The translations under genes and the position numbers were made by a program. The notes under the pieces were generated by a model. It saw only the letters and a list, made by a program, of their open reading frames with translations. It was not told the origin of the DNA and did not search any database. Below, in pieces: positions 1-64,000 of a DNA stretch of 64,000 nt; positions within the stretch are counted from its first letter, which is position 1, and the number at the start of each line of letters is the position of its first letter. The stretch is taken from positions 171,834 to 235,833 of the IMG/VR virus record IMGVR_UViG_3300024259_000010; one strand, written 5' to 3'.

Positions 1-1
1 A

Positions 2-2116
2 CCTATTACTCATAATGAGCATAATGGTATTCAAGGTGGTGATGATGTCAATAAAGAATATTATCATATAACTGAAGCTCAAGAAGCTGCCATTGGCGGA
101 AGTATTGCTAAAACAGCCTTAATAACTGTAGCATCTGCTGTTGACTTGAATGACATGCCCGTGTCTGAAGATCAACAAGCTGCTATTAATAATGCTGTTG
201 TAGGTATGTATGATCATATAGGTGGTTATAATGGTACTACTAATGTTCCTTCATTGGATGATCGTAATGATCCAGGTACTCCTATTATAGCAGATATTCT
301 TAAAGGACATACTTATACTGTTGAAGTAGAAGGTACGTTCTTTGGTGAATCAGTTGAAGTCGGTGATCACATTATTTCAAATCAAGATGATCCATCTGAA
401 TTATCACATTGGTCTAGAGTTAATAAGAACATTAGTTTTGGTTCAACCCAAGGAACAGCTTGTGAAGGTAATGATGGTCGTTTACCATCTGTTAATGAAA
501 AAGCTGCTATGAAAGGTACTGAAGTAGGTGATCCTCCTTCAGCTACAAATGAATTCATTACTAATGATGATGCTCGATTATCTGATGATCGTGATCCTAA
601 TACCCATGCTGGTAATCATATATCCGGTGGAGAAGATCCAATACGTGAAGCTACTAATGGGCAGAATGGATTAGCAACAGCTTCTCATATTCAAAAGATA
701 GAAGCTAGTTATTCTGTTAAGCATTCACATGTTAATAAGGTTAACCTTGATACTATTGATCAGAATATGGCTAAAGCGGATTCTCCTGAGTTTGCAGGGG
801 CTACTATCGGTGGTGTTAACTTCAATGATACTCTTGCATTAATGCATAATCCAACAGGGTTTGACCGTATGAATGTTGCATCATATGGAACACTTACATT
901 AAACGGTGGTACCACTAGAACAGTTACGCATGGTCTTAATGGTCAGGATATTGAATACTATAGACATGGTGTTAAAATATCTAAAACTGAAGCTCAGGTA
1001 ACTACACAATTCCCTAATACCGAAGGACTATGGTTTATCTATTATAATGAAACTGATACATTAGTGATAACACAGACTCCTTGGAATGTTGCGGCTGATC
1101 ATCATGTGTTTGTAGCTATCCTATATTGGGATGCTGTAAATGAAGTAGGTGTTCTTGGTGAAGAGCGTCATGGACTGATGGACCCCTATACTCATGATAT
1201 TATGCATCATGGAATTGGTTCATTGCACCGTGGTGGATTTGATCCAACCTTTACAATAGGTAATGGTAGTGCAGATGCACATTGTGAGATCCAAGGATTC
1301 ACAGCCGGTTCATTCTCAGATGAAGATATTATCAATGTCAACGATGAACAGACTACATATGAAGTATGGTGGAAAGAGGGATCAGAGACCGCTCCAGTAT
1401 GGAGATGGGAAACTGCTTCAGCTGCTGCTGTAAGTATGGCTGGCTCTAGACCATATTGGAATCAGTTAACGGGTGGTACATGGCAACGTACTGAGATGAC
1501 TGATAATGATTATATGTGTATGCATCCTATTGCACTTAATCGTTATGGTGTTACTAATAAAGTAATTCTCATTATGGGTGAAAATCTATACGAGACTGCT
1601 GCTGAAGCACGTGTTGCTGCACCTGGTGAATTAAATACGATTAGATTCGGTAGTTTGCCTTCACCTGAAACAATGCCAATTGGTACTTATATTGTTCATG
1701 CTAGAAATAAAAATAATAATGTTTATAACGCAGCTATTGTATTAACGGATGATGGTAGAGAGTTTATCGATTACCGTGGACGTAATTCAGTCGGTGATGA
1801 TAGTGGTAATTCTGGTACATTATCTAAAACTGTTGTTCCTGGAACAACGTATACGTTGATACCAACTGACAATGGTAAGATAATTGAATTCACTAGTGCT
1901 ACTGCTGTTACCTTAACAGTCCCAGTTGATTTATCTTCTACATTTAATTGTACAATACTTCAGTCTGGTGCTGGACAGATAACTATTGTTGATGATGGAA
2001 CTTCTACTGTTAACAATGCAGATAACTTCTTTACTACTGAAAAGCCATATGTGTTTGTTTCACTATTGCATCTAGGTAGTAATAACTTCGTCATTGACGG
2101 GAGGTTAATACCATGA
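2..2116 (+). CDS. Tail fibre / virion fibre protein, 5'-truncated by the window edge
   Basis: The frame is open from base 2 (PITHNEHNGIQGGDDVNKEYYHIT...), so the track start at 146 is internal. The HNxxxGIQGG...EYYH motif and the C-terminal YTLxxxDNGKII...TVP...CTILQSGAGQITI module are typical of phage fibres. Confidence 0.65.
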   Translation, partial: PITHNEHNGIQGGDDVNKEYYHITEAQEAAIGGSIAKTALITVASAVDLNDMPVSEDQQAAINNAVVGMYDHIGGYNGTTNVPSLDDRNDPGTPIIADILKGHTYTVEVEGTFFGESVEVGDHIISNQDDPSELSHWSRVNKNISFGSTQGTACEGNDGRLPSVNEKAAMKGTEVGDPPSATNEFITNDDARLSDDRDPNTHAGNHISGGEDPIREATNGQNGLATASHIQKIEASYSVKHSHVNKVNLDTIDQNMAKADSPEFAGATIGGVNFNDTLALMHNPTGFDRMNVASYGTLTLNGGTTRTVTHGLNGQDIEYYRHGVKISKTEAQVTTQFPNTEGLWFIYYNETDTLVITQTPWNVAADHHVFVAILYWDAVNEVGVLGEERHGLMDPYTHDIMHHGIGSLHRGGFDPTFTIGNGSADAHCEIQGFTAGSFSDEDIINVNDEQTTYEVWWKEGSETAPVWRWETASAAAVSMAGSRPYWNQLTGGTWQRTEMTDNDYMCMHPIALNRYGVTNKVILIMGENLYETAAEARVAAPGELNTIRFGSLPSPETMPIGTYIVHARNKNNNVYNAAIVLTDDGREFIDYRGRNSVGDDSGNSGTLSKTVVPGTTYTLIPTDNGKIIEFTSATAVTLTVPVDLSSTFNCTILQSGAGQITIVDDGTSTVNNADNFFTTEKPYVFVSLLHLGSNNFVIDGRLIP

Positions 2117-4164
2117 GATTAGGAAACTTACCTATAGCGAGTACCAAGACAACACTTAAGACTGGATTAGTTGGATGGTGGTTAATGGATAAGATCGTAG
2201 GTGGTAAGGTTCAGGACCTTAGTGGTAATGGCCACGATGCCACCGTTGTAGGTGATGTTGAAGACGGGCATAGAGGGTTACATGGAGGCTCCCTCTATTT
2301 CCCCGGAACCAACGATCGCTTAGTAGTAGCACATACTGCAAAACTTGCAATAACAGGAAGTATTACAATATCCTATTGGGTAAATATAGATAAGGGTGAA
2401 ACTGGTGATCAGATGGTACTATCTAAAAGTGCTGGTTTTGAACCAGGTGGATACCAATCATATATGAATGGTGGTCTTGAAGGTTATGGTATGCGATTTG
2501 GTCGCGGTAATGATCTTCCTGATCCTGATGATAGTAGTGAACGTAGGAATTGTGATCTATTAAATCATACTGGAGTATGGGCCAACTATTCAGTATCATG
2601 TACTTCAGTAGGGGATGTTCATACATTAAGATTCTTTATCAATGGGGTATTCTCCAATGAAGATGTGTTTACTGAACCGGTTATTGACAGGGGTAATGAT
2701 CTATGGATAGGTGAATCCCCAGGCGGTAGTCGTGATTTTAATGGACACTTAGCTGACTTACGTATATGGAATCGAGCATTGACTGATACTGAAATGGAAA
2801 TTGTATATAACGATATTAACTATAATATTAGACCTGCTTTGAAACTTAAGCTTAATGATGTTGATGAAACAAACAGGCTTCTTGATAATGCTTACCGTAG
2901 TAGTGAAGTTTTGATTAACTCTACTGAACCGGAAGATATGGTGGGGCATCCTGGTATATTCGGTAATGACTTATGTTTTAAATTTGATAACAATGATGAC
3001 TTTTTAAGCATAATTCCATCTACTACAATATTTGATTGTTTACTTGGTGATTTCACATTCTTAGGGTGGTTTAATACAACGGCTGGTTCTGTTACTAATG
3101 AAGTTCTGATAGCACAGGCTAAAGATGATGGTGATATTACTCCAGCACCTATATCTATAGAAGTGAATACTAATGATGTATTAACAATGAGATTCGGTGA
3201 TGGTATTGATTCTACTACTTCAACAGGGACTTCTCTTGTGACTCGTGGTAGATGGGAACATATAGCAGTTGTAGTATCAGGAACGTCAGTATATTTTTAT
3301 ATTAATACTGTTCTCGATGCTAGTGGTGCTATAACTAATACTAAAACTAGAGCATTTGGTGAGCAAGAACTGCGTATAGGTATAAGACAACTTGCTAGAG
3401 ACTTCGGTGGATTTATGGATCATCTTGAACTACATCCTAGTGCATGGTCACAAGATAGTATTCAAGAAGATTATAATGAAACTGATTCACTTGGATCATA
3501 TGGTGATCTGGAATGTTGGTATAAGTTAAATGAAGAGTCTGGAACAGTTGCAGAAGATTATTCAAAGAACCACAATAACTTAAATATATCAAGTGGTGTA
3601 ACTATTAATCAACCTGGTCAAATATATAAATCATATGAAATGGATGGATCGGTTAATTCTGTAGTTCAAGCAACTGGTCTTTCTGGATTACCAGCTATTG
3701 GTACTGGGGATTATACAATATCTCTGTGGATGAAAATAAATGGTACCCCGGCTGATAGTACTCAATCATTACTTGCATTTGGTGGGTTTTCAAATGGACT
3801 AGTGTTGCGATATATTGTAAGTGGTGAAGGCACAACTGGTTACTTTAGTATGTCTGAAAACACTAGAGGTGAAAATAGTCCAAGTAGAGCAGGTCTTAAT
3901 GATAATGTATGGCATCATGTATGTGTTATAAGATACAATGGGCTTATATCTTATCATATAGATAATGTATTAGAAGGTACGGATGAGTCCGATGATGGTT
4001 CTGGTGACACTAATGACATTACTGTCGCCCCTACACTTATTGAACTTGGTAGAAATGGTGCTGGTAATCAGGAACTTGATGGTTGGATAGATGATGTACG
4101 TTTCTATTCTAAAGCATTAACTAATTACCAGATTCAACAACTGTCAGAAATGAGCGAACCTTAA
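2113..4164 (+). CDS. Triple LamG/concanavalin-A-like domain protein (putative adhesin or fibre tip)
   Basis: Three repeats of the LamG pattern: LVGWWLMD / LECWYKLNE, ITISYWVN / FTFLGWFN / YTISLWMK, WxH motifs, and FNGHLADLRIWNRALT / LDGWIDDVRFYSKALT. ATGA overlap with the upstream gene. Confidence 0.85.
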   Translation: MRLGNLPIASTKTTLKTGLVGWWLMDKIVGGKVQDLSGNGHDATVVGDVEDGHRGLHGGSLYFPGTNDRLVVAHTAKLAITGSITISYWVNIDKGETGDQMVLSKSAGFEPGGYQSYMNGGLEGYGMRFGRGNDLPDPDDSSERRNCDLLNHTGVWANYSVSCTSVGDVHTLRFFINGVFSNEDVFTEPVIDRGNDLWIGESPGGSRDFNGHLADLRIWNRALTDTEMEIVYNDINYNIRPALKLKLNDVDETNRLLDNAYRSSEVLINSTEPEDMVGHPGIFGNDLCFKFDNNDDFLSIIPSTTIFDCLLGDFTFLGWFNTTAGSVTNEVLIAQAKDDGDITPAPISIEVNTNDVLTMRFGDGIDSTTSTGTSLVTRGRWEHIAVVVSGTSVYFYINTVLDASGAITNTKTRAFGEQELRIGIRQLARDFGGFMDHLELHPSAWSQDSIQEDYNETDSLGSYGDLECWYKLNEESGTVAEDYSKNHNNLNISSGVTINQPGQIYKSYEMDGSVNSVVQATGLSGLPAIGTGDYTISLWMKINGTPADSTQSLLAFGGFSNGLVLRYIVSGEGTTGYFSMSENTRGENSPSRAGLNDNVWHHVCVIRYNGLISYHIDNVLEGTDESDDGSGDTNDITVAPTLIELGRNGAGNQELDGWIDDVRFYSKALTNYQIQQLSEMSEP

Positions 4165-4177
4165 TATTAAATAATAT

Positions 4178-4209
4178 CATAGATCTACAGCCTAGGCTGT
4201 AGATCTATG
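4178..4209. repeat. Perfect 32-bp palindrome (terminator-like hairpin)
   Basis: CATAGATCTACAGCCTAGGCTGTAGATCTATG, directly after the LamG gene stop; no clear U-tract. Confidence 0.8.
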
Positions 4210-4279
4210 GTGTATTACCGTTTATTGAAAATCATATTATGTCGATATAAAAACTTACAAAATTTATGGGGGTAAATTT

Positions 4280-4492
4280 ATGAGTAAAGATAATGGTGAA
4301 AGAGCAATAGCTGAGGCACGTATTATATGCTCATGGATAGATAGTCATATGAATCAATTTGCTAACTGTCCACAAAGTGATTTTATAAAAGAGAAAATTA
4401 AAAAAGATTTAGAGTGTATTAAACGGAGTTGTACACAGTCAACATACAAATGGTACGCACATGTATATAAAGCTATATTGGATGTAGAATAA
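4280..4492 (+). CDS. Hypothetical protein (70 aa)
   Basis: GGGGG-type RBS upstream; fills the gap between the hairpin and the next gene. Confidence 0.6.
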   Translation: MSKDNGERAIAEARIICSWIDSHMNQFANCPQSDFIKEKIKKDLECIKRSCTQSTYKWYAHVYKAILDVE

Positions 4493-4548
4493 TTTATCTA
4501 ATATATAGTATACTAAGAATTTATAAATAAGAAAAGGAAAGGGACATT

Positions 4549-7500
4549 ATGAGGAAGTATTTAAATAAAGCCTTACTGACATCTATTATGTTTATTAGCA
4601 TGATGAGCAGTAATGGTTATGGGCAAACACCATATACAGATGGTATGCCTATTACAGATATTGCAAATAAACAACCTATGAGTATTATATCTGGTAAGAT
4701 TAATTATGGTTGGGATCAACTATATAACTTATCTCAAGGACAAGGAGCATCCGGTCTAAGAATCGATGCATTGGAAGCTCAAACAAATTACTGGAACTCG
4801 GTGTCTAATAATGTGACACAGAATTATGAAGCTGCTGATACATTATTAGATAATTCTAAACTTAATATCACTAATGGTGTATTTGTTACATCACTGAGTT
4901 CTACTGATGGTAGTGAGGTAGTTAGTTTATCCCCAAGTGAGGTATCTGTATTTAACGGAACTAGTGGAAGTAAACTAACAGACTTAGATATATCTATTAC
5001 TGATGGTAGTGATAGAGCATCATTGACTCCAGGTACTCTCGCTTTAGATAATTTATTTATATTACAAACAACTTCTAGTAAATTAGAAGTAAGTAAAAAT
5101 GATCCAAACTATACCACACAGATTAATGGTGATGTGCAGATTAGTAAAGGTGATGCTTCTCTAGATTCATTAACAATGGGATATTGGACTATCAATAATT
5201 GGTATGACATTATAGGACCAATACCGCTGCAATATACTATTGAAAGAGGTATATGGGCAGGTCAAGTATTATATTGGACAGCTACTACTCAGGGGAGACC
5301 AACCTATAATAATAATGATGTAACATTATACTGGGATGGGGAAAAGTGGAGACTGACCGACAATGGAGCGATTTATTATGTATGTACTTCCAACACACAA
5401 CATCCACCATGGGACCATGAATGGAATGCAGTACCATCAGGTTTAACATATAATCCTACAACAAGTCCTTTACTCACACGGCAATTAAACTCTAAACAGG
5501 AGATGATGAATGTTGTAGACAGTAAAGTAGATATGTTAAATGGTACTGCTACTAATCTAACTGTCGATACATTATTAACAGCAGACGATGTTATTATAAC
5601 TGAAAGTGCTCTTATTGACGGTGTAGATATAAAAGATTATGCAGTGTATATTGAAGATGATCCTGAGAACTGGGCGAAGTTAACAAGTGAAAAACTACGA
5701 ATAGATTCAGTTATTGAAGAATGGGAACTTCCAACTGAAACCAATCGGATGGATCTGACATCAAGTGGTATTGGGATAGATGATTATACGAATGATAAAC
5801 ATGCTTCTTTTAACCCAAGTGCGGTAACCTTTGGTACGACTACTGATTCCGCTACTTTATCAGCATCCCACCTAGCATTGGGACACAATGATACTTCTGT
5901 AGAATCAGATGGTACTGATGTAATGATAGGTAATACATACATAGATACTATAATCAAAGCTAATAGTTTGGTTGATATACAAGCAAGTGTTGATATCATG
6001 GATGATCTTACTGTAGACGACCGATCATACTTCTATGGTACTGTAAATTTCAAAGATACTGTATGGTTAACCGATGGTGATAATGGTGGTCAAGTATGGA
6101 TGCAAGATACTAGAGTTACTCTGGTCGATGTTGCATTTACTACATCCGATGGATTATGTACGTTCGTTGTTCCTGATCATGGGTTAAATAATAACAATAA
6201 TACAGATGTAGCTATATTAGCTAGTAATCAAAATGATCTACCAATTGGTGTTCAATACGTTATTGATGTCTTGGATAACAATACGTTTACAGTTCCTGCT
6301 GGTGCTGGTGCTGATGGATTAGGTGGTACTGCTGATATAAATGAAGATGGTAAAACAGCATATGTATATAATTCATGGACTGACAGACATAGTTTTAACA
6401 GCCCTGTAACATTCGACGTAAATCATCAGGTGACTATGGAAGGACCTGTTGTTATTGCTGAAGCAACACTCGATGATCTCTATGTAAAAGGTAGTACTTA
6501 TCTCAATTCCGATAGAGGTACTGGTAATGTAATATTACGAGGCCAAAGTGTTGTGTTAGATAATCAAGCATTTACTTCTGGAATGGGTGATGATATCCTA
6601 GTTGCAAAAACAGACCATGGATTAATTAGTGGTGACAATGTCAATGTTACATTGTCAAGTAATACTGGAGATCTACCAAATGGTGCATATGGTGTGTATG
6701 TACTCAATGACAATATGTTTATGGTAGACTCTGGTGGTGTTATCAATGGTGAAGGTGGTACAGCAACTTTCACTGAACAAGATTCAACTCCATATCAATA
6801 TGTTAATGCCTATGATAAACATTACTTTTATAGTGAAGTGGATTTTTCAGAACCAGTTACTATTAGTGAAGTGGATTTTTCAGAACCAGTTACTATTAGT
6901 GAAGGGACACTTGGCAATATTACATTAAGTGATGATATAGATGCTGCTGAATATAATATTGAAAATGTTGATGATATGGATGTCACTACGGTTTCAGTAG
7001 ATGGCTATACTGTTGCAGATATCGATTCATTTGATTTACTATTAGGTAATTCTTCTTTGGGGACTAAGATTGATTCAAATAGCTCTGGTATTGAAATGGA
7101 TCATAATGTTAAAATGAATTTCCAACTTAATGTGGCAGGTAAATCAACATTTAATTATCTCAATGGATATAATGATTTCAAAATTAGAAACTATACTTCG
7201 GATGAAGTAGATGCACCATTCACATCTGTTGTAGGTAATACAGTAACATTTAATTATTATCACGGTTTGCAGAATGGTGATCAAATTCGTATTCAGAATT
7301 CATCTGCTGAAAATGAACTACCAAATGGATACTACAACATATCTCGAATAGATAGTAGTACCTTTACCGTTGATGCTGGCCAGCCTGGTACTGGAGCAGC
7401 TGGTACTGCAGATGTAGCAGAAGAAAGTAAAGATGTACTTTTCTACGATGTAGGTGATGATGAATTCACATTCAATAGTCCCGTATCATTTGGATATGGT

Positions 7501-8118
7501 CATCAGGTAACTATAGATGGACCTATTGATATAAATGACGGTCTTACATTAGGTGGTGATATAGATGCTGCTGTATATGATATTAATAATGTTGGTGAGT
7601 TACAAGCTACATCTTTAGAAGCTTCAGATTCCACTGGTTATTTACTTACGTCTGTAGTTGGAGGCGAGGGTGATATACGTTGGGTACCAGGAACAGTAGG
7701 AGGTCTTGCAACAATTGACTTCCGTATTGAACCTAATAACAATGATGATGGTAATTATAGATTCGGCTTGTCTTCTGGTAGCACAGGGGCTAATTCCATT
7801 GAGATATTCTCACCAAATAGTGCAATTAAAAATACTAGATTATCTTGTGGTAATATCACATATATTAATGGTAATACAGACTTAAATAGAGCAGCTCAAA
7901 CTGTTGTCATAGGAGCCACTTCTGGTACTGACAATACTGATACTCTATTGGAAGTAAAGTCAACACCTGATTTACCGGGTTGTTTCTTATTACCACGAAT
8001 GAGCACAGCTGATCGCGATACATATATAAGTTCACCAACTGCAGGACATATGATATTTAATACAACAACCACAAAAGCTGAAGTGTACGATGGTTCTACA
8101 TGGCAAGCTTGTTGGTAA
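4549..8118 (+). CDS. Large fibre/surface-like protein with N-terminal signal peptide and three internal HGL-x-NGD repeats
   Basis: N-terminus MRKYLNKALLTSIMFISMMSSNGYG-Q resembles a Sec signal. Repeats PDHGLNNN / TDHGLISGD / YYHGLQNGD are each followed by GGTA/AGTA and FxSPVxF/SEVDF. C-terminal LPRMSTADRD...PTAGHMIFNTTT...VYDGSTW motif. Confidence 0.6.
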   Translation: MRKYLNKALLTSIMFISMMSSNGYGQTPYTDGMPITDIANKQPMSIISGKINYGWDQLYNLSQGQGASGLRIDALEAQTNYWNSVSNNVTQNYEAADTLLDNSKLNITNGVFVTSLSSTDGSEVVSLSPSEVSVFNGTSGSKLTDLDISITDGSDRASLTPGTLALDNLFILQTTSSKLEVSKNDPNYTTQINGDVQISKGDASLDSLTMGYWTINNWYDIIGPIPLQYTIERGIWAGQVLYWTATTQGRPTYNNNDVTLYWDGEKWRLTDNGAIYYVCTSNTQHPPWDHEWNAVPSGLTYNPTTSPLLTRQLNSKQEMMNVVDSKVDMLNGTATNLTVDTLLTADDVIITESALIDGVDIKDYAVYIEDDPENWAKLTSEKLRIDSVIEEWELPTETNRMDLTSSGIGIDDYTNDKHASFNPSAVTFGTTTDSATLSASHLALGHNDTSVESDGTDVMIGNTYIDTIIKANSLVDIQASVDIMDDLTVDDRSYFYGTVNFKDTVWLTDGDNGGQVWMQDTRVTLVDVAFTTSDGLCTFVVPDHGLNNNNNTDVAILASNQNDLPIGVQYVIDVLDNNTFTVPAGAGADGLGGTADINEDGKTAYVYNSWTDRHSFNSPVTFDVNHQVTMEGPVVIAEATLDDLYVKGSTYLNSDRGTGNVILRGQSVVLDNQAFTSGMGDDILVAKTDHGLISGDNVNVTLSSNTGDLPNGAYGVYVLNDNMFMVDSGGVINGEGGTATFTEQDSTPYQYVNAYDKHYFYSEVDFSEPVTISEVDFSEPVTISEGTLGNITLSDDIDAAEYNIENVDDMDVTTVSVDGYTVADIDSFDLLLGNSSLGTKIDSNSSGIEMDHNVKMNFQLNVAGKSTFNYLNGYNDFKIRNYTSDEVDAPFTSVVGNTVTFNYYHGLQNGDQIRIQNSSAENELPNGYYNISRIDSSTFTVDAGQPGTGAAGTADVAEESKDVLFYDVGDDEFTFNSPVSFGYGHQVTIDGPIDINDGLTLGGDIDAAVYDINNVGELQATSLEASDSTGYLLTSVVGGEGDIRWVPGTVGGLATIDFRIEPNNNDDGNYRFGLSSGSTGANSIEIFSPNSAIKNTRLSCGNITYINGNTDLNRAAQTVVIGATSGTDNTDTLLEVKSTPDLPGCFLLPRMSTADRDTYISSPTAGHMIFNTTTTKAEVYDGSTWQACW
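6831..6904 (+). repeat. Exact 33-nt in-frame tandem duplication (SEVDFSEPVTI x2)
   Basis: TAGTGAAGTGGATTTTTCAGAACCAGTTACTAT at 6831-6863 and 6864-6896, plus a partial third copy. Confidence 0.95.
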
Positions 8119-8169
8119 CACATAACTTAAATAAACAAATTGTTAAACTAGAAAGAAAAGGAATAGAAA

Positions 8170-8574
8170 ATGAAGAAATTAATTATTATTGGATTGATGG
8201 CACTTATCGGCGGTGGATTATTTGGAGATGTTTACCCAGCTCCTACTAACACTACATTCACATTAACCGTAACTGCTTTTGATGTCCGTAAGACTGAAGC
8301 TAATGTAGATGGCTCATGGGATATCATTACTGATGTTGTATTGGATAAAGAATTATCTAATGCTGATGAAGAAGGTTCTAATGAATCTGTTAAGGTCCGC
8401 ACTATCCGTGCTGATGTTACAGTATTTGCAGAAGAGATTGCTACAGCTGCTGGTATTGACATTGAAGTCGAAGGATGGGAAGCATTGTTAACCACAAAGC
8501 CATATGCTGAAGTTCGAGTAGCTGTCATTACTGCCGCTCAGATGAAAGTCATTGCTCTTGTAATGGCTCCCTAG
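8170..8574 (+). CDS. Exported hypothetical protein (signal peptide)
   Basis: MKKLIIIGLMALIGGGLFG-D N-terminus; AAGGAA RBS; acidic mature region. Confidence 0.65.
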   Translation: MKKLIIIGLMALIGGGLFGDVYPAPTNTTFTLTVTAFDVRKTEANVDGSWDIITDVVLDKELSNADEEGSNESVKVRTIRADVTVFAEEIATAAGIDIEVEGWEALLTTKPYAEVRVAVITAAQMKVIALVMAP

Positions 8575-8585
8575 TGTGAACTAAA

Positions 8586-8984
8586 ATGATAAAAAAGTAT
8601 TACAAATGGACATTGGAAGATGGTGATGTCACTATTATAATACCTGATAAATATAAATTACCAGACTTCGAGAATGAATGGGTCACGATCAAGGATAATG
8701 TGATGACTATTCGAAATGGTTATTCATGGGATGGATGTAGTCCTAAAAGAATACTATTTGGAAAACTCATTGTAGGAACTTGGGATGGACCCATTGATCC
8801 GGGGACTGGTAAACAAGTAGCTTATATACCTAGCTTAGTACATGATATATTATGTCAATTTGAAATTGGTACTCGTAAGAGAGCTGATCGTATATTTAGA
8901 TATTTACTAGATCTTGTGGATTTTAAATTCAAAAGATTGTATTATAGGGCTGTAAGAATATTTGGATTCTTTGTATCATTTTAA
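8586..8984 (+). CDS. DUF1353-like protein
   Basis: GYSWDGCS and SLVHDILCQ...RKRADRIF...YRAVRIFG match the DG.S / HD.L / AD..F / Y.AVR.FG pattern of this family. Confidence 0.7.
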   Translation: MIKKYYKWTLEDGDVTIIIPDKYKLPDFENEWVTIKDNVMTIRNGYSWDGCSPKRILFGKLIVGTWDGPIDPGTGKQVAYIPSLVHDILCQFEIGTRKRADRIFRYLLDLVDFKFKRLYYRAVRIFGFFVSF

Positions 8985-8991
8985 TATTACA

Positions 8992-9027
8992 AAAGACACG
9001 TAGTGGTTAATTTCACTACGTGTCTTT
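8992..9027 (+). terminator. Intrinsic terminator hairpin
   Basis: AAAGACACGTAGTG-gttaattt-CACTACGTGTCTTT followed by a T-rich tract. Confidence 0.8.
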
Positions 9028-9219
9028 ATTTCCTTTTTATTTGGATTCAGTACGGATATCTTGAATGTGATTAAATGGTGATTCCAAGAGTAGAAAAAGT
9101 AATAATAACAGGGCTAAATTTTGAAGTAGATCATGTAATCCGATTTAGATACATATTAGTATTGTTTATAAAATACTGAAGGTAGTTATGGTATGAGTTG
9201 GAAAATAGATTGAAGGGAA

Positions 9220-11475
9220 ATGGAATATATGAATACTCTTAATATTGAAAATAAAATTATCAAACGTGATGGATCTGTTGTGGAATACGATGGTTCTAAA
9301 ATCACAAAAGCTGTTTTAAAAGCAATCGAAAATGTTTCACAGGAGAATGTAGAAACTAATTACAAATTAGCTGAAGAGATCTCAGCTGCAGTAGAGAATG
9401 TTATTAAATGGAAGTTTGTTTCCATTGATGATAATATTGAAAATATCAACATTGAAGAAATTCAGAATATTGTAGAACAACAGATGATGTCTATGGGACA
9501 CTTTGATATTGGACGTTCGTTCATTGTACATCGTGAAGAACAGAAGCAAAAGCGTAATACACGACTACGCCCCGACATTACAGCTATTGAGGACTATGTA
9601 TTTACTAGTAAGTATGCGCGTTATATCCCAGAGCTTAATCGTCGTGAAACATTTGAAGAAACATGTACTCGTGTAAAAGATATGTTCATCAAACAATATC
9701 CTAATATTGAAGATGATATTGAATGGGCATTTGAACGTGTGCTTGATAAACAATGCCTACCTTCTATGCGTGCTATGCAATTTGGTGGTGTTCCAGTAGA
9801 ACGTCATAATGCAAGATTGTACAACTGTAGTTTCTCATTATGTGATAGAGTTGATTTCTTTAAAGAATCTATGTACTTATTACTATGTGGAGTTGGTGTT
9901 GGATTTAGTGTTGAGTTTGAACATGTTGAAAAGATTCCTAAGCTTGCACAGTCACTTGATAAACATGATGTTAAACATCATATCATTGCTGATAGTATTG
10001 AAGGTTGGGCTGATGCAATTAGTGAACTTGTCGACAGTTATATCAAAGGAACATATGTTGAATTCTCATATGCTGAGATTCGTCCATTCGGAGCTGCTAT
10101 CTCATCTGGTGGAAGAGCACCCGGTCATGTTGCATTAAAGAACTCTATTGAAAAATGTCGATTAGTTCTTGATGGTGCATTAGGTCGTCAGTTGAAACCT
10201 ATTGAATGTTATGACATGATTATGCATAGTGCCGATGCTGTACTAGCTGGTGGTGTGAGACGTAGTGCTTGTATTTGTTTGTTCTCCCAAGATGATGGTG
10301 AGATGATCAATGCTAAACGTGATAATTGGTTTGAAACTAATCCACAACGTGCTCGTTCTAATAACTCTGTTAAGCTCATCCGTAAAGATGTAACTAAAGC
10401 ACAGTTCATGCGTGTGTTCCAGAAGCAGAAAGAATGGGGTGAACCTGGATTCTTCTTTGCTAACGATCTTAATCATGGAACTAACCCTTGTTGTGAAATT
10501 GGACTCGATCCTACATTGGAAACAGAAGATGGATTAGTTACTGGTTGGCAGTTCTGTAACCTGACTGAGATCAATGGTAGTAAGTTAGTTAACGTAGATG
10601 CTTTTAGAGAAGCAGTTACAGCAGCTACTATTATTGGAACATGTCAAGCAGGATTTACAAGCTTCCCATATCTAGGAAGTGTTACTGAAGATATTTGTAA
10701 ACGTGATGCTCTATTGGGTGTATCTATTACAGGTATGATGGAACATCCTGATGTAGCATTAGATCCTGATACTCAGAAGATGATGGCTTTGTATGCAGTT
10801 GGTGTAAATGATAAGATGTCTAAGAAGATTAATATCAATCAAGCTAAACGTATTACTTGTGTTAAACCAGCTGGGACTACATCATTAGTATTAGGAACAG
10901 CTTCTGGTATTCATCCTCGACATGCTCGTAGATACTTCAGACGTGTTCAAGCAAGTATTGCAGATCCTGTCTACAAACACTTCAAAGCAGCTAATCCACA
11001 TATGTGTGAAGCATCTGTTTATAGTGCTAATCAAACTGATGATGTTATTTCATTCTGTATTGAATCTAGCCCTGATGCGATCCTACGTAAAGATGTTTCT
11101 GCTCTTGATCTACTTGGTCATGTTTTGAACACTCAGAACAACTGGGTTAAGTATGGTAATACTGTCGATATGGATGGTCTAAATCATAACGTTTCCAACA
11201 CCGTTACAGTAGCTGAAGGCGATTGGGATAAAGTATCGGAATTCATCTGGAACAACCGTAGCGACTTTACAGGTGTTACAACACTAGCTGACTTTGGTGA
11301 CAAGATGTACCAACAAGCTCCACATGAAGAAGTCACTACAAATGGTGATGAGAAAACATGGGGCGATACTATCTCTAAATTCAATAAAGTGGACTACACT
11401 GAATTGAAAGAACAAGAGGATGTCACAACATTAAATAAAGAAATTGCATGTGCCGGTGGTAAGTGTGATATCTAA
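9220..11475 (+). CDS. nrdJ: Class II (adenosylcobalamin-dependent) ribonucleotide reductase with N-terminal ATP-cone
   Basis: ATP-cone IIKRDGSVVEYDGSKITKAV. Motifs LPSMRAMQFGG, LYNCSF, GGVRRSA, GTNPCCEI, FCNLTEIN, TCVKPAGTTS and C-terminal ACAGGKCDI. No nrdB in the window. Confidence 0.92.
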   Translation: MEYMNTLNIENKIIKRDGSVVEYDGSKITKAVLKAIENVSQENVETNYKLAEEISAAVENVIKWKFVSIDDNIENINIEEIQNIVEQQMMSMGHFDIGRSFIVHREEQKQKRNTRLRPDITAIEDYVFTSKYARYIPELNRRETFEETCTRVKDMFIKQYPNIEDDIEWAFERVLDKQCLPSMRAMQFGGVPVERHNARLYNCSFSLCDRVDFFKESMYLLLCGVGVGFSVEFEHVEKIPKLAQSLDKHDVKHHIIADSIEGWADAISELVDSYIKGTYVEFSYAEIRPFGAAISSGGRAPGHVALKNSIEKCRLVLDGALGRQLKPIECYDMIMHSADAVLAGGVRRSACICLFSQDDGEMINAKRDNWFETNPQRARSNNSVKLIRKDVTKAQFMRVFQKQKEWGEPGFFFANDLNHGTNPCCEIGLDPTLETEDGLVTGWQFCNLTEINGSKLVNVDAFREAVTAATIIGTCQAGFTSFPYLGSVTEDICKRDALLGVSITGMMEHPDVALDPDTQKMMALYAVGVNDKMSKKININQAKRITCVKPAGTTSLVLGTASGIHPRHARRYFRRVQASIADPVYKHFKAANPHMCEASVYSANQTDDVISFCIESSPDAILRKDVSALDLLGHVLNTQNNWVKYGNTVDMDGLNHNVSNTVTVAEGDWDKVSEFIWNNRSDFTGVTTLADFGDKMYQQAPHEEVTTNGDEKTWGDTISKFNKVDYTELKEQEDVTTLNKEIACAGGKCDI

Positions 11476-11653
11476 GTTATATAACTTTATAACTAGACCA
11501 GATACCACATCATTATTTGGAAAAGTATTTCCATTGTGGTTATCCCTTATATGGGACATAGGGATTATGATATCTCTATTTCTTATATTTTGGGGTGGTA
11601 TGCTTGGTTTCGGAATAGTAGCTTTGAAATTTTTCCCAATCCTAGGAGGATAA
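11465..11653 (+). CDS. Small membrane protein (about two hydrophobic segments)
   Basis: Track ORF 11444-11653. A GTG at 11465 behind GGTGGT is a plausible start. Hydrophobic LWLSLIWDIGIMISLFLIFWGGMLGFGIVAL. Confidence 0.5.
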   Translation: MISKLYNFITRPDTTSLFGKVFPLWLSLIWDIGIMISLFLIFWGGMLGFGIVALKFFPILGG

Positions 11654-11654
11654 T

Positions 11655-12125
11655 ATGAAAGAAAATATGTATAATAAAAAACAGATAGCTGATTTCTTAA
11701 AGAAGCAGTTCCCAAGTAGTACAACTAAGATTGTACTTGAAGATGATCTTTATGAGATCTTACCTAAGAAGTTTTTCAAATTAAGTTTAATGCAGAGAAT
11801 CCTAGGAGTGAAAGCTTGGGAGTATGCATTGGGTGGAGCAGATTGTGGTAAACGTGCTGTTAGATTATGCGCATACTACTTCTCTAAGTTCCATGATAAA
11901 GGTGGTGTTAAGTTTTTCCAAGAAGGATTAATGCCTGCACCGATTGTTGGTATTGTTAAGTACAAACGTGAACGTCAACAAGATTGGCATATCATTCTAG
12001 CTACAGTTCTTGTAGAAGATGGTAAAATGAAACTCATGTTTATAGAACGCAAAAAAGATCATTTATGGTATCCTACTCTTAGTGATACTGAGATGAGATC
12101 TATTAAATATTTCCATTCGTATTAA
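11655..12125 (+). CDS. Hypothetical protein (possible Cys/His papain-like motif)
   Basis: GGAGG RBS; GGADCGKRA and WHIIL segments; function not assignable. Confidence 0.55.
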   Translation: MKENMYNKKQIADFLKKQFPSSTTKIVLEDDLYEILPKKFFKLSLMQRILGVKAWEYALGGADCGKRAVRLCAYYFSKFHDKGGVKFFQEGLMPAPIVGIVKYKRERQQDWHIILATVLVEDGKMKLMFIERKKDHLWYPTLSDTEMRSIKYFHSY

Positions 12126-12192
12126 TTAATTTGTTATAGGTTTAATACATTATATAGATTTAATAGAATCGTATTAATAAGGAGAAAGTAAC

Positions 12193-12771
12193 ATGGAAGA
12201 ACCTGCAGTTGAAGAAGTACAGGAACTTAACGTAGAAGAAATTGTTGATAACGTATCACCTGTTGAAAATAAAGAAGAAGATGATGGAACAGGTTTCCCA
12301 TTGTTAGAAGATATGTCTTTTCTAGAATCAGGTGGTGTTGACAAAGATGGTAATCCAGTTGTTGACCAAGCGGCTCTACAAAAGCAGCTCGAAGAATCTA
12401 AACGTTCTACTCTATTGAAAATGGAACACATTGAACAAACGATCACTGATGTACCTAGACCATCATCATGGACTGAAGCACATAAGTATGCGGATATCAT
12501 TATACGAGTAATGGATATGAAGCAACAATATGGTGAAGGCCCAACTGGTGATCCATCAGCTGTAATTAAACTCATGCCTAAAGATATCGCCGATAGAGAT
12601 CTTAAGGAAGAGTATCAAAAAGTTGAAGCTAAAGAATCTGACCTCAGTTTTCGTGGTCGTGAGTTAATCAGTAAGTTGTATTTCATTTATGGTAAACGCA
12701 CATATGCTAATATTGTAAGATCTGCCGCTAACACAGCAAAGGTAAATCTAGTTAAAAAATGGTGGGAGTAG
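12193..12771 (+). CDS. Hypothetical protein with acidic N-terminus
   Basis: AAGGAG RBS; abuts the helicase gene. Confidence 0.7.
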   Translation: MEEPAVEEVQELNVEEIVDNVSPVENKEEDDGTGFPLLEDMSFLESGGVDKDGNPVVDQAALQKQLEESKRSTLLKMEHIEQTITDVPRPSSWTEAHKYADIIIRVMDMKQQYGEGPTGDPSAVIKLMPKDIADRDLKEEYQKVEAKESDLSFRGRELISKLYFIYGKRTYANIVRSAANTAKVNLVKKWWE

Positions 12772-12772
12772 T

Positions 12773-14152
12773 ATGAGTAATAACGTATTCGAGTCACTAT
12801 ATGGAGATAGTCCTCCATTAACATTATTTAACACAGGTACATTGTTCGACCTTATGGCTGGAGCATATACTGTAGGCTCGGATGGTAAGTTTTATCTAAA
12901 TGGGGGTTTAGGTAATTTTATCACCGGTCTCCATGGAAGAGGTAATACTTTTAAAAGTACTCTTACTGATGCTCTTGTTATGGGTGTTCTTCGTAACTAT
13001 GATGATGTTCAATGCTTCTGTGTTGATACTGAACATAGTAAAGATAAAGCACGCATCATGTCCTTTGTTAATAGTGGTATATTTGAACCTACAGATGTAT
13101 CAGATAGATTCCATCTTAAAGCTGGTCCTGAATGGACTATCAATAAAGTATGGGATTTAGTTAAGCAAGTTTGTGAACTAAAGGCTAAGAATAAAAAAGC
13201 TCTTTATCAGAAAACTAACTTCCTAGATTATCATGGTAAACAGATGAATGTCTGGTCACCAACTATTATCTGGATCGATAGTTTCTCTCAACTTAAATCT
13301 GATGCAGAAGGTGATATCCTCGGATTGGATGCTGATGCTAAATCAAAGAAAGATGAGCGTGAAATAGAGAATAAGAAAAATAAGACTCTCTATATGGATG
13401 ATGGTAATAAGAAGACTATGTTGATGGCCGCATTAAATAAGATGTGTGCTGAGTATGGTATCATCATTACAACCACTGCTCATACTGGTGATAACTTTGC
13501 TATGGATGGTGCACCACCTTCTAAAGAGTTATTACATCAGAAACAAAAAGATAAGATCAAAGGAGTTGGATCTAAGTTCACAACATTGACACATGTTCTT
13601 ACTCAGGTACAATCCTGTAAGTTCTGTCAAGACAGTGCTAAGAAAGCTCTTTACTGTGATGGTGCAACTGCTGATCAAGATCTAAATGAATTAAGTGTTG
13701 TTATCAGTAGAAACAAAGTAGGTGCAAGTGGTATCTCTGTTCCATTCGTTGTATCCCAAGCACATGGATTGTTAAACGATGTTAGCAATCTTAACTTCTT
13801 GAGAACATATGGATATGAAGGTTTGACTGGCGGTGCTAGTAAACCTAACAATAGTTGTTCATGGTTGCCCGAAACTACCTTCACTCGAAACAATGTTAGA
13901 GAGAAGTTTAGAGGCGATTACCAACTATGTCGTGCAATGGAATTAGTTGCAAGATATAGATATATTCAATTATCATGGAATCTAAGTAAACTACCTATTG
14001 ATTTCACTCGACCACCCGAACAAGTATTCGACCTATTGACCAAGTCTTCAATGAAGATGGAAGATATTTTGAATACTACATCTAATTGGTCCTTTAAGAA
14101 ACGTGATCGTGAGTTCATGACTCTGTTCGACATTATTGGACAAATCAAATAA
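12773..14152 (+). CDS. phiKZ gp118-type DnaB-like (RecA-fold) replicative helicase
   Basis: LFNTGTLFDLMAGAY...YLNGGLG..ITGLHGRGNTFKST (variant Walker A), IIWIDSFS (Walker B) and SRNKVGASG, as recalled for this family. Confidence 0.75.
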   Translation: MSNNVFESLYGDSPPLTLFNTGTLFDLMAGAYTVGSDGKFYLNGGLGNFITGLHGRGNTFKSTLTDALVMGVLRNYDDVQCFCVDTEHSKDKARIMSFVNSGIFEPTDVSDRFHLKAGPEWTINKVWDLVKQVCELKAKNKKALYQKTNFLDYHGKQMNVWSPTIIWIDSFSQLKSDAEGDILGLDADAKSKKDEREIENKKNKTLYMDDGNKKTMLMAALNKMCAEYGIIITTTAHTGDNFAMDGAPPSKELLHQKQKDKIKGVGSKFTTLTHVLTQVQSCKFCQDSAKKALYCDGATADQDLNELSVVISRNKVGASGISVPFVVSQAHGLLNDVSNLNFLRTYGYEGLTGGASKPNNSCSWLPETTFTRNNVREKFRGDYQLCRAMELVARYRYIQLSWNLSKLPIDFTRPPEQVFDLLTKSSMKMEDILNTTSNWSFKKRDREFMTLFDIIGQIK

Positions 14153-14160
14153 ATTATATC

Positions 14161-14199
14161 TACAGTACTACGGGAAACCGTAGTACTGTAGTTCTTTTT
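14161..14199 (+). terminator. Intrinsic terminator
   Basis: TACAGTACTACGG-GAAA-CCGTAGTACTGTA followed by gttcttttt. Confidence 0.85.
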
Positions 14200-14209
14200 A
14201 GTTCAGATA

Positions 14210-14217
14210 TATATTAC
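14210..14217 (+). promoter_or_regulatory. phiKZ-type early promoter TATATTAC
   Basis: Exact TATATTAC followed by the conserved leader AACTAATTTAAATAAA and an RBS. Confidence 0.75.
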
Positions 14218-14259
14218 TTATTTAGATTAACTAATTTAAATAAATAAGAAAGGTATATT

Positions 14260-14718
14260 ATGAAAATTATTAAGAACATTGCGCGGTTGATTTTAATGGA
14301 TATGGCTATGTTATTGTTCAAGAACAATAGCGGATTCGTAGAAGCTATTCTAATGCAGTACTGTGGGGTTACAGAAGGAGCATGTTGTTTAGTAGGTTTC
14401 TTTGTCAAACAACATATCATATGTAATGTGAAAGACGAGCAGACGGCTCATGCATTTCTATTACATGAGGAAGGGCATAAGGATTTGATACTTCGAATCC
14501 GAATGCAGGTATTAAAAGGTAAAGCAGCACCTGGTATAGTGCTCGATTTAGAAGAAGAGATGATAGCCGATAACTATGCTACCAAGCGTGGATATGGTAA
14601 ACCCATATTAGATGCATTAAACAACCTATTAATGGGCAATACTGCTGACATTAGTGAAGGATGTATTGATCTTCTGACAACACGACGGAATAATATCTTA
14701 TCGCAATTGTTGGTATGA
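14260..14718 (+). CDS. Putative zinc metallopeptidase (HExxH)
   Basis: FLLHEEGH with downstream EEEMIADNYA (HExxH ... E..AD, M48/M56-like arrangement). Confidence 0.65.
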   Translation: MKIIKNIARLILMDMAMLLFKNNSGFVEAILMQYCGVTEGACCLVGFFVKQHIICNVKDEQTAHAFLLHEEGHKDLILRIRMQVLKGKAAPGIVLDLEEEMIADNYATKRGYGKPILDALNNLLMGNTADISEGCIDLLTTRRNNILSQLLV

Positions 14719-14808
14719 TATGACATTAATATGTGTAACAAAAGAGAGAGAGTGTAAACTCTCTTTTTTTTCTTTTTATCAATTTTTGAAAAACCTATAC
14801 TTGCCATT

Positions 14809-14829
14809 ATATGTATATAAATTTATAAA
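14809..14829 (+). promoter_or_regulatory. Candidate late promoter/leader (TATG core)
   Basis: ATATGTATATAAATTTATAAA, identical to 45948-45968; both copies precede virion genes. Confidence 0.55.
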
Positions 14830-14845
14830 AGCAAAAGGAGAGGCT

Positions 14846-16210
14846 ATGTTCGAAGTCATAAGCTCAGTCCCTGATATATTTAACACTGCTATCTATACTG
14901 TAGCTAGGCAGGCGTTTAATGAATTCACAGAACGTGCTGGTATTGCAGGATATTTTAAAAACAATATTAACTATAATTCACTTGGTACTAGTGTGTCAGG
15001 TTCTAATGATATTGGTGGTTTACCACTGATGCAACAGAATAGAGCAGATATTGCTATTCAATATAATTTTGGATTATTAGAACAACATTATGAAGTTGGT
15101 AAAACATCCGATGAGTATCAACAATCATTATCACATCTAAACCATGCTAATTACAAAGTTATTTTCACTGAACCACTTGATAGGATTTCAATTATTGAAT
15201 ACGATAGACCATTAACTATTACTCTCAGTTGTGTATTATTTCTAAATGATCTAGTTAGCGCTACAGATGTACAACAGCGTCTACAATCTATTTTCACTAA
15301 CGGTGTCATAACACATGATATCATGTACTCATATTTCTTACCGCCTAATGTTTATGTGAGATTATATGAACTGTATAAGTTTGCAGGAAATGATCCTCAG
15401 GATTTCATGGCACATATTGCTAAGTTCTCAGGTGATAGAATTATGAAGACTGTCAATAGACATGATAATTCAGATAGTGCATTATCTGTTAAGAAAACAA
15501 AGACAGGCATTGTATCTAGTATTGAACCTATACAGGGGACACCCACCCCAGTTGGTAATGAAAACTCTCCTGATATGTATGAGATGTCGTTATCAATAAA
15601 TACACAATTATCCATGTCTAATCTAATAGGTATTTCATATCCTATCGTTATAGATAATAAATTGGTACCAAGAGAATATATAACTTTAAAAGATACTCAT
15701 ATATTCACTCCACCTAATACTACACATCCATACTTCTCTGTAGATAAATATATTAATTTATTGAAAGATGAAATGACAGTACCAGAGAAACCAGTACACA
15801 TACCTTGGTATGATAAATGGACTCCACCTGTAATCAAGATAATGCATAAGTATAAACCTTTTTTTATCTCTGTTGTGCTTCTTGATAATATCGCTGATGA
15901 TAATGCTTTTACTGATATTGATTTAGATGGTGACTTAGGAGGTGTTACATTAATACCTAGTGTTGTCAATGCCATTAGAGATCAGGGTGATAGTAGTTTA
16001 TATCTAATTGAAAATATAAATATTAGTTTATATAGAAATGATATAATGGTAGAACCATCGACATTAGAATTTGTAAACGGCACCACACTTCGTATTCATA
16101 ATAGAAATACCAATGGTGTATATCGATTAGTAATATCAGCCACTGACGTTATTCTAGGTTCTCTTCGTGAGATTAGAATCATTAATGCTGACATTATTGC
16201 AAAAACGTAA
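14846..16210 (+). CDS. phiKZ-like virion structural protein (gp127-like)
   Basis: Start moved to ATG 14846 behind AAGGAGAGG. First gene of a co-directional block whose order resembles phiKZ gp127-130; the W.P / IPWYD.W.PP segment resembles that family. Confidence 0.5.
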   Translation: MFEVISSVPDIFNTAIYTVARQAFNEFTERAGIAGYFKNNINYNSLGTSVSGSNDIGGLPLMQQNRADIAIQYNFGLLEQHYEVGKTSDEYQQSLSHLNHANYKVIFTEPLDRISIIEYDRPLTITLSCVLFLNDLVSATDVQQRLQSIFTNGVITHDIMYSYFLPPNVYVRLYELYKFAGNDPQDFMAHIAKFSGDRIMKTVNRHDNSDSALSVKKTKTGIVSSIEPIQGTPTPVGNENSPDMYEMSLSINTQLSMSNLIGISYPIVIDNKLVPREYITLKDTHIFTPPNTTHPYFSVDKYINLLKDEMTVPEKPVHIPWYDKWTPPVIKIMHKYKPFFISVVLLDNIADDNAFTDIDLDGDLGGVTLIPSVVNAIRDQGDSSLYLIENINISLYRNDIMVEPSTLEFVNGTTLRIHNRNTNGVYRLVISATDVILGSLREIRIINADIIAKT

Positions 16211-16228
16211 TTTAAGGGAGAATATACT

Positions 16229-17833
16229 ATGGGAATTCCAAGTATAAGCGGAGAGTCCGGTGCAGATCCTGTACCAGATATCCAAGAGAATGAAAAAGTA
16301 ATAGGGGTTGAGAAAGCAGCAGGTGATGCACTTGAGATCTTTCCACAACGCCCACAGATTTATAATACTCAGTCTAATAACACAACTCTTCATATGGATA
16401 CTGATGTTGAAATCATTAGTGCTATTAAAGGATATGTTGAAGGTACTCCAATCAAAGTTGATTACTATCATCAGATTCAAGGTAATGCCACTGACAATAG
16501 TAATGTCTCAATCATATCTTTTTTAGCAGATAGTGTTAACACATCATATCTACGTATTGTTAATATGGAGATACGTCTTAAAGAACCTATGACCTTTAAT
16601 TATAATACTGAGGTCAATACTTCTGAAGTTACAACAACTGCAGTTACATACCCTGGGTTTAATCCTAGAGCTGGTGACATGTTTGTATATTCAATTGATA
16701 ATGGTACTACTGGTTTATTCAAAGTCAATACTATTCCAGAACGACTAGCTATTTCCAATCAAACAGCTTACCAGTTCTCATGTATTCTTGTTCGTATTCT
16801 AGATACTAATGATTTAGAATCTATTATGGAACGTGTTAGAGAAACAGCATACTTTAATAAGAAAAGATTCTTATCTGAAAATACTGCTTTGTTGACACAT
16901 CAAGAAGTTGTGGATTTAGATTATATTAATAAATCTATTACTGAACTGATTGATCATTATGGAGCACACTTCTATAGTCCAACAGATAAATCTATCTGGA
17001 GACCTGATGCGAAGTATGATCCATACATGGTAGCATTTGTTCATAAGGCAATTGGTAGATATCTTGACAAACGGTACACGATGCAATTGTTTGAAGATGT
17101 TACTGATAAGATCGTATGGAGACAATCTCTTTATTATAAATTATTAGCACGTGATAATCTGAGTGATTTGCTAAATACAGCAAGTGTTCGAATGGTTGAA
17201 TACAGTGCGTATAGTAGTGTTATAAATGGATTGGTAAATAGAGATGCTATCGTATTAGATCCAGATGGTGATATTGACTATATGAATACAAATATTATTT
17301 CACTCGATAGTTCTACATATACAGACTTTGATAAAGTAGTATCATTGCTTTTACGTTATGGTGTTATAGCTTACGAGACTGTTAAATCTATGATAGTTAA
17401 TATCAGAAGTGAAGATCCTCTCACACAGTTCTACCAGATACCTATTCTTATTTATATAATGAAAATGATGAAGTCTGGTATTGAAACTGGTAAAGCGGTT
17501 AATTATACAATTGAGGATGTACCTGTATATGTTGATATTAATTTCACATCATTGACTTGGAAAGAAGCGAATCTTGAAAGTAGAGATGAGTGGGATACTG
17601 TCAGTGTTGTAGACGATACTGTACCAGAACCAGTATTGATTATTGAAACTAACGGTGCTTCTATTCTTGGTATAATCACTAATGATGGAACTGTATTATA
17701 TCCAAACAGTGCAGATATTATTATGGTTGGAACAATAGCCACCATTGATATGCACATTATTATGCAAGAGTATGCTATTACTGAAATAGAAGGGTTATGG
17801 AAAGTAGTAACAACTAATGCTATATTAGGTTAA
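16229..17833 (+). CDS. phiKZ-like virion/baseplate structural protein (gp128-like)
   Basis: YVEGTPIKVDYYHQ, YLRIVNMEIRL, YPGFNPRAGDMFVYSIDNG..GLFKV and YDPYMVAF match recalled motifs of this family. Confidence 0.65.
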   Translation: MGIPSISGESGADPVPDIQENEKVIGVEKAAGDALEIFPQRPQIYNTQSNNTTLHMDTDVEIISAIKGYVEGTPIKVDYYHQIQGNATDNSNVSIISFLADSVNTSYLRIVNMEIRLKEPMTFNYNTEVNTSEVTTTAVTYPGFNPRAGDMFVYSIDNGTTGLFKVNTIPERLAISNQTAYQFSCILVRILDTNDLESIMERVRETAYFNKKRFLSENTALLTHQEVVDLDYINKSITELIDHYGAHFYSPTDKSIWRPDAKYDPYMVAFVHKAIGRYLDKRYTMQLFEDVTDKIVWRQSLYYKLLARDNLSDLLNTASVRMVEYSAYSSVINGLVNRDAIVLDPDGDIDYMNTNIISLDSSTYTDFDKVVSLLLRYGVIAYETVKSMIVNIRSEDPLTQFYQIPILIYIMKMMKSGIETGKAVNYTIEDVPVYVDINFTSLTWKEANLESRDEWDTVSVVDDTVPEPVLIIETNGASILGIITNDGTVLYPNSADIIMVGTIATIDMHIIMQEYAITEIEGLWKVVTTNAILG

Positions 17834-17843
17834 GGAGGAACCC

Positions 17844-18296
17844 ATGCCAGTAAGACAAGTATATAGTGATCTATCTAAGATCATTAATCAAACAATGTGG
17901 ACTGTTCGTGTGGAAGATGGTAAGGATTTACATGTGCCTTATTACTATCGTAAATATCCAGAACGTGCTCCTTTTTATGATTCATGTAATGTGATGTCTA
18001 AGTCTAAACAAACTATCCACAACATGGTTATGATGGTTAGTGCTGACATCACATTTTCAATCCCTGATGAGCAGGATTATCTATCTATCTATAACTACTT
18101 AGAGGAATATACTAAGACACTTAAGAAATATACTGCTAGTGCCTTATCAACTAATCCTAATGTTAGATACTTAAAAAAATGTGAATTAGCATTAAAATTG
18201 TTTAAAGACACTCGTGATTGGAAAGCGAAGAAAGTCACTAATAGAAGCAAGTTTAATGAGCAAACTCAATTAGCAGATGTTCTAAGGAATATCTAG
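17844..18296 (+). CDS. Conserved phiKZ-like protein (gp129-like)
   Basis: Position in the block; D..SIYNYLEEY motif. Confidence 0.45.
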   Translation: MPVRQVYSDLSKIINQTMWTVRVEDGKDLHVPYYYRKYPERAPFYDSCNVMSKSKQTIHNMVMMVSADITFSIPDEQDYLSIYNYLEEYTKTLKKYTASALSTNPNVRYLKKCELALKLFKDTRDWKAKKVTNRSKFNEQTQLADVLRNI

Positions 18297-18308
18297 GAAG
18301 GTATATAA

Positions 18309-19631
18309 ATGCAGAGTCCTCTTTATATGTCGGAATCATTCCACACAGTAATAAAAGAAATAATGGAGTTTAAAGAATCGAATACTTTAACTGTGTCATG
18401 TTCTTTTATGCTGGAGAATGGTGAAACTATTGATTTTACTCCAGGAGTTATTTCACGATTTGAAGTTGAACAAAACTTTTATGGAGCTATTGCTGATACT
18501 GTTACTATTGATATAGCAATGACTACAGCTACATATATGAAGGTAGTTGAATTTAGGCAAAACATAATAGCTAAAATAGATATAGTACAATCTTCTCCGG
18601 CTGGTAAATCTAGAAAAGATTATTTCAAGTCATTAAGATATAATGCGATTCTACTTAACTATGAAGACCCTTCTTTCCATGCACCAATTAAATCATTGGA
18701 ACATGTTGAGTCCGAAGAATCATCTGAGTTTAAAACATTCACTGTAGAATTCGATCTGATACCAATGTCTATTTATAAAGTAAAGAAAAATAAGTTTAAC
18801 TTTATTTTAAATAAGGCTACGATGGAAGATACTATATTAATGATAGCTGACATATTAGGATTTAAAGAAATATATTTAGTACCACCTGATAACACAGTTG
18901 AATATTTGAATGTTGTAATACCACCTTTATTAGAAATGCAAGATATCTTTGATTTCTTACAGGACTCTGATGCATATGGTATTTACGACAATGGTGTAAG
19001 TTATTATATCTATAATGATATATTATATATTTACCCTATGTTTAACAACCTAACTAACACTCCTGGATTTAATGTTTATAGTGTTGGGGTAGGGTCATAT
19101 GCAGGTTCAACTAATTTCTTTAAACTTGATCCTAATGGTGATTTATATGTTATGAACAATAACAAATTAAACATATCAACACCATCGCAAGCTAATGTTG
19201 AAAATATTGGTACTTCAATGATTGTCAATACTCCACATAAACATATTGATGGATCTGGTAAGCTCACAGCAGATGGTTTATTCACTGTTGATCCAGAGTT
19301 TATCACAAGTGTGTCAATTGAGTCAGATCCCTCAGGAGTTATGGGTGAATCATTTACCCAGACTTATGAGACTACTGATAATCTAAATGCAATGCATACT
19401 GTCTTAAGTGGCAACCTATATAAAACAATTGGATTTATATGGCCGTTTGCATTACCATTTATGGTATTACCAACAAGTAATGTCAAGTTTGTTTATGAAG
19501 ACGGATCTCATATCCAGACTCTGGTAGGTTGGTGTACATATGCTAAATATAGTTTTGCCAAAACACAAAGTATTAATAAGGATACATTTGCTTGCAAAGC
19601 AGATATTGTATTAGGTTTATTAACTGATTAA
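18309..19631 (+). CDS. phiKZ-like baseplate/virion protein (gp130-like)
   Basis: Size and synteny. PPDN...YLNVVIPP and YGIYDNGVSYYIY....YIYPMF segments resemble that family. Confidence 0.55.
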   Translation: MQSPLYMSESFHTVIKEIMEFKESNTLTVSCSFMLENGETIDFTPGVISRFEVEQNFYGAIADTVTIDIAMTTATYMKVVEFRQNIIAKIDIVQSSPAGKSRKDYFKSLRYNAILLNYEDPSFHAPIKSLEHVESEESSEFKTFTVEFDLIPMSIYKVKKNKFNFILNKATMEDTILMIADILGFKEIYLVPPDNTVEYLNVVIPPLLEMQDIFDFLQDSDAYGIYDNGVSYYIYNDILYIYPMFNNLTNTPGFNVYSVGVGSYAGSTNFFKLDPNGDLYVMNNNKLNISTPSQANVENIGTSMIVNTPHKHIDGSGKLTADGLFTVDPEFITSVSIESDPSGVMGESFTQTYETTDNLNAMHTVLSGNLYKTIGFIWPFALPFMVLPTSNVKFVYEDGSHIQTLVGWCTYAKYSFAKTQSINKDTFACKADIVLGLLTD

Positions 19632-19647
19632 ATTAGAAGGAATAATT

Positions 19648-20265
19648 ATGATGATATCAAAGGTAGGGATAACTCCCTACATGGATAAGAAGTCGCTAGA
19701 TAGAGTAATACAAACTGCACACGTAGAGGATGATAATGAAGTTGCATTCTTACCTGGGTTTTTGTATCCTCATGCTGGTAGGAATCACACAGACTTATTA
19801 TCAACTGGTATTATGGACAAGAAGAATCCTATGACATTATTAGGAGTATATGGATATGACCGTTATGGTAAAGATGTTCTCCTGAGTAAACTCAGGATTG
19901 GACGTTGGAGAAGAACTCCATATATTGTTAAGTATGTATTACTGGATTCTGCTACACAAAAGAAAACTGCTGTACTGTGGTCTAAGACTACAGGTTCAAT
20001 AGCATTATGTATTAATGATACAATACGAACTACTATGAACACTATTAATGCAGTGCTCGGTTGTGGGCAACCAGTTGACCAAGTTGTTGGTGTCCTTAAA
20101 GCAATCGTCCCAGGTAACTGGGAGATAAAACAATACAATGAATGTAATGTTATGGATATGATGGTTTCTAATGACAATGTATTTAAATGTGAAGACAATT
20201 TAATCGTTGGGAATAACATTCAATTACTGAACCATATATCGAAAATAGTACATAAATGTAAATAA
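19648..20265 (+). CDS. Hypothetical protein
   Basis: AAGGAA RBS; last gene before a bidirectional terminator. Confidence 0.65.
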   Translation: MMISKVGITPYMDKKSLDRVIQTAHVEDDNEVAFLPGFLYPHAGRNHTDLLSTGIMDKKNPMTLLGVYGYDRYGKDVLLSKLRIGRWRRTPYIVKYVLLDSATQKKTAVLWSKTTGSIALCINDTIRTTMNTINAVLGCGQPVDQVVGVLKAIVPGNWEIKQYNECNVMDMMVSNDNVFKCEDNLIVGNNIQLLNHISKIVHKCK

Positions 20266-20266
20266 T

Positions 20267-20302
20267 AAAAAGAGTATAGGTCTTGCGACCTATACTCTTT
20301 TT
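20267..20302. terminator. Bidirectional intrinsic terminator
   Basis: AAAAAGAGTATAGGTC-TTGC-GACCTATACTCTTTTT between convergent genes (GCAA loop on the minus strand). Confidence 0.9.
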
Positions 20303-20367
20303 ACATTTATTTTATAATTTGACACCACTATCTTATGTAGTAGTATTGTGATAGAAATATCATGATC

Positions 20368-21483
20368 CTATAGACAAAGGGTTTTTAACCGATTTATCTT
20401 ATTTATCAGTAGGTATACTTCCTTAGTCATGTGGGGACTTCTCATATGAAGCTTCCAGTTTTTCCTTGTAAGTATATCTAGATCAATAATGATTTTTTTA
20501 ATGTATTGTGTTTCTTGTTGTTTATCAAAAGTAATGATAAGCATTTGAACTATGATGTTTAATATCTTAGACATCTTTAAGAGATCAACACCTACATAAC
20601 GATTATTCTGTTGAGTACTATGATTGATATTCAAGATATCCATTAGTTCATATATAGACTTACCATTATAGAACTTGGTATTCATTATATCACCAACACG
20701 AATATTACCATTTTTTAATCTATCGAATAGTTCTTTTGTTTCTGTAGTAGAGTTGTTTAACTCTGACATATTCATCATACTGTCATATTTACTATAATCA
20801 GTATCATTGCCAGAAATAACATCTAATAGATAATTAGAAATCCACACATCCAATGCATCATCGTACAAATATGATAAAACATGTTTTAAAATGAAATCAT
20901 CTATAATCTTATTATCTATAGGAATATTATGTTCTCTTAGATAGACTAAGTATTTCATTAGTAGTGCAGATGAGTCAATACATATAAGACTATACTTAGG
21001 TTTGTCTTTCTTGTATACTATTTGTGAACTGTATCCTTGTGGCATGATATTCAATTCTCTGGAATCATTTACTACCAATCTAATTGGTTGCACATGTTTC
21101 CATTTATTCCAATCATCCAGAATATTTACTTCAGTTCCAATTATACCACTAGTTGGTACTACGTATTCAATTTTACTATTGGCAATAAAGGTATCAGATA
21201 AATGCTTTACTCCTGATTCAGTGGAATCAAATTTCCTACTAATCATAGCTGAAGCATTGCTTATATCTTGTGTGTATACTTTAAAGATATCATCGGTTAG
21301 ATATCGTGGCTCACTCATATATTGTAAGAGATATTTAATAAAGACTAATGACGGAGAGGTTTGTACCTGACTCATAACCATCTGTCGTTTATTCGAATCG
21401 ACTCGGCGTTTTGCTGTATCGATAAATTTGTTATATCTTATGATATGACGAGGGGTGCCGTTCATGTTTTGTAATAGAAACAT
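20368..21483 (-). CDS. Conserved Chimalliviridae core protein (phiKZ gp52-like), divergent from chmA
   Basis: W.H..PIRLV.ND and ICIDSSALLMKY segments; head-to-head position next to the chimallin candidate. Confidence 0.5.
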   Translation of the reverse strand: MFLLQNMNGTPRHIIRYNKFIDTAKRRVDSNKRQMVMSQVQTSPSLVFIKYLLQYMSEPRYLTDDIFKVYTQDISNASAMISRKFDSTESGVKHLSDTFIANSKIEYVVPTSGIIGTEVNILDDWNKWKHVQPIRLVVNDSRELNIMPQGYSSQIVYKKDKPKYSLICIDSSALLMKYLVYLREHNIPIDNKIIDDFILKHVLSYLYDDALDVWISNYLLDVISGNDTDYSKYDSMMNMSELNNSTTETKELFDRLKNGNIRVGDIMNTKFYNGKSIYELMDILNINHSTQQNNRYVGVDLLKMSKILNIIVQMLIITFDKQQETQYIKKIIIDLDILTRKNWKLHMRSPHMTKEVYLLINKINRLKTLCL

Positions 21484-21728
21484 ATTCGCATCCTTTTGTT
21501 AAAAAATTATTTACATCATAGAATGATGTTAAAGTAAAGATTAAATATATGCAATAAGTAAATGATCGAAATGAATCATTAGATATTCAAACATATATTA
21601 TATTTTTGTAAGGATCTGATAAACTCTAGAATTATATAAATTGATCTCGGGTACCAATCTATATAAATGTGATTAGCAAGATTCTATTTGTTGCAACAAA
21701 TAAAAGTTAAAGAAGGAGAATAAGTAAT

Positions 21729-23315
21729 ATGACAATGAACATTGACGTTGATAAAGGTGACGAATCGTTCGCACCTGACGCAGAACAGAATCAAACTGGA
21801 GCTGGTACACAACAGGCTGCTCCGAAACAAACTCAAGGATTTGACGGTGCCCCAAGCATCTCTGATATGCTTGCTAAAATTGGTCGCCCATCAGAACTAG
21901 GTACTGAAGGCGTTAAGTACATTGAAACTCTGGCTGACATGCTGAAGAAGAACTTCGGTGAAGGTGTTGCTGTAGCTCATGTACCAAGCCGTATCTTGGA
22001 AGTATATCGTGTATCTACTAAGGATCATACGATCCTCCTTACATTCAGCGAAAGCTACAATGTACCTGTGGACACACTATGCCCTCCAACTGAACAGATC
22101 ATCGAAGCTGCTCAATACATCCGTGATTCCATTGGTGGAGTAATTCTTAATAACATCGTTGTGACCCCTGCGGATTACAAAGAAGTTGGTAAGATGTTCA
22201 CCCATATCACATCTGTATTGAAACTCTCTGGTGGTGAGCTTGGTCAGATTAACATTAACAGCTTCTCCAAAGGCCGTTTCTCAATCAGTACTAACATCAA
22301 TGATGTTCGTGAGAATATCAAGAAGTTCAATCCTAAGGCTCTCATGCCTCGTACGGATATTGGACTTGTGTTGTATCTGACTGAAGAAGTCGGTGCACCT
22401 CAGGGTTACGGTGGACAACCAGTTAAGCGTTCTACGCCTATCTTGGTAATCGGTGGTTATACATCGTTTGTCTCTACTGCTGGTACATCCAACTCATATG
22501 CTATTGGAAACAATGCACCTGGGTACTTGGCTGTTGTGAAAATGACTTCCATTGCTTCTCCTCTGATGAGCACTGAAATGATTTCACTGGCGATCCCATT
22601 AGCTACGGAAGAATTCATCCGTCGCAACGGATGGCTCAAACCTTATACTAAGTTCGGAAAGAAAGATCCGAATCTTGGTTCACTCATCCCTGATGAAAAG
22701 GGCAAGCCGTTTTTCATTGACAATATGACTACCCTGATGGACTTCGCTACGAAGAACATCGCGAAGCCATATCTTGCCATTGATGTAACTGACGGTTATG
22801 CACGAATCCCTGGGATTGAAGGATTGCGCTACGGAACAGATGCAGTACAGAAAGGTATTGCTAACTTCCTTGGAGTACCTGAAAGCCAGACTTCTGGTGA
22901 ACTCGTATACCAACGCTTCTGCGAATACATTGGTGAAATCACTGAGACTGGAACCGATACACGTGAAGTTGATTACATCAACCTGATCGCTGCTGGTGCT
23001 TCAGATCTCAACATGCTTCTTCGTTATCTGTACATCCCATCTGAGCCGCATAAGCGTGCTGAGTTGATTGCACGGAACTACGATATCAAAGCATTGTACA
23101 CTAATGCTACAATCGTTCTTAACGCTGACTATGTTGATAACCTGTCAACTGCAGTTGCTGCTAAGTTCCGCCCATTGTGGGAACAGAACGTTGTAGAAAA
23201 TAACATTGGAGTTCTTGGTACTGGAAACGGTAACAACTTCTCCTCCGGACCTGCGTTCGGAATTGGACCTGTTAGCGGTGGTTGGAATGGATTCACAATG
23301 AATCCGTTTGGTTAA
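21729..23315 (+). CDS. chmA: Chimallin (phage nuclear shell protein), divergent
   Basis: Q/A/T-rich N-tail. Ordered motifs PRTDIGLV, PGYLAVVKMTSI, STEMISLA, GWLKPY, PNLGSL, PYLAIDV, DTREVDYINLIAA and LNADYVDNL align by eye with 201phi2-1 chimallin (PIRADIV, APWVASVVITDV, TPEMYWFA, AWARPF, DIGAL, PVFQIDL, DRRDLDNLAALNA, YNAKFIEAL). G/N-rich tail ending in an aromatic residue; strong RBS and terminator. Confidence 0.72.
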   Translation: MTMNIDVDKGDESFAPDAEQNQTGAGTQQAAPKQTQGFDGAPSISDMLAKIGRPSELGTEGVKYIETLADMLKKNFGEGVAVAHVPSRILEVYRVSTKDHTILLTFSESYNVPVDTLCPPTEQIIEAAQYIRDSIGGVILNNIVVTPADYKEVGKMFTHITSVLKLSGGELGQININSFSKGRFSISTNINDVRENIKKFNPKALMPRTDIGLVLYLTEEVGAPQGYGGQPVKRSTPILVIGGYTSFVSTAGTSNSYAIGNNAPGYLAVVKMTSIASPLMSTEMISLAIPLATEEFIRRNGWLKPYTKFGKKDPNLGSLIPDEKGKPFFIDNMTTLMDFATKNIAKPYLAIDVTDGYARIPGIEGLRYGTDAVQKGIANFLGVPESQTSGELVYQRFCEYIGEITETGTDTREVDYINLIAAGASDLNMLLRYLYIPSEPHKRAELIARNYDIKALYTNATIVLNADYVDNLSTAVAAKFRPLWEQNVVENNIGVLGTGNGNNFSSGPAFGIGPVSGGWNGFTMNPFG

Positions 23316-23350
23316 GCCGAACAGTTCTTCATCGATAAGATGATAAATTA

Positions 23351-23389
23351 AATAAGAGAGTACACGCAAGTGTACTCTCTTATTTTTTT
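23351..23389 (+). terminator. Strong intrinsic terminator after chmA
   Basis: AATAAGAGAGTACAC-GCAA-GTGTACTCTCTTATT plus T-tract. Confidence 0.92.
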
Positions 23390-23418
23390 CTTTAATGTAG
23401 ATCAATCCTTTATGGATA

Positions 23419-23426
23419 TATATTAC
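23419..23426 (+). promoter_or_regulatory. Early promoter TATATTAC
   Basis: Exact motif followed by the GTTAAACCAATTTAA leader and AAAGGA. Confidence 0.75.
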
Positions 23427-23467
23427 TATAATAGTTAAACCAATTTAATATAATAAAGGATAAAAAA

Positions 23468-23722
23468 ATGATCACATTAACTACAGATAAAAGATTGTCA
23501 CGTAAAGAACGTATCAAGATTGAAGCTGAAAAACAGTTAACCAACAATGGTGTTGAGTCTACTGATGAATTCATCACGTACCTTGAAGGTGATATGGATT
23601 TAGAATCCCGTCTTCGTGTAGGTGAGGAGTTGACTAATGCTGTAAAAGAACAGCAGGGTCTAATTGCTACAGTTGCAATGGAAACAGTACAGAATATGTG
23701 TGCTACAGTTAGAAACATTTAG
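23468..23722 (+). CDS. Small early hypothetical protein
   Basis: Behind an early promoter and AAAGGA RBS. Confidence 0.7.
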   Translation: MITLTTDKRLSRKERIKIEAEKQLTNNGVESTDEFITYLEGDMDLESRLRVGEELTNAVKEQQGLIATVAMETVQNMCATVRNI

Positions 23723-23737
23723 TAGGAGGATTACCCC

Positions 23738-23995
23738 ATGTTTAAAGGACATTTTGTTGAGACTAAAGAGAAGAAGCAAGAGTTGGGCACACTTATACCT
23801 AACTTCGATACTACGGTATCTACGAACGTTCCGCCATCATTGGCGAACTGTGCAGAGTTGATTCCAGACTTCATTGTTCCGGAACTTCCAGAAGGAATGA
23901 AAGACTGTGCTGAAAACATTCCAGATATATTCGATACTGATATCGATTGTATTGTAGCAGGTATTAATGAAGCAATTGAAGAAGCAAGCAAATAG
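23738..23995 (+). CDS. Small acidic hypothetical protein with internal CAExIPD repeat
   Basis: AGGAGG RBS; CAELIPDF / CAENIPDI. Confidence 0.65.
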   Translation: MFKGHFVETKEKKQELGTLIPNFDTTVSTNVPPSLANCAELIPDFIVPELPEGMKDCAENIPDIFDTDIDCIVAGINEAIEEASK

Positions 23996-24005
23996 GAGAT
24001 TTAGG

Positions 24006-24317
24006 ATGAAGACCAAGATAGAAGCTAGAGTAGCAGTTGGTAAGACCGAGATCGTTGAATTTGATATCGGTATTTGTGTGTGTCCAAGTTTTAGTAAGAA
24101 ACCATTTTTAGTGGGACTGAAACCACTGTGGAATTTCCCAATGATCGAGTCAAACGATTCTGGTGAATTTCACATCTGTGGTGCGAACTGTGGAACGAAT
24201 AATAAAGAAGGTGTCCATGAGATGATCATGGATGGTGGGACATTTGATGATGAAGGATATTCATCTATTCGTTTGGCCACTGAAGAAGAAATTGAAAAAT
24301 ATAGAACAGAGGATTAA
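24006..24317 (+). CDS. Small hypothetical protein
   Basis: Start moved to ATG 24006 behind AGGAG. Confidence 0.65.
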   Translation: MKTKIEARVAVGKTEIVEFDIGICVCPSFSKKPFLVGLKPLWNFPMIESNDSGEFHICGANCGTNNKEGVHEMIMDGGTFDDEGYSSIRLATEEEIEKYRTED

Positions 24318-24320
24318 ATC

Positions 24321-24485
24321 ATGCCACATGTAAGCAAATTGAGAAAACCAAAAAAGGATCGTACGATCCCAATCTGTTTAGTAGTATTCGTATTTGGAAT
24401 TAGTGTACTTTGTTACATTAGTTCCAACTGTGATTGTAAAGCTTGTACTACACCTGATTCAACTCAGGCTTGTAAGTATCGGTAA
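24321..24485 (+). CDS. 54-aa Cys-rich membrane-anchored protein (absent from the ORF track)
   Basis: GAGGA RBS; MPHVSKLRKPKKDRTIPICLVVFVFGISVLCYISSNCDCKACTTPDSTQACKYR*, followed by a terminator. Confidence 0.6.
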   Translation: MPHVSKLRKPKKDRTIPICLVVFVFGISVLCYISSNCDCKACTTPDSTQACKYR

Positions 24486-24489
24486 AGTA

Positions 24490-24515
24490 AAAAGAACCTT
24501 CGGGTTCTTTTTTTT
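24490..24515 (+). terminator. Intrinsic terminator (UUCG loop)
   Basis: AAAAGAACC-TTCG-GGTTCTTTTTTTT; the same element recurs near 42078. Confidence 0.9.
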
Positions 24516-24532
24516 CATTATACTTATAAACA

Positions 24533-24540
24533 TATATTAC
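24533..24540 (+). promoter_or_regulatory. Early promoter TATATTAC
   Basis: Exact motif directly after the terminator. Confidence 0.7.
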
Positions 24541-24625
24541 TTATAAGAGAGCATTAACACATTAAATTTTAATACAAATAAGACATGATATACACTAATA
24601 ATCATAATATTAAGGAGTAGAATAT

Positions 24626-25273
24626 ATGATAGTAAGACCACTTACATCAGTCACTTCATTACCAGATACATCTATGCTACTAGGAACAAGTGGTAGAGGT
24701 AATGTAGAAATACTGAATAAGATTAATAGCAGATGGGCTAACTCTGGAGTTATCTTCGGATCTTCTAATGATCCATTCGCTGATAGATTCCACGACTTTA
24801 AACGTGCCTTTGTAAATGTTGCACGAGACACTGCTGATCTTCTTAACAAAACTGCTTCATTCATTATGGATAGAAATGAGATTATACCAATCAGAACGGC
24901 TGATGATCTTATGTTTGTTCCATCTTGTATGCAGATACCAATTCTATCTTACCCACCTGTACGTGAATTATTCGATAATGATCTATTGCATGGTTGGGGT
25001 GTCGATAAGAAGATGTTACCAGAAGAAGATGAATATGGTCGTATGATAAACAATGGTTTCATTGGATCAGATCCTATCACTGGCGTGGTACCTGAAACAT
25101 ATGATTGGCATTGGAAATGTACCGACCCAGACTATTCTATAGATGAGCTAATGGAAATGGCAGAGTCTAGAGAATTCGTAGATACGTTTATATTAGCACA
25201 AACATCAGCCGATGGTGAACTACAAGATCCAACTGGAATGTTAGATGGTTTACTAATTGGACAATTGAGATAA
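24626..25273 (+). CDS. Conserved Chimalliviridae core protein (phiKZ gp62-like)
   Basis: IRTADDLMFVPSCMQIPILSYPPVRELFDNDLLHGWG...EDEYGRMINNG, recalled from the core block between chmA and the SbcD-like gene. Confidence 0.55.
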   Translation: MIVRPLTSVTSLPDTSMLLGTSGRGNVEILNKINSRWANSGVIFGSSNDPFADRFHDFKRAFVNVARDTADLLNKTASFIMDRNEIIPIRTADDLMFVPSCMQIPILSYPPVRELFDNDLLHGWGVDKKMLPEEDEYGRMINNGFIGSDPITGVVPETYDWHWKCTDPDYSIDELMEMAESREFVDTFILAQTSADGELQDPTGMLDGLLIGQLR

Positions 25274-25365
25274 TTATCTTAAATTAATAGCAGGGTAATA
25301 TAATTCATTTTATATTACCTTGTTATTTTTTTTATAAAATATAGAATATTATTCTATGAACCATT

Positions 25366-25770
25366 TTGGAGAAATTAAAGATGACCGATAGACCTATAAT
25401 CCCAACATTAGATGACGCGCATAATGATGTGTTAGCCGATGATATATCGGTAGTAGCTTACTTAGTAGCATTTTCTTTAATCAATCCTGGATTTACATCT
25501 GAACATCATGAGCACAAAATGGTATCATTCAGTTCTATATTAGCACAGTATCCTGAAAGCTTGGAAGATGTTATTGAAGTGTATGAAAAAGAAATGGATA
25601 CACTTATTACACAGAATACTACTGATGATAAATATACACTCTCATCTACATTAGTTGAGAATGAAAAAGATCCAACTGATGTAACAATTCAAATAAGAGT
25701 ATTTAATAGTTTAGGTATTAATATATTTGAGCAAAGTAAGATTCTTAAAGTTTTAAATAAGGATACGTAA
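25366..25770 (+). CDS. Conserved hypothetical protein (core block)
   Basis: Synteny upstream of the SbcD-like gene; the true start may be ATG 25381. Confidence 0.55.
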   Translation: MEKLKMTDRPIIPTLDDAHNDVLADDISVVAYLVAFSLINPGFTSEHHEHKMVSFSSILAQYPESLEDVIEVYEKEMDTLITQNTTDDKYTLSSTLVENEKDPTDVTIQIRVFNSLGINIFEQSKILKVLNKDT

Positions 25771-26291
25771 TGAATAATGAAGAAATTGAAAATATAAAAG
25801 ACTTGGCTCATGCACTTGAGGCATCTATTGAAAAAAAGAATACATTAACTACTTTAGAATTTAAAGAATTTCATCCTTTGTTCAAAAATGATACTGATCA
25901 TAACACAGATGAATATAAAGCTCTTTGTTCTAAATGGGGATTCAGAATCTCATTGTATCATCCAGTCAATGTTGTAGTTCCTGGATCTAATGAAGTTGTT
26001 AAAACTCTACCAGCAATGTTTAATAAAGTAGAACTTATTAATAACGTTGGAAATGAAGGTGTAGTTATTAATAAGCTAACTCATGCGATGGCTACTAATC
26101 ATCCATTACGTACTGATGTGGAAGAATCTGTTGATCTATTTAAATTGTCTGTAAAGGCATCCCAAGATAGAGATGCATTAAATGAATCTGCCGCAGCATT
26201 CTCAGATCTTGCTAAAGAGTTTGAGATACCTGATCCAGACCAACAAGATGAAGGTACCAAGAAGATGGTTGAGGATCTTGAGTGGGAATAA
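25770..26291 (+). CDS. Conserved hypothetical protein (core block)
   Basis: TAATG coupling; EFHPLF...KW...PVNVV...LP motif arrangement; acidic C-terminus. Confidence 0.55.
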   Translation: MNNEEIENIKDLAHALEASIEKKNTLTTLEFKEFHPLFKNDTDHNTDEYKALCSKWGFRISLYHPVNVVVPGSNEVVKTLPAMFNKVELINNVGNEGVVINKLTHAMATNHPLRTDVEESVDLFKLSVKASQDRDALNESAAAFSDLAKEFEIPDPDQQDEGTKKMVEDLEWE

Positions 26292-27400
26292 ATATAATCT
26301 CAATAAGTGATGTACATATTGGACTAAGTACATTACCACCAACATATATACCGGATAATTTACGAAAGTATTTATACCCGCATTTAAATGATGAATTAGA
26401 TATTCTATTTATTGTTGGTGATTTTTGGGAAACAATTTTAGACTTCAACGGTCTAGCTGGTTATGAAGCTAGTTGTGTCATTAGTGAGATAATCGAATTA
26501 TCCATTAGACATAATTTTATCATAAGAATATTACAAGGAACATATACTCATGATAGGAGACAGAATCAATTCTTCAAAACGAATAAGAAACTATTAGAAA
26601 CAGATTCTGATAGAGTAAAGGTTTTTGAAAAGATTGATATTGAAGTTATAGATAAGTATGGTATCTCAGTATTATACATACCTGATGATTTACCTACCAA
26701 GAATGTAATGGAAAACATTTTAGAAATTAAGAATACTAATAATATTGGAAAGTTTGATTTTATTCTTAATCATGGATACTTTAAGCATATATTACCTTTA
26801 GGCATACCACATGAACCTCCAAATACTTTGGACGCAGATGTTGTATCTGGTATGGTGAAGGCAACTGTACTGAATGGACATGTGCATACATCCTGTGTAT
26901 ATAAAAAGGTAATAAACAATGGTAGTTTTGACCGGCTACGACACAACGAGGAAGAATCCAAAGGTTTCTTTAAGTTGCATTATATCCCGGAATCAGAAAA
27001 ACTAACCTATGAGTTTATTGAAAATAAAGATGCTGTCATATTTAAAACAATTGGCTTAGCAAAATACAACGATGATATAGACACAGCGATCAATGTGGTT
27101 CGTGATAAAGTTGCTACTATATGTGATAATACGGATAGGAAAGTATTTATCCGTTTAGTTTCTGATTCTGACATAATACGTCAAGGTGTTACTAGGTATT
27201 TAGTAACACGTTTTAACAACGTTGTTGTTAGTTCAAAAAAACATACAAAGAAGAAGAACACCTATGAAGATGAAACAATATATGAAGTGGGTGAACTACC
27301 AAAAATAACTGAAGAGAATATATGTGACATGGTAGTAGCATTTACTAAAGATGAAAAAGTACCTTTATCTAAAGAATATGTTGAAAGTAAATTAAGATGA
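26282..27400 (+). CDS. SbcD/Mre11-like metallophosphoesterase nuclease (phiKZ gp65-like)
   Basis: Calcineurin-like motifs SDVHIG, VGDFW, QGTYTHD, NHGYF and NGHVH. Confidence 0.85.
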   Translation: MGINIISISDVHIGLSTLPPTYIPDNLRKYLYPHLNDELDILFIVGDFWETILDFNGLAGYEASCVISEIIELSIRHNFIIRILQGTYTHDRRQNQFFKTNKKLLETDSDRVKVFEKIDIEVIDKYGISVLYIPDDLPTKNVMENILEIKNTNNIGKFDFILNHGYFKHILPLGIPHEPPNTLDADVVSGMVKATVLNGHVHTSCVYKKVINNGSFDRLRHNEEESKGFFKLHYIPESEKLTYEFIENKDAVIFKTIGLAKYNDDIDTAINVVRDKVATICDNTDRKVFIRLVSDSDIIRQGVTRYLVTRFNNVVVSSKKHTKKKNTYEDETIYEVGELPKITEENICDMVVAFTKDEKVPLSKEYVESKLR

Positions 27401-28260
27401 ACGATATAACGTACGAACGAATGCCAACAGAAAACGCTAACAGTGTATATAGTGTAGGCACCGCCGTTGCGATAAATTCATTTGAACAAAGATACAGTGA
27501 GTATAAATATAATGTTATAGCTATTAATGTAGGAACTCTATTGCGTAATCATGCAACAAAAGATACCTCATTACACGATGTTATAACTATGTTTAATACA
27601 GAAATCTCTGTTATGTTAAATGAAGTTACTTCAATAATGAATAGCAATGGTGCATCGCCGAACTCTTATATACTACTATATGGAATTAATTATAACAGAT
27701 GTTTAAATGAAATACTAGTGAGACCCGAGACTCCAAGTAGGAAACTTATAAACGATGCTACTAATTACATCATTGATCGAAGCAAGGAACTATTTGGTCC
27801 TAAAGGTGAAGGCACCTTTAATGGGATTAAAGTTAAATTCGAATCAATGCAAACAGGTGAGCCGTCTATATATAAAAGACTGTATAACCTAATGTCAAAA
27901 CAAGGAATGCTTCTTAAAGTAATAATGATATCACATTATCCTATCGACTACCATGTTGCTAGATATGTTGATAAGTTTGTATTACTGGAAACACATACTG
28001 GTAAATGGAAATTAATTGATGAACTTAGCGAAAAGATATTCGGTAAGAAATTCATGGAACTCCCATTTATACCATCTACACATTTGTGTTTCGGTGACAA
28101 ACCATTAATAAGTATGAACATTACTTCCAAACAAAAAGATGATCTTTTAGGGACATCTCGAAAACAGGGTTGGAAATTAAAGTCGGCTAATTATATTAAA
28201 GATGAGATCAAACGTAAATATAATTTCCCATCGACTTTATTCCGACAGCTCGGAGATTGA
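27397..28260 (+). CDS. Conserved core protein (phiKZ gp66-like, putative nuclease fold)
   Basis: SVGT..A, INVGTLLRN, SHYPID, LLETHTG and LPF....LCFGD motifs; follows the SbcD-like gene with an ATGA overlap. Confidence 0.6.
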   Translation: MNDITYERMPTENANSVYSVGTAVAINSFEQRYSEYKYNVIAINVGTLLRNHATKDTSLHDVITMFNTEISVMLNEVTSIMNSNGASPNSYILLYGINYNRCLNEILVRPETPSRKLINDATNYIIDRSKELFGPKGEGTFNGIKVKFESMQTGEPSIYKRLYNLMSKQGMLLKVIMISHYPIDYHVARYVDKFVLLETHTGKWKLIDELSEKIFGKKFMELPFIPSTHLCFGDKPLISMNITSKQKDDLLGTSRKQGWKLKSANYIKDEIKRKYNFPSTLFRQLGD

Positions 28261-28607
28261 GGATGAAGAAACAAACATTCAAATGGAAATTGCCAAGATT
28301 TGGCAAGGCTAAAGAAACGAAGAAAGAACCACCTGTAAGAAGAATTATTTGTGCAGCCATAAAACTTAAATCTGGTAAGGTATTATGCGCACCTACATAT
28401 ACATGTAAAATAATGCAGAGTTCAATCTTTGACAACTGTAAGAACGGACAGAAACCGGCGTCAATAGTCCAACAGTATGGATTCATTGACCAACATGGTA
28501 AGTTCTATTCAAAGCGGGCAGCCGCAGACTTATGTAGAAAGAATGGTCTGGTGAAATTACCAGCAGATCAAATTAAATTAACATCGCATTATTTATATAA
28601 AGTGTAA
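28257..28607 (+). CDS. Widespread uncharacterised phage protein
   Basis: IICAAIK ... QYGFIDQHGKFYSKRAA ... LTS pattern. Confidence 0.6.
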   Translation: MRMKKQTFKWKLPRFGKAKETKKEPPVRRIICAAIKLKSGKVLCAPTYTCKIMQSSIFDNCKNGQKPASIVQQYGFIDQHGKFYSKRAAADLCRKNGLVKLPADQIKLTSHYLYKV

Positions 28608-28623
28608 AGAAAGAAAATGTATT

Positions 28624-29187
28624 ATGAGTGAAATGCTACAACAACTACAAAAAGAACTGAACATTCCTAGCTTTAGTTTTAAAGCAAAAGAAACTGGTGA
28701 ACAACTTGCAATGTCTGTATTTAACGGACGTGTACGTTTCTCAGTGTTCCCACCTAAAGGATCAAATGCCCGTGGTCTTATCTTCAATCAAGCTCTACAG
28801 CCTTCTGGGTTGATCTTGCTTAAAGAGATGTTAGCTGGTTATGATACCATGACTCCTGATTCCCGAAAGAACATCATGTTCATGGATTGGGATCAAGATG
28901 CAAAACAAGCTAAACCAAAAGCTTCACTTATCTTCGGACAAGATGAAAAGCAGAACTTTTACTTTGAGCTGCAGTTTAAGCACAATGATAATAATAAGGT
29001 TATTCGATTTGGCATCATGGCTGGTGTTATCGCACAACCTTCTTCTGAGTTCTCGTTTGCTGATAAATCAAAACTACAAGTTCGCACAATGATTGATTGG
29101 ATTGAGACAATTGTCCCAGTTGCAATCTGCCTAACAGGTAGTAAGTTCAAACCTGGTGGCGGTGGCAATAACGGCCAACGATACTAA
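28624..29187 (+). CDS. chmC: Candidate ChmC (nucleus-associated RNA-binding protein; phiKZ gp67-like)
   Basis: Immediately upstream of the gp68-like subunit as in characterised chimalliviruses. Alternating beta/alpha pattern (SVFNGRVRFSV, LIFGQDEKQNFYF) and flexible GGGGNNGQRY tail. Confidence 0.55.
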   Translation: MSEMLQQLQKELNIPSFSFKAKETGEQLAMSVFNGRVRFSVFPPKGSNARGLIFNQALQPSGLILLKEMLAGYDTMTPDSRKNIMFMDWDQDAKQAKPKASLIFGQDEKQNFYFELQFKHNDNNKVIRFGIMAGVIAQPSSEFSFADKSKLQVRTMIDWIETIVPVAICLTGSKFKPGGGGNNGQRY

Positions 29188-29204
29188 GTTATAATTAGTT
29201 GAAT

Positions 29205-29240
29205 AGATACTAGAGTGGTCACCCACTCTAGTATCTTTTT
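29205..29240 (+). terminator. Intrinsic terminator
   Basis: AGATACTAGAGTGG-TCAC-CCACTCTAGTATCT plus T-tract. Confidence 0.88.
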
Positions 29241-29339
29241 CGATTATAATTTTAATTATATTTTTTTGGGTAATAGTATGATAACCCTCATGGGGATTTT
29301 TTATCACTTTTTTTAATATTTTCGATTAATAGACAAGCA

Positions 29340-29347
29340 TATATTAC
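29340..29347 (+). promoter_or_regulatory. Early promoter TATATTAC
   Basis: Exact motif 43 nt upstream of the gp68-like gene. Confidence 0.7.
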
Positions 29348-29389
29348 ATATTTGTAAAAGAATTTTATTAAATTATAGAAAGGGTCAGA

Positions 29390-30961
29390 ATGCAATATAT
29401 TCACCAAGTGCGTCCAGATGGTAAAATAGATATGGCATTAGATTTAGGAAACATTAAGATACCTGAATTAGATGGAAAAGAATATCTATTACGATTTGTC
29501 ATTAAGACGTACACTAAAGTATGTAAAAACATTTCAAGTGGAACAGAAGAAAGTTCTTTCAATGCTATTAACAACTTCTTTGATTATATAATTGAAGATG
29601 ACAAAAAGATCATAGCTATTTATTTAGCAACAATGAATCATGTTATTCAAGAACATATGAAGAACGATTCTGCTGATAATATCATGGATCTATCCAAAGA
29701 ACTTGGGCAGATGGTATTGTCATTAAATAATATTATCTCACTGTATGATAAGTTAGTAGAGTTTGCATCTAAGAACGTCCCTATTAATTTGTTTAAAGAA
29801 GCTGGTGCTCGTCCGCAAGATACACCTCTTCATACTTATTATAAGGAAGACATTATTGAACTACTGGCATGTGTATTCATTTCAAAATTACTAGCTCCTA
29901 TATTTGGAACTATAATGAATTATGCTACTAAGTCTGGTATTGAATCACGTATCAAAGAATTACATTGTTTACCTATCGTATCACCACTATATGCAGAAGC
30001 ATGTCCACATGTTATTTATAAGCTGAAGAAATACATTGAACCTATTCTCAATAAAGAGTTTAAGGAAAATATGGATTCGATCAGTATTGGGTTTACTAAG
30101 AACTCAATTGAGAATCATGTGTTTGTGAACCTTATTGTACGGAACTTTATTAATCTCGATATTTATAGAGAGAATAGTAATCATATTACTGCTATCCGAG
30201 TTGGTATTAAGAAATCAATTGATACTCAACGTAGTAACATGAAGACTAATAAGATCATGTTCCGTGAAGACATATCAGCATTGCCTGATGATCAGAAAAG
30301 ATCTCAATTGGAGATCGATAGTGTTATCAGTAAAACAACAGCTGATGTACCTATTATCACTTCTGTATTCATCAACAAGACTGTAAATAGATTCTTAAAG
30401 GAGTATGATATTGAACATGGGATGTACGATGAATGTCTTAGACATAATTATGAATCTGGTGTTACGTATAATATCTTAAACTCTTTGATATTGGAAATCT
30501 TATTTAGCGGTGCATTGAGTGGTACTAAATCATTTAAGTATTTAACCATTCAAGATATAGCAAAATTGGTTACATGTTCACAGTTAATTTGTGCCTCTTT
30601 GAATTATTACGAACTCGCTAGCAGTATGACTGCATTGAGTTCATCTATGATTAAAGAACAAATGACTGATATGGATCAACAGATATTAGTTGGGTATCAA
30701 ACAAAACAACAATATCGTGCATACATTACTAAACTATTGGATTCATCATTAGGACCAGATATGCTAGTTAGCTTCTTTACCATAAGAGCTAAAAGTATCA
30801 TTACGTCAATTACGACGGATACTCATATCTTTAATAATAGTGAACTACTATGGCAACAACAGAAACATGACAATGTTAATGGTACAATAATTCAATTCAC
30901 AGATGGTTATATTCAAGAACTATGTGGATTATTAAACTTATTGTCAATTGAAGAATATTAA
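29390..30961 (+). CDS. Non-virion RNA polymerase promoter-specificity subunit (phiKZ gp68-like)
   Basis: 523 aa, similar in size to gp68. Sits between the ChmC and PicA candidates; ...YYKEDIIELLAC...KLLAPIFG and QRSQLEIDS segments. Confidence 0.6.
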   Translation: MQYIHQVRPDGKIDMALDLGNIKIPELDGKEYLLRFVIKTYTKVCKNISSGTEESSFNAINNFFDYIIEDDKKIIAIYLATMNHVIQEHMKNDSADNIMDLSKELGQMVLSLNNIISLYDKLVEFASKNVPINLFKEAGARPQDTPLHTYYKEDIIELLACVFISKLLAPIFGTIMNYATKSGIESRIKELHCLPIVSPLYAEACPHVIYKLKKYIEPILNKEFKENMDSISIGFTKNSIENHVFVNLIVRNFINLDIYRENSNHITAIRVGIKKSIDTQRSNMKTNKIMFREDISALPDDQKRSQLEIDSVISKTTADVPIITSVFINKTVNRFLKEYDIEHGMYDECLRHNYESGVTYNILNSLILEILFSGALSGTKSFKYLTIQDIAKLVTCSQLICASLNYYELASSMTALSSSMIKEQMTDMDQQILVGYQTKQQYRAYITKLLDSSLGPDMLVSFFTIRAKSIITSITTDTHIFNNSELLWQQQKHDNVNGTIIQFTDGYIQELCGLLNLLSIEEY

Positions 30962-31014
30962 TCTATTGTACGTGTAGGCATAAAACACCTGCACGTATAA
31001 AAAAAGGAATCTTA

Positions 31015-32301
31015 ATGATAATCGATATTATCGAAATGCCTTTCTTGGGTAAATCTTTACCTGAGTATGGTTCATTCATTCCTGTATCAATTCCACATCC
31101 GCAGAACTTAGATGATATTTATATGATCGGGTTCAAAACACATGCTAATATACACAAACATTATAAACGTTATAAAATTATTGAATCGTTAGGTGGTATG
31201 ATTCTAGAACATATTGTACTCGCTGCTCAAGAGCTAGATTTATTATCTGGTAAAAAGAGAAGTTATGGTTCAACTAGAATTAATTACACTAACGTATATG
31301 TAATAACAACACGTCAGCATATAGGTAACAAAATAACCACACATAGATATTTCAAACCATTGGAACATTTATTAATGGCACTTGGGTCGAATGCATCTGG
31401 GATTAAAACAATCCATCAGGTAGCTATATCGGCTTTACTTAATATGTCTGAACGTGTATACAAACTAGATGAACTAACTCATATTTTAAATGATTTTGTT
31501 TTTGAGAACGAAGGAGTCTTAACCCATTTAACAACACCGTCTGTAAATGATGTAGTTGATATAATGGCAAATATTCATAACATCTTTAATGATGTATTCC
31601 ATTACTCATGTAATACAAGTCTGACAGCTGAAAGTTTGTCAGAAGTCCATGAATATTTAAGAAACTCTTTAGACATACCACAGCGTCCTCCAGTAGGATC
31701 TATATGTGATTTGATCTTCAGAAGCAGATATTACAATATGGTAGAAGATGATCTAGTACCGTTTGTAGATAAGCATAACTTTGGAATGTACAGTAGTAAT
31801 GTACCTAGGACACCGCCGGTGTTAATTGAAGATGTCGATTTAATAAATCCTCATATTGATTCTAAGAACAACGATAGAATCGATGTACAATCTTTAATCG
31901 AAACACTGACTTCACTTGAACTGTGTGACTACACAGATCTATCAATTAATCTTGATTATAATGACACACCGCATCCAGATGTGAATATTCACTACACTGG
32001 TTCAGTGTTTAACCATTATTCAATCAACTCATGTAAGCAAAGCTACTTAGGGCTTGATATTGATATTGTACAATTGTATAAGGTTTTAATTAATCTATAT
32101 GGTATTGAAAAATTCCATATGCATAAACCAGACATCTCAGTCTGTAAAACTTTTTACGAAGATGTATATATTAAGTTTACTTCACACACTGCTAAAGATT
32201 TCATATGTTACTTTGATATGACTATCATGTCGGTTCTCTCTCCGATATTGATTGATGATGTATCAGAGGATTACATACGAAAGCAGTTTTTGAATTATTA
32301 A
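31015..32301 (+). CDS. Orphan hypothetical protein (428 aa)
   Basis: AAAGGAA RBS; no recognisable motif. Confidence 0.7.
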   Translation: MIIDIIEMPFLGKSLPEYGSFIPVSIPHPQNLDDIYMIGFKTHANIHKHYKRYKIIESLGGMILEHIVLAAQELDLLSGKKRSYGSTRINYTNVYVITTRQHIGNKITTHRYFKPLEHLLMALGSNASGIKTIHQVAISALLNMSERVYKLDELTHILNDFVFENEGVLTHLTTPSVNDVVDIMANIHNIFNDVFHYSCNTSLTAESLSEVHEYLRNSLDIPQRPPVGSICDLIFRSRYYNMVEDDLVPFVDKHNFGMYSSNVPRTPPVLIEDVDLINPHIDSKNNDRIDVQSLIETLTSLELCDYTDLSINLDYNDTPHPDVNIHYTGSVFNHYSINSCKQSYLGLDIDIVQLYKVLINLYGIEKFHMHKPDISVCKTFYEDVYIKFTSHTAKDFICYFDMTIMSVLSPILIDDVSEDYIRKQFLNY

Positions 32302-32320
32302 ATCATAGTTAATATAAGTA

Positions 32321-32328
32321 TATATTAC
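32321..32328 (+). promoter_or_regulatory. Early promoter TATATTAC
   Basis: Exact motif upstream of the PicA candidate. Confidence 0.7.
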
Positions 32329-32397
32329 ATTAATGTGAGCAAGTTGAAAAACCTCTACTCGCATTAATTTAAATTTATAAAAGAAAGGGATTATAAA

Positions 32398-33921
32398 ATG
32401 CTTGATATGAATGGCTGTAATATGTTCAATGACGCGATTGGACCTAAAATTAAATTATTCATTTTTACACCAAGGCACCACAATGTATCTGTTATTAGAC
32501 CATATGTGTTTAACTTCACAGAAGATATGGCTGATACATTCCTACAAGGGAATGGTACAACTGATGCAATGATGCGAATGAATGGATTCAATAACAATAG
32601 CTTATGTGATGCAATTATGCCATCTACAAATGGTATTGTATTGAACACAAACGTATTAGATCAATATTATTCATTTGTTTTGATTATTGATGGGGCGGAG
32701 CCAGTAAGATCTATGATCTCATTTGGTGCTCCAAAACGTAGAACTGTTCTTACAGGTTACTTCTACGATGAACCTATCCTACAACATACATTACATTCAT
32801 CTACACCTATTGTGAATCCACAAGCAGTGATGGTGTTTACACATAATACATCAGTGATGTTAAATGCTGGAAACCAAGTTAATGGTAACAGTATCCAGAA
32901 CATTTCATTAACTGCTATGCATGATATCATTCCACAATCTACTGACGCATTAGTAGACCAAGCTCAAGTTGGACAAGGTGGATTGGCATTATGTGACATT
33001 GGTTCTATTACAAATGCATATAAACCAGATACATATAGTGAAGAATCTATATCAACAGGAATACCTCTCAATCTAGCTGGGTTCAAAGGTCAAGCTCCTA
33101 TGTTGCACAATCGTGTTAAGTCACCTAAGCAACAATTAGTTGATATTGCATCTAGTGTTGATCAGGCTGTAAGTATGGCTGGATCAGATCATAAGATCAT
33201 TGGTGGGTTTAATGGATCATTAGTTGGTAATGATTCTCACACTATATTTATGGATAGTTTGTATTCACATTTCCAAAGACCAGATGTTGCACAGATTCAA
33301 CAAGGTATTAATCCTTCTGAACCTGTACAAATTCAACAGTTGATCAATATGTACCCGAACACTGAAGTCATACCGTGTCAAGTTCCATTTGATGCGCAAT
33401 GTGATGTACGTGATCAACGTAGTATGAATATTCAAACTGTATTCTCGTCAATGGCAACTAAAGTTATTAATTCATCTGCAGAATCATTATTACTAGGAAC
33501 GTTATCATTTAGATATTCGTCTTGGAATAAAGCATCTGCTATGGACAGAGGTGGAGCTTGGCACATCATGGGTGCATCCTTAATTATGGGTGACGACGAT
33601 GTATCAGGAAGTATCTTGGATAACTCTATTCAGAAGTTTACAATGGAACTGGAAGCATCATTATTCCCAATCCTACTTAAAGCAGGTGGGGAATTTGATA
33701 TGCAAGTTAATTTTGATTCTACGGGTAATACCGCAGTTGATTTATACTTCATGGATTTTACATCCGATGATAAGAATCAATATTACATTGAGCACAATAG
33801 TCTAGGTGGTATTACATCCCCAGCTGTTGGTTCAAGTGATAATGCTAATCATAATAAAAATCAGTTTGACGCACTCGCTGCTAACCTGGTGAAAAAAGGT
33901 GTTGTTGAGGCACATATTTAA
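32398..33921 (+). CDS. picA: Candidate PicA/Imp1 nuclear protein-import factor (phiKZ gp69-like)
   Basis: N-terminal IRPY.FNF, FVL.I and VLTGY. C-terminal run SSMATKVI..LLLGTLSFR / IQKFTMELEASLF / MQVNFDSTGNTAVDLYF / ITSPAVG follows the pattern I recall for gp69; synteny gp68-(x)-gp69-gp70. Confidence 0.62.
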   Translation: MLDMNGCNMFNDAIGPKIKLFIFTPRHHNVSVIRPYVFNFTEDMADTFLQGNGTTDAMMRMNGFNNNSLCDAIMPSTNGIVLNTNVLDQYYSFVLIIDGAEPVRSMISFGAPKRRTVLTGYFYDEPILQHTLHSSTPIVNPQAVMVFTHNTSVMLNAGNQVNGNSIQNISLTAMHDIIPQSTDALVDQAQVGQGGLALCDIGSITNAYKPDTYSEESISTGIPLNLAGFKGQAPMLHNRVKSPKQQLVDIASSVDQAVSMAGSDHKIIGGFNGSLVGNDSHTIFMDSLYSHFQRPDVAQIQQGINPSEPVQIQQLINMYPNTEVIPCQVPFDAQCDVRDQRSMNIQTVFSSMATKVINSSAESLLLGTLSFRYSSWNKASAMDRGGAWHIMGASLIMGDDDVSGSILDNSIQKFTMELEASLFPILLKAGGEFDMQVNFDSTGNTAVDLYFMDFTSDDKNQYYIEHNSLGGITSPAVGSSDNANHNKNQFDALAANLVKKGVVEAHI

Positions 33922-33938
33922 ATAAAGGAAATTATAAT

Positions 33939-35216
33939 ATGCCGCAGATAAAGAAAGATGTAACTGAATTCTTTAAGTTACTAATAGAAATAGGTGACTG
34001 TTTTTATGTTGATAAAGAGATGACAATTCGTACTAAATCGGATGATCATCCTGTATTGATTAAGATTAACGATAAACCACTTCCCATGATTGTATTTAAT
34101 GACAACATGATGGTGGGCAAACATACATTCTTCAATCCTTTGGTTGAGGTAATGGGACACAGTGCGGAACGTAATTGGTTTGAAGCATCACGGTCATTGA
34201 TATTTGGAGTCATGGTTAAGAACATGATGAAGAAGATTATCACAATGGCATTAGATGAAGAAGCTGAAGTTGATTACGATAAGTTGGATATGATTCGACC
34301 ATTTATTAAGAAGATCGATAAGAAGTTGATCAAGGAAATAGATAAGATTCAACCAGTACGTATGCTTCGTATTGTACCTTTTGATAATAAGCGAACTGCT
34401 CAAGCTCAGACTGATATCTTCGATAAGAAATATCAAGAGACCTTGTCATCAGTACGTAAAGGATCATGGGTTATCATTACGAGTATGTTCGAAAGCTTCT
34501 TAGGTACAGATGAGCCACATAAGTTATACCATCATAAAGGAACTATTATCGGTATTCAGAAAATGGATGCCTTCCTTAATGTAATGTTGAAATTAACCCA
34601 AGCACTTGATATTTATGCAGAGGTTATTTTGGAGAAAGATCTTCATACAGCTGAATTTGTTCAGCATATGAAACATATTGAAGAGTATCGTGAGAAATGC
34701 AAATATGCAGTAACTGCTACTATCCAATCGGATAAAGAAGCAGTGAAACCTGAACCTGTTAAAGCCCCATGGCAAACAGATCCAACTACGCAGTATGCAC
34801 AACCCACGCCACAATTCAATGCTCCTACAGCTGGTGTACAACAAGCGATTCCATATCCTGGAGGACCACAGCAGGTAATGCCGCAATATGGTGCTCCGGC
34901 TCAACCTATGTATGGACAACAACAACCACCTCAGCAAATGGCAGGACAACCCGTAGTAGGTAGTGTTCCAAATGCTGATCCGATGATGTTTGCAAGAATG
35001 GCTAAGATATTGGAATCAAATCCATATATGGATGCTAATCAACTTGCAAATAACAACGCACCAATGATGATGAATGGTCAGCATAACCCTGGTTTTACAA
35101 TGGGGGCGCAACAACAGATGCCAATGCCAAGCATGATTCATGAGGATACGAGCAGCAGTGCTATTCCAGCTCCAAGAGATGGAGGAGGAGGATTGCCGAC
35201 GCCGCATAATATCTAA
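33939..35216 (+). CDS. Conserved core protein (phiKZ gp70-like) with Q/P/M-rich low-complexity tail
   Basis: FF..LIEI...YVD...I, FFNPLVE; directly downstream of picA; last ~150 aa low-complexity. Confidence 0.55.
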   Translation: MPQIKKDVTEFFKLLIEIGDCFYVDKEMTIRTKSDDHPVLIKINDKPLPMIVFNDNMMVGKHTFFNPLVEVMGHSAERNWFEASRSLIFGVMVKNMMKKIITMALDEEAEVDYDKLDMIRPFIKKIDKKLIKEIDKIQPVRMLRIVPFDNKRTAQAQTDIFDKKYQETLSSVRKGSWVIITSMFESFLGTDEPHKLYHHKGTIIGIQKMDAFLNVMLKLTQALDIYAEVILEKDLHTAEFVQHMKHIEEYREKCKYAVTATIQSDKEAVKPEPVKAPWQTDPTTQYAQPTPQFNAPTAGVQQAIPYPGGPQQVMPQYGAPAQPMYGQQQPPQQMAGQPVVGSVPNADPMMFARMAKILESNPYMDANQLANNNAPMMMNGQHNPGFTMGAQQQMPMPSMIHEDTSSSAIPAPRDGGGGLPTPHNI

Positions 35217-35275
35217 ACATAAAATATACATCACTGGGGAAACCCAATGATGTATATTTTTTTTAAGGATTTAAA

Positions 35276-36109
35276 ATGAAAAGAACCGAGTATACAGGAA
35301 TTGCTTTAGATACACTTATGGATAATGATACAAAGGATCTACGAGTATGGATACCAGAACTATCACCATTCACACAAGAAGATCCGTCAGAAGAACTTAA
35401 CATAACTTCCAAGGCTACTAACTTAGCTAGTAATAATAAATACAAAGCTGATCTAACAGTCGTATCATTTGTAGTATGTGAGTACTATGGTAATACAAAA
35501 ATATCTAGGCCCAATGTACACGTCGGTGAACAAGTAAGAGTATTCATGTATGAGGAGAATAATGTCTATTTTTGGGATGTTATTGGTAGAGACGATGAAC
35601 TACGTACTGTAGAGTGGACTCGTTATATGATTTCAGATAAGCCAACTCAAATGGCACCATTGATCCCACATCTATCTTACTACGTTGAAATGGATACTCG
35701 AACTGGTCAGAGAAAAGCACATATACATCTCGGTCAAGGTACTGGTGAGAAAGTAGGATATGATCTTACATTCAATATGGAAGCTAGTACTGTAGAACTC
35801 CGAGATACAGTTGGAAACTTTGCGAATTTAGTAAGTTTACCAATGATGTGGAATATCTTTAATGCGGTAGGTGATCATGCCTTAATACATCCTAAACATA
35901 TACATGCTCAAATTAACTCAGGTGAATTTATTGATATGATCCCAGGTCTTGTAAATATTAATGCAGCACTTACTCATATGACAGGGGATGTTATTGCTGA
36001 GGGTAATATCACATCTATGGTTAATAACATCACACTATCATCACATAAACATCCTGGTACAGGAAGTGATTATGATGTTAACAAAGTTCCACCAATACCT
36101 GGAACATAA
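35276..36109 (+). CDS. Baseplate central spike protein (gpV/gp138-like, OB-fold plus HxH apex)
   Basis: N-terminal YTGI...LRVWIPELSPF and P.VHVGEQVRV (OB-fold-like). C-terminal GDVIAEGNITS...ITLSSHKH, the metal-binding HxH tip. Confidence 0.7.
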   Translation: MKRTEYTGIALDTLMDNDTKDLRVWIPELSPFTQEDPSEELNITSKATNLASNNKYKADLTVVSFVVCEYYGNTKISRPNVHVGEQVRVFMYEENNVYFWDVIGRDDELRTVEWTRYMISDKPTQMAPLIPHLSYYVEMDTRTGQRKAHIHLGQGTGEKVGYDLTFNMEASTVELRDTVGNFANLVSLPMMWNIFNAVGDHALIHPKHIHAQINSGEFIDMIPGLVNINAALTHMTGDVIAEGNITSMVNNITLSSHKHPGTGSDYDVNKVPPIPGT

Positions 36110-36119
36110 GGAAAAGAAT

Positions 36120-36530
36120 ATGGATCAAAACGTACTTAAAATAGAAACAAACGTCTTTCATCATGAGATCGTTAAAAAGATGTGTGATGATTGGATTGTA
36201 GTAGAAAAGAATTTGGCAAAAGAAGGGAAAGATATCCCCCACATACAAACGTGGAGGATACTTTCACAATTATCTATTTTTAATTTAGAAGGAATGGAAG
36301 AGTTCTTCAATACTATCCCAAATGAAGATCTTAAAATCTTAACGCGATTTACTGAACTATATGTGAATATTAAATATTCCATTGGTAGTTCAGCAGTTGA
36401 GAGAATGAGAAAAGAATTATATACAGTATTGAAAGAGTTTAGTGTTAAAGATAAACAACGTGTTATTAAACGTTTCCCGTTTATTGTTATAATACCTGTA
36501 CTAAACTCGATCTATCCTAATCATTTATAA
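36120..36530 (+). CDS. Hypothetical protein
   Basis: Start moved to ATG 36120 behind AAGGAAAAG. Confidence 0.6.
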   Translation: MDQNVLKIETNVFHHEIVKKMCDDWIVVEKNLAKEGKDIPHIQTWRILSQLSIFNLEGMEEFFNTIPNEDLKILTRFTELYVNIKYSIGSSAVERMRKELYTVLKEFSVKDKQRVIKRFPFIVIIPVLNSIYPNHL

Positions 36531-36881
36531 TTATTGAAATTCAGAATCGTAAGCAGAGAAGTTCTCCTTAAGGTTCTGAATATATTCTTGGGTAGGGATA
36601 TAGAACATGTTTGTATATTGTGGTATTGCTTTGGATAGCTTAAGATTATTAATAAGCATAATGATCCATGCATCCTCTGGAAAGATATCATACTTAGCAA
36701 ACAAGTCTCTATATCTATGACGATATTTATTGAGATCATTTACATTGATTTCTTTCTTTATACTTACATTTAGAATAGCTTGTATATGGTCAGTTATAAA
36801 CTGCACCCATTTTAAATTCCCAGATGTATGGGTAATGTCAAATGCATCTAGTTCTTTTGTTAATGTATATGGTAGTGTCAT
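36531..36881 (-). CDS. Putative baseplate wedge protein (T4 gp53/LysM-like)
   Basis: WIIMLINN...FYIP resembles the gp53-type WIILLxN motif; AAGGGG RBS and an upstream TATGTAT. Confidence 0.5.
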   Translation of the reverse strand: MTLPYTLTKELDAFDITHTSGNLKWVQFITDHIQAILNVSIKKEINVNDLNKYRHRYRDLFAKYDIFPEDAWIIMLINNLKLSKAIPQYTNMFYIPTQEYIQNLKENFSAYDSEFQ

Positions 36882-36965
36882 TTAATACCCCTTGTTAAAA
36901 TTTATTAATACATATAATGTGTATTTCAAATAATTTTGGATAACTTTTCATTTAACTTATAAACA

Positions 36966-36973
36966 TATATTAC
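36966..36973 (+). promoter_or_regulatory. Early promoter TATATTAC
   Basis: Exact motif upstream of the nvRNAP beta gene. Confidence 0.7.
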
Positions 36974-37022
36974 ATATATGTTAAGGATTTTTAATTATAA
37001 CTAGAAAAAGGAGTACAACTTT

Positions 37023-39104
37023 ATGGATGATAATGTAATAGCAGATCCACGATCTATTGCTGATACAAATATTAAACCAGAGGTGATTGGTCTTGAGAAT
37101 CTTCTTAGTCCACTCTGTCAGTTCAACTCATCACAACGTGCAGATATGTTTAGTTCAAATATTTCACAAGCGTTAGTGGTAGATGGATGCGAACCACCAA
37201 GATTAGGATCTGGATTCGAACAGATGATTGGAGATTATTACTTCGATCCAACGCGTCGTAAATCAGAAGCTCAGTTAATTGATGTGATACCAAAATTCGA
37301 AATAGGATTTAGTAGTTCTCATATTTCAGAGTGTCCTAGTAAGACTGTAATACTTTTAACACCAGAAGGTATTGATTGTATTGAGATTAAGAATCATGAA
37401 CAATTATATTCAGGGTTTGGTTACAAGAACAAAATATCACCAGATGCAATTTATCTTAATACGGATGAAGGATCTTTTATTCCTAAAGATATGAAATTTG
37501 CAGAACCACCTAATCACATTGAAGGCGTACATTGTTTAGGCGTTAATGCTCAAGTAGCATATATGGCTATCCCACATGTTGTTCAGGATGCAATTGTTAT
37601 TGGTGAAAGTTATGCTAAAAAGAATGGTCACTTAGGTGTCCATACTGTTAAAGTCTCATTAGATGAAAATGATATTCCAATCAATCTCTATGGAACTGAA
37701 ATAGATCCTAAGATATTTCCAGACATTGGCCAGCAGGTTAATGAAGAAGGTATCTTAATGGCTATCCGAGAAAGCTCGGCATCGTCATTTGCAGATCTTA
37801 CAGAAGCAGCACTTAACCATGTTCAGTTTACAACTGATAAGATTATTAAAGCACCAGCAGGTGCCACTGTTATGGATGTCAAAGTATTCAGCTCAGCTAT
37901 TGCATATAGAAAGCTTGCTGATAATCCTGGTATGATGTCTCAGGTTATTAAATACCAATCACATTATTACAATTACTATAAGCGTATTATCGATTGTTAT
38001 AACAAGATTAAAAATGATGGGCATAAATTAACTCCACGTTTCAATGATCTAGTAACACGAGCAATGTGTTTGAAGAAACCAGCAAACTCAAAAGAGAAAC
38101 TACCACTGATTGATAAACGTGTACCTGTAGGACATTTCGTATTAGAAATTACTTATGGTTATACACGCAATGTATCAAATGGTTTTAAATTTGCTGGACG
38201 TTCTGGTAACAAAGGTGTTATCTCAATTATCTGGCCTGATGAACATATGCCAGTTGATGAACAAGGTATTAGAGCTGATATGATTGTCTCTCCTGAGTCA
38301 GTTGTAAACAGATTGAATCCATCACAGTTATATGAACAGTTCTATAATAGAATGGGTGACTTAATGGCACAGCGAGTTCGTAATGATGAATTCGGTTCCA
38401 TGACAAATACATACAATACTGTCATAAGTTTTCTTAAGGATATTCGTCAAGAGTATGCGAGAGAGATAGATGAGCTATGTGATACTCCAGCAAAGAAGCA
38501 GGCATTAATCGATGATATCAAAGAAGATGGTTTTTATCTGATTATACCCCCATTCTGTAAGGATGTTACATTGTTAAATTGTAAGAATCTAGCGGCTAAG
38601 TACAACTATGTTGAATCACCTGTAACTTACTCGTATCGACAACAAGACGGTACATTGAAAACTGTTACAACTAAGTTTGATCATTGCATTGGATCTATCT
38701 ATATGTACATACTTGGTAAGATACCACAGATGCAGGCTTCTGCATTAGAGATATCGTACATTAATCAATTCGGGTTACCGATTAAAGCAAAGTCAAAGGA
38801 ACTGAAACTACAACATCTGTATACAGCTACACCATTACGTTTTGGTGAAGATGAAGTCAGTATGTTTATTATGGATCTACCTCCTGAAAACATTGCAAGA
38901 TTCTTGGGTATACGTGCTACATGCACATCAGCCACAGAAAAGATGAATCGTGAATTGTTAACGGTCAAACGACCATCTGCTATTAAGCACATTAAGATGT
39001 CTACTAGAGAGATCGTGAAGAATAGTGTTGTGAGTAAGATCTTTAATCATTACATGGGTGTTATAGGATTCGATACAAGCGAAACCTCATCTGGTCGTAA
39101 ATAA
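37023..39104 (+). CDS. Non-virion RNA polymerase beta subunit, C-terminal part (phiKZ gp71-73-like)
   Basis: NSSQRADMFSSNISQA, GVNAQVAYM...QDAIVI, GFKFAGRSGNKGVIS, RADMIVSPESVVNRLNPSQLYEQ, G.IYMY.L.K and PLRFGEDE. Confidence 0.88.
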   Translation: MDDNVIADPRSIADTNIKPEVIGLENLLSPLCQFNSSQRADMFSSNISQALVVDGCEPPRLGSGFEQMIGDYYFDPTRRKSEAQLIDVIPKFEIGFSSSHISECPSKTVILLTPEGIDCIEIKNHEQLYSGFGYKNKISPDAIYLNTDEGSFIPKDMKFAEPPNHIEGVHCLGVNAQVAYMAIPHVVQDAIVIGESYAKKNGHLGVHTVKVSLDENDIPINLYGTEIDPKIFPDIGQQVNEEGILMAIRESSASSFADLTEAALNHVQFTTDKIIKAPAGATVMDVKVFSSAIAYRKLADNPGMMSQVIKYQSHYYNYYKRIIDCYNKIKNDGHKLTPRFNDLVTRAMCLKKPANSKEKLPLIDKRVPVGHFVLEITYGYTRNVSNGFKFAGRSGNKGVISIIWPDEHMPVDEQGIRADMIVSPESVVNRLNPSQLYEQFYNRMGDLMAQRVRNDEFGSMTNTYNTVISFLKDIRQEYAREIDELCDTPAKKQALIDDIKEDGFYLIIPPFCKDVTLLNCKNLAAKYNYVESPVTYSYRQQDGTLKTVTTKFDHCIGSIYMYILGKIPQMQASALEISYINQFGLPIKAKSKELKLQHLYTATPLRFGEDEVSMFIMDLPPENIARFLGIRATCTSATEKMNRELLTVKRPSAIKHIKMSTREIVKNSVVSKIFNHYMGVIGFDTSETSSGRK

Positions 39105-39122
39105 CATTAAGTAAAGGAACAT

Positions 39123-41003
39123 ATGAATAGACAAATAATAACAACTGCTATGTTATCCAATATGGAATACTTAGTGGAAAATGTTAGCAAGCCTAATGTT
39201 ATGATTGACCTACAGTTGGATGATGGTAATAAAATAAAACTATCATCTACTAATGCTATACTACATGGTATTTTATGGATACCTTATTATAGACTAGGTC
39301 GTAATATAACTATTAATGAAATATACCCAATCAAGAACGTGACACCAGAAACGGTCAGTGAAGTACAAACTATTCAATATAGGCATTTGATGGAAGAAGT
39401 CGATATGCCTTACATGGACATTGTGAAGTTATTATGGGATACTGTGATAACCTTATATAAATTCGTTCATGCAAACTTGGGTGAGTACTCCAGATCTATT
39501 AGTTTAATGTCACTAATTCATGTAACTGATAACCCAGCTGTTAAGAAGATTATTGAAACTGACATACCGAGTGAACTTGGTACTAAGGTGGCAGAGATTC
39601 GATTCAATGAGTTATCTAAAGAATTACTTGATGTACTTGAAGACCCTAAAGCAATACCTAATAATCCCATGTTACCATTCATGGATTCAGGTGTGTTTAA
39701 TCGTAATCAGCTACCACAGTTAATGATGGCATATGGAGCACGGTCAGATCTAGATGATCAGATGCAGAAACATGTCATTAATGAATCATCACTGAGTGGA
39801 TTGAAAACAGTCAAAGATTATGCGACAGAAGCATTGAGTGCTAAGAAAACATCATTCTACTTGAAAGATGTTATTAGCAAGACTCAGTACTTTGCTCGTG
39901 TACTTCGATTGAATAATATGCAATTCAGAAAGAAGTATAAAGGTGATTGTGGTAGTACATATGTGGCTCCAATAACAATAGCTACAGGTACTGGTAAGAA
40001 CTTTGTTGATAAAGTGGTGTTCCACCATGGTAAGAAAGTAATCATAACTAAGAATAACTATAAAGAACTAGAGGGACATCGTGTTGAAATGATATCACCT
40101 CTTGGTTGTAAATATCATGATGGTATTTGTGAAAGATGTGCAGGGCGTGCTACAACTAAGCCTTGGGCATTTATGCCAGATATTCATCTAGGTAATTATT
40201 CTAAGTCGAAGCTATGTGCTAAAATATCGCAGAAGGTATTGAGTGCAAAGCATCTTATCAAAACAACTTCAATTGAACCTAAGTTATTTGATTGTGCAAA
40301 ACGATATCTATGTAAGAAATCTGGCAGTACGAATATTATATTCTGTAAAACTGTTAATAGAAGTCTTAAGAATATCGCAGTCGTAGTTCCATATGAAAGT
40401 ATGAAACATATCGGTGATTTGCATTATGGTCAAACTGCTGAGAGCTTTAGTCTGTTGGAACAGATTGCATTTAAGAATACTGCAACTGAACAAATGGATG
40501 AGATTAAGCTTGGTGAACCACAGTTCATGCTGCACTTCTCAGAAGAAATGTTAGAACATATCAAAACTGTATATCCAGATATCGAATTGGTAGATGGTAA
40601 TTATGAGATTCCTATGAAAGGATTTAAAGCAAGTGATCCGTTCATTTCTTATGTCGTAATTAATGATGATATGGTAGCATTCTCTGATCGTGTGAAGAAC
40701 ATGATTAGTAACAACATGGCAAGTTATAATTCAGCATCATCTGCATTGATTGATCTGGCTAATATCATCTATACTAAGACAAACCTAAATATATTCTTTA
40801 TTGAATTAGTAGTTAAGTCTTTGATGAGTAGACCTATCACATGTGATACAGATGTAGACTTCTCGAAATTACGTGAAGGAATCATTGACTCAAGTGTTGC
40901 ATCTAAATTAGCACATGAAGATATTCGTAGATACTTACAACAAGCATCTACTTGTGTCGTTCCAAAAGGTGATAGTCCTATTGACATCTTCTTTGGGTTC
41001 TAA
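39123..41003 (+). CDS. Non-virion RNA polymerase beta' subunit, C-terminal part (phiKZ gp74-like)
   Basis: QLPQLMMAYGARSD, bridge-helix-like ALSAKK...TQYFAR, Zn site DCGS...SPLGC...GICERCAG and trigger-loop-like SQKVLSAKH. Confidence 0.85.
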   Translation: MNRQIITTAMLSNMEYLVENVSKPNVMIDLQLDDGNKIKLSSTNAILHGILWIPYYRLGRNITINEIYPIKNVTPETVSEVQTIQYRHLMEEVDMPYMDIVKLLWDTVITLYKFVHANLGEYSRSISLMSLIHVTDNPAVKKIIETDIPSELGTKVAEIRFNELSKELLDVLEDPKAIPNNPMLPFMDSGVFNRNQLPQLMMAYGARSDLDDQMQKHVINESSLSGLKTVKDYATEALSAKKTSFYLKDVISKTQYFARVLRLNNMQFRKKYKGDCGSTYVAPITIATGTGKNFVDKVVFHHGKKVIITKNNYKELEGHRVEMISPLGCKYHDGICERCAGRATTKPWAFMPDIHLGNYSKSKLCAKISQKVLSAKHLIKTTSIEPKLFDCAKRYLCKKSGSTNIIFCKTVNRSLKNIAVVVPYESMKHIGDLHYGQTAESFSLLEQIAFKNTATEQMDEIKLGEPQFMLHFSEEMLEHIKTVYPDIELVDGNYEIPMKGFKASDPFISYVVINDDMVAFSDRVKNMISNNMASYNSASSALIDLANIIYTKTNLNIFFIELVVKSLMSRPITCDTDVDFSKLREGIIDSSVASKLAHEDIRRYLQQASTCVVPKGDSPIDIFFGF

Positions 41004-41015
41004 AATATAAATTAG

Positions 41016-41055
41016 TATATAGCTAGGTCGTAATGACCTAGCTATATATTTTTTT
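41016..41055 (+). terminator. Intrinsic terminator
   Basis: TATATAGCTAGGTC-GTAAT-GACCTAGCTATATA plus T-tract. Confidence 0.88.
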
Positions 41056-41077
41056 GTAGTTCATATGTATATGGATA

Positions 41078-41085
41078 TATATTAC
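41078..41085 (+). promoter_or_regulatory. Early promoter TATATTAC
   Basis: Exact motif plus AAACTAATTTAAATAAAAGGA leader. Confidence 0.75.
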
Positions 41086-41122
41086 TCTTATGTATAAACT
41101 AATTTAAATAAAAGGAAATATA

Positions 41123-41632
41123 ATGAGATATCCAACAAATAAAAATAATGAGTTTAAAATACATCTCAAAGAACTTGGGTTTAAGTCATATAAAGATGTG
41201 GCATTAGCTGCAGGGACTACAGCACCATTGATCAAGGCTATTCTATCCATCGGTCCAAGTGATAGATTTGTGTTGAACCGAGCAGCACATGCATTAGCCA
41301 CGGTTGGTGTAGACATTAGCATCCTGGGTTATGAATCTCCTGAGAAATTGGAAGATATAGATGGGCTTATGTTTGATGCACCACAAAGCGATTACAACTT
41401 CTTCGATTCTATCTACGACAATGAACGTAGAGAAGTAGTCTTGGAAATGCTTGCAACTCTGACAGAGCGGAAGGCCGCGATCCTATATGACATATATTTT
41501 GAAGGTTCTACTTTTACCAGTATAGCCAGCAAGTACGGTGTCACAAAAAACAGGATAAAGCAAATCCACGACAGAGCTTTAAGGGCTATGCGGCACATAA
41601 CACGTGCAAGAATGTTACAGCAAGTTTATTAA
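41123..41632 (+). CDS. HTH protein with C-terminal sigma-70 region-4-like domain
   Basis: N-terminal XRE-like SYKDVALAAGTTAPLIKAIL. C-terminal LTERKAAILYDIYFEGSTFTSIASKYGVTKNRIKQIHDRALRAMR fits the sigma region-4 consensus. Confidence 0.72.
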   Translation: MRYPTNKNNEFKIHLKELGFKSYKDVALAAGTTAPLIKAILSIGPSDRFVLNRAAHALATVGVDISILGYESPEKLEDIDGLMFDAPQSDYNFFDSIYDNERREVVLEMLATLTERKAAILYDIYFEGSTFTSIASKYGVTKNRIKQIHDRALRAMRHITRARMLQQVY

Positions 41633-41645
41633 AAAGGAGAATAGA

Positions 41646-42062
41646 ATGAAGATTGTAAAAGACTCACATATGGATCACGGTCTGTGTGATGAAATAATTG
41701 CGGAGATCACGGAAAAGTTTGCAGACAAGGATGGTTTCTTTATTGAAACATTCGAAGCTGTATCAGGAGAAGCACCCTGTGGGCTCTACGGGCCTATTGT
41801 TGGTGATGCCCCGGTTGATGAGAGGGATGTGTATTATACCAAACGCGGGGATCGTGAATATGATTCACGTATGGTTAAACTCCCTATGCGTATGACCAAT
41901 ACAATTACAGTTATTGCAGGTCCTCATGAGGATGATGCATGTGTATTGTATACAGCGTATGCTGGACCTCAGGCTCCAATGGAACCAGGTGATCCGAAAC
42001 AGAATGCTGCTGAGGTTGAAGACAATAAAGTCTTCTGGGCTAAGCACGCACTCTGTGAATAA
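41646..42062 (+). CDS. Conserved uncharacterised phage protein
   Basis: Start at ATG 41646 behind AAGGAG; GLYGP..GDAPV...RG.R...SR.V...TVIAGP...LYTAY.GP.AP.EP pattern. Confidence 0.7.
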   Translation: MKIVKDSHMDHGLCDEIIAEITEKFADKDGFFIETFEAVSGEAPCGLYGPIVGDAPVDERDVYYTKRGDREYDSRMVKLPMRMTNTITVIAGPHEDDACVLYTAYAGPQAPMEPGDPKQNAAEVEDNKVFWAKHALCE

Positions 42063-42077
42063 TAACCCTTAACTAAA

Positions 42078-42102
42078 GAAAGAACCTTCGGGTTCTTTTT
42101 TT
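42078..42102 (+). terminator. Intrinsic terminator (UUCG loop)
   Basis: AAAGAACC-TTCG-GGTTCTTTTTTT. Confidence 0.88.
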
Positions 42103-42125
42103 TGAAGTTCAATATATTTCAGGTA

Positions 42126-42133
42126 TATATTAC
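42126..42133 (+). promoter_or_regulatory. Early promoter TATATTAC driving a tRNA-like RNA
   Basis: Exact motif 6 nt upstream of the tRNA-like element. Confidence 0.7.
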
Positions 42134-42138
42134 TTATA

Positions 42139-42210
42139 TGATAAGTAGCTCAGCAGGTCAGAGCATTCGGATCTCCGAAAGGTTACGGGTTCGAGTCCCG
42201 TCAATATCAA
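42139..42210 (+). ncRNA. tRNA-like RNA or tRNA pseudogene lacking a complete anticodon loop
   Basis: T8A9, D-arm GCTC-AGCAGGTCA-GAGC, anticodon stem TTCGG/CCGAA with only a 4-nt loop (ATCT), variable AGGTT, canonical T-arm ACGGG-TTCGAGT-CCCGT, imperfect acceptor stem TGATAAG/CAATATCA, no encoded CCA. Confidence 0.8.
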
Positions 42211-42245
42211 ACTACATTTTTTTGTATATCATTTATATTCAAGTA

Positions 42246-42253
42246 TATATTAC
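42246..42253 (+). promoter_or_regulatory. Early promoter TATATTAC
   Basis: Exact motif plus AAACTATTTTAAATAAAAAGGAG leader. Confidence 0.75.
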
Positions 42254-42293
42254 TTCAATAGATAAACTATTTTAAATAAAAAGGAGAAAAATT

Positions 42294-43097
42294 ATGGAAA
42301 ATGAAATTAAGATTGCAAATACCAATGTTGTGATAAATGATGATCATGTCCTGGTTGATATGAAAGATGGTACAAAATTGGTAGTGCCAAACACTATGTT
42401 GAATGAGAAGTTTCTATCATTAGAAACATTGACCGTAGTACCACACTTGTTTACTGCATCTAATGATTTTATTTTAGATGAAATCAATAATGACCCGAAG
42501 GCTGTCATATTTGCATGTAGAGATTTTATGCTAGACGACCTCATGGAAAGTGGTACGTTACCTACAATTATTGAAGTCAAGGAAGATGACGCAATTGTGG
42601 AAGCATTTAATGGTGTATTGAATCAGACTTTACCAGATTGGTGGAAATCAGATCATGATGATCATGGTCAATATCTTTCCGACACTGATGAGGTAAAGGA
42701 TTCTCTCACCGAGTACAATGGAACCGGGTTCGGATTATATGTTACATCATACATTGATGGATGTTGGAGATTCCGATTAAAACAGAATCATATTGAAAAA
42801 GATATATCTATTGCTCCAGATATTGAAGAACTTAGGACACTAGTTATAAGTGTTGCTAAGTTATTCGATATTGAGCTTGGTAATGTGTTTTCATGTGATG
42901 ATCCAAATCTAGTGGCATACGCTACTGCATACCTTAAGAGTTATATACCTATGGTGTATAAAGATAAGAATGTATTTGGTGGTGTTATGTGGGCATTGTT
43001 AAATCTCGATGCTTATGAAGTACAAACTGCATACCAACATATTGAATGTGATGGAGGAATGCCATTTAATGTATTGGCGTTTGATACTGATTATTAA
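42294..43097 (+). CDS. Acidic early hypothetical protein
   Basis: Early promoter and RBS; no recognised motif. Confidence 0.75.
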   Translation: MENEIKIANTNVVINDDHVLVDMKDGTKLVVPNTMLNEKFLSLETLTVVPHLFTASNDFILDEINNDPKAVIFACRDFMLDDLMESGTLPTIIEVKEDDAIVEAFNGVLNQTLPDWWKSDHDDHGQYLSDTDEVKDSLTEYNGTGFGLYVTSYIDGCWRFRLKQNHIEKDISIAPDIEELRTLVISVAKLFDIELGNVFSCDDPNLVAYATAYLKSYIPMVYKDKNVFGGVMWALLNLDAYEVQTAYQHIECDGGMPFNVLAFDTDY

Positions 43098-43114
43098 TCG
43101 ATCAGGTAAAAGAC

Positions 43115-43144
43115 CCCCTCTTAAATGAGGGGTTTCTTTTTTTT
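43115..43144 (+). terminator. Intrinsic terminator, duplicated at 45891
   Basis: CCCCTC-TTAAAT-GAGGGG plus TTTCTTTTTTTT. Confidence 0.8.
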
Positions 43145-43205
43145 CATTATACTTATAAACATATATTATTTACATAGTAATATCAATTTAACAAAAGGTG
43201 CAACT

Positions 43206-43700
43206 ATGAACAAAGAAGGATTATATGTTGTAATAAAAAGGTCTCAGAATAATAGTTTATATTTAAATTTATTTGAGTATGGAGAACCTTATTTTAATTT
43301 TACAATAAAGCCCGGTAGAGTTAATACTAGTATAATATTTAACATGTGTGATATTATCCCATATTCACATGATACTGATGCTATGATGTTTTTAACAGCT
43401 ATAGGTATGATGTACCATATAGCTAAAGAGTATACACATATCCTTATGGGATTAATAAACTATGAATCTAAAGATACTATATTATTTGGAATAGATGACT
43501 CAATTAAAACAGTGGCATTTAAATCTAATGATAGTTTTATTGATTCATTAATTATGTCTAATCTAATAGAAGACTATGTTCCAATATATCTAATAGGTAA
43601 TCATAAAGGGAATACGATATTTTATGAAAGCGGTATGCAATGTATATTTGAATCATATATCTATTCGGATAATCTACAAATATTTAATAATGTAAGATGA
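43206..43700 (+). CDS. Hypothetical protein
   Basis: Start moved to ATG 43206 behind AAAGGTG; TATATTAT promoter variant upstream. Confidence 0.6.
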   Translation: MNKEGLYVVIKRSQNNSLYLNLFEYGEPYFNFTIKPGRVNTSIIFNMCDIIPYSHDTDAMMFLTAIGMMYHIAKEYTHILMGLINYESKDTILFGIDDSIKTVAFKSNDSFIDSLIMSNLIEDYVPIYLIGNHKGNTIFYESGMQCIFESYIYSDNLQIFNNVR

Positions 43701-43778
43701 TTATTATATGAATAAAAATAAATAATCTGCAGGGTTTCTTGTGGAGAACTAGACAACCCTAACCTACAGGATTTTAAA

Positions 43779-45272
43779 ATGTCAACGAATGATAAATTAA
43801 TGATGATCGTAGAACCTACATGTATTCGATTACCTTATGGTAAATTAGATACATCTTGTAGATTCTATGCTAGACGAATATTGGAGGATTTCTGTAAAAA
43901 GAAATTGACTTCATTTGAATATGTGAAACGAGTTAATCGTTTTGTAAAAGATAAAGAGTACTTTAAACATGATGAGGTAGGAATGGTAATGCGAATACCA
44001 TCTGCCTTCATACATCAGTTGGAACAATTCTTAAGTGAACACTTTGTAATGTATCAGAAAGAGTTGGTCCGTACAATAGGCGACCGTGGTTTAACATGTG
44101 AACTCAATCCAGAGTTTACACCAAGGCCGATACAGAAGAAACCTATTGAATACTTATGTGATAAATCCACTAGCAAACGTGGTCTTGAATTACAGACAGG
44201 TAAAGGCAAGACATTTATTGCAACCCAGGTCATTAAACAACTTAATGAACCTACTATTATTGTGGTAGGAGGATTGATCCAACAGTGGTACCTTGAAGTA
44301 AAGAAGTTCCTAAAGATACCTGACAATAAAGTCTATGTAATTCAGGGTATTGGATCTATTAAAAAGTTATTTGATAATCCTAAACTTCAACCAGAAATTT
44401 TTATTTGCTCTGTAGGAACTATGCGTCCTTGGATCAAACAGAAAGAGAAGTATAAGCAATTCCCTACCTTCCAAGAATTTGTTGAGAAGTATGGGATAGG
44501 AACAAAGATTGTTGATGAGGCCCATTTATGTTTCCACGCATCTTGTATGATGGATCTATCAGGTGCTATCAACAACAACATTTATTTAACAGCTACCTTT
44601 GAATCAGCTAATCAATCAGTAAGACGTATCTTCACAACGTACTTCCCTAATCATATGATCTATGATGAAGTTGCTTATGATAAATACGCACATTCTACAT
44701 TCTATTTATATAACGGTTCTGTTCACGAAAGACGATGTCTTACCCATAAAGGTTATAGTCATCCTAAGTTTGAGGAACAGCTGTTACGTAATCCTAGATT
44801 GTTAATGGATTGGTTATGTCGTATTATTGAACCCTTGGCTAATATACATTACTTTAATAAAGGTGATAAGCTTAAGGGTAAGAAACTCATGATACTTTGT
44901 GCAAGAGCAGATATGGTCCATATGGTTGCACAGTTCTTTCATGATAGACATCCTGAGTATATAACATTATCTAAACTAGCGGATGATGATGAAGATGTAT
45001 ATGTTAAGGCTGACATTATCGTATCAACTGTTAAAGGATCTGGTACAGGTCGAGACATTAAGAACTTAGCTGTATTGATCAACACAATATCATTTAAAGC
45101 TATCACTACATCTAAGCAGGTCATTGGTCGTCTTAGAAAACTAGATGATGGTACACAAGTGGATTATGTTGATATGGTTGATATGAATATGTCAAGTCAT
45201 GTACGACACTTTAAAGACAGGTCTACTATTGTTAAAGATTGTAGTCTACAATATAAAGAATATAGATTATAA
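43779..45272 (+). CDS. Superfamily 2 helicase (phiKZ gp75-like)
   Basis: Walker A QTGKGKT, motif II VDEAH, motif III LTAT, STVKGSGTG.DI and motif VI QVIGRLR. Confidence 0.9.
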   Translation: MSTNDKLMMIVEPTCIRLPYGKLDTSCRFYARRILEDFCKKKLTSFEYVKRVNRFVKDKEYFKHDEVGMVMRIPSAFIHQLEQFLSEHFVMYQKELVRTIGDRGLTCELNPEFTPRPIQKKPIEYLCDKSTSKRGLELQTGKGKTFIATQVIKQLNEPTIIVVGGLIQQWYLEVKKFLKIPDNKVYVIQGIGSIKKLFDNPKLQPEIFICSVGTMRPWIKQKEKYKQFPTFQEFVEKYGIGTKIVDEAHLCFHASCMMDLSGAINNNIYLTATFESANQSVRRIFTTYFPNHMIYDEVAYDKYAHSTFYLYNGSVHERRCLTHKGYSHPKFEEQLLRNPRLLMDWLCRIIEPLANIHYFNKGDKLKGKKLMILCARADMVHMVAQFFHDRHPEYITLSKLADDDEDVYVKADIIVSTVKGSGTGRDIKNLAVLINTISFKAITTSKQVIGRLRKLDDGTQVDYVDMVDMNMSSHVRHFKDRSTIVKDCSLQYKEYRL

Positions 45273-45335
45273 ATCGAATAACATCTACCTTTCGGGGTAG
45301 ATGTTATTTTTTTGTAGTTCATTGTTTTATAGATA

Positions 45336-45343
45336 TATATTAC
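45336..45343 (+). promoter_or_regulatory. Early promoter TATATTAC
   Basis: Exact motif plus GTTAAACTGATTTAAATAAA leader, after the hairpin AACATCTACC-TTTCG-GGGTAGATGTT. Confidence 0.75.
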
Positions 45344-45384
45344 ATTAATAGTTAAACTGATTTAAATAAATAGAGGAGTATGAC

Positions 45385-45654
45385 ATGAAGACTATAAACA
45401 AATATCCAAATAGACCACTCCGTCCACGGAGTCGCCCAGTTATCGGCATACCAACTATCCATACAGCTGGATATAGAGAACCGATCGTGGATACTGAAGA
45501 GATTGAAGTTGAGACAGTTATTAAATCTCAGAAAAAAGCCGAGGATCATAAATCTATAAATGATTTGATAAATAGAGTACCGCAACTCGCGGAGATTTAT
45601 AAAGATCATCCAGATTTTCAAGATAATAAAACTATACAGTTGTTAAATAAATAA
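45385..45654 (+). CDS. Small early hypothetical protein
   Basis: GAGGAG RBS and early promoter. Confidence 0.7.
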   Translation: MKTINKYPNRPLRPRSRPVIGIPTIHTAGYREPIVDTEEIEVETVIKSQKKAEDHKSINDLINRVPQLAEIYKDHPDFQDNKTIQLLNK

Positions 45655-45666
45655 AGGATAAATATT

Positions 45667-45870
45667 ATGAATATCGTTTTGAATGCCATGAGAGCAAATA
45701 TCATACTACTACGTTTCATGTTTGTATGTAAAAATAGGTTCGCTATGTTAACTGAGATGATTAGTTATAAATATGACATGAGCATATTGAATATCAAGAT
45801 GTATTACTATAAATCTGTATCTTACATGTGTAATGTTAAACTTAACATACTCAATAGATTACATGATTGA
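45667..45870 (+). CDS. Small hypothetical protein
   Basis: AAAGGA RBS; ends before the duplicated terminator at 45891. Confidence 0.55.
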   Translation: MNIVLNAMRANIILLRFMFVCKNRFAMLTEMISYKYDMSILNIKMYYYKSVSYMCNVKLNILNRLHD

Positions 45871-45986
45871 TAGTAGTATTGAAAATCAATCCCCTCTTAA
45901 ATGAGGGGGTTTCTTTTTTTATTTACGAATCATGCTTATTCATCATGATATGTATATAAATTTATAAACAAAGTAAAGGACGTATT

Positions 45987-47540
45987 ATGCAGATCGCAAT
46001 TAATACAAATTATCATTTTGAATTTGATGATAGATTTTCTATTTTAAATAGTATCTATTTTGTCGAAAGAGTTTTGACTTATAATGATCTTGTCAATGAA
46101 GAGATCGATCTCTTTGAAGGATTATATGCTTTAATTGGTATGTCACAACCTACATATGAAAGTGAACTATCACGATATATTAACGATGTGTTCTATAAGC
46201 TTAGAGATTCGAATACTCATAAAGTACTATGGGTTCCAGAATCTATTATTCTAGGCTATCCTAATCCTAACGTATTTGAATACTCTAAAGTTCAACTACT
46301 TACTAACCTAGGAACATTTGATGACCCAGATACTTTACTAGCAATACAGAATATCATTGCAGATACTATTAAAGCTAACCTTGGATCTGGTCATGTGAAA
46401 TATCTACAGTTAGGAGTGGAACCGCCAACTACGATAACTTATGATGGTGATGACTATGCATTACAAACAGATCTGTTATTTAATGGTAAGCATTTTTGGA
46501 TAGTCGCTACAGATACTAATAAAAGTATTAGATGGGATATTGCTTCTAACAGATGGTTAGTTTTAAATAACGGTTTGTTACCAGCTAATCCAATTGTTAT
46601 AGCTAATACTCCAGATGCAGATGGCGATACGCATATCCCACGTAAGGATGTTGGTTGGACTAATAGTGAAACAATAGCTTATACTACTAACACTGTTGGA
46701 CCACTGGATAACTTGAAAATGTATAAGACTATTGAAGTAGTCACTACAGATATTCCTGATGTAGGAGATCCGTTCTACAAAGATCCAGTACATAAGAGTG
46801 TTGAAGATCCATCTGGTATATCCAAGAGTGGTAATTGGTACAATAAGCTTATTTCTGATAATGCAGGTGGATTTATTAGAGCAATTGGAACTGCATTAAC
46901 TGATAATAATTTAAAGGCTATTCATATTGCAGCTACAGAAGATCCTATACCTGATCCACTTTTAGCTGGAGAATTATCTAGTATAATATTCACACAAGAT
47001 ATTACTAAGGTTCTAACATTTGCTAATACAACTGGCGCTACTGATTACACTGTGTCTTATAATACTTCAGAGTTGCGTTGGGAAGTGAAAGATGATGTAA
47101 ATGTTGGTAATGATAAAATATTTATTAGTGATACAAAGCTTGGACCATATATAGATAGTGTCACACCAGATAGTGGTGAGGTCATTTCATTTGTAGATGC
47201 ATCCGATACTTCCGATGTTATATATTGGACTAAGTCTACTGATATTAGAAACCCAGTTGGTACTTATGTCTCACCTGGTAATGTCTTTGATCCAATCTGT
47301 GTATATGAAGTACACTCTATAGAACAAGTAGAACCACTGACTACCGTTTCAGTTTATGGGACGGAATGGATGACTCAAGATCAGTATGTAGAATATGCTT
47401 CTAGAAGAAGTAGAAATACTGAAGTATGGCTTAATCCAGCAATCGTTGATTATTTTACCAAATATACAGATGTTTCAAGGGAACTAGTTATTGCTAATGG
47501 TAGAATAGAAGCTTTAGAAGATAAACTATTTAATCCCTAA
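45987..47540 (+). CDS. phiKZ-like virion structural protein with a large central insertion
   Basis: N-terminal ~133 aa (IDLFEGLY..IGMS...Y, WVPESII..YP.PN..EY, NLG) and C-terminal ~69 aa resemble a short conserved phiKZ-type virion protein; preceded by the late-type leader at 45948-45968. Confidence 0.55.
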   Translation: MQIAINTNYHFEFDDRFSILNSIYFVERVLTYNDLVNEEIDLFEGLYALIGMSQPTYESELSRYINDVFYKLRDSNTHKVLWVPESIILGYPNPNVFEYSKVQLLTNLGTFDDPDTLLAIQNIIADTIKANLGSGHVKYLQLGVEPPTTITYDGDDYALQTDLLFNGKHFWIVATDTNKSIRWDIASNRWLVLNNGLLPANPIVIANTPDADGDTHIPRKDVGWTNSETIAYTTNTVGPLDNLKMYKTIEVVTTDIPDVGDPFYKDPVHKSVEDPSGISKSGNWYNKLISDNAGGFIRAIGTALTDNNLKAIHIAATEDPIPDPLLAGELSSIIFTQDITKVLTFANTTGATDYTVSYNTSELRWEVKDDVNVGNDKIFISDTKLGPYIDSVTPDSGEVISFVDASDTSDVIYWTKSTDIRNPVGTYVSPGNVFDPICVYEVHSIEQVEPLTTVSVYGTEWMTQDQYVEYASRRSRNTEVWLNPAIVDYFTKYTDVSRELVIANGRIEALEDKLFNP

Positions 47541-47546
47541 TATACC

Positions 47547-48935
47547 ATGAAAAAAACTAACAATAATTCAAATGAGACGCTCTCGTCTATGGAACACATT
47601 GTTGATAACCTTATGGCTGGTGGACGCAACACCACAGATACTATCTTAAAATCTGGAACATGTAGTGAAAAAATAGAATTAGATTTATCTGGAACAAATC
47701 CGAATAATAAAATCACAAATGAAATACATCATGTATCTAAAGATACAAACTCTAATATTATTAGACCTATGGCAGGATCTTTTTTTGGTAACACTCTATT
47801 AATAAACTACAGTGGTAGATTATTAGAAGAAGGTGTTGATTATATTTTAGGATGTGGTCAATGCAATATACTACCAGTTAAAGATTCAATCAATCCAATA
47901 TATGATTATATTTATTTATTGGAAGAACACTATAGATCTTTAGTATTATCATACCAAGCAGTAGGTGGAAACACCTCGCATGTTGATAGTGTGCGATGTA
48001 ATTGTAAAGCTAAGAATAAAAATGCTAGAGTATCTATGATTGAAAAACAATTATTAGGTCATGTAACTCTACCTATTCGAGGTGAAACTACTTCATCGCA
48101 GTGGTTCAACATTGCTGAGTTCGGCCTAGATAGTCAGATCTGTGGTAATTTTAATTTAAACATATACTCACCTATCTACGGATGGGGTTATCATATAGCT
48201 ATAGCAATTAATATATTGAGCTATAATAAAATGAGTGTTGTTGTCATAAATGAAAACCCTAAGCATAATGTATTCAATATTGATAACTATAAGTCTTTTA
48301 AGCATATTAATAATAACCTAGTTAAACTACGGTTAGTATGGAATGGTAAATATGAAGACGGTAAATATAATGAATATAGTGGATGCGTATTACAACTAGG
48401 ATATAGTAATGGTGAATTTGAGACTGATAATATCAATGTAGAATTATCTTCATTTACAAATAAGCTATCATTATTACCAGTCTGTTATGACACTACTCCT
48501 TTAACGTATTGTGATAAAGTCATTTTGCCTACAGGTGATGTATGGAATTATAAACAGGAAGATTCACATCATGTATATAGTACATTATGTGGTAAATCTG
48601 GATATGATATGTGGATAGGTGATTACTCTTTAAATGACATACCAAAGATGTCTACTAATCTAGATACTTCATTAGCTGATAGTAATAGAATAAAATTAGA
48701 AATGGTATCTAAAGTATATGTAGTCATGTACGATAGAGAAGGTAATCATTATAAGAGTCATTCAAATGATCATTTTGGTATTGATATTTTATGTGGTGAA
48801 ATTAATATACCTGGTGATATAACAGTAATATATATAATTACTAATAGTAATGGTAAGCTTGCATTAGCCGTATCTGTTGATGGCGATACATCGGATGATA
48901 GATACACATTAAAGAAAATATCTTTAAAATTTTAA
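47547..48935 (+). CDS. Baseplate/tail-fibre family protein (phiKZ gp131-135-type N-terminal domain)
   Basis: LDLSGTNPNNKITNEIH...IRPMAGSFF...LEEGVDY...PIYDYI...SYQAVGG. Confidence 0.65.
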   Translation: MKKTNNNSNETLSSMEHIVDNLMAGGRNTTDTILKSGTCSEKIELDLSGTNPNNKITNEIHHVSKDTNSNIIRPMAGSFFGNTLLINYSGRLLEEGVDYILGCGQCNILPVKDSINPIYDYIYLLEEHYRSLVLSYQAVGGNTSHVDSVRCNCKAKNKNARVSMIEKQLLGHVTLPIRGETTSSQWFNIAEFGLDSQICGNFNLNIYSPIYGWGYHIAIAINILSYNKMSVVVINENPKHNVFNIDNYKSFKHINNNLVKLRLVWNGKYEDGKYNEYSGCVLQLGYSNGEFETDNINVELSSFTNKLSLLPVCYDTTPLTYCDKVILPTGDVWNYKQEDSHHVYSTLCGKSGYDMWIGDYSLNDIPKMSTNLDTSLADSNRIKLEMVSKVYVVMYDREGNHYKSHSNDHFGIDILCGEINIPGDITVIYIITNSNGKLALAVSVDGDTSDDRYTLKKISLKF

Positions 48936-48945
48936 AGGAAATCAC

Positions 48946-49716
48946 ATGGATAAATTAATAAAAGAGATTGAAGTATATAATAACATTATTGATCTACTTG
49001 ATACTGTTGAATCACAAGGATGGTGTCCACAATTAGAATGTTTATTTGGAGAAGAACTTAAGAACCAAGGTATAGATCTATCATCTAACACTAGTGTTGT
49101 ATTAGGACTGGAAGAATTAACTGTTAAATTAAGCTCTGGTATTTATAAAACCATAAAAAAGAAAATGGTTGGTAATGGTAATAAATATGCTTATATCAAT
49201 GATGTGTTAAATGCACGTGGTACATTTACAATAGATTCAAGACCTACTATCGTAGCACCTGGAGAAGGTATATGGTCTAACTTAAGAGACATAGCAAACG
49301 CTACTACTATAGCAGCTGGATGTGTTGAAGCATTGTTAAAGGATAATAATATAGCCAATGATGCATACGTTAAGAAGGCCATGGATAAGTATAATCAAAA
49401 GGCTGTTTTTAAATTACTCTTTGTTAAAACTGAAAATTACTCCACTATGGAAAAACGTACCAATGCTACACCAGCGTCTCTGTTAAAACACTGCGCTGAA
49501 GTTTTGAAAATAGCTAACGTATTGATTAATCCAATTAGAAAATTAGATCAGAAAACAAATGGGTTTACTACAATTGAAGTAACTGGTGATAAGAAAGAGA
49601 TTAAGAAAATCAATAGGGCTATTAGTACTTATATCTGGAGAACAGTTATGGTACATGCTCTTATTATTGAACAAGCTCATTTTATTTGTAAACTTCGATT
49701 GAACTATAGTGAATAA
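48946..49716 (+). CDS. Putative inner-head (ejection) protein, paralog family
   Basis: Propeptide-like N-terminus with G.....LFGEEL...GID.S and GLE; shares this with 52262 and 53492. Confidence 0.55.
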   Translation: MDKLIKEIEVYNNIIDLLDTVESQGWCPQLECLFGEELKNQGIDLSSNTSVVLGLEELTVKLSSGIYKTIKKKMVGNGNKYAYINDVLNARGTFTIDSRPTIVAPGEGIWSNLRDIANATTIAAGCVEALLKDNNIANDAYVKKAMDKYNQKAVFKLLFVKTENYSTMEKRTNATPASLLKHCAEVLKIANVLINPIRKLDQKTNGFTTIEVTGDKKEIKKINRAISTYIWRTVMVHALIIEQAHFICKLRLNYSE

Positions 49717-49718
49717 CT

Positions 49719-50051
49719 ATGAGAAATGTAGCATTAGAATGTATTGTAGAATCTAAGAGTAAACATACTTGTATATTTTCTATAAGGAATTGGTTTATTG
49801 TTGAACGACGTTGTGATATGATTGATATAGAACATGTAGGTGATGATATTAATAAACCTAATATATTCACTATTTATGTAGAGGATATTAAAGGGGATTT
49901 CTTATCGGTAAAAAAATGTGTTTATAAAGATTGTAGGTTTATACTTTCACAAAATTCTTCTGATAAATTAACAACTAAAATCATAAATAAATCTACAGAT
50001 GAAATCTATTACAATGAAGCGGTCAAGCATGTATGCTGTCCGGAATGTTAA
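49719..50051 (+). CDS. Hypothetical protein
   Basis: Follows the previous stop by 2 nt; ends at a bidirectional terminator. Confidence 0.55.
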   Translation: MRNVALECIVESKSKHTCIFSIRNWFIVERRCDMIDIEHVGDDINKPNIFTIYVEDIKGDFLSVKKCVYKDCRFILSQNSSDKLTTKIINKSTDEIYYNEAVKHVCCPEC

Positions 50052-50092
50052 ATATATAAGTGTATGCACGTAATGTGCATACACTTATATAT
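50052..50092. terminator. Bidirectional terminator (18-bp stem)
   Basis: ATATATAAGTGTATGCAC-GTAAT-GTGCATACACTTATATAT between convergent genes. Confidence 0.88.
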
Positions 50093-50096
50093 ATTT

Positions 50097-51746
50097 TTAT
50101 TTATCAAGATCACGTGTTAAGTTGTACATTGTCAATACAGCCATATCTGTATCCATCTTAATGATAGGCACACCTGTAGTATTCAATATAGATTCAGCAC
50201 TTTCAATATATTTTTTAACTTCTTGATTGGCTTCTTCAGATATCACACCAAGACATGAGATAGTATCACCATCATGGTCAGCTGTCAAGGGTTTTAATTG
50301 TGAAGGATGTAATGCCACACTACCAATATCCTCAGATCTATATATTGGAAATCTAGATAACTCTTTTTGCACCATTGGATTAGCAGCAAAGGTTACCATG
50401 ACTTCTTCAAATCTAGCAGTAGTTGCAATATGAACTCTAGCAGGGAAGATACTATCAGGACCAGCTACAGGGAAGCGAGTTATAGTAGCATGTTTTTCAC
50501 CTAAGTAAATAGCAGCCATATAATACATTTCAAAATATGTAAGCGGTCTGATTTTAGTTTTATCAATTTCTTTAATCTGATTAGATGAAACTAGTAATTC
50601 TAAATCACCAATACCTCTAAATAAGAATACTCTATCACCTTCTCTATATGTAAGATATAGATAGTACTGTTTACCATCATCCGCATAACAAGAAACGTAA
50701 TCATGCTTAATAGTATTATCTTGGAATGAATGCATCCCATCAATAACTTTATCGGATTGTGTAAATTTATTCTTTTCAGATAAAGGGATAGTGTGGTAAT
50801 TAAGATTATATGTTTTAGGATCGATCAAACTAGCTTGCAATGAATCTCTACTAAAAATATTATTAAAGAACATCGTCTTTAAGTTATAAACCACTAAAGG
50901 TCTGAACATATGTATAACTTGGAATAACGGTATTAACACCTCACTAGATTTTAGCAGTGCTCCAGACGTTGCTGAGACAGCAGTTGTGTCAGCAGCAGAG
51001 ATGACATTTCTAGTACCCAAGGCAATCCCTCTGGAACCATATTTCTCTTGTAGGAAACCAGTCTTACCATCTAAGATGTTTAAGATAAAATCAAATAATT
51101 CATTACACTTAGATTGAAGTGCAACCATTACTGGATCAAAGATCTTACTATCACCATATGTGACTTTAAGAGTTCTAGCCAAACTTAGAATAGACATATA
51201 TACTTTATTGATATCACCTATCTCATCACGACCACCAATAGTTTTAATATCTCTTAGTCCAGCCGGTATGACAATCTGCTTATCAATAAACATTTTATCT
51301 TTATTCTGTAATAGTAATTTAATACTGGTATCTTTTCTAACAGCACCTGTTAACTTTGGTTCTAGTTTAGCAACATGTTCAACAAAGAAACTGAATCCAG
51401 TATCAGCTTCTTCATGTTCCATATCTACTAATTCAAAATCTTTTGTCTTTTCATTAAAGACAGCATATTCGTTACCAAACATAATATCTTTATATACTGA
51501 TTTAATCTTGAGAAGTGTATTGTAGATCCTAGGATGTAGAATCTTAGTATTTAGAGAAATGTATCCACGATTACTAATACGTTCTGAGGATGCCATCTCA
51601 CCAAAGATTGATTCAGAGAATAATCCATTCTCATCAAATGTACCAGTCGACGGGTTCTTAATGAAAGAAGATGTTACTTCAAGTAAATCTTTCTTCTCAA
51701 CAAACTCATCAACATTCATTATGTGGATTTTTAATGGATCACTCAT
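50097..51746 (-). CDS. Virion RNA polymerase beta' subunit carrying the catalytic DxDGD loop (phiKZ gp80-like)
   Basis: GLFSESIFG...ER...GYISLNTKILHP..Y, YAVFNEKTKDFE, VIPAGLRD, KTGFLQEKYGSRGIALGTRNVISA, ITRFPV and LTADHDGD. Confidence 0.88.
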   Translation of the reverse strand: MSDPLKIHIMNVDEFVEKKDLLEVTSSFIKNPSTGTFDENGLFSESIFGEMASSERISNRGYISLNTKILHPRIYNTLLKIKSVYKDIMFGNEYAVFNEKTKDFELVDMEHEEADTGFSFFVEHVAKLEPKLTGAVRKDTSIKLLLQNKDKMFIDKQIVIPAGLRDIKTIGGRDEIGDINKVYMSILSLARTLKVTYGDSKIFDPVMVALQSKCNELFDFILNILDGKTGFLQEKYGSRGIALGTRNVISAADTTAVSATSGALLKSSEVLIPLFQVIHMFRPLVVYNLKTMFFNNIFSRDSLQASLIDPKTYNLNYHTIPLSEKNKFTQSDKVIDGMHSFQDNTIKHDYVSCYADDGKQYYLYLTYREGDRVFLFRGIGDLELLVSSNQIKEIDKTKIRPLTYFEMYYMAAIYLGEKHATITRFPVAGPDSIFPARVHIATTARFEEVMVTFAANPMVQKELSRFPIYRSEDIGSVALHPSQLKPLTADHDGDTISCLGVISEEANQEVKKYIESAESILNTTGVPIIKMDTDMAVLTMYNLTRDLDK

Positions 51747-52074
51747 CAGTAATTTCTTCCGCTTTATTAAATTTAATAATATCTACTTTTCTCAAGTAGG
51801 GTAAGAAAATCTTATTAAAACGTTTAGGTGAACCATTCTTATTAATAACTCGTACTAAACATGTACTACAAACAGTGACAGTATCATGTAAAGATGGTAT
51901 TGTATTTTCATCTCCAAGAGTATGTGCTCTAACATTCTCACTATTGCATTTGTCATTACACATCACACATGTATGATTGTCACGTCTAGTTACCTTTTCA
52001 AATACTTTTGCACCATAATCAACAATATCAGCTATTTGCTGATTTAGCACATCAAACATAGTTGGCTTACTCAT
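51739..52074 (-). CDS. HNH-like zinc-binding protein, probably degenerate
   Basis: RRDNHTCVMC...AH...TVCSTC resembles the RD..tC..C / H / C..CH scaffold, but the terminal His/Asn residues are not evident; overlaps the RNAP gene start. Confidence 0.5.
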   Translation of the reverse strand: MSKPTMFDVLNQQIADIVDYGAKVFEKVTRRDNHTCVMCNDKCNSENVRAHTLGDENTIPSLHDTVTVCSTCLVRVINKNGSPKRFNKIFLPYLRKVDIIKFNKAEEITDE

Positions 52075-52261
52075 AAAAATCTCCTTGTATTATTTTCTAT
52101 TCATAAAATGTTCTTTGTTTATAATTATTTACCTATAATAGCATTAGATTAGACTATATAAATTTAATAAAAATATAAAATCAAGACTACTATTGTATGT
52201 ATATTAACACACACACACATAATATATATATATATAAATGATATATAACCTTAATTAAGGA

Positions 52262-53221
52262 ATGAATATGAAATTAGGACTAGAATCATTAACGCATGTG
52301 GACCAAAAGAGTTCTATCTCTATGGCGGCTTTTTACAGAGCTGAAGTAGATATGCTTGAATCTTATATTGGGATTGAGTCTATGGTAGGCCAATTGGATA
52401 ACACTATTGAAACCAGAGAGAACATCAGTCACATCAAAGCGACTGTTGAAGCTCATGGTATTGACAACGGATTAATCGCATTGTTCGGCAATGAACTTAG
52501 TGGCATTGCTCCTACGTTCAAGTCTAAAGATGCCAAAGGTGTAACTGTTGCACTCGAAGGTGTTCTTAAAGACGCTGGTACTGCTGTTATTGACTGGATC
52601 AAAAAGATCTGGGCTAAAATTAAAGAATTCTTTGCTAAGACCTTCAGTGCGACTGGACTCGCTCTTAAGATCTATGAAAAAGAACTTGATCGTGTACAGA
52701 AACTTGGTGGCGGTGCTGCTTATAAAGGTAGCTTGAAATCTGAAAAGAAAGTACCTTATTACTACAAGCCTGAAACGATGTCGATTCGCCTGAAAATGGC
52801 TGCGAAATCATTTGAGCTTGCCGAAAAGATTGAAAATGAAATCGGTAGTGGTAAATGGGCTGGAAATGCTTCCTATGAAACTATCAACACTTATGTTGAG
52901 CAGTTTGCTAAAGAAGGTAAAGATGACAAACAGCCTGACTTTGTTACCACAGTTGTTGGTACTACTACTCAAGCATTCGCTGGGTATCGTAAAAACTTAA
53001 CTGAGTACAAAGCTGTTATTAACAAATACAAAGCTCTTCCAGGTAAGATCCGCAGTCACAAGATTTCCAAATTGGAAGTTACTGAAGGCGCGATTGGCGA
53101 TCCTAAGAAAATGTCGTCAGCGGCATCTAAATGTATTAGCTCCGGTATGCGCTATATCGTTCGTGACCTTCATGGGTCCATTTCGGTCTTGCGTAACATC
53201 GGTCCTGCTAAAAAGAAATAA
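52262..53221 (+). CDS. Putative major inner-head protein (phiKZ_IP-like, protease-processed)
   Basis: GLE, GIE and ALE sites in an acidic propeptide; ALE-G then IDWIKKIWAKIKEFF amphipathic helix; TATGTAT upstream. Confidence 0.65.
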   Translation: MNMKLGLESLTHVDQKSSISMAAFYRAEVDMLESYIGIESMVGQLDNTIETRENISHIKATVEAHGIDNGLIALFGNELSGIAPTFKSKDAKGVTVALEGVLKDAGTAVIDWIKKIWAKIKEFFAKTFSATGLALKIYEKELDRVQKLGGGAAYKGSLKSEKKVPYYYKPETMSIRLKMAAKSFELAEKIENEIGSGKWAGNASYETINTYVEQFAKEGKDDKQPDFVTTVVGTTTQAFAGYRKNLTEYKAVINKYKALPGKIRSHKISKLEVTEGAIGDPKKMSSAASKCISSGMRYIVRDLHGSISVLRNIGPAKKK

Positions 53222-53272
53222 TATTTTTAAAAATAAATATTAAAGAAATAAGATAATAGGTATACTCGCAAG

Positions 53273-53368
53273 ACATCTAAGATCCTCTCTGGAGTTGCTA
53301 AAGATCTTATGTCCGGTCTTAAATGGGATCTCCAGGTTTGGAGAAACGTTAAGTCTGACGCTAAATAA
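53273..53368 (+). pseudogene. 3'-terminal relic of a deleted head-protein paralog
   Basis: Start-less frame TSKILSGVAKDLMSGLKWDLQVWRNVKSDAK* aligns ungapped with the 52262 C-terminus (ASKCISSGMRYIVRDLHGSISVLRNIGPAKKK*); preceded by half a terminator. Confidence 0.6.
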
Positions 53369-53400
53369 GATTATATTTTTTATATAATTTTATAAACGAA

Positions 53401-53438
53401 ACACAAGTGGTTACCTTAGGGTAACTGCTTGTGTTTTT
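53401..53438 (+). terminator. Intrinsic terminator
   Basis: ACACAAGTGGTTACC-TTAG-GGTAACTGCTTGTGT plus T-tract. Confidence 0.8.
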
Positions 53439-53491
53439 GTTTAATCATTGTATACTAATATAAATTTATTAAAATAGAATAGGATACTGAT

Positions 53492-54388
53492 ATGAAAATT
53501 GGAATTGAACAACATATTGAACAACATAAAGATATAGATATTTCGGAATCAATGGAACAATTCGGTGAAGGATTGATTGCACTTGAAAAACAATCTGATA
53601 CTATTAATCGTGTTAATGACTTATGTGATGTACTTGCAGTAGAAGGTTACAATCCTACTATTGAACATTTATTCGGTCAAGAATTACGTGACAATGGTGT
53701 TGATACATCTATGCCTGTTAATAAAATTATTGAACATCTCACCGGTTGTAAAGTTGCAACTGAAGGCATAATGCGTCAGTCAGTATTGCTGATATTGTTT
53801 GGTGGGACAGGTTTCATGATTGCATTGATTACATTACTTGAACACATACTACATACTAGTGAAGTAAAACAAGTTCTAGCAAAACCATCACTATTGTTAA
53901 CCCCAGAAGATATTACCAAAGTTGGACATAAACGCATACCTGGTATATCATTTGATTATGTTAAGAAATATTTCACTCCTGCAATTGCAGTATTGAATAT
54001 GTCTCTCGATGCAGTCTCTACTGGTAAGTTAGATATGGTTAAGTTTAAAGTATTGAGTAAGCAATTAGATATTACATTATTCCAGAAGAATCCTAAACTC
54101 TGGAACTTTTCATTTAAACCAACCCGTCTTGCACAAAAAGGTTGGGGTAATGCTAACAATATTAACTTACTACATAAATTACTATCGGGTAATATCAATA
54201 AACTCTATGGTAACTTAAAGCGTGCTAAAAAAGCTGGTAAGAATGTATACCACGAAGGCATGTCACCTGAAGACACAGCATTGGTTAAGCAGACAGTGAA
54301 ACAAGCTGTAGCTGTTGTACAACAGAGCTATAATATCTACTCTAAGATATTATTCCGTCGTACTACTATCATTAAGAACAACAGTTAA
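53492..54388 (+). CDS. Putative inner-head protein, paralog family
   Basis: MKIGIE, ALE, G.....LFGQEL...GVDTS and VATE-G followed by a hydrophobic helix. Confidence 0.6.
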   Translation: MKIGIEQHIEQHKDIDISESMEQFGEGLIALEKQSDTINRVNDLCDVLAVEGYNPTIEHLFGQELRDNGVDTSMPVNKIIEHLTGCKVATEGIMRQSVLLILFGGTGFMIALITLLEHILHTSEVKQVLAKPSLLLTPEDITKVGHKRIPGISFDYVKKYFTPAIAVLNMSLDAVSTGKLDMVKFKVLSKQLDITLFQKNPKLWNFSFKPTRLAQKGWGNANNINLLHKLLSGNINKLYGNLKRAKKAGKNVYHEGMSPEDTALVKQTVKQAVAVVQQSYNIYSKILFRRTTIIKNNS

Positions 54389-54402
54389 TTCTAAAAGAAT
54401 AA

Positions 54403-54438
54403 GATAACAGGTATACTCGCAAGAGTATACCTGTTATC
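54403..54438. terminator. Bidirectional terminator
   Basis: GATAACAGGTATACTC-GCAA-GAGTATACCTGTTATC between convergent genes. Confidence 0.9.
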
Positions 54439-54444
54439 CTTTAT

Positions 54445-57400
54445 TTAATTAAAGTACATATCAACAGCGTTATCTTCAACGCCTTTTAATATGTTTTCAA
54501 ATGCACCACTGAACAATGGACTTAACACCATTCGATTATTAATAGCCATCGCACTCATCATAGCATCTACTACAACAGTACCATCTTCAGATGTGGATTC
54601 TTTTTCCATAACTGTAGAAATAATACTTTTCAACGCTCCATCATAAACTAGCTTATCACCAGCAATCATAGATAGATCTTGTTGTATGTAGAACTTGAGC
54701 ATGATAGTTTCTTCATCTAATAGTTGTCCATCAATCTTATCATTAGTTATTGAACCAGGTTTATTGAACTCATAAGAATTTTTAGAATTACTAGCATGTG
54801 TATGTCTAGCTTTATTAACTCTATTAATACTATTAATGAACTTACGTACACTATCATTCATCTCACTAATTTCACTCTTATAGAACGCTTCTATCTTAAC
54901 GATAGTACCACTATATTTAGCTTTAGGAGTTGACTTGTTTAATGCAGAGATAATATCCAACATGTCCTTATCTTTATATTCCATACTAGAGATATCACTC
55001 TCATCGAAGATCATGATTGGATCAATAGACTTTACAAATGTTCCAGGCTTAGCTACTTTATGAATAACAGTGTTACGCTTAATAGAAAGCTTTCTAACTT
55101 GGACTGGATTGAAACTAAGTTTCTTAGCCAGATCTTCAGAGATAACACTACCGTCTTCATTTTGTCCAGCACCTTCTAAGAATGCTACATTAGCAAACAC
55201 ACCAATGCTTAAGTCGATAGCTCCATCATTAACATCCTTGATAAAGAAGTCGCTATTGTAAACCAACACATCACCCTTTTTAAATATACTTCCAGGAGAA
55301 GTATTAAGAGCCATGTTCTGTGTTACATAGAAACCACCTCCACCATTCTTAGAAAATTCTTGTCTGAATGAAACGGTATACAGACCAGCTTTCTTGTATT
55401 GGACAGTTAATGTTTCAGTATCAAGATTTACATCTAATACTTTGCCATCATCGGTAGCTATATAAGCAAACGGAGGTTGTGATCGTTGAGCAACTACTCG
55501 CTCATAACCAGTTCTCAGTCTAGCCATATCTTTATGTTGAGTTGGAACATATTGTGAAATCTGCATAGATACAAAGTTCATACGTTTACCATCGTCAAAA
55601 TCCAAACCAGGTAATAACATAGAAACAGGTGATAAGATTTCAGCAGGAGTTAAGTCCTCATGTTTCTTATTAACTGTCATACCACGAACGTTTACCACAT
55701 TTGAATCAACTGATAATGTACCGTCAATACCAATACCACCACTAGCTACAGATGCTTCACTTAGAATACCAACACTGTCATCAGCATAACGTCTATCTGC
55801 AATAGTCATTGATTCACCAGTACGTCCACCATCTCCAATATGAGAGAATCTGTGCTTAGCACCAATGTCACCAATAGGATTAAGAATATCAATATTTGTC
55901 AATAATGGATCAGTAGAGATTGCACCATAGATTTCAAATTCACTAATACTAAATTTATGAATACCACCTTTTGGTTTATTCTTATAGTTAGATAATGCAC
56001 GTGTTAGTTGTTTATACACAACAGCATTAAATTGTTCATACGATCGGTATCTGAAGTTAGTAGAGGAAGAAGCTTCCTTACAGTCATCAGTTGTCAATAG
56101 TACTACAGCTCTAATAAGAAGATCTCTAAGATTAGTAGGTTCACCCATTTGTTTCAATACATCTTCTGTGATTGGATCAACAAACAGATCAAACATATCA
56201 TCAATACCTTTAAGATAATTGATAGATAGTTTCTTAGATTGAATAAGATCAAAATAAGTATCCTTAACATCCATATCTTTAAATTCAATCTCACGATGTT
56301 TGATATCATTAAGACCGGAGAACATGAGCCGTCCGAAGGTTGTCATGTTTCTAAGTCTAAGAGTACCATCTTTAAATTTAACAGTTATGTCAGATAGAGG
56401 AACAGGTCCTTTAATATTCCCATCAACGAATTCATACTTAACATGTAAGTAGTCCAACATTTCAGTTAATCCATATTTATAACACAGTACAAAGATGACT
56501 GGTAATTTAATATTTAAGATATGGAAATTGACCCATTCTTTGAATGGTGGGAAAGGAGCATCTACATACTGTTTTAATAGATCCAGTACAGTTGTACTGA
56601 AAGTATCTTTATCATTAGTATAAACAGTCACAACCCCTGTAAAATTAACGAAAGTTTTCTTCTTTTCCGTTAAACCGAAGTAAACACCATATTTAGCTTC
56701 AAGCTTTCTAACGGCCTTCTGCTCTTCTTCAGACATTCCATCTAATCGCTCTTCTAATTTATAAGTCCAATTAAACTTTTTATGTTTGATTCCATTGAAC
56801 ACACTTGCGATTGCTGTGTAGTCATATGGGAGTTTAACATCCTTATAATTATTACGACCGATATCTAGTGTTACTTGATCTCCAGCTTTCACTAACATCT
56901 TTTTAACATAGATAGGTAATGTGTTAGAAAAGGATTCGTTTCTCTGAACAATAGTTTTATTGAAGTTAGAACTTAATGATACACGAGTAGGACTTACTTT
57001 ACATATCGGAGTATTGATACGCTGTAGGTTCATTCTCTTATGTGAACCATTGATAAAGCAATTACCGCTTTCATCTACTTTAGGTAAAGTAAACTTAACA
57101 GTATGTTGTCTACCATTCTCATCTTTAAATACAGATGTGTAAGTGATCTTACGTGTAAGTGAATCACTGGTGTCTTCTTCTTTAATATCCTGAAGATACA
57201 TTCCACCTTTTCTAAGACTCACTAGATTACTAACCATATCCTTCTTATAAGTCTTCTCCATATATTCATTAGAGAATTTAGCAACACTGGAAACAGTGAT
57301 AGACTTATCAGGAAGATCTTTAGTTACTTGTTCAGCAACCTCATTCTTCTTTAGGTTCTTATCTACTTTCTCAACTAAGATCTTTTCTACTGGTTTATTA

Positions 57401-58608
57401 TCTACAACAACCTCTTTATATTTAGTTGTGATTTCTTTAGTATACTTTTTCTTAGCTTCAGTTTTAGTAGTATCTTCAGCAAGCTTTTCATCAATAGCTT
57501 TATCTTGCTCGATTATCTTTTCTTTAGCATGTTTAACTTCTTCTTCAGGTTTAACAGTTTCTCTGAATTCAGTTGCATTATGTTTATCTTTTTTGATAAC
57601 AGATATTTCAGGTTCTTTCTTAACAACAATTTCTTTAGCTTCAACTGGATTCCCAGTTTCTTCAGGAACAAGTTCTTTAGCATGTTCTTTTTCAAGAACC
57701 TTTACTTGTGCTGGAGTTAATGCTAGATGATTTAATTGGAACAAGAATTGTAAAGCAACTGCAGGAGTACGTGTATACATATCTTTCAATGTAGCTAAGT
57801 TATAAATAATAAACTTACCATTATTTTGAAACACAATATTCATGTTGCTTAACATGTTCTCAGGAACCTGTTCAAATAAACTCTCTGTAGGATGCTCATG
57901 CATAAATCCTAATAGATGCATTACTGCTAAGTAATACGTAGAGTCTTGATGTTTAATAGTAACACGAGAATATTCTTTAAATGTTCTTAAGAAGTCCGGT
58001 TTAGATAATTTCATTTCACTAGTATTGAATACTACAAAATGTTGAGACTCAGGAAGTGTAATAGCATGGTTCATTACAGATGCAAGACCAAGATCAAACA
58101 CACGTCTATGTCTTAGGATACCTGTGACAATAGATCTGTAAATAGGATCATGACAAATCACATTCTGGAACATGTTAGAATTTGTAAACTCATTAAGATC
58201 GTTCTTTAAAAAGAATCTAGATAAGTTAGTATTTCTAAACTCTCTGATCTTTTGATCCACTCCTGCTAATACCTGTCGCATAGCAGTAAGGTTAGGTTGA
58301 ACAGCATCATTCTTATTAGGGTATCTGCGTACGAAGAATAAGTTTAGTTTCTTCTTTCCGAGATAATGCGTATAATGTTTCATGTTTGGTGTTGGGGTAG
58401 CGGTCTTGCCGTAGTTCCCATCAATACCAAAGTTAGTGTGTAACACTGAGCCAACTGGTAATTCTTTAAGATCTTTTAAATCATGTATCTTAGAAAAATC
58501 ACCTGGCCGCCGAACAACATAAGATCTGTAAAACATTGGATATGTGATCATCTCTTCTGAGATGTCTATATTACCCATATTGATATCGGTCATCGTTATA
58601 CCTTTCAT
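54445..58608 (-). CDS. Virion RNA polymerase beta subunit (phiKZ gp178-like)
   Basis: RMNLQRINTPICKVSP.RVSLSSNFNK, FVDPIT..VL..M.EPT, R.RSYE, FSHIGDGGRTGESM, DDGKRMNFVSMQISQ, LRTGYE, EDGSVISE.LA and GDKLV...LKS. Confidence 0.9.
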   Translation of the reverse strand: MKGITMTDINMGNIDISEEMITYPMFYRSYVVRRPGDFSKIHDLKDLKELPVGSVLHTNFGIDGNYGKTATPTPNMKHYTHYLGKKKLNLFFVRRYPNKNDAVQPNLTAMRQVLAGVDQKIREFRNTNLSRFFLKNDLNEFTNSNMFQNVICHDPIYRSIVTGILRHRRVFDLGLASVMNHAITLPESQHFVVFNTSEMKLSKPDFLRTFKEYSRVTIKHQDSTYYLAVMHLLGFMHEHPTESLFEQVPENMLSNMNIVFQNNGKFIIYNLATLKDMYTRTPAVALQFLFQLNHLALTPAQVKVLEKEHAKELVPEETGNPVEAKEIVVKKEPEISVIKKDKHNATEFRETVKPEEEVKHAKEKIIEQDKAIDEKLAEDTTKTEAKKKYTKEITTKYKEVVVDNKPVEKILVEKVDKNLKKNEVAEQVTKDLPDKSITVSSVAKFSNEYMEKTYKKDMVSNLVSLRKGGMYLQDIKEEDTSDSLTRKITYTSVFKDENGRQHTVKFTLPKVDESGNCFINGSHKRMNLQRINTPICKVSPTRVSLSSNFNKTIVQRNESFSNTLPIYVKKMLVKAGDQVTLDIGRNNYKDVKLPYDYTAIASVFNGIKHKKFNWTYKLEERLDGMSEEEQKAVRKLEAKYGVYFGLTEKKKTFVNFTGVVTVYTNDKDTFSTTVLDLLKQYVDAPFPPFKEWVNFHILNIKLPVIFVLCYKYGLTEMLDYLHVKYEFVDGNIKGPVPLSDITVKFKDGTLRLRNMTTFGRLMFSGLNDIKHREIEFKDMDVKDTYFDLIQSKKLSINYLKGIDDMFDLFVDPITEDVLKQMGEPTNLRDLLIRAVVLLTTDDCKEASSSTNFRYRSYEQFNAVVYKQLTRALSNYKNKPKGGIHKFSISEFEIYGAISTDPLLTNIDILNPIGDIGAKHRFSHIGDGGRTGESMTIADRRYADDSVGILSEASVASGGIGIDGTLSVDSNVVNVRGMTVNKKHEDLTPAEILSPVSMLLPGLDFDDGKRMNFVSMQISQYVPTQHKDMARLRTGYERVVAQRSQPPFAYIATDDGKVLDVNLDTETLTVQYKKAGLYTVSFRQEFSKNGGGGFYVTQNMALNTSPGSIFKKGDVLVYNSDFFIKDVNDGAIDLSIGVFANVAFLEGAGQNEDGSVISEDLAKKLSFNPVQVRKLSIKRNTVIHKVAKPGTFVKSIDPIMIFDESDISSMEYKDKDMLDIISALNKSTPKAKYSGTIVKIEAFYKSEISEMNDSVRKFINSINRVNKARHTHASNSKNSYEFNKPGSITNDKIDGQLLDEETIMLKFYIQQDLSMIAGDKLVYDGALKSIISTVMEKESTSEDGTVVVDAMMSAMAINNRMVLSPLFSGAFENILKGVEDNAVDMYFN

Positions 58609-58683
58609 TTATATTTTATTTTATACATACAATGGATGATTGTTGTTTTTATATATATCGTAGTTCAATCTCATACAGATATA

Positions 58684-58691
58684 TATATTAC
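58684..58691 (+). promoter_or_regulatory. Early promoter TATATTAC
   Basis: Exact motif plus GTTAAACTGATTTAAATAAATAAAGGAG leader. Confidence 0.75.
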
Positions 58692-58733
58692 ATGTATAGT
58701 TAAACTGATTTAAATAAATAAAGGAGAGATGAA

Positions 58734-59030
58734 ATGGATATCTTGAATATTGTTAAAGCTGGTGAAATCATGGTTGGGACTGATGCATCTGGTGGTGGAC
58801 CAGAGGATTACCCAATGCACGCTACCTCGCGAGGGTGGTTAATATTAGACCACAAGGAAGGTAAGCTGTTGCTGGGTGGAGATCCCATGACACATCTGTT
58901 AGCGGGTTGTGGTACACCAAGCACCCAGTGGGTGGATTTTGATGGTGAACTGACAGATGAATCTCGCCAAGCAATTGGTGCAACTCGTCAATTCCTCTAT
59001 GGTGATGAGGAAGATGAGGATTATTACTAA
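58734..59030 (+). CDS. Small early hypothetical protein
   Basis: Early promoter and AAGGAG RBS. Confidence 0.7.
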   Translation: MDILNIVKAGEIMVGTDASGGGPEDYPMHATSRGWLILDHKEGKLLLGGDPMTHLLAGCGTPSTQWVDFDGELTDESRQAIGATRQFLYGDEEDEDYY

Positions 59031-59110
59031 AAGGTAATGGGGGTTTAACCAGCCCCTAGAAATAAAAAGAACTTCGTTGTTCTTTTTTGTATATCAATCT
59101 GATATAGGTA

Positions 59111-59118
59111 TATATTAC
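59111..59118 (+). promoter_or_regulatory. Early promoter TATATTAC
   Basis: Exact motif plus GAACTAATTTTAAAATAAAGGAG leader. Confidence 0.75.
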
Positions 59119-59157
59119 TTATATAGATGAACTAATTTTAAAATAAAGGAGATTATT

Positions 59158-59397
59158 ATGTTGGAAACATTAACTATACCGTGGGAACTGCACGCTGCCA
59201 TATGTGAACTTACAGCATACACTGGTACAAGGGATAGGTTTATGGCTGCAGTATCTAAAGCCATAACATATGAACGTGGTTTTATGGATTACTATGATGT
59301 GGAAGGTGGTACTTCTCTACTGTTCCACAATGGTAGTATACTTGTATCAGAAGAAGATGGAGAGTTTAAAACAGTTAAGAAATTAAAAGGGGAATAA
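59158..59397 (+). CDS. Small early hypothetical protein
   Basis: Early promoter and RBS. Confidence 0.7.
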   Translation: MLETLTIPWELHAAICELTAYTGTRDRFMAAVSKAITYERGFMDYYDVEGGTSLLFHNGSILVSEEDGEFKTVKKLKGE

Positions 59398-59399
59398 TT

Positions 59400-59693
59400 A
59401 TGCAAACGTTTATGGAAGCATTGCAGGACTACGGTACTGATCGTGGTATGTCAGAAGGCCAAGCTGATGAGGTGGCTAAAATGGTTCAGGAAGAAACCCA
59501 TCAGGGATATCGACTGAATGAAACTGTTGACAATTACCCTAAGGTAATGTTGAATATTGCTTGTATGACATTCGACACATGTGCTGTAAAGTACATTGAA
59601 GAACATTGTCCTCTTGCATGGTTCAAGCTAATGTTTACCGCTGAGGGAAGAGCGCTGATGGAAAAGGAATACGAAGCTTCATTTCGTGCTTAA
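59400..59693 (+). CDS. Small hypothetical protein
   Basis: AAGGGG RBS; WFKLMF motif. Confidence 0.7.
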   Translation: MQTFMEALQDYGTDRGMSEGQADEVAKMVQEETHQGYRLNETVDNYPKVMLNIACMTFDTCAVKYIEEHCPLAWFKLMFTAEGRALMEKEYEASFRA

Positions 59694-59701
59694 CTGAAAG
59701 T

Positions 59702-59739
59702 AAAATAAACACACTCCAATTAAGGAGTGTGTTTATTTT
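59702..59739. terminator. Bidirectional terminator
   Basis: AAAATAAACACACTCC-AATTAA-GGAGTGTGTTTATTTT between convergent genes. Confidence 0.88.
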
Positions 59740-59743
59740 TTTA

Positions 59744-61606
59744 TTACGTATTAGGTGTCTTCCAAAGACCAGGTAACATTTGAACAGCTGCTCTAACTGT
59801 GGAGTCCTGGGCTACTTTACTATTCCAGTATCTCATGTTAAAGTTAGTCTGTCTATTGATCATCATCAGTGCTTTTCTACGACGGTTAAACATTTTAAAC
59901 TTATTAGTCATATCAGCAATTTCCATACCAGCCAATGTTGATAAGTACATCTTCATACTATCATTACCATTCAAGAGTTTTCTAGCATCCGCGTCAACTA
60001 GACTAAGGAACATAGCAGGGCTCATATCCTTAATACTAATACTAACGTCAACAGCTGTAGGAAGCTTATCATAAGTCCATCCATGCTCAGGAAGTCCACG
60101 CTTAATAGTCATGCTTTCAATGATACCAGTAGGTATACTAAACATACCACGACAATAAGCTTGGCATAAGAAAGGTGATGTATATGTATTCTTACCAATA
60201 CCAACTGGGAACGCACCTGCCATTAACATAGCTAGTGGAACATAGATGGAACTGTAGATAGTTAATGGATCACCATATCTAGCTCTAAGTTGAATATCAA
60301 ATGAGTAACTCTTAGAGAAGGAACTTGATTGCCAGACATCTGGTATATCAAAGAACCCACTACCTTGAGTAGCAAGTGAAATAGCTCCTTCCATAGAAGC
60401 GACTTTACCCAACCCTGTTGCAATACCTTCAATAGCTCCTTTGACACCTGTGGCAATCTTGGCCATAGCACTGTCTCCGAAGTTACCTCTAGCAAATGTA
60501 AACTGTTTCTCTTTAGCTTCAGATACTTTACCATTTAATTTACCAGCAATCTCAGGAGCACCAGTTGAGTTAGATAATGACTCAGCAACATCTGTACCTC
60601 GTTCAATTCTAAACCCAACATATTGATATCTCTTAAATACTTGATGAGTAAACTTTGTGAATGTATCAGCAGCATAACTTCCAACTGTTTGAATAGCATC
60701 TAAGAAAAGATAAGTAGAGATATTAGATCTATCAGGTCTTTCCCAACGTTCCCGTTTGGATAGGATAAATAAAATATCAGGACCACTCTTTAAGATCTCA
60801 GGTGCCTGACTCTGAATATGAGCAACTTCACCAGGTGTGAATGTTAAATCATCACCAGGAAACTCATCAACAGGATCTTGTGCATCAGGACCATTAATAG
60901 ATAATCCCATATTAACAGTTAAGTGAGATAAGATAGTAGTAACAGATTTATAATAGAGATCCATTTTCGGGACCATCTCATAATACTTATTAATCTTAAT
61001 TTCTGTTAATGCATTCTTAATTGAAACAATACCTTTGTATAAACCTATAAGTGGTAGCAGTGGAAGTTTTACAGCTAGTACGACAGCAGATGCTGTTAAG
61101 TATCCTAATTTATAACCAGCTGATCTCTCATCACCCATCATAATAGCCGATAGTTTTGTATCCCCTGCTTCTTTATAGAATTCATCTAATTTGGCAAACT
61201 TTGGTACACCAAAACTTAACCATAGAATATGTTGGGCTTCTTGGTATGTTTCTTTATACACACGACCTAACCCTCTATTGGGAGCTACCTCATCACCAGG
61301 CCAAATAATATCATCATCAATATTAAATTGCCATAATGGATTTAGAGCATCATTGCCTCCAATAGAAGTATCAGTCTTTCCAAACCTTCCCTGCATGTTA
61401 GCAGAACGTTCTTCTGATAATGTACGTGTATAGTTAACTCTACCGGTTTCAGATAATCCGCCTTCCTCTACAGCCGAGTCTACATCTTCACCAGACTCCC
61501 ACCAAGATTGTTTTGCAATATCGACAAATGGTTCACCGATGGACCACCCCCCAAAGGGGGCTTTGATCCAATCACCATTGTCTCGTAGTTCATTATTGAG
61601 ACTCAT
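59744..61606 (-). CDS. phiKZ gp182-like virion structural (tail) protein
   Basis: KTDTSIGGNDALNPLWQF, GLGRVY.E, FGVPKF, YVGFRIE, FFDIPDVWQSSS, YGDP...IYVPLAML.AG..P...GKNTYTSPFLCQAYCRG and SISIKDMSP. Confidence 0.8.
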   Translation of the reverse strand: MSLNNELRDNGDWIKAPFGGWSIGEPFVDIAKQSWWESGEDVDSAVEEGGLSETGRVNYTRTLSEERSANMQGRFGKTDTSIGGNDALNPLWQFNIDDDIIWPGDEVAPNRGLGRVYKETYQEAQHILWLSFGVPKFAKLDEFYKEAGDTKLSAIMMGDERSAGYKLGYLTASAVVLAVKLPLLPLIGLYKGIVSIKNALTEIKINKYYEMVPKMDLYYKSVTTILSHLTVNMGLSINGPDAQDPVDEFPGDDLTFTPGEVAHIQSQAPEILKSGPDILFILSKRERWERPDRSNISTYLFLDAIQTVGSYAADTFTKFTHQVFKRYQYVGFRIERGTDVAESLSNSTGAPEIAGKLNGKVSEAKEKQFTFARGNFGDSAMAKIATGVKGAIEGIATGLGKVASMEGAISLATQGSGFFDIPDVWQSSSFSKSYSFDIQLRARYGDPLTIYSSIYVPLAMLMAGAFPVGIGKNTYTSPFLCQAYCRGMFSIPTGIIESMTIKRGLPEHGWTYDKLPTAVDVSISIKDMSPAMFLSLVDADARKLLNGNDSMKMYLSTLAGMEIADMTNKFKMFNRRRKALMMINRQTNFNMRYWNSKVAQDSTVRAAVQMLPGLWKTPNT

Positions 61607-61608
61607 AA

Positions 61609-63999
61609 TTATCTTCTCCTAGACTTTGATAGATCTATAGTAGGAACACGTTGTGGTGCAGCCTGCTCTACTTTAATAGGTCTATTGCCAGCTATACTAG
61701 CAGCTTCAACGGTAGTCTGTTGCATCTCATTAAATCCTTTTCCAAGGGAGATATTGACATCCTCTAACTTACCAGTATTTTCAGAAACTTTACCCATGTG
61801 ATTATTCATGGTTTCCATTTCACCAGCTATCTTCTCAAGTGATTCCAATTGCTGAGGTCCTGTATCATTTTGTTTCTTCGACTTAACGTCTTCAACTTTC
61901 TTATCTTTGATAGTGCCTGCCAACTTCTTCATCACACCGGCTTTCTTATCACCTTGAAGGTCGCGCATAGATACTTTACCAGACTTAAGGATTCCACTAG
62001 ATGGTTCACCCTTATTCTTATTAAAGTAATCTCTGACTGATACACCTTTGTTAGCAATTTTGAATTCCGTTAATGATTGTTGCTTAGAACCTTTTGGCAC
62101 TTGCTTAATCATACCAGCGCGTTTAGGCCCAGTTACACCACCAGCTTCTCTACGATCAGCATTGTCAACATCTTTAAGTATTTGAGAATAAAGGTCTGAA
62201 GTTGGTTCAAATGCTTTGAATGGATCATCCCATCTTTTAGGAAATTCATTAGCCATATAGAAGTCATCCTGTTGACTCTTATATAATTTATCAATTTTAC
62301 CATCCAATTTATCAAAACCAGGCATACCTTTCTTAGCAGTAACACGCTTCTCTAAAGCTTCGATCATTGGCTTGAGTTCTATATCTGTATATAATGGGAA
62401 TTCATATTCTTCATCATTATCAGTTATGCCCCAACCCATTTTACGAGGACCTTTAGCCTTACCATCATCACCAACTTCTCCAGTTTTTTTACCAGATCCA
62501 CCAGCTCGTGTAAGAGGTTTACCTTTACCTTTAACTTTCTTAGATTTATCAGCTACAGTTACAGAAGGATCACCAAGACCTCTCTCACCACTTAGAGCAC
62601 CATAAAGTTTCTTACCAACTTTAATACCACCTTTAGCCATAATACCAGGCACCGTAGCACCAGCTATTTTACCAGCAGTAGTTTTACCAGCTGCTTTAGC
62701 AGTAGCTCGTATTGCTCTTTCCTGGAGATTACCTAGATCAGACTTACGATACTTCTCAAGACCCGCTTTACCTTTATTTAACATTTTCCCCATAAAGGAC
62801 TTGTCGAACTTATCTCTTGCGGCTTTCTTAGAGGCAGCTATCTTATCTTTGATCCCAGCTTTAACATCAGCAATCTTATCCGTAACTTTACCATGTATGT
62901 TTTTAACACCACGAACACCTTTCATAATAAGAGAGTTGTCCCACATGCTTTTAGCTTTGGCTTTAATTGCATCTTTAGTATCAGATATCTTACCAACGAT
63001 CTTATCTCTAGTATCACCAATTTTATCTTTAACAGCATTGACCTTATCGGATATGCCAGTTTTAATATCATTGTATTTACCAGTGATTTTATCTCGAACA
63101 CCAGTTATCTTATCTTTAATACCTTGCTTAATATCACTATACTTATCTTTAACAGCATCGATTCCACCAGTGATCTTATCCTTGATGTTACCATATTTAT
63201 CTTTGACAGCATTAATACCACCAATTACTTTCTGCCCAAGTTTAGTTTTCTTAGCACGATTAAAAATAGCTTTACCAGTTTCCCGAACAGCTTCACGTTG
63301 TAGTTTACCTAAGTCAGAGTTTTTCCATTTAGTATATTTGCCTTTGATGCCTCTAGCGGCCATGCCAGCTAATCCACCACCTTTGACAAACTCACCTACT
63401 TTAGATTTACCTAATTTAGAATTTGCAAGTTTCCTAGCACCCATTCCAATTAATCCACCGCCTTTGATAAACTTACCAATTTTTCCACGGTTTCTAATTG
63501 CAGCACCAATGACTCCACCTTTAGCAGCGAACATAGCAGCTTTCTTAAGCTTACTACCTTTACCACCAACTTTACCAGTTAATGTATCAGCTTCTTCCTT
63601 CTTGGCTCCACCATTTTTGACAACGTCATTGGCTTCTTTCCATTCAGGGCTTTCAGTATCAACCATAGTGTCATCATCATCAATACCATTTGGATCTGGG
63701 ATATACTTACCACCCAGTTCTTTATACTTAGCATGTATAGCATCGTTCTCATCAGCTCTACTATCCACTTTATCCATACCAGCTTTAATCTTATCGAGCT
63801 TAGCTTTCGCTTGGTCCCAACGTTCATTTCTGATATGTAGTTCAGCGGACATAAATGCAAAACTAATTTGTCCTGATAATTTACCTGGACCAATTCGAAC
63901 ACTAGAGTATTTACCCTGGCCTTCACGTTTACGATTTTGTAGTTCCTCGAATAATGCTTTAACAGATTCTTCATCAGCAGGGCCACTAGCTTTAGGAAA
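61609..63999 (-). CDS. C-terminal part of a tape-measure-like tail protein (phiKZ gp181-like position), 5'-truncated
   Basis: The frame stays open from 63852 to the window end (FPKASGPADEESVKALF...). Lys/Gly-rich 11-residue KDKI repeats; adjacent to the gp182-like gene. Confidence 0.6.
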   Translation of the reverse strand, partial: FPKASGPADEESVKALFEELQNRKREGQGKYSSVRIGPGKLSGQISFAFMSAELHIRNERWDQAKAKLDKIKAGMDKVDSRADENDAIHAKYKELGGKYIPDPNGIDDDDTMVDTESPEWKEANDVVKNGGAKKEEADTLTGKVGGKGSKLKKAAMFAAKGGVIGAAIRNRGKIGKFIKGGGLIGMGARKLANSKLGKSKVGEFVKGGGLAGMAARGIKGKYTKWKNSDLGKLQREAVRETGKAIFNRAKKTKLGQKVIGGINAVKDKYGNIKDKITGGIDAVKDKYSDIKQGIKDKITGVRDKITGKYNDIKTGISDKVNAVKDKIGDTRDKIVGKISDTKDAIKAKAKSMWDNSLIMKGVRGVKNIHGKVTDKIADVKAGIKDKIAASKKAARDKFDKSFMGKMLNKGKAGLEKYRKSDLGNLQERAIRATAKAAGKTTAGKIAGATVPGIMAKGGIKVGKKLYGALSGERGLGDPSVTVADKSKKVKGKGKPLTRAGGSGKKTGEVGDDGKAKGPRKMGWGITDNDEEYEFPLYTDIELKPMIEALEKRVTAKKGMPGFDKLDGKIDKLYKSQQDDFYMANEFPKRWDDPFKAFEPTSDLYSQILKDVDNADRREAGGVTGPKRAGMIKQVPKGSKQQSLTEFKIANKGVSVRDYFNKNKGEPSSGILKSGKVSMRDLQGDKKAGVMKKLAGTIKDKKVEDVKSKKQNDTGPQQLESLEKIAGEMETMNNHMGKVSENTGKLEDVNISLGKGFNEMQQTTVEAASIAGNRPIKVEQAAPQRVPTIDLSKSRRR

Positions 64000-64000
64000 G

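Follow-up and report, generated by a model that had tools for sequence, protein, structure and literature searches.

A compact and highly divergent chimallin homologue from an uncultured phiKZ-like jumbo phage

The phage nucleus is defined by chimallin (ChmA), the protein of a shell that keeps CRISPR-Cas and restriction enzymes away from phage DNA. Members of the family can differ greatly in sequence: the Goslar chimallin is 19% identical to that of 201phi2-1 yet forms the same lattice, and the very divergent SPN3US gp244, with 10% identity to the 201phi2-1 protein, retains the square lattice (PMC9365700). The chimallin C-domain has been proposed to derive from GNAT toxins of the AtaT/KacT type (PMC9365700). 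All phages that encode ChmA have PicA (gp69) as a conserved gene (PMC11087766), and the PhuZ tubulin is accessory in the Chimalliviridae, occurring in about two thirds of the members. Membership of the Chimalliviridae is defined by a monophyletic clade of 66 reference chimalliviruses with a core genome of 68-72 genes. Published surveys of chimalliviruses have used HMMs built from the known chimallins of 600-700 aa (PMC12625630).

The locus described here lies on IMGVR_UViG_3300024259_000010, a 235,833-bp contig of a jumbo phage with phiKZ-type virion genes, of which a stretch of 64,000 nucleotides (the window) was analyzed. Judged by homology and context, one of its open reading frames most likely codes for the principal protein of the nuclear shell (ChmA) in this uncultured, phiKZ-like jumbo phage, a reading to which we assign a probability of about 0.85.

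Gene structure and expression signals

The gene and its flanking signals are as follows:

21568..21625, + strand: promoter-like AT-rich element with the core TATATTAT at 21594-21601 (putative promoter, from the resemblance of its flanks)
21713..21718, + strand: AAGGAG ribosome-binding site, seen in the sequence 10 nt 5' of the compact chimallin ATG
21729..23315, + strand: compact chimallin (ChmA) homologue, 528 aa plus stop (hhalign, AF2 model, Foldseek)
23350..23393, + strand: intrinsic terminator with a 16-bp stem, a 4-nt loop and a T-run (hairpin 23350-23385)

The frame is uninterrupted from its ATG start, with no internal stop, and a broken or read-through gene is ruled out by this intact ORF. 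In one relative (L018), the compact chimallin gene is split by a frameshift. The terminator hairpin begins 35 nt past the stop codon, and the TATATTAT core is found 135 nt 5' of the start codon, with flanks that look like the TATATTAC subclass upstream of the gp68, PicA and nvRNAP-beta genes. TATATTAC is enriched in the 64-kb window, with 19 matches against 9.0 +/- 3.0 expected.

An earlier note, made from the letters of the DNA alone, had pointed to a 528-aa ORF with its own strong terminator and to a preference for C-ending codons over the neighboring genes, and both observations held. The fraction of C-ending codons is 0.235, compared with 0.114 +/- 0.026 in the 39 other ORFs (z 4.7), and is the highest among the 40 ORFs of the window. 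For two-fold codons, NNC/(NNC+NNT) is 0.58 against 0.25 +/- 0.07, and the GC content of the gene is 44.6% compared with 34.7%. The strong ribosome-binding site, a terminator of its own and the extreme bias in codon use together suggest early synthesis on a very large scale.

Fold, profile relationships and domain layout

The AF2 model of the compact chimallin reached a pLDDT of 87.9 and a pTM of 0.84; an earlier model, based on 7 sequences, was of low quality (pLDDT 46.7), yet already pointed to chimallin. When the PDB was searched with Foldseek, all 8 significant matches were chimallins (7SQT, 7SQQ, 7SQS, 8IGG and others), with E-values from 1.5e-16 to 2.6e-14 and TM-scores of 0.58-0.63 over 530-600 aligned columns, and the ninth match, the best non-chimallin, had an E-value of 0.067. 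The 16 best matches in BFVD (E 3e-21 to 1.4e-14) were all 590-691 aa long, a form of compact length being absent from these significant matches, and the 7 that carry an organism name belong to jumbo phages or an uncultured myovirus. At about 0.6, the TM-scores of the model point to the chimallin fold with substantial differences, and the two-domain chimallin architecture is shown by the predicted structure, with an alpha/beta N-domain and a GNAT-like C-domain. HK97 capsids were absent from the significant Foldseek matches in both PDB and BFVD. The identity of an HK97 capsid or other virion protein was rejected, as significant matches were to chimallin only, and so was that of an active GNAT enzyme, as KacT reached only E 0.49 and no acetyltransferase structure was significant. 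The structural check proposed in the earlier note, carried out with a confident model, returned chimallins as its only significant matches, and the outcomes it had named as speaking against its proposal (no chimallin match, or another fold such as HK97) did not appear.

A profile search was also among the checks proposed. A 150-sequence family profile aligned with 40 canonical chimallins in hhalign with a probability of 96.2% (E 2.3e-9, 357 columns), and a repeat gave 96.9% (E 1.5e-10). Bridging proteins match both HMMs, for example L028 (A2 4.6e-22, A4 1.5e-19). With a profile probability of 96-97%, fold matches confined to chimallins and an identity of 12-15% to the solved chimallins, the reading of the protein as a chimallin that is compact and strongly divergent was upheld. 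The candidate had no match at E<=1 to Pfam PF25677 or phrog_4795, the PHROGs search giving only a chance match at 0.26, and none of 60 compact-family members yielded a chimallin match to PF25677, while both models recognize phiKZ gp54, used as a control (PF25677, 1122 bits; phrog_4795, 769 bits). This missing match beside a strongly scoring control places the compact chimallin, as far as sequence comparison can tell, in the ChmA superfamily but outside the curated families PF25677 (Chimallin_Phikzvirus) and PHROG 4795 (nuclear shell protein). Direct searches returned little. Neither phmmer nor hmmsearch (7- and 150-sequence profiles) found a match among PDB sequences at E<=10, and nothing was returned by tblastn and megablast of the candidate against 50,697 deposited phage records, by tblastn with three distant compact-family members against deposited phages, or by BLASTP of the candidate against phiKZ gp54. 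No Pfam acetyltransferase match was found in the candidate, and the ESM Atlas gave a weak lead only, with a chimallin cluster at rank 5 (score 0.45).

The protein can be divided into four parts:

21729..21884, + strand: disordered Q/A/T-rich N-tail (aa 1 to ~42) and NTS-like conserved segment (aa ~43-52)
21885..22244, + strand: N-terminal alpha/beta domain, aa ~53-172 (hhalign borders, Foldseek coverage)
22245..23183, + strand: C-terminal GNAT-like domain, aa ~173-485 (confident hhalign region)
23184..23312, + strand: G/N-rich flexible C-tail, aa ~486-528 (pLDDT, composition, conservation)

The confident hhalign region pairs Q122-489 of the candidate with T165-585, the alignment of aa 1-121 being of low confidence. 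The border between the two domains follows the pairing of T229 with Q173, and that between N-tail and N-domain, where residue 62 of the 201phi2-1 protein lies opposite candidate residue 53, comes from greedy hhalign extension only. In the AF2 model, pLDDT falls below 60 at aa 1-40 and again from aa 489 to 528, and a helix is predicted at 44-51. The composition of the tails agrees with the Q/A/T-rich N-tail and G/N-rich C-tail that had been noted before, the first 45 residues including A6, Q6, D5, G5 and T4 and the last 40 G11, N7 and F4. By analogy with the chimallin studied in PMC9365700, we infer that aa ~43-52 may serve as an NTS. The C-tail carries two conserved aromatic motifs, GNxF...P.FG and W.GF..NPFG, which are likely the equivalents of CTS1 and CTS2 with a putative docking role; members of the compact family have an aromatic residue within the last 6 positions in 95% of cases, canonical chimallins in 98%.

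Of the 28 columns that are best conserved in the compact family, 14 carry the residue that is likewise conserved in canonical chimallins, all of them in the C-domain (including R208, D210, W302, G317, P347, D352, G402, D410 and R412). The hhalign pairing is collinear over about eight conserved blocks, namely PRxD/PIRxD, ITxI/ITDV, W..PF/WARxF, PNLGxL/DIGAL, PxLAID/PVFQID, DSRxxDYL/DRRDLDxL, P..R and LN..(Y/F)(V/I)..L, in accordance with the earlier description of about eight short motifs ordered as in 201phi2-1 chimallin. A shortening of about 100 aa had likewise been anticipated, and the length is 528 aa compared with 631 aa in 201phi2-1 gp105 (PMC9365700). The N-domain comprises 120 aa where 201phi2-1 has 167, and the C-domain 313 aa where it has 353, giving losses of ~47 and ~40 aa, respectively, with 9 and 7 aa missing from the tails. 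The expectation that the deletions could be located on the tetramer was only partly borne out: the N-domain is proportionally the worst hit, but the ~103 missing residues are scattered over loops of both domains as many small trims and do not form one block.

Genomic context and the compact family

The candidate sits at the ChmA position in a gene block that runs collinear with phiKZ gp54, gp65, gp66, gp68, gp69 and gp71-75. Its neighbors in the window include:

20368..21483, - strand: divergent 371-aa gene, adjoining the compact chmA in 5/5 contigs examined
26282..28260, + strand: homologues of phiKZ gp65 (SbcD-like) and gp66 (phmmer E 4e-40 and 5e-6)
29390..30961, + strand: phiKZ gp68 homologue (both match phrog_3209)
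32398..33921, + strand: homologue of PicA/Imp1 (phiKZ gp69), the phage-nucleus protein import factor (hhalign)
37023..41003, + strand: fused gp71-73-like nvRNAP beta and gp74-like beta' C-part (phrog_3295, phrog_3015)

Copies of the 371-aa gene are homologous to one another (E 1e-9 to 1e-102), and they resemble phiKZ gp52 only weakly (best BLASTP 4.7e-4, hhalign probability 10%). The gp65 homologue also matches phrog_100. The gp68 homologue matches phrog_3209 with an E-value of 4.7e-18, compared with 5e-183 for phiKZ gp68 itself, a known nvRNAP subunit. The nvRNAP ORFs match phrog_3295 (E 1e-134) and phrog_3015 (E 2e-68) and were positive in phmmer to gp71, gp73 and gp74; counting phrog_3209, three PHROGs recognize multisubunit RNA polymerase genes in the window. 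Neither the PicA slot nor the gp70 slot gave a match in pairwise comparison, and PicA was later matched by family profiles (hhalign A8 against the gp69 family A9, probability 97.6%, E 2.8e-12, 438 columns). Virion genes in the window include PF12699 phiKZ_IP (internal head protein) at 52262-53221 and the head-tail proteins PF24214/PF24215 at 16229-17833. No gp55 homologue was found within the 64-kb window, and hence none beside the candidate, nor did a gp55-alignment scan of IMG/VR return the candidate's own contig; a query of IMG/VR with a single protein yielded no relative at all. PhuZ/gp39 had no match among the window ORFs, and no tubulin Pfam match was found among the ORFs scanned. The predicted nvRNAP genes, the PicA homologue and the phiKZ synteny support a chimallivirus-type life style.

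Compact chimallins of 488-616 aa, all of them from metagenomes, number at least 150 clusters when grouped at 50% identity, with up to ~400 profile matches and contigs of up to 252 kb. In the gp55-bearing loci (L001, L002, L004-L030), the gene immediately upstream of gp55 encodes a chimallin that is of the compact type in some and of the long type in others, the two never occurring together, and it is the compact type that directly precedes gp55 (nvRNAP beta' N-part) in L001, L004-L015 and L018. In the unrooted gp55 tree, a 100/100 branch separates the compact-chimallin phages from all long-chimallin phages, which favors the new nucleus-forming lineage suggested by the earlier note. None of 20 canonical-chimallin contigs from IMG/VR was of the compact type in a pattern-limited scan. 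As far as these sequences go, the compact form would define a distinct phage lineage as a fixed trait. No relative of the compact chimallin was found in GTDB genome contigs, which thus gave no clue to the host.

Proposed role and relation to known nucleus-forming phages

An assignment to the shell must be weighed against the possibility that the protein is an accessory paralogue, such as a minor shell component or adaptor, with a long canonical ChmA encoded elsewhere building the shell. The view was restricted to 64 kb of a 236-kb genome, and the window lacks the gp55 neighbor that goes with chmA in other loci, both of which would suit a paralogue. We nevertheless consider it quite unlikely, as the candidate sits in the orthologous chmA slot, exactly one chimallin-type gene precedes gp55 in every gp55-bearing locus examined, the loci of the compact type group into a single clade in the gp55 tree, the scan of the canonical-chimallin contigs, within its pattern limits, yielded 0/20 of the compact type, and the extreme codon bias is what a very abundant protein would have.

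The protein might also have the chimallin fold without forming a closed compartment, and act as a partial scaffold, a cytoplasmic lattice or in another structural role in a phage with no true nucleus. It is 103 residues shorter, and the reduced N-domain is the one that receives the NTS for tetramer contacts in canonical chimallin; in addition, the RNAP beta is roughly equally far from that of the chimallin-less PBS1/AR9 (29-30% identity) and from those of phiKZ-likes (~27%). Against this, core residues, both flexible tails and the terminal aromatic motifs are kept across at least 150 divergent clusters, the nvRNAP genes are kept, and so is a homologue of PicA, for which no role other than import through the shell is known (PMC11087766), making such a reading very unlikely. 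That the resemblance to chimallin is spurious and the gene encodes an unrelated abundant virion protein (capsid, sheath) or an active GNAT acetyltransferase or toxin is scarcely credible. The chimallin C-domain is itself a GNAT-like fold (PMC9365700), and head-tail genes are close by (16229-19631), but no HK97, sheath or acetyltransferase structure was significant, the best non-chimallin PDB match standing at E 0.067 and the GNAT toxin KacT at E 0.49, and full-length two-domain matches were confined to chimallins.

As the major shell protein, the compact chimallin would be made early and in very large amounts, and its protomers would form tetramers via the N-terminal segment. Segments of the C-tail would dock on neighboring protomers and stitch the tetramers into a flexible two-dimensional lattice, as modeled on 201phi2-1 and Goslar. 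The lattice would enclose the replicating phage DNA and keep host nucleases out, with mRNA leaving it and selected proteins entering through PicA. The shortening by ~103 residues would have come about by many small loop trims together with a reduced N-domain. It is possible, though on balance doubtful, that the phages represent a large, wholly uncultured sister lineage to the known Chimalliviridae, with a minimal protomer whose reduced N-domain and shorter staples give another lattice constant, pore size or curvature range.

The compact chimallin marks, on present sequence evidence, what is probably a large uncultured group of giant phages invisible to standard chimallin models; with at least 150 clusters missed by these models, nucleus-forming phages may be considerably more diverse than counted. 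A natural protomer that is ~16% smaller and keeps 14 core residues shows what chimallin can do without, and the protein would be a useful comparative target for studies of lattice, pores and import. If true, a shell made of minimal protomers would show what a phage nucleus needs at the least, and the compact lineage could extend nucleus-forming phages to low-GC host groups that lack known ones. The new profile, combined with gp55 adjacency and PicA co-occurrence, offers a practical route to the annotation of compact-chimallin genomes.

Among known systems, the AtaT/KacT GNAT toxins have a distantly GNAT-like topology in common with the compact chimallin C-domain and gave no significant structural match (KacT, E 0.49). 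Among chimallins, Goslar gp189 (7SQT, 7SQU, 7SQV) is the best PDB match in Foldseek (E 1.5e-16, TM 0.58), although it is 631 aa long, 13-15% identical to the compact chimallin, and its sequence has no compact-family profile match at E<=10. SPN3US gp244 provides a precedent for extreme divergence, SPN3US being a cultured Salmonella phage, unlike the all-metagenomic compact family. 201phi2-1 gp105 (7SQQ, 7SQR, 7SQS, 8IGG) and phiKZ gp54 differ from the compact chimallin in length (631 and 626 aa against 528 aa), with 12-13% identity, and phiKZ gp54 is recognized by PF25677 and phrog_4795, whereas the compact chimallin is not. While gp55 adjoins chmA in other loci, it is not adjacent in IMGVR_UViG_3300024259_000010; in compact-family relatives, the gene has the same genomic slot as phiKZ gp54 relative to gp55, and it shares the position relative to gp65-75. 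The 201phi2-1 and phiKZ proteins have the same two-domain fold (TM 0.59-0.63), a collinear profile alignment with 14 common core residues and, like the compact chimallin, disordered low-complexity tails with terminal aromatic motifs.

Profile, fold and bridging evidence for a compact chimallin family

The 528-aa candidate had no Pfam match at E<=1 and only a single chance-level match in PHROGs, to an unrelated family (E 0.26), although PF25677 (Chimallin_Phikzvirus) and phrog_4795 ('nuclear shell protein') were included, on which the positive control phiKZ gp54 scored 1122 and 769 bits, respectively. The candidate matched neither PDB sequences nor, by tblastn, any of 50,697 phage records, and tblastn of three distant family members found no counterpart in deposited phage genomes. 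Close homologues number six (51-96% identity), and an exhaustive profile search returned 404 cluster representatives at E<=1e-3 (200 of them at E<=1e-30), which may take in intermediate or long forms outside the 150 inspected. The best 150 full-length members of this compact family are 488-616 aa long (median 532); the members are all metagenomic, some residing on contigs of 103-252 kb. In locus L018 (IMGVR_UViG_3300005282_000007, a 254-kb contig), the compact chimallin gene at 6095-7836 is split across two overlapping frames, through either a frameshift or a misassembly.

Three independent tests, using profile-profile comparison, fold and bridging sequences, tie the compact family to chimallin. 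Alignment by hhalign of the 150 compact sequences with 40 canonical chimallins, including 201phi2-1 gp105, gave a probability of 96.2% (E 2.3e-9, 357 columns) and paired candidate residues 122-489 with 201phi2-1 residues 165-585; a local rerun gave 96.9% (E 1.5e-10). Half of the compact-family columns conserved at >=80% (14 of 28) pair with an identical residue conserved at >=80% in the canonical proteins.

Shared conserved residues (candidate/201phi2-1)
R208/R263, D210/D265, I272/I329, A292/A353, W302/W362, G317/G380, L319/L382
P347/P416, D352/D421, G402/G485, D410/D495, R412/R497, D415/D500, L417/L502

An AlphaFold2 model of the candidate, built on a deep alignment, reached a pLDDT of 87.9 and a pTM of 0.84. 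Foldseek gave eight significant matches in the PDB, all of them cryo-EM chains of chimallin from either Goslar (7SQT/U/V) or 201phi2-1 (7SQQ/R/S, 8IGG), with E 1.5e-16 to 2.6e-14, TM 0.58-0.63 and 530-600 aligned columns, and the ninth match had E 0.067. The best 16 matches in BFVD (E 3e-21 to 1.4e-14) were all 590-691 aa long. Seven of them have an organism name; six belong to jumbo phages (Eowyn, RSF1, RP12, Noxifer, Stratton) and the seventh to an uncultured myovirus. An earlier, poor model (pLDDT 46.7) likewise matched chimallins only. Several proteins of ~620-670 aa, from loci collected via the neighbouring gp55, match both the compact and the canonical HMMs. The 619-aa chimallin of locus L028 (IMGVR_UViG_3300030019_000003, 5622-7538) scored nearly the same on the compact (73.9 bits, E 4.6e-22) and the canonical HMM (65.2 bits, E 1.5e-19); it is a sequence intermediate and a useful bridge between the families. 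L017, L027, L030, L029, L026 and L021 matched both HMMs less strongly.

The chmA locus and its genome

In phiKZ, the gene after chmA (gp54) is gp55, which encodes the N-part of the nvRNAP beta' subunit. A clear gp55 homologue lies just 3' of the compact chimallin in L001, L007, L008 and L009 (BLASTP against phiKZ gp55, E 1e-20 to 1e-47), and each gp55-bearing locus examined carries a chimallin-type ORF directly upstream, compact or long and never both. In the window, the stretch 3' of the candidate (23316-24625) contains nothing but short ORFs (84, 85 and 116 aa), which bear no similarity to the corresponding regions of the relatives. No gp55 homologue was found within the 64 kb of the window, so gp55 must be relocated or replaced in this genome. 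The order of genes is otherwise collinear with phiKZ, starting from the candidate in the gp54 slot.

Homologues of phiKZ genes in the window
26282, gp65 homologue (collinear block)
27391, gp66 homologue (collinear block)
29390, gp68 homologue (phrog_3209 common to both)
32398, gp69 (PicA) homologue (family profile comparison)
37023, gp71-73 homologue (collinear block)
39123, gp74 homologue (collinear block)
43779, gp75 homologue (collinear block)

The gp69 assignment is important, as this protein is PicA, the phage-nucleus protein importer reported to be conserved in all ChmA-encoding phages (PMC11087766). The window ORF in this slot (32398-33921, 507 aa) has no Pfam or PHROG match, and pairwise BLAST against gp69 was negative; hhalign of its family against a nine-phage gp69 profile gave a probability of 97.6% (E 2.8e-12, 438 columns), identifying it as a remote homologue of the nuclear import factor PicA/Imp1. 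The products of the next slot, window 33939-35216 (425 aa) and phiKZ gp70 (L002:31327-32625, 433 aa), are similar in length and both have P/Q/M/G-rich low-complexity C-terminal tails, with no significant sequence similarity between them. The nvRNAP beta subunit (37023-39104) is a single 693-aa ORF that matches gp71 as well as gp73; since phiKZ encodes these two separately, the window ORF is a fused or unsplit form. Upstream of the candidate, a divergent minus-strand gene (20368-21483) is conserved in each of the five compact-family contigs that were compared (the window, L001, L007, L008 and L009), and it is only suggestively linked to phiKZ gp52.

In an unrooted gp55 phylogeny (IQ-TREE, 24 loci), a single 100/100 branch parts ten compact-chimallin from fourteen long-chimallin loci, with dichotomous chimallin lengths (506-585 vs 619-671 aa); the gp55 of L028 is on a long branch. 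Of the 20 IMG/VR contigs that bear a canonical chimallin, none is compact-type. The window covers the final 64 kb, or 27%, of the 235,833-bp contig of IMG/VR UViG 3300024259_000010. Its genes include those for split subunits of a multisubunit RNA polymerase (phrog_3295, phrog_3015), a phiKZ-type internal head protein (PF12699), head-tail proteins (PF24214/PF24215), UvsX, ribonucleotide reductase, SbcD and a helicase. Its RNAP beta-like protein has only 25-30% identity to that of any deposited phage, whether PBS1/AR9 or a phiKZ-like, and megablast of 15 kb of the window gave no match. The contig comes from an msRNAP jumbo phage that is uncultured and branches deeply.

Size reduction and expression signals

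Domain boundaries of 201phi2-1 chimallin (NTS 48-61, NTD 62-228, CTD 229-581, CTS1 590-611, CTS2 622-631; PMC9365700) were mapped by hhalign, placing T62, T229 and T581 (201phi2-1) at Q53, Q173 and Q485 (candidate); the sequence alignment of the N-domain is weak.

Segment lengths (candidate, 201phi2-1, difference)
N-tail + NTS: 52 aa, 61 aa, -9
N-terminal domain: ~120 aa, 167 aa, -47
C-terminal domain: ~313 aa, 353 aa, -40
C-tail: 43 aa, 50 aa, -7

Since gaps inside the confidently aligned region are loop trims of 4-6 residues, and the sole larger gap (201phi2-1 residues 132-149) lies within a low-confidence N-domain extension, the shortening is a distributed compaction rather than the loss of a module. 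Both tails are retained. A, Q, D, G and T abound in residues 1-45, and the final 40 residues include 11 G, 7 N and 4 F. The C-tail has kept two short aromatic motifs with G-rich linkers between them. An aromatic residue occurs among the last six in 95% of compact members vs 98% of canonical chimallins. This layout is as expected if the tail segments still serve as CTS1/CTS2 staples.

Candidate gene and its signals
10 nt 5' of the ATG, +, ribosome-binding site AAGGAG (sequence reading)
21729..23315, +, uninterrupted ORF, 528 aa (ORF reading)
23350-23385, hairpin (16-bp stem, 4-nt loop) then T-run, 35 nt past the stop codon

The earlier note's claim that the gene has more C-ending codons than its neighbours was borne out, third-position C being 0.235 vs 0.114 +/- 0.026 in 39 other ORFs (z 4.7, the window maximum), with NNC/(NNC+NNT) of 0.58 vs 0.25 and GC of 44.6% vs 34.7%. 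The second-strongest bias is that of the internal head protein gene (52262-53221, PF12699; C3 0.19, NNC fraction 0.49), where it is consistent with high expression; as this protein is also abundant, the pattern fits translational selection.

The core TATATTAC is enriched in the window (19 found vs 9.0 +/- 3.0 expected, 16 on the + strand) and sits within a conserved ~55-nt element, 45-93 nt 5' of many ORF starts.

Promoter-like sites
14210, 23419, 24533, 25311, 29340, 32321, 36966, 41078, 42126, 42246, 45336, 58684, 59111, +, TATATTAC
21594, upstream of the chimallin gene, variant TATATTAT

The element has two subclasses, which are likely phage-RNAP promoter classes: 'ttgtagttca...gataTATATTACt...aaactaatttaaa', and 'ttcatt..ataaacaTATATTACatat.tgt.aagg'. 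The latter lies 5' of gp68, of the genes for PicA and nvRNAP-beta and, in the form TATATTAT, of the chimallin gene.

Proposed function and relation to known chimallins

The candidate has the chimallin fold and occupies the chmA locus of a phiKZ-like jumbo phage whose genome also carries genes for PicA and nvRNAP. It would be made early and in abundance, forming tetramers through its N-terminal segment that flexible C-tails would stitch into a closed lattice round the replicating DNA; the lattice would keep out host nucleases, with import proceeding through PicA. The alternatives are unlikely, even taken together: that the candidate is a paralogue with an accessory role, a scaffold that forms no closed compartment, or a protein unrelated to chimallin.

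Chimallins are described as 600-700 aa in reviews and surveys, the latter detecting them by HMMs from known members (PMC12625630, PMC12908238), and the compact family fails HMMs of this type. Structure-based clustering of huge-phage proteins yielded one chimallin cluster holding five sequence clusters (10.1101/2025.02.27.640493), which may already include compact-type proteins; no compact clade is described in that preprint. Given that very divergent chimallins are already known (Goslar, 19% identity; SPN3US gp244, 10%; PMC9365700) and that the compact family falls outside known-member HMMs, the candidate family is a clade-specific minimal chimallin of a large uncultured lineage, and not a new type of system.

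What the first reader, a model, noticed from the sequence alone, without database searches (positions are those of the whole stretch)
32398..33921. PicA/Imp1-like nuclear import gate with its own early promoter
Seen: a 507-aa ORF directly behind an exact TATATTAC, followed by a gp70-like gene. Its C-terminal motif order resembles phiKZ gp69. Established: PicA licenses selective protein import through the chimallin shell. Inference: a divergent import factor here implies a working import system with possibly different cargo specificity, and supports the chmA call independently.
Basis: partly seen in the sequence, partly recalled or inferred. Interest (0 to 1): 0.65.

Follow-up and report, generated by a model that had tools for sequence, protein, structure and literature searches.

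The report
Divergent PicA/Imp1 phage-nucleus import gene
The 507-residue gene is a very divergent but genuine relative of PicA/Imp1, the protein that controls which proteins enter the "phage nucleus", and it sits in a marine jumbo phage that also encodes a hidden nuclear-shell protein and two other import-factor candidates, which extends a known system to a deep uncultivated lineage rather than revealing a new one.

Summary
ORF 32398..33921 (+, 507 aa) exists. An exact TATATTAC lies 69 nt upstream, and the next gene is gp70-like.

BLAST, Pfam and PHROG models find nothing for the 507-aa protein. Three independent lines identify it as a PicA/Imp1 (phiKZ gp69) ortholog:
- **Profile comparison:** a 147-sequence family profile matches a 12-phage PicA profile at 99.5% probability, E = 5e-23, over 444 collinear columns. 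Control profiles score 0.1-0.3%.
- **Structure:** the AlphaFold model (pLDDT 91.8) hits only about 500-aa proteins of known nucleus-forming phages (E = 2e-23 to 2e-17, TM 0.65-0.71). It matches nothing in the PDB, as published for PicA.
- **Gene order:** gp65, gp66, gp67/Imp6-like, gp68, [428-aa insert], PicA-like, gp70-like, RNAP-beta.

The rival 428-aa ORF matches no reference family. It is a fast-evolving, clade-specific insert.

The window also encodes a ChmA that the curated HMMs miss (21729..23315; Foldseek E = 2e-16 to solved chimallins) and an Imp3-like gene.

The promoter motif is real: 42 of 64 genomic sites fall in the 15% of the genome that is non-coding. Early timing is inferred, not shown.

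This is a new member of a known kind. It belongs to a large metagenomic sister clade of classical PicA; this phage itself was found in seawater metagenomes.

The parts
32398..33921 (+). PicA/Imp1 (phiKZ gp69)-like CDS, 507 aa (P0001)
   Evidence: ORF. hhalign family profile against PicA profile: 99.5%, E = 5e-23, 444 columns. AF2 pLDDT 91.8, pTM 0.92. Foldseek BFVD: E = 2e-23 to 2e-17, TM 0.65-0.71 to about 500-aa proteins of nucleus-forming phages.
32318..32329 (+). phage promoter-like motif GTATATATTACA (core TATATTAC at 32321..32328), 69 nt upstream of the ATG
   Evidence: Genome-wide intergenic enrichment P = 3e-20 and extended consensus. A site at the same position before the PicA unit occurs in relatives L026, L028 and L020.
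32383..32390 (+). Shine-Dalgarno-like GAAAGGGA, ending 7 nt before the ATG
   Evidence: Read directly from the sequence.
33939..35216 (+). gp70-like CDS, 425 aa (P0003): folded N-domain plus a P/Q/A/G/M-rich tail. It starts 17 nt after the PicA-like stop and is probably co-transcribed.
   Evidence: hhalign against gp70 profile 92.3%, E = 6e-7. HMM E = 2e-4. No terminator between the two genes. Tail composition.
31015..32301 (+). 428-aa ORF (P0002) inserted between gp68-like and PicA-like; clade-specific, fast-evolving, function unknown
   Evidence: No match to gp67-70 profiles, Pfam or PHROGs. Homolog in L026 at 32% identity while neighbours are 39-61%. N-terminal-only homolog in L019. No confident fold.
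29390..30961 (+). gp68-like nvRNAP subunit, 523 aa (P0004), preceded by TATATTAC at 29340..29347
   Evidence: phrog_3209 E = 5e-18. hhalign 96.9%, E = 2e-10. HMM E = 2e-18.
28624..29187 (+). gp67 / Imp6 / ChmC-like CDS, 187 aa
   Evidence: hhalign against gp67 profile 90.7%, E = 1e-6. Best genome hit of a gp67 HMM, E = 2e-4. Syntenic position.
29205..29236 (+). intrinsic-terminator-like hairpin (14-bp stem followed by a T run) after the Imp6-like gene
24626..25273 (+). gp59 / Imp3-like CDS, 215 aa, preceded by TATATTAC at 24533..24540
   Evidence: phrog_3254 E = 1.3e-5. phiKZ gp59 is phrog_3254. 61% identical homolog in L026.
21729..23315 (+). divergent chimallin (ChmA), 528 aa, with disordered N- and C-terminal tails
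   Evidence: hhalign 91.1%, E = 1e-6, 250 columns. AF2 pTM 0.76. Foldseek PDB: 9 chimallin chains at E = 2e-16 to 1e-12, TM 0.57-0.62, next hit E = 8e-3.
37023..39104 (+). nvRNAP beta subunit (fused gp71 + gp73), preceded by TATATTAC at 36966..36973; marks the downstream end of the conserved block
   Evidence: BLASTP against phiKZ gp71 3e-29 and gp73 6e-13. tblastn against phages.

Best explanation
ORF 32398..33921 encodes the PicA/Imp1 ortholog of a deeply divergent, uncultivated marine nucleus-forming (chimallivirus-like) jumbo phage.

Shown here: it is homologous over its full length to phiKZ gp69 and has the same otherwise unique fold. It occupies the gp69 slot of the conserved block gp65-gp66-gp67-gp68-gp69-gp70-RNAPbeta. 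It co-occurs with a structurally recognisable ChmA and with Imp3-like and Imp6-like genes. It is preceded by a member of the phage's own promoter class, whose core is identical to the phiKZ early-promoter core.

Inferred from published work on phiKZ, PhiPA3 and Goslar: the gene is transcribed early by the virion RNA polymerase, probably together with the gp70-like gene. The protein docks on the ChmA shell, probably with the Imp6-like protein. It licenses folded phage proteins for import by recognising surface patches.

The region aligned with the phiKZ selectivity cluster consists of a conserved frame (T347, G431/F433, D453) next to a hypervariable, indel-rich loop (residues 454-460). That loop is a plausible lineage-specific cargo-recognition surface.
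For: Profile comparison: 98.2%, E = 4e-14 and 99.5%, E = 5e-23, query 25-500 against PicA 14-499. Controls score 0.1-0.3%.

Two of ten sampled family members hit phrog_3141 (the PicA PHROG) directly, at E = 8e-5 and 7e-4, in the equivalent region.

AF2 pLDDT 91.8. Foldseek BFVD gives 15 full-length hits at probability 1.00, TM 0.65-0.71. The 8 that carry names (MadMel, Eowyn, Yaphecito, RP12, RSF1, an uncultured myovirus, Aeromonas D3, Miami) include phages whose PicA orthologs were found. The next hit has TM 0.14. No PDB match was found, as published for PicA (PMC11087766).

Synteny: and the reference loci. The same block is present in relatives.

ChmA. Imp3-like. Imp6-like.

Promoter. Positional conservation. 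The same motif lies before chmA, gp59 and gp68 in phiKZ. PicA, ChmA and ChmC are early genes in chimalliviruses (PMC12908238).

Conservation mapping.
Against: The protein alone is not detectable. There was no BLASTP or tblastn hit and no Pfam or PHROG hit. phrog_3141 finds nothing in the genome at E <= 10. Single-sequence hhalign gives only 1% probability, rank 2 of 76 ORFs. The assignment therefore rests on the family profile, the predicted structure and synteny.

Identity to classical PicA is only 10-14%.

The Imp1-like / Imp6-like co-fold gave no verdict. No RNA data exist, so timing and expression are untested. No tubulin (PhuZ) was detected, although some nucleus-forming phages lack it. 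Function is inferred entirely from distant relatives.
Confidence: 0.85

Rival explanations
1. It is a PicA-fold homolog that has taken on a different shell-associated role in this lineage, such as a structural shell accessory or an mRNA-export or docking factor. Import would then be handled by other proteins, for example the inserted 428-aa family.
For: Divergence is extreme: 10-14% identity, and a branch of about 3.2 substitutions per site separates it from classical PicA. An extra lineage-specific gene is wedged next to it. Binding to the Imp6-like protein is not supported in silico (no verdict).
Against: Full-length collinear homology and fold are retained. The syntenic slot and the Imp3-like, Imp6-like and ChmA partners are all retained. 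It is a single copy in the genome. Residues framing the phiKZ selectivity site are conserved: D453 at 87%, T347 at 70%.
Confidence: 0.1
2. The neighbouring 428-aa ORF (31015..32301) is the true gp69 ortholog and the 507-aa ORF is something else.
For: It lies directly after gp68, where gp69 lies in all 12 reference phages.
Against: hhalign probability against the PicA profile is 0.2%. It has no Pfam or PHROG hit. The ESM Atlas model has pLDDT 0.29 and no matches. The 507-aa ORF carries the PicA signal. This ORF was tested only as a single sequence. A single sequence also fails for the true PicA homolog, but one gene cannot displace the strong positive evidence for the other.
Confidence: 0.01
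3. It is a virion structural protein. One BFVD homolog, from Ralstonia phage RP12, is labelled 'Major capsid protein'.
For: The single database label (rank 7).
Against: There is no HK97-like or other capsid-fold match in the PDB. All other homologs are unnamed, and they correspond to the gp69 slot, which experiments define as shell-associated PicA/Imp1 (PMC11087766; bioRxiv 10.1101/2024.03.27.586873). The label is most likely an annotation error.
Confidence: 0.02

Closest known systems
PicA / Imp1 (phiKZ gp69; PhiPA3 gp63; 201phi2-1 gp125; phrog_3141)
   Same: Full-length collinear homology at profile level. The same fold, which has no PDB relatives. Similar length (507 aa against 485-557). 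The same genomic block between gp68 and gp70. Co-occurrence with ChmA, gp59/Imp3 and gp67/Imp6. Shared motifs: RP near residue 34, (V/I)LTGY, (N/D)P, and a C-terminal SP.
   Different: Only 10-14% identity. Invisible to phrog_3141 and to BLAST. Separated from all 12 classical PicA proteins by one long, fully supported branch. An extra gene lies between gp68 and PicA. It has its own promoter, whereas in phiKZ and most of the classical phages examined the TATATTAC sites lie before gp68 rather than before PicA. The loop aligned to phiKZ N466/E468 is longer and hypervariable.
Chimalliviridae core gene block (Prichard et al. 2023, as summarised in PMC12908238)
   Same: Order SbcD(gp65)-gp66-gp67-gp68-PicA-gp70-RNAPbeta(gp71/73)-gp74...gp75, with chmA and gp59 about 7-11 kb upstream on the same strand.
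   Different: ChmA is shorter (528 aa against about 600-650) and is missed by PF25677 and phrog_4795. gp71 and gp73 are fused, as in 201phi2-1. One or two clade-specific ORFs of 380-450 aa are inserted before PicA. No tubulin was detected.
Marine phiKZ-like jumbo phages (PGC_B of Weinheimer and Aylward 2022, PMC9123017) and metagenomic chimallin phages (PMC12625630)
   Same: Seawater origin, about 236 kb, multisubunit RNAPs, shell homolog.
   Different: Those surveys required HMM-detectable shell and tubulin. This genome fails the curated ChmA models, so it may lie outside what they catalogued. I did not check this genome against their lists.

Membership tests
PicA/Imp1 (gp69) family | Full-length sequence homology to gp69 orthologs | tested here: met
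   hhalign of the family profile against a 12-phage PicA profile gives 99.5%, E = 5e-23, 444 columns. Controls score 0.1-0.3%.
PicA/Imp1 (gp69) family | The protein itself matches the curated family model phrog_3141 | tested here: not met
   No hit for P0001, and none in the whole genome at E <= 10. Only 2 of 10 sampled relatives reach E = 8e-5 and 7e-4. This reflects the limited reach of the model, not a different fold.
PicA/Imp1 (gp69) family | PicA fold, which has no homolog among solved structures | tested here: met
   Model pLDDT 91.8. BFVD hits at TM 0.65-0.71 are about 500-aa proteins, those with names being from nucleus-forming phages. There is no PDB match by Foldseek. The best VIA score is Z = 5.9, below the noise level.
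PicA/Imp1 (gp69) family | Position in the conserved block between gp68 and gp70 | tested here: met
   compared with the reference loci. There is one inserted ORF between gp68 and PicA.
PicA/Imp1 (gp69) family | Co-occurrence with chimallin | tested here: met
   ORF 21729..23315 matches 9 solved chimallin chains at E = 2e-16 to 1e-12 and the ChmA profile at 91.1%.
PicA/Imp1 (gp69) family | Direct binding to Imp6 (gp67) | tested here: inconclusive
   An Imp6-like gene is present. The co-fold returned 'no answer', which is not evidence either way.
PicA/Imp1 (gp69) family | Forms puncta on the nuclear shell and is required for selective import | not testable with these tools
   This needs infection of a cultured host. 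None is known for this metagenomic phage.
PicA/Imp1 (gp69) family | Early expression | not testable with these tools
   Only the promoter motif is available. No RNA runs hold the sequence.
Chimalliviridae (nucleus-forming phages) | Encodes ChmA plus the two multisubunit RNAP sets and the conserved core blocks | tested here: met
   ChmA. nvRNAP subunits gp68, gp71/73 and gp74. Block order. vRNAP genes were not examined.
Chimalliviridae (nucleus-forming phages) | PhuZ tubulin (common but not universal) | tested here: not met
   PF00091 finds nothing in the genome at E <= 1. The genome is 91% complete, and PhuZ-less nucleus-forming phages are known (Asesino, cited in PMC12908238).

The most novel reading that the evidence does not exclude
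The metagenomic clade of PicA-like proteins (at least 323 clusters at 50% identity with E <= 1e-30, none of the 55 sampled grouping with classical PicA) marks a second, deep lineage of nucleus-forming phages. Its shell and import machinery escape all curated models. In this lineage the fast-evolving 380-450-aa gene or genes wedged between gp68 and PicA are an added, lineage-specific component of the import gate, for example a cargo adaptor analogous to Imp2, Imp4 or Imp5.
Probability: 0.15. Interest if true: 0.6.

Novelty: new member of a known kind. Interest (0 to 1): 0.45.

Why it matters
PicA/Imp1 is the only known selectivity factor of the phage nucleus, and its mechanism is unsolved. A homolog at 10-14% identity that keeps the fold, together with hundreds of intermediate sequences, gives a much deeper alignment for separating the invariant frame (likely shell docking or the translocation core) from hypervariable surfaces (likely cargo recognition).

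The result also shows that curated models (phrog_3141, phrog_4795, PF25677) miss both PicA and ChmA in a marine lineage. Surveys based on them therefore undercount nucleus-forming phages.

The conserved insertion slot next to PicA points to candidate lineage-specific partners.

Tried and rejected
Searches that found nothing for the 507-aa protein:
- tblastn against 50,697 GenBank phages.
- BLASTP against phiKZ gp50-86.
- Pfam, where only a sub-threshold CBM_3 hit appeared and was dismissed, and PHROGs.
- The genome search on the own genome with phrog_3141, phrog_3520, phrog_4795 and PF25677, no match at E <= 10.
- Local hmmsearch with PicA and ChmA HMMs built here, only noise.
- Single-sequence hhalign against the PicA profile: 1% probability, rank 2 of 76 large ORFs. 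The family profile was essential.
- PDB sequence-profile search, Foldseek PDB, VIA wide search with best Z = 5.9, below the stated noise of 7-8, and the ESM Atlas shape search.

Complex prediction of the Imp1-like protein with the Imp6-like protein returned 'no answer' (score 0.00). Per the tool's own instruction this is not evidence for or against binding.

The 428-aa ORF as PicA is rejected. Its Atlas look-up was uninformative.

A second word-indexed search with the ChmA-candidate profile added no sequences. Divergent members came instead from the genome search on related viral records.

A tubulin search was negative.

No RNA run holds the locus.

The length window of the search for homologous proteins (0.55-1.75x) means fragments and fusions were not sought there. 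The exhaustive HMM search has no such limit, and 145 of its 150 listed hits are proteins of about 470-615 aa; the other five are shorter (342-445 aa).
Full report
**Observation**

The window is the last 64 kb of a 235,833-bp IMG/VR viral record estimated 91% complete. It has about 34% G+C and was recovered from seawater metagenomes. Seven runs from seven different studies hold at least 24% of the sampled words, and none is RNA.

ORF 32398..33921 (+) is open for 507 codons. A GAAAGGGA Shine-Dalgarno-like site ends 7 nt before the ATG. An exact TATATTAC lies at 32321..32328, leaving 69 nt to the start.

**Is the motif more than chance?**

Yes.
- The window has 19 copies against 9.0 +/- 3.0 in shuffles.
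- The whole genome has 64 copies. Of these, 42 lie in the 14.7% of sequence outside ORFs (binomial P = 3e-20), 57 are on the + strand, and 24 lie within 120 nt upstream of a same-strand start.
- The intergenic copies share a much longer consensus, roughly TTgTanTtca, five bases, then TATAgatATATATTACtTttATa.
- The copy before the 507-aa ORF fits the flanks with 13.7 bits, rank 34 of 42. Most copies inside genes score -16 to -41. It is a real but below-median member of the class.
- Sigma-70-like sites are not enriched (40 against 49.8 in shuffles).

Other copies lie 42 nt before the gp68-like gene, 49 nt before the RNAP-beta gene and 85 nt before the Imp3-like gene. chmA has a one-mismatch variant 127 nt upstream.

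TATATTAC is the published phiKZ promoter core (table in PMC7058600). In phiKZ it lies before gp54 (chmA), gp59 and gp68.

A copy occupies the same place, after the inserted ORF and before the PicA unit, in related contigs whose proteins are only 25-50% identical: L026, L028 and L020. This positional conservation argues for function.

That the promoter is 'early' is inference. It rests on its location before nvRNAP genes and on the published early expression of ChmA, PicA and ChmC (PMC12908238).

**What the 507-aa protein is**

Direct methods fail:
- No tblastn hit in 50,697 phage records.
- No BLASTP hit to phiKZ.
- No Pfam or PHROG family.
- The PicA PHROG (phrog_3141, identified with phiKZ gp69) finds nothing in the genome at E <= 10.

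The word-indexed search gave 8 unnamed metagenomic homologs at 25-59% identity. Because the family scans had left the protein open, I ran the exhaustive profile search. It found 433 cluster representatives at E <= 1e-3, of which 323 are at E <= 1e-30. Of the 150 listed, 145 are about 470-615 aa; five are shorter.

I built a PicA reference alignment from 12 phages spanning the family: phiKZ, PhiPA3, 201phi2-1, Moabite, SA002, LucasX, PhiEaH1, RSL2, pVa-21, C-ZP2022, Ea35-70 and SPLA10.

Profile-profile comparison gives 98.2%, E = 4e-14 with the 9-sequence profile. With the 147-sequence profile it gives 99.5%, E = 5e-23, 444 collinear columns, query 25-500 against PicA 14-499. The same query against gp67, gp68, gp70 and ChmA profiles gives 0.1-0.3%.

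Two of ten sampled family members reach phrog_3141 on their own, at E = 8e-5 and 7e-4, in the equivalent region.

The single sequence alone gives only 1% probability and ranks second of 76 large ORFs, although with the longest position-consistent alignment. The call therefore depends on the family profile, and I say so plainly.

**Structure**

AlphaFold2 with the 147-sequence alignment gives mean pLDDT 91.8 and pTM 0.92.

Foldseek against BFVD returns 15 full-length matches at probability 1.00, E = 2e-23 to 2e-17, TM 0.65-0.71, followed by a drop to TM 0.14. All 15 are proteins of about 480-570 aa. Eight carry names:
- Erwinia MadMel
- Klebsiella Eowyn
- Klebsiella Miami
- Serratia Yaphecito
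- Ralstonia RSF1
- Ralstonia RP12
- Aeromonas D3
- an uncultured myovirus

MadMel, Yaphecito and RSF1 are phages in which located the gp69 ortholog, at matching lengths. I did not map accessions one to one.

No solved structure resembles the model (best VIA Z = 5.9, below noise; Atlas). This matches the published statement that PicA has no structural homologs (PMC11087766).

**Synteny**

In all 12 reference phages the order is SbcD(gp65), gp66, gp67, gp68, gp69, gp70, small genes, RNAP-beta. The window has:

| Window ORF | Assignment | Evidence |
|---|---|---|
| 26282..27400 | gp65 | BLASTP 3e-40 |
| 27397..28260 | gp66 | BLASTP 2e-5 |
| 28624..29187 | gp67 / Imp6 / ChmC-like | hhalign 90.7%; HMM 2e-4 |
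| 29390..30961 | gp68 | phrog_3209 5e-18; hhalign 96.9% |
| 31015..32301 | 428 aa, no match | |
| 32398..33921 | PicA-like | |
| 33939..35216 | gp70-like | hhalign 92.3% |
| 37023..39104 | gp71 + gp73 | BLASTP 3e-29 and 6e-13 |
| 39123..41003 | gp74 | BLASTP 4e-24 |
| 43779..45272 | gp75 | BLASTP 8e-28 |

The 428-aa ORF is therefore an insertion, not the gp69 ortholog.

It has a full-length homolog in the closest large contig at 32% identity, where its neighbours are 39-61% identical. It has an N-terminal-only homolog next to the PicA-like gene of a distant relative. Two distant relatives carry two extra ORFs in this slot. It has no paralog in the genome, no family and no confident fold.

**Context: is there a nucleus?**

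Curated ChmA models find nothing in this genome or in three related viral genomes. By position, upstream of an Imp3-like gene, I tested ORF 21729..23315 (528 aa).
- Its shallow family gave 18.6% against a ChmA profile.
- After adding three divergent homologs found in the related genomes, this rose to 91.1%, E = 1e-6, over 250 columns.
- The AF2 model has pTM 0.76, a confident core at residues 55-486 and disordered tails at 1-53 and 487-528.
- That model matches all nine solved chimallin chains (Goslar, 201phi2-1, phiPA3 PhuN) at E = 2e-16 to 1e-12, TM 0.57-0.62. The next hit is at E = 8e-3, TM 0.18.

ORF 24626..25273 hits phrog_3254 (E = 1.3e-5), which is the PHROG of phiKZ gp59 / Imp3.

All three 'core' import factors of Kokontis et al. 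(Imp1, Imp3, Imp6; bioRxiv 10.1101/2024.03.27.586873) therefore have candidates here, along with the shell.

No tubulin was found. This is not decisive.

**Mechanism**

Shown: homology, fold, synteny, partner genes and a promoter-class site.

Inferred from phiKZ, PhiPA3 and Goslar experiments (PMC11087766; the Imp preprint; PMC12908238):
- Early transcription by the virion RNAP. The unit probably runs from the site at 32321 through the PicA-like and gp70-like genes. Only 17 nt separate those two genes and there is no terminator between them.
- Docking on the ChmA lattice with the Imp6-like protein.
- Licensing of folded cargo by surface recognition.

In the alignment, the phiKZ selectivity residues map as follows:

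| phiKZ residue | Window residue |
|---|---|
| H365 | I345 |
| T367 | T347 |
| A369 | F349 |
| P446 | E432 |
| N466 | D453 |
| E468 | D458 |

Across 147 sequences, T347 (70%), G431/F433 and D453 (87%) are conserved. Residues 454-460 are hypervariable (entropy 3.3-3.9 bits against a mean of 2.9) and carry indels. This is consistent with a conserved frame plus a lineage-specific recognition loop, but it does not prove it.

The Imp1-like / Imp6-like co-fold gave no verdict.

**Relation to known families and novelty**

A quick maximum-likelihood tree (midpoint root, for drawing only) puts the 12 classical PicA proteins and the 55 sampled metagenomic proteins on either side of one branch. That branch has SH-aLRT 100 and a combined length of about 3.2 substitutions per site. 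The window's protein sits in a well-supported subclade with its five closest homologs.

Marine phiKZ-like jumbo phages with shell and tubulin homologs are already described (PMC9123017). So is a metagenomic survey of 406 chimallin phages (PMC12625630).

This is therefore a new, very divergent member of a known family in a known kind of phage, not a new system. What is new in detail:
- Neither PicA nor ChmA of this lineage is reachable with the curated models.
- The sister clade is large.
- There is a conserved insertion slot beside PicA, with an added promoter.

**Verdict**

Confidence is 0.85 that this is the PicA/Imp1 ortholog acting in nuclear import. Interest is 0.45.

Noticed in passing
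window 21729..23315 (+): A 528-aa chimallin that PF25677, phrog_4795 and BLAST all miss. It is recognisable only by an extended family profile (91.1%) and by structure (Foldseek E = 2e-16 to solved chimallins). It has disordered tails at residues 1-53 and 487-528 and is about 100 aa shorter than classical ChmA.
   Followed up: yes
window 31015..32301 (+); L026 8185..9444; L019 7356..9902; L020 7376..9906: A lineage-specific slot between gp68 and PicA holds one or two ORFs of 380-450 aa that evolve faster than their neighbours (32% identity against 39-61%). They have no family and no confident fold. Their function is unexplained.
   Followed up: partly
window 33939..35216 (+), residues 261-425; reference gp70 genes in L002-L013: gp70-family proteins pair a folded N-domain with a low-complexity tail of two types. 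One is Q/P/M/A/G-rich (this window, phiKZ, PhiPA3, 201phi2-1, SA002, Ea35-70, LucasX, C-ZP2022). The other is R/D/E-rich (Moabite, PhiEaH1, RSL2, pVa-21, SPLA10). A disordered tail encoded next to the import gate may deserve attention.
   Followed up: partly
window 24626..25273 (+) and 28624..29187 (+): Imp3 (gp59)-like and Imp6/ChmC (gp67)-like genes are present. Candidates therefore exist for the whole proposed core import set (Imp1, Imp3, Imp6).
   Followed up: yes
whole genome G000; window sites at 14210, 24533, 29340, 32321, 36966, 41078, 42126, 42246, 45336, 58684 and 59111: A phage-specific promoter class with a roughly 40-nt consensus around ATATATTAC, almost all on the + strand. Sites at 58684 and 59111 lie in a gap between minus-strand genes and point at small unannotated + strand ORFs.
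   Followed up: partly
window 21591..21602 (+): chmA carries a variant of the motif, ACATATATTAT (final C changed to T), 127 nt upstream of its start, rather than the exact core.
   Followed up: no
window 29205..29236 (+): A strong terminator-like hairpin (14-bp stem, then a T run) separates the Imp6-like gene from the gp68-like transcription unit.
   Followed up: no
window 4549..8118 (+): A 1189-aa ORF has no Pfam or PHROG match at E <= 0.1.
   Followed up: no
L019/L022 (IMGVR_UViG_3300045988_163688, 361,040 bp): The related viral record carries the PicA-like locus twice, at 71.9-93.4 kb (reversed) and 267.7-289.1 kb, and is classed as having inverted terminal repeats. This looks like a head-to-head assembly duplication rather than a 361-kb genome.
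   Followed up: no
BFVD A0A1L7N194 (Ralstonia phage RP12): A PicA-fold protein is labelled 'Major capsid protein' in the database. This is probably a mis-annotation.
   Followed up: no

What the first reader, a model, noticed from the sequence alone, without database searches (positions are those of the whole stretch)
42126..42210. Anticodon-less tRNA-like RNA starting right at its own early promoter
Seen: canonical D-arm and T-arm (GGTTCGAGTCC) and a perfect 5-bp anticodon stem, but the loop is 4 nt (ATCT) instead of 7, as if exactly the anticodon triplet were removed. The acceptor stem is partly mismatched and there is no CCA. It sits alone between a UUCG terminator and the next promoter, with an intact TATATTAC 6 nt upstream, so transcription would start at about its 5' end. 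Established: hosts deploy anticodon nucleases (PrrC, PARIS AriB, retron-linked PtuAB) and phage tRNAs can counter them. Inference: it could be an uncleavable tRNA mimic or decoy for anti-phage nucleases or uncharged-tRNA sensors, or just a decaying tRNA gene.
Basis: partly seen in the sequence, partly recalled or inferred. Interest (0 to 1): 0.68.

Follow-up and report, generated by a model that had tools for sequence, protein, structure and literature searches.

The report
Phage tRNA look-alike without an anticodon
A marine giant phage carries its own small gene for an RNA that folds like a tRNA but cannot read codons; a related phage keeps the same fold through compensating mutations, so it is probably a working tRNA mimic, not a dead tRNA gene.

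Summary
Window 42140-42209 (+) matches Rfam tRNA at 43.1 bits (cut-off 29). Its D arm, T arm and 5-bp anticodon stem are perfect and the tertiary nucleotides are canonical. The loop is 4 nt (AUCU), the acceptor helix is weak and there is no CCA. ARAGORN rejects it.

It lies 6 nt after a TATATTAC motif that occurs 56 times on the + strand and 8 on the - strand, typical of jumbo-phage early promoters.

Two other assemblies reproduce the 4-nt loop exactly.

A related marine phage contig (L409) has the same module: promoter, tRNA-like RNA, then an identical 16-nt tail. All 16 scored pairs are kept, three by compensatory double changes, although the element is only 66% identical. Its anticodon arm is 18 nt against 14 nt here, so neither can form a 7-nt loop.

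This is a conserved, non-decoding tRNA-shaped RNA gene, not a pseudogene or artefact. Transcription and function are inferred. The best guess is a mimic that occupies a tRNA-recognising protein.

A pattern survey found similar short-anticodon-arm cloverleafs in many viral contigs. In bacteria, 58 of 80 tetraloop-capped hits lie in loci with RtcR, SPFH or RtcB homologs.

The parts
41123..41632 (+). Gene for a 169-aa protein with a sigma-70 region 4 helix-turn-helix domain. It is the first gene of the module shared with the relative.
   Evidence: Pfam Sigma70_r4, E = 3.2e-13. The same gene precedes the element in L280 and L409, with 59% amino-acid identity.
41646..42062 (+). Gene for a 138-aa protein of unknown function, immediately upstream of the element.
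   Evidence: The gene callers give 138 aa. The homolog P0030 in L280 is 85% identical and is followed by the same terminator, promoter and tRNA-like element. AlphaFold pLDDT is 95.5, but the only fold matches are uncharacterised proteins. More distant homologs occur without any tRNA-like neighbour.
42079..42103 (+). Intrinsic-terminator-like hairpin (AAAGAACC-TTCG-GGTTCTTT) running into T8. It closes the upstream operon.
   Evidence: It is nearly identical in L280 and L409.
42096..42133 (+). Early-promoter module: T-run, GAAGTTCA, a 14-nt spacer, then the extended -10-like GTATATATTAC (TATATTAC at 42126-42133).
   Evidence: TATATTAC occurs 56 times on the + strand and 8 on the - strand of the genome. 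Most copies are intergenic and share one extended consensus. The layout fits the published description of jumbo-phage virion-RNAP early promoters: an AT-rich ~10-nt motif centred near -10 with a T-rich element upstream (PMC7598289; PMC8244752). The region is 88% identical in L409.
42134..42140 (+). Initial region TTATATG. The G at 42140 is the predicted transcription start and position 1 of the tRNA-like RNA.
   Evidence: Across promoters of this genome, A-T-(A)-G is conserved at +5 to +8 after TAC. G42140 is the first base of the Rfam alignment. In both phages this G pairs with a C to close the acceptor helix. The start site is inferred, not measured.
42140..42209 (+). tRNA-like RNA of 70 nt: weak acceptor helix, canonical D arm, 5-bp anticodon stem capped by AUCU, 5-nt variable loop, canonical T arm, A73, no CCA.
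   Evidence: RF00005 at 43.1 bits. The minimum-free-energy fold is a cloverleaf. ARAGORN is negative. The homolog at L409:1091-1164 scores 44.0 bits, with 16 of 16 scored pairs kept and 3 compensatory changes.
42171..42174 (+). 4-nt loop (AUCU) in place of the 7-nt anticodon loop.
   Evidence: Three assemblies agree. The relative has GUUAAUUC, read as 5 bp + 8 nt or 6 bp + 6 nt.
42208..42223 (+). Conserved 3' tail C-AAACUACA-U7 directly after the closing G:C pair. It is the likely 3' end or terminator tract of the unit.
   Evidence: The tail is 16 of 16 identical between window and L409, although the cloverleaf itself is 66% identical. Similarity drops to 54% right after the T-run and the next genes differ.
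42224..42253 (+). Next early-promoter module (GTATATCA ... TATATTAC at 42246-42253), serving the orphan gene at 42294-43097.
   Evidence: The 267-aa product has no relative other than itself in the 5.8-billion-protein word search.

Best explanation
The locus is a small stand-alone gene of a marine phiKZ-type jumbo phage. An early promoter starts transcription at or next to G42140. The product is an RNA of roughly 70-85 nt that folds into the tRNA L-shape: D arm, T arm, elbow nucleotides and a 5-bp anticodon stem. Its anticodon loop is replaced by a short cap, its acceptor helix is weak and AU-rich, and it ends in a conserved AAACUACA-U7 tail instead of CCA. It therefore cannot decode and is unlikely to be charged as made.

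The most likely mode of action is molecular mimicry. Made at the onset of infection, the RNA would occupy a protein that recognises the tRNA body, without offering a cleavable anticodon loop or a CCA end. The candidate I favour is a host tRNA-targeting nuclease or tRNA-damage pathway. tRNA-processing enzymes are an alternative.

Shown: the sequence and fold, the promoter motif, conservation of the module, and compensatory changes in a relative.

Inferred: transcription, RNA ends, the partner, and any decoy effect.
For: 1. The tRNA core is intact. RF00005 scores 43.1 bits. All 14 pairs of the D, anticodon and T stems are Watson-Crick, and U8, A14, G18G19, G46, U54U55C56, A58 and G53-C61 are present.

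2. It has its own transcription unit. A full-consensus early-promoter module ends 6 nt before the RNA, and the conserved ATG of the initiation region supplies position 1 (literature).

3. The structure is under selection. In L409 the element is only 66% identical, yet 7 of 28 stem nucleotides differ without breaking a pair. Three pairs show double compensatory changes (29-41, 50-64, 51-63) and one shows a G-C to G-U change. Register-shifted controls give 31-55% pairing and no compensatory change. Neighbouring genes differ at 29% and 60% of third codon positions.

4. Non-decoding is the conserved state. The anticodon arm is 14 nt here and 18 nt in the relative, and neither can give a 7-nt loop.

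5. The module has boundaries. The promoter is 88% identical and the tail 100% identical, then homology ends and the downstream genes differ.

6. It is not coding. The ATG-initiated frames differ between the two phages, and L409's frame stops after 12 codons (read).

7. There are precedents. Other viral contigs hold cloverleafs with a 5-bp stem and 4-nt cap; one gut-phage lineage shows 14 of 21 pairs with compensatory changes. In bacteria, 58 of 80 such tetraloop-capped hits lie in loci with RtcR, SPFH or RtcB homologs. For the Y-RNA tRNA-like domain, a role as competitive inhibitor of an anticodon nuclease has been proposed (PMC7790460).
Against: - There is no expression data. No RNA run holds this DNA. 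The start site and the 3' end are inferred from motifs.
- Only two lineages carry the element, so the covariation rests on one comparison. With two sequences the shuffle control has little power (67 of 500 shuffles reach the observed value).
- More distant relatives, at 26-62% RNAP identity, have no such element in the syntenic region or in the whole records that were searched.
- No partner protein was identified. The flanking proteins are uninformative.
- There is no canonical terminator hairpin between the cloverleaf and the T-run. Read-through into the next gene, and hence a cis role, is possible.
- The acceptor helix is poor in both phages, which would weaken recognition by enzymes that measure the acceptor-T stack.
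- Decoy action needs high RNA levels, and these are unknown.
Confidence: 0.45

Rival explanations
1. It is a cis-acting RNA module, not a free small RNA. The upstream of two tandem early promoters would make a leader that reads through the T-run into the downstream gene. The tRNA-like fold would then serve as a 5' stabiliser, an RNase P/RNase Z processing signal, or a terminator or insulator between transcription units.
For: There is no separate G+C-rich hairpin between the cloverleaf and the T7 run. The T-run is also the T-rich upstream element of the next promoter. The distal UAUCAU at 42228-42233 can compete as partner for the 5' strand in a longer fold. tRNA-like processing signals are an established principle (own knowledge: tRNA punctuation, MALAT1-mascRNA).
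Against: The downstream gene has its own full promoter 120 nt later. In L409 the downstream gene is unrelated, while the cloverleaf and its tail are conserved, so the element is not tied to a particular mRNA. The upstream operon already has a strong terminator.
Confidence: 0.2
2. It is a decaying tRNA gene that lost its anticodon loop, its acceptor pairing and its CCA, and is drifting.
For: Three function-critical features are defective at once. The three bona fide tRNAs of the same genome (Met-CAT, Arg-TCT, Leu-TAA) have perfect acceptors and encoded CCA. More distant relatives lack the element. The folding-energy z-score is modest, -1.6 to -1.9.
Against: Stem changes between the two lineages are all pair-preserving, three of them double compensatory, while 34% of alignment columns differ. 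The lesions avoid the structural core and the tertiary nucleotides in both lineages. The promoter and the 16-nt tail are conserved. Both lineages have a non-7-nt loop of different length. Under the pseudogene reading that would need independent indels confined to the loop.
Confidence: 0.12
3. It is a base-pairing or Hfq-type small RNA. The working part is the invariant single-stranded tail AAACUACA-U7, and the tRNA-like body only provides stability or nuclease resistance.
For: The tail is the most conserved part, 16 of 16 identical against 66% for the body. AACUACA is complementary to TGTAGTT, the core of the promoter-upstream element GTAGTTCA that recurs in this genome. In the relative L005 that element sits in palindromes CTGTAGTTC-N3-GAACTACAG next to promoters.
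Against: The complementarity was found post hoc. I estimate chance at about 0.04 after allowing for the comparisons made. AACTACA is not otherwise unusual in the genome: 28 copies on the + strand and 39 on the - strand. The tail conservation could instead reflect a DNA-level regulatory half-site or a termination signal. It does not explain why the elbow nucleotides are kept.
Confidence: 0.1
4. It is a tRNA-like RNA that is matured (3' trimming, CCA addition) and charged by a synthetase that ignores the anticodon, for a non-decoding use of the aminoacyl group.
For: M. smegmatis YrlA undergoes RNase P cleavage in vitro and CCA addition (PMC4201824). In L409 the predicted first base forms a G(-1):C73-like pair, reminiscent of the tRNA-His identity element (own knowledge).
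Against: There is no G3:U70, no long variable arm and no consistent G-1:C73 in the window copy. The acceptor helices have internal mismatches. The phage has no CCA-adding enzyme. The tail is conserved, not disposable.
Confidence: 0.04
5. It is an assembly or sequencing artefact, or a tiny protein-coding gene starting at ATG 42138.
For: The data are metagenomic. An ATG-initiated 45-codon frame is open across the element.
Against: Three assemblies are identical at 14.9x depth. The relative's ATG frame is shifted by a 2-nt indel and stops after 12 codons. No ribosome-binding site can precede an ATG that lies 4 nt after the promoter motif.
Confidence: 0.01

Closest known systems
tRNA-like domain of bacterial Y RNAs (YrlA, Rfam RF02553; D. 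radiodurans Yrn1)
   Same: These are non-coding RNAs that reproduce the tRNA D arm, T arm and tertiary contacts, lack a decoding anticodon loop and lack a free CCA. Yrn1 is modelled with a 5-bp 'anticodon' stem and a 6-nt loop. YrlA is modified by tRNA enzymes. A role as competitive inhibitor of an anticodon nuclease has been proposed (PMC4201824; PMC7790460).
   Different: YrlA is circularly permuted relative to tRNA. It carries a Ro60-binding stem with the GNCGAAN0-1G motif and is encoded next to rsr (TROVE). Here the order is the standard tRNA order, there is no Ro60-type stem, RF02553 reaches only 17.4 bits against a cut-off of 69, and the phage has no TROVE or RtcB gene.
Tandem tetraloop-capped tRNA-like genes in RtcR / SPFH / RtcB operons of Proteobacteria
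   Same: They have the standard-order cloverleaf, canonical D and T arms, and a 4-6-bp anticodon stem capped by 4 nt. Rfam calls them tRNA and ARAGORN calls them 'tRNA-???'.
   Different: They are chromosomal, sit behind a sigma-54-type promoter divergent from rtcR, and come in pairs. Their caps are mostly GNRA, and many have good acceptors and CCA. 58 of 80 lie in loci with Rtc homologs. The phage element stands alone, has an AUCU cap, and has no Rtc neighbour.
Phage tRNAs that counter tRNA-cleaving defence (T5 tRNA-Lys against PARIS; anticodon-loop variants in mycobacteriophages)
   Same: They are phage-encoded tRNA-shaped RNAs that matter in conflicts over host tRNA cleavage (PMC11464382 and PMC10264068, listed).
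   Different: Those are real, chargeable, decoding tRNAs that replace the cleaved host tRNA and have 7-nt loops. This RNA cannot decode, so it could act only by binding, not by substitution. The eLife paper mentions no loop-length variants or decoys.
tmRNA tRNA-like domain, plant-virus 3' tRNA-like structures, gammaherpesvirus vtRNAs, mascRNA (own knowledge)
   Same: They are tRNA mimics without a functional anticodon that engage the tRNA machinery.
   Different: tmRNA and the plant-virus structures end in CCA and are aminoacylated. The vtRNAs and mascRNA are eukaryotic and are made by RNase P/Z processing. None is a bacteriophage early-promoter unit that starts at position 1.
'tRNA-???' / 'tRNA-OTHER' / pseudo-tRNA calls in phage genome annotation
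   Same: ARAGORN labels the relative's copy 'tRNA-???' with a 2-nt anticodon, as it does many survey hits.
   Different: This is an annotation bin, not a biological family. It mixes suppressors, pseudogenes and elements like this one. For example, Myrna's tRNA-OTHER is a normal-length suppressor tRNA.

Membership tests
Canonical tRNA (Rfam RF00005) | Covariance-model score above the gathering threshold | tested here: met
   43.1 bits against 29 for the window copy; 44.0 bits for L409.
Canonical tRNA (Rfam RF00005) | 7-nt anticodon loop with U33 and purine 37 | tested here: not met
   The loop is AUCU, 4 nt. The relative's arm is 18 nt, giving a 6- or 8-nt loop. ARAGORN finds none in the window and calls the relative 'tRNA-???'.
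Canonical tRNA (Rfam RF00005) | 7-bp acceptor stem and a 3' CCA, encoded or added | tested here: not met
   The window helix has 4-5 pairs, an internal loop, then 1 pair. L409's helix has a 2x2 internal mismatch. No CCA is encoded; AAACUACA-U7 follows instead. CCA addition after processing cannot be tested here. The three real tRNAs of this genome all encode CCA.
Canonical tRNA (Rfam RF00005) | D arm, T arm and the tertiary-interaction nucleotides of the L-shape | tested here: met
   U8, A9, A14, G15, G18G19, A21, G22/G46, U54U55C56, A58 and G53-C61 are present in both copies. Position 48 is U here and C in L409.
YrlA / bacterial Y RNA (RF02553) | Match to the family model | tested here: not met
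   17.4 bits, E = 0.65, against a gathering score of 69.
YrlA / bacterial Y RNA (RF02553) | Encoded near a Ro60 (TROVE) gene, often with RtcB | tested here: not met
   PF05731 and PF01139 are absent from the 235.8-kb genome, which is estimated 91% complete. The positive controls rang.
YrlA / bacterial Y RNA (RF02553) | Permuted domain order with a Ro60-binding stem and the GNCGAAN0-1G motif | tested here: not met
   The order is the standard tRNA order and no such motif occurs in 42134-42225 (definition from PMC4201824).
Rtc-operon tetraloop-capped tRNA-likes (defined here) | Cloverleaf whose anticodon stem is capped by 4 nt, with D-to-T spacing 3 nt short | tested here: met
   The window copy fits the survey pattern GCTCAG-N6-AGAGC-N23-GGTTCGA. 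The relative L409 does not: its arm is 18 nt.
Rtc-operon tetraloop-capped tRNA-likes (defined here) | Location between rtcR and SPFH/rtcB, in tandem pairs, behind a sigma-54 promoter | tested here: not met
   The element is a single copy in a phage, behind a phage promoter. The genome has no RtcB. None of the 116 viral survey hits has Rtc neighbours.
Jumbo-phage early (virion RNAP) transcription unit | Conserved AT-rich ~10-nt motif centred near -10, with a T-rich element upstream, repeated before many genes on one strand | tested here: met
   56 + and 8 - copies share one extended consensus, including copies before the RNAP subunit gene at 37023. The definition comes from PMC7598289 and PMC8244752. 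Use by a virion RNAP, and early timing, cannot be tested with these tools.
Counter-defence tRNA decoy (functional class) | Binds and inhibits a tRNA-targeting nuclease, or rescues infection from one | not testable with these tools
   No host, no culture and no RNA data are available. The only support is by analogy.

The most novel reading that the evidence does not exclude
Anticodon-loop-less cloverleaf RNAs form a widespread functional class that is now filed as 'tRNA-???' or pseudo-tRNA. Phages would make them from early promoters, and bacteria would make them inside RtcR-controlled RNA-repair operons. In both settings they would act as uncleavable stand-ins for tRNA that bind, titrate or report on tRNA-cleaving immune nucleases. 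The element in this window would be the phage-offence version of what the Rtc-operon copies do for the cell.
Probability: 0.2. Interest if true: 0.85.

Novelty: new variant of a known kind. Interest (0 to 1): 0.64.

Why it matters
tRNA cleavage is emerging as a major arm of bacterial immunity: PrrC, RloC, PARIS, retron-linked PtuAB, Cas12a3 and Schlafen-like nucleases.

The known phage answers are repair enzymes and replacement tRNAs. A conserved phage RNA that keeps the tRNA body but has neither a cleavable loop nor a CCA end would be a third strategy, namely titration by a mimic.

The hypothesis is easy to test, because the RNA is about 70 nt and can be expressed from a plasmid against cloned defence systems.

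The side observation may matter as much. Many bacteria place tetraloop-capped tRNA look-alikes directly in front of SPFH-RtcB under RtcR control. That could explain what such mimics do in RNA-repair operons.

It also bears on annotation. Cloverleafs with odd anticodon loops are currently discarded as pseudogenes or as 'undetermined' tRNAs.

Tried and rejected
**Searches for relatives**
- No nucleotide or protein relatives of the flanks exist among cultured phages. The RNAP beta' subunit is at most 24% identical over a near-full-length match to any known chimallivirus-type phage.
- Single-protein scans of IMG/VR with both flanking genes found nothing.
- An exact 22-mer of the element and a promoter-to-cloverleaf junction pattern found nothing in IMG/VR.
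- RNAP-based relatives at 50-62% identity (L005-L009) have no tRNA-like sequence near the RNAP genes.
- Relatives at 26-35% identity (whole records G001-G010) hold only ordinary tRNAs, plus a few with long inserts.
- The whole 230-kb contig behind L007 could not be searched.
- The metagenome scan GAGCATTCGG-N3-8-CCGAAAGG returned only ordinary 7-nt-loop tRNAs of many isotypes and chance hits. That anticodon stem sequence is generic.
- More distant homologs of the 138-aa upstream protein lie in other contexts without the element.

**Reads**
- Runs X2-X4 hold the phage only at about 2-3x depth and do not cover the element, so reads give no independent-sample confirmation.

**Ancestral isotype**
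- The best blastn matches are phage tRNA-Met genes at 77% identity, too weak to name an ancestor.

**Partner hunt**
- Pfam, PHROGs, the Atlas search and fold search on the neighbours were uninformative.
- The genome contains no PolyA_pol/CCA-adding enzyme, RNA_ligase, RtcB or TROVE family. T4 Rnl1 also gave no hit, but that model rang in no control genome, so its absence is not shown.

**Cultured example of the class**
- Myrna's 'tRNA-OTHER' turned out to be an ordinary suppressor tRNA, and the Vibrio phage D479 hit lies on an annotated 73-nt tRNA in a tRNA array.

**Other readings and limits**
- The small-ORF reading was rejected because the frame is not conserved.
- Literature searches for phage-encoded anticodon-less tRNA-likes found none in the held library.
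- The large representative protein search, complex prediction and alternative genetic codes were not used, as nothing called for them.
Full report
**Where the window comes from**

The window is bases 171834-235833 of a 235,833-bp IMG/VR virus record that CheckV rates 91% complete. The record encodes split multisubunit RNA-polymerase beta and beta' genes (window 37023-41003). Their closest cultured relatives are phiKZ-type jumbo phages, at about 24% identity or less over near-full-length matches. Public runs that hold the sequence are seawater metagenomes. The host is unknown.

**Checking the observation**

- TATATTAC lies at 42126-42133, six bases before G42140.
- The D arm is GCTC-AGCAGGTCA-GAGC.
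- The anticodon stem is a perfect TTCGG/CCGAA helix closed by only four bases, ATCT (42171-42174).
- The variable loop has 5 nt.
- The T arm is ACGGG-TTCGAGT-CCCGT.
- The acceptor helix has four to five AU-rich pairs, an A/AA internal loop and one G-C pair.
- A73 is followed by AACTACATTTTTTT, so there is no CCA.

Rfam's tRNA model scores 42140-42209 at 43.1 bits against a gathering score of 29, with E = 8e-6 for the whole window. The minimum-free-energy fold is the cloverleaf. ARAGORN finds no tRNA anywhere in the window.

The same genome has three ordinary tRNAs: Met-CAT, Arg-TCT and Leu-TAA. All have clean acceptors and an encoded CCA.

The 4-nt loop is not an assembler's slip. A Logan contig of the probable source run (depth 14.9) and a 236,983-bp ENA assembly are identical across the element. 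Lower-depth runs from other samples do not cover it.

**The promoter**

TATATTAC occurs 56 times on the + strand of the genome and 8 times on the - strand. About 30 intergenic copies share one extended consensus. It consists of:

- a T-run;
- GTAGTTCA;
- about 14 nt of spacer;
- (g/a)TATATATTAC;
- after four bases, a conserved A-T-(A)-G;
- an AT-rich leader of about 35 nt with a ribosome-binding site.

[quoted passage not shown] The copy at 42096-42133 matches the consensus at all informative positions.

The G of its ATG is G42140, which is position 1 of the Rfam alignment. The inference is that the RNA is made with its 5' end already in place and needs no RNase P cut. This is inference from motifs. 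I found no RNA data.

**The decisive comparison**

Most searches for relatives failed; they are listed under tried and rejected. The 138-aa protein encoded just upstream did have an 85%-identical homolog on a 1,130-bp marine contig, L280. The helix-turn-helix protein of that contig then led to a longer contig, L409, of 1,331 bp.

L409 carries the same module:

- the helix-turn-helix gene;
- the 138/144-aa gene;
- the same terminator;
- CATATATTAC-TTATATG;
- a tRNA-like RNA at 1091-1164, scoring 44.0 bits with RF00005 and labelled 'tRNA-???' with a two-base anticodon by ARAGORN;
- the tail C-AAACTACATTTTTTT.

The two cloverleafs are only 66% identical, 50 of 76 alignment columns with eight gap columns. 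Yet all 16 scored pairs are kept in both:

- Pair 29-41 changes from C-G to G-C.
- Pair 50-64 changes from C-G to U-A.
- Pair 51-63 changes from G-C to A-U.
- Pair 10-25 changes from G-C to G-U.

Seven of 28 stem nucleotides differ and none breaks a pair. With the 3' partners slid by one to three columns, pairing falls to 31-55% and no compensatory change appears.

The background divergence is substantial. Third codon positions of the two neighbouring genes are 71% and 40% identical.

By contrast, the promoter region is 88% identical and the 16-nt tail is 100% identical. After the T-run, similarity falls to 54% and the next genes are unrelated. The unit therefore has conserved boundaries: promoter, cloverleaf, tail.

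The relative's anticodon arm is TTGGG-GTTAATTC-CCCAA. It is 18 nt long, read either as 5 bp with an 8-nt loop or as 6 bp with a 6-nt loop. The window's arm is 14 nt. A symmetric stem on an even-length arm cannot leave a 7-nt loop. The shared state of this family is therefore 'no decoding loop', with the loop free to vary in length and sequence.

In both copies the predicted first base, the G of ATG, pairs with a C to close the acceptor helix, and the invariant tail follows immediately.

The ATG-initiated reading frames differ because of a 2-nt indel, and L409's frame stops after 12 codons. The conserved object is therefore an RNA fold, not a peptide.

**What this rules in and out**

A long-decayed pseudogene is hard to reconcile with compensatory changes, untouched tertiary nucleotides, and a conserved promoter and tail.

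AUCU is not what remains of a Y-U-NNN-R-N loop, and the relative's arm is longer than normal, not shorter.

What remains is a conserved, non-decoding, tRNA-shaped RNA with its own early promoter.

**Mechanism**

The parts that are kept are the elbow (G18G19 with U55C56), the D and T stems, the 5-bp anticodon stem and the tail. The parts that are dispensable or degraded are those needed for decoding and charging. That pattern fits an RNA whose job is to be recognised as a tRNA body.

I could not identify the partner. The neighbours are a sigma-70 region-4 HTH protein, a 138-aa protein with a confident but uninformative fold, and an orphan protein. The genome lacks CCA-adding, Rnl2-type RNA-ligase (Pfam RNA_ligase), RtcB and Ro60 families. 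A search for T4 Rnl1 was also negative, but that model hit none of the control genomes, so it shows nothing.

The element lies in a variable insert. Relatives L005 and L007 run from the RNAP genes through a small ORF to the next large gene, which aligns with the window's helicase gene by position and size.

I rank the readings as follows:

- A free early small RNA acting as a tRNA mimic or competitor, most plausibly against a host tRNA-targeting nuclease or tRNA-damage pathway: 0.45.
- A cis-acting leader, processing or terminator module: 0.2. This stays open because no separate terminator hairpin precedes the T-run, and that T-run doubles as the upstream element of the next promoter.
- A pseudogene: 0.12.
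- A tail-driven base-pairing RNA: 0.1.
- A chargeable tRNA-like RNA: 0.04.

**Context from two surveys**

Both surveys are side results and were only partly followed up.

The first used a pattern that demands canonical D- and T-arm sequences with a spacing 3 nt too short for a class I tRNA.

- Among 75 distinct cores, 24 have a 5-bp anticodon stem with a 4-nt cap at the canonical position. Six of those caps are GNRA, where 0.75 would be expected.
- ARAGORN labels many of them 'tRNA-???'. Many sit inside phage tRNA arrays and some are duplicated.
- In one lineage of related viral contigs, most of them from one metagenome (3300045988), the element is syntenic. 14 of 21 pairs show compensatory changes, the anticodon arm is always 14 nt, and a U-run directly follows a long acceptor helix.

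- There, 53 of 116 cores have the 5-bp stem and 4-nt loop design. Caps are dominated by GAAA, GCAA and GCGA.
- 58 of 80 tetraloop-type hits lie in 8-kb loci that also encode RtcR, an SPFH/Band-7 protein or RtcB. Only 7 of 42 hits of other architectures do.
- The layout is rtcR, then a divergent sigma-54-type promoter, two tandem tRNA-likes, SPFH and rtcB.
- Rfam knows them only as tRNA.
- They differ from the permuted YrlA Y RNAs found in Ro60-containing versions of the same operon.
- For YrlA, Hughes et al. suggested that the tRNA-like domain, which the anticodon nuclease does not cut, may competitively inhibit that nuclease.

These precedents make a mimic role for the phage RNA plausible. 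They do not show it.

**Comparison with known systems and novelty**

The element passes the tRNA covariance model. It fails the features that define a working tRNA: a 7-nt loop, a 7-bp acceptor and a CCA end. It fails every defining feature of YrlA that was tested (model score, Ro60 neighbour, permuted order). It shares the fold design of the Rtc-operon tRNA-likes but not their context.

Known phage counter-measures to tRNA cleavage are repair enzymes and replacement tRNAs with altered 7-nt loops (papers listed). In the held library I found no description of a phage-encoded, promoter-proximal, anticodon-less tRNA mimic. That is a limited search, and Burroughs and Aravind 2016 was not checked.

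I rate it a new variant of a known kind, tRNA mimics.

**Limits**

- Only two lineages carry the element.
- There is no transcript evidence.
- There is no host and no partner.

Noticed in passing
IMG/VR loci L010-L125 (e.g. L015:6960-7033, L024:3695-3764, L112, L118): At least 116 viral contigs hold cloverleafs with canonical D and T arms but an anticodon region 3 nt too short. 24 distinct cores have a 5-bp stem with a 4-nt cap, and 6 of those caps are GNRA. ARAGORN calls many of them 'tRNA-???'. Many sit in phage tRNA arrays, and some are tandem duplicates (L024/L085, L036/L116).
   Followed up: partly
L011:6693-6782, L014:8447-8536, L022:3889-3978, L067:1101-1191, L114:5280-5368, L109:2604-2693 (alignment A4): This is a syntenic tRNA-like element in a lineage of related viral contigs, most from one metagenome (3300045988). 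Its anticodon arm is 14 nt and its acceptor helix is long and imperfect, running straight into a U-tract. 14 of 21 pairs show compensatory changes. Its neighbours are PHROG families of unknown function (DUF6353 and others).
   Followed up: partly
Bacterial loci L289-L408 (e.g. L405:5037-5180, L334:1066-1203, L315:3494-3555): Two tandem tRNA-like genes, the first capped by a tetraloop (mostly GNRA), lie between a divergent rtcR and SPFH-rtcB, behind a sigma-54-type promoter, in Xanthomonadales, Burkholderiales and Alphaproteobacteria. 58 of 80 tetraloop-type hits lie in loci with Rtc homologs. Rfam labels them only as tRNA. I did not find them described in the held library.
   Followed up: partly
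window 42208-42223; L409:1164-1179; L005:5400-5600: The 16-nt tail C-AAACTACA-T7 is identical in both phages. AACTACA is the reverse complement of TGTAGTT, the core of the promoter-upstream element GTAGTTCA. In the 62%-RNAP relative L005, promoters are preceded by palindromes CTGTAGTTC-N3-GAACTACAG. This may be a protein-binding half-site, a termination signal or chance.
   Followed up: partly
whole genome; window copies at 5058, 14210, 23419, 24533, 26788, 29340, 32321, 36966, 41078, 42126, 42246, 45336, 58684, 59111: The promoter family has a very regular extended consensus and a conserved A-T-(A)-G 5-8 nt after TAC, reminiscent of the TATG start motif of phiKZ late promoters. The strand bias is 56 to 8.
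   Followed up: partly
window 24533-24600 and 32321-32390: Two full promoter motifs have no ribosome-binding site or start codon within about 60 nt. They could drive further non-coding RNAs or long leaders.
   Followed up: no
L149, L150 and L152 (records G003, G002, G001; about 124-133 nt each): These tRNA-model hits carry roughly 50-60 extra nucleotides between the D and T arms, lie next to ordinary tRNAs in distantly related jumbo-phage records, and are not called by ARAGORN. They could be intron-containing tRNAs or another kind of tRNA-like RNA.
   Followed up: no
window 41646-42062: The 138-aa protein has invariant H8, D10 and H11 and a very confident predicted fold (pLDDT 95.5). Its only weak structural neighbours are uncharacterised apicomplexan proteins (4fbd, 2pd0). 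It is widespread in phage contigs, in varied contexts.
   Followed up: partly
window 42294-43097: The 267-aa protein has no relative other than itself in the 5.8-billion-protein word search, and its Atlas model has low confidence. At the same position the relative L409 has an unrelated gene.
   Followed up: partly
L005:6303-8588: In the 62%-RNAP relative, the large gene downstream of the RNAP genes, at the position of the window's helicase gene, carries a weak intein-splicing domain hit.
   Followed up: no
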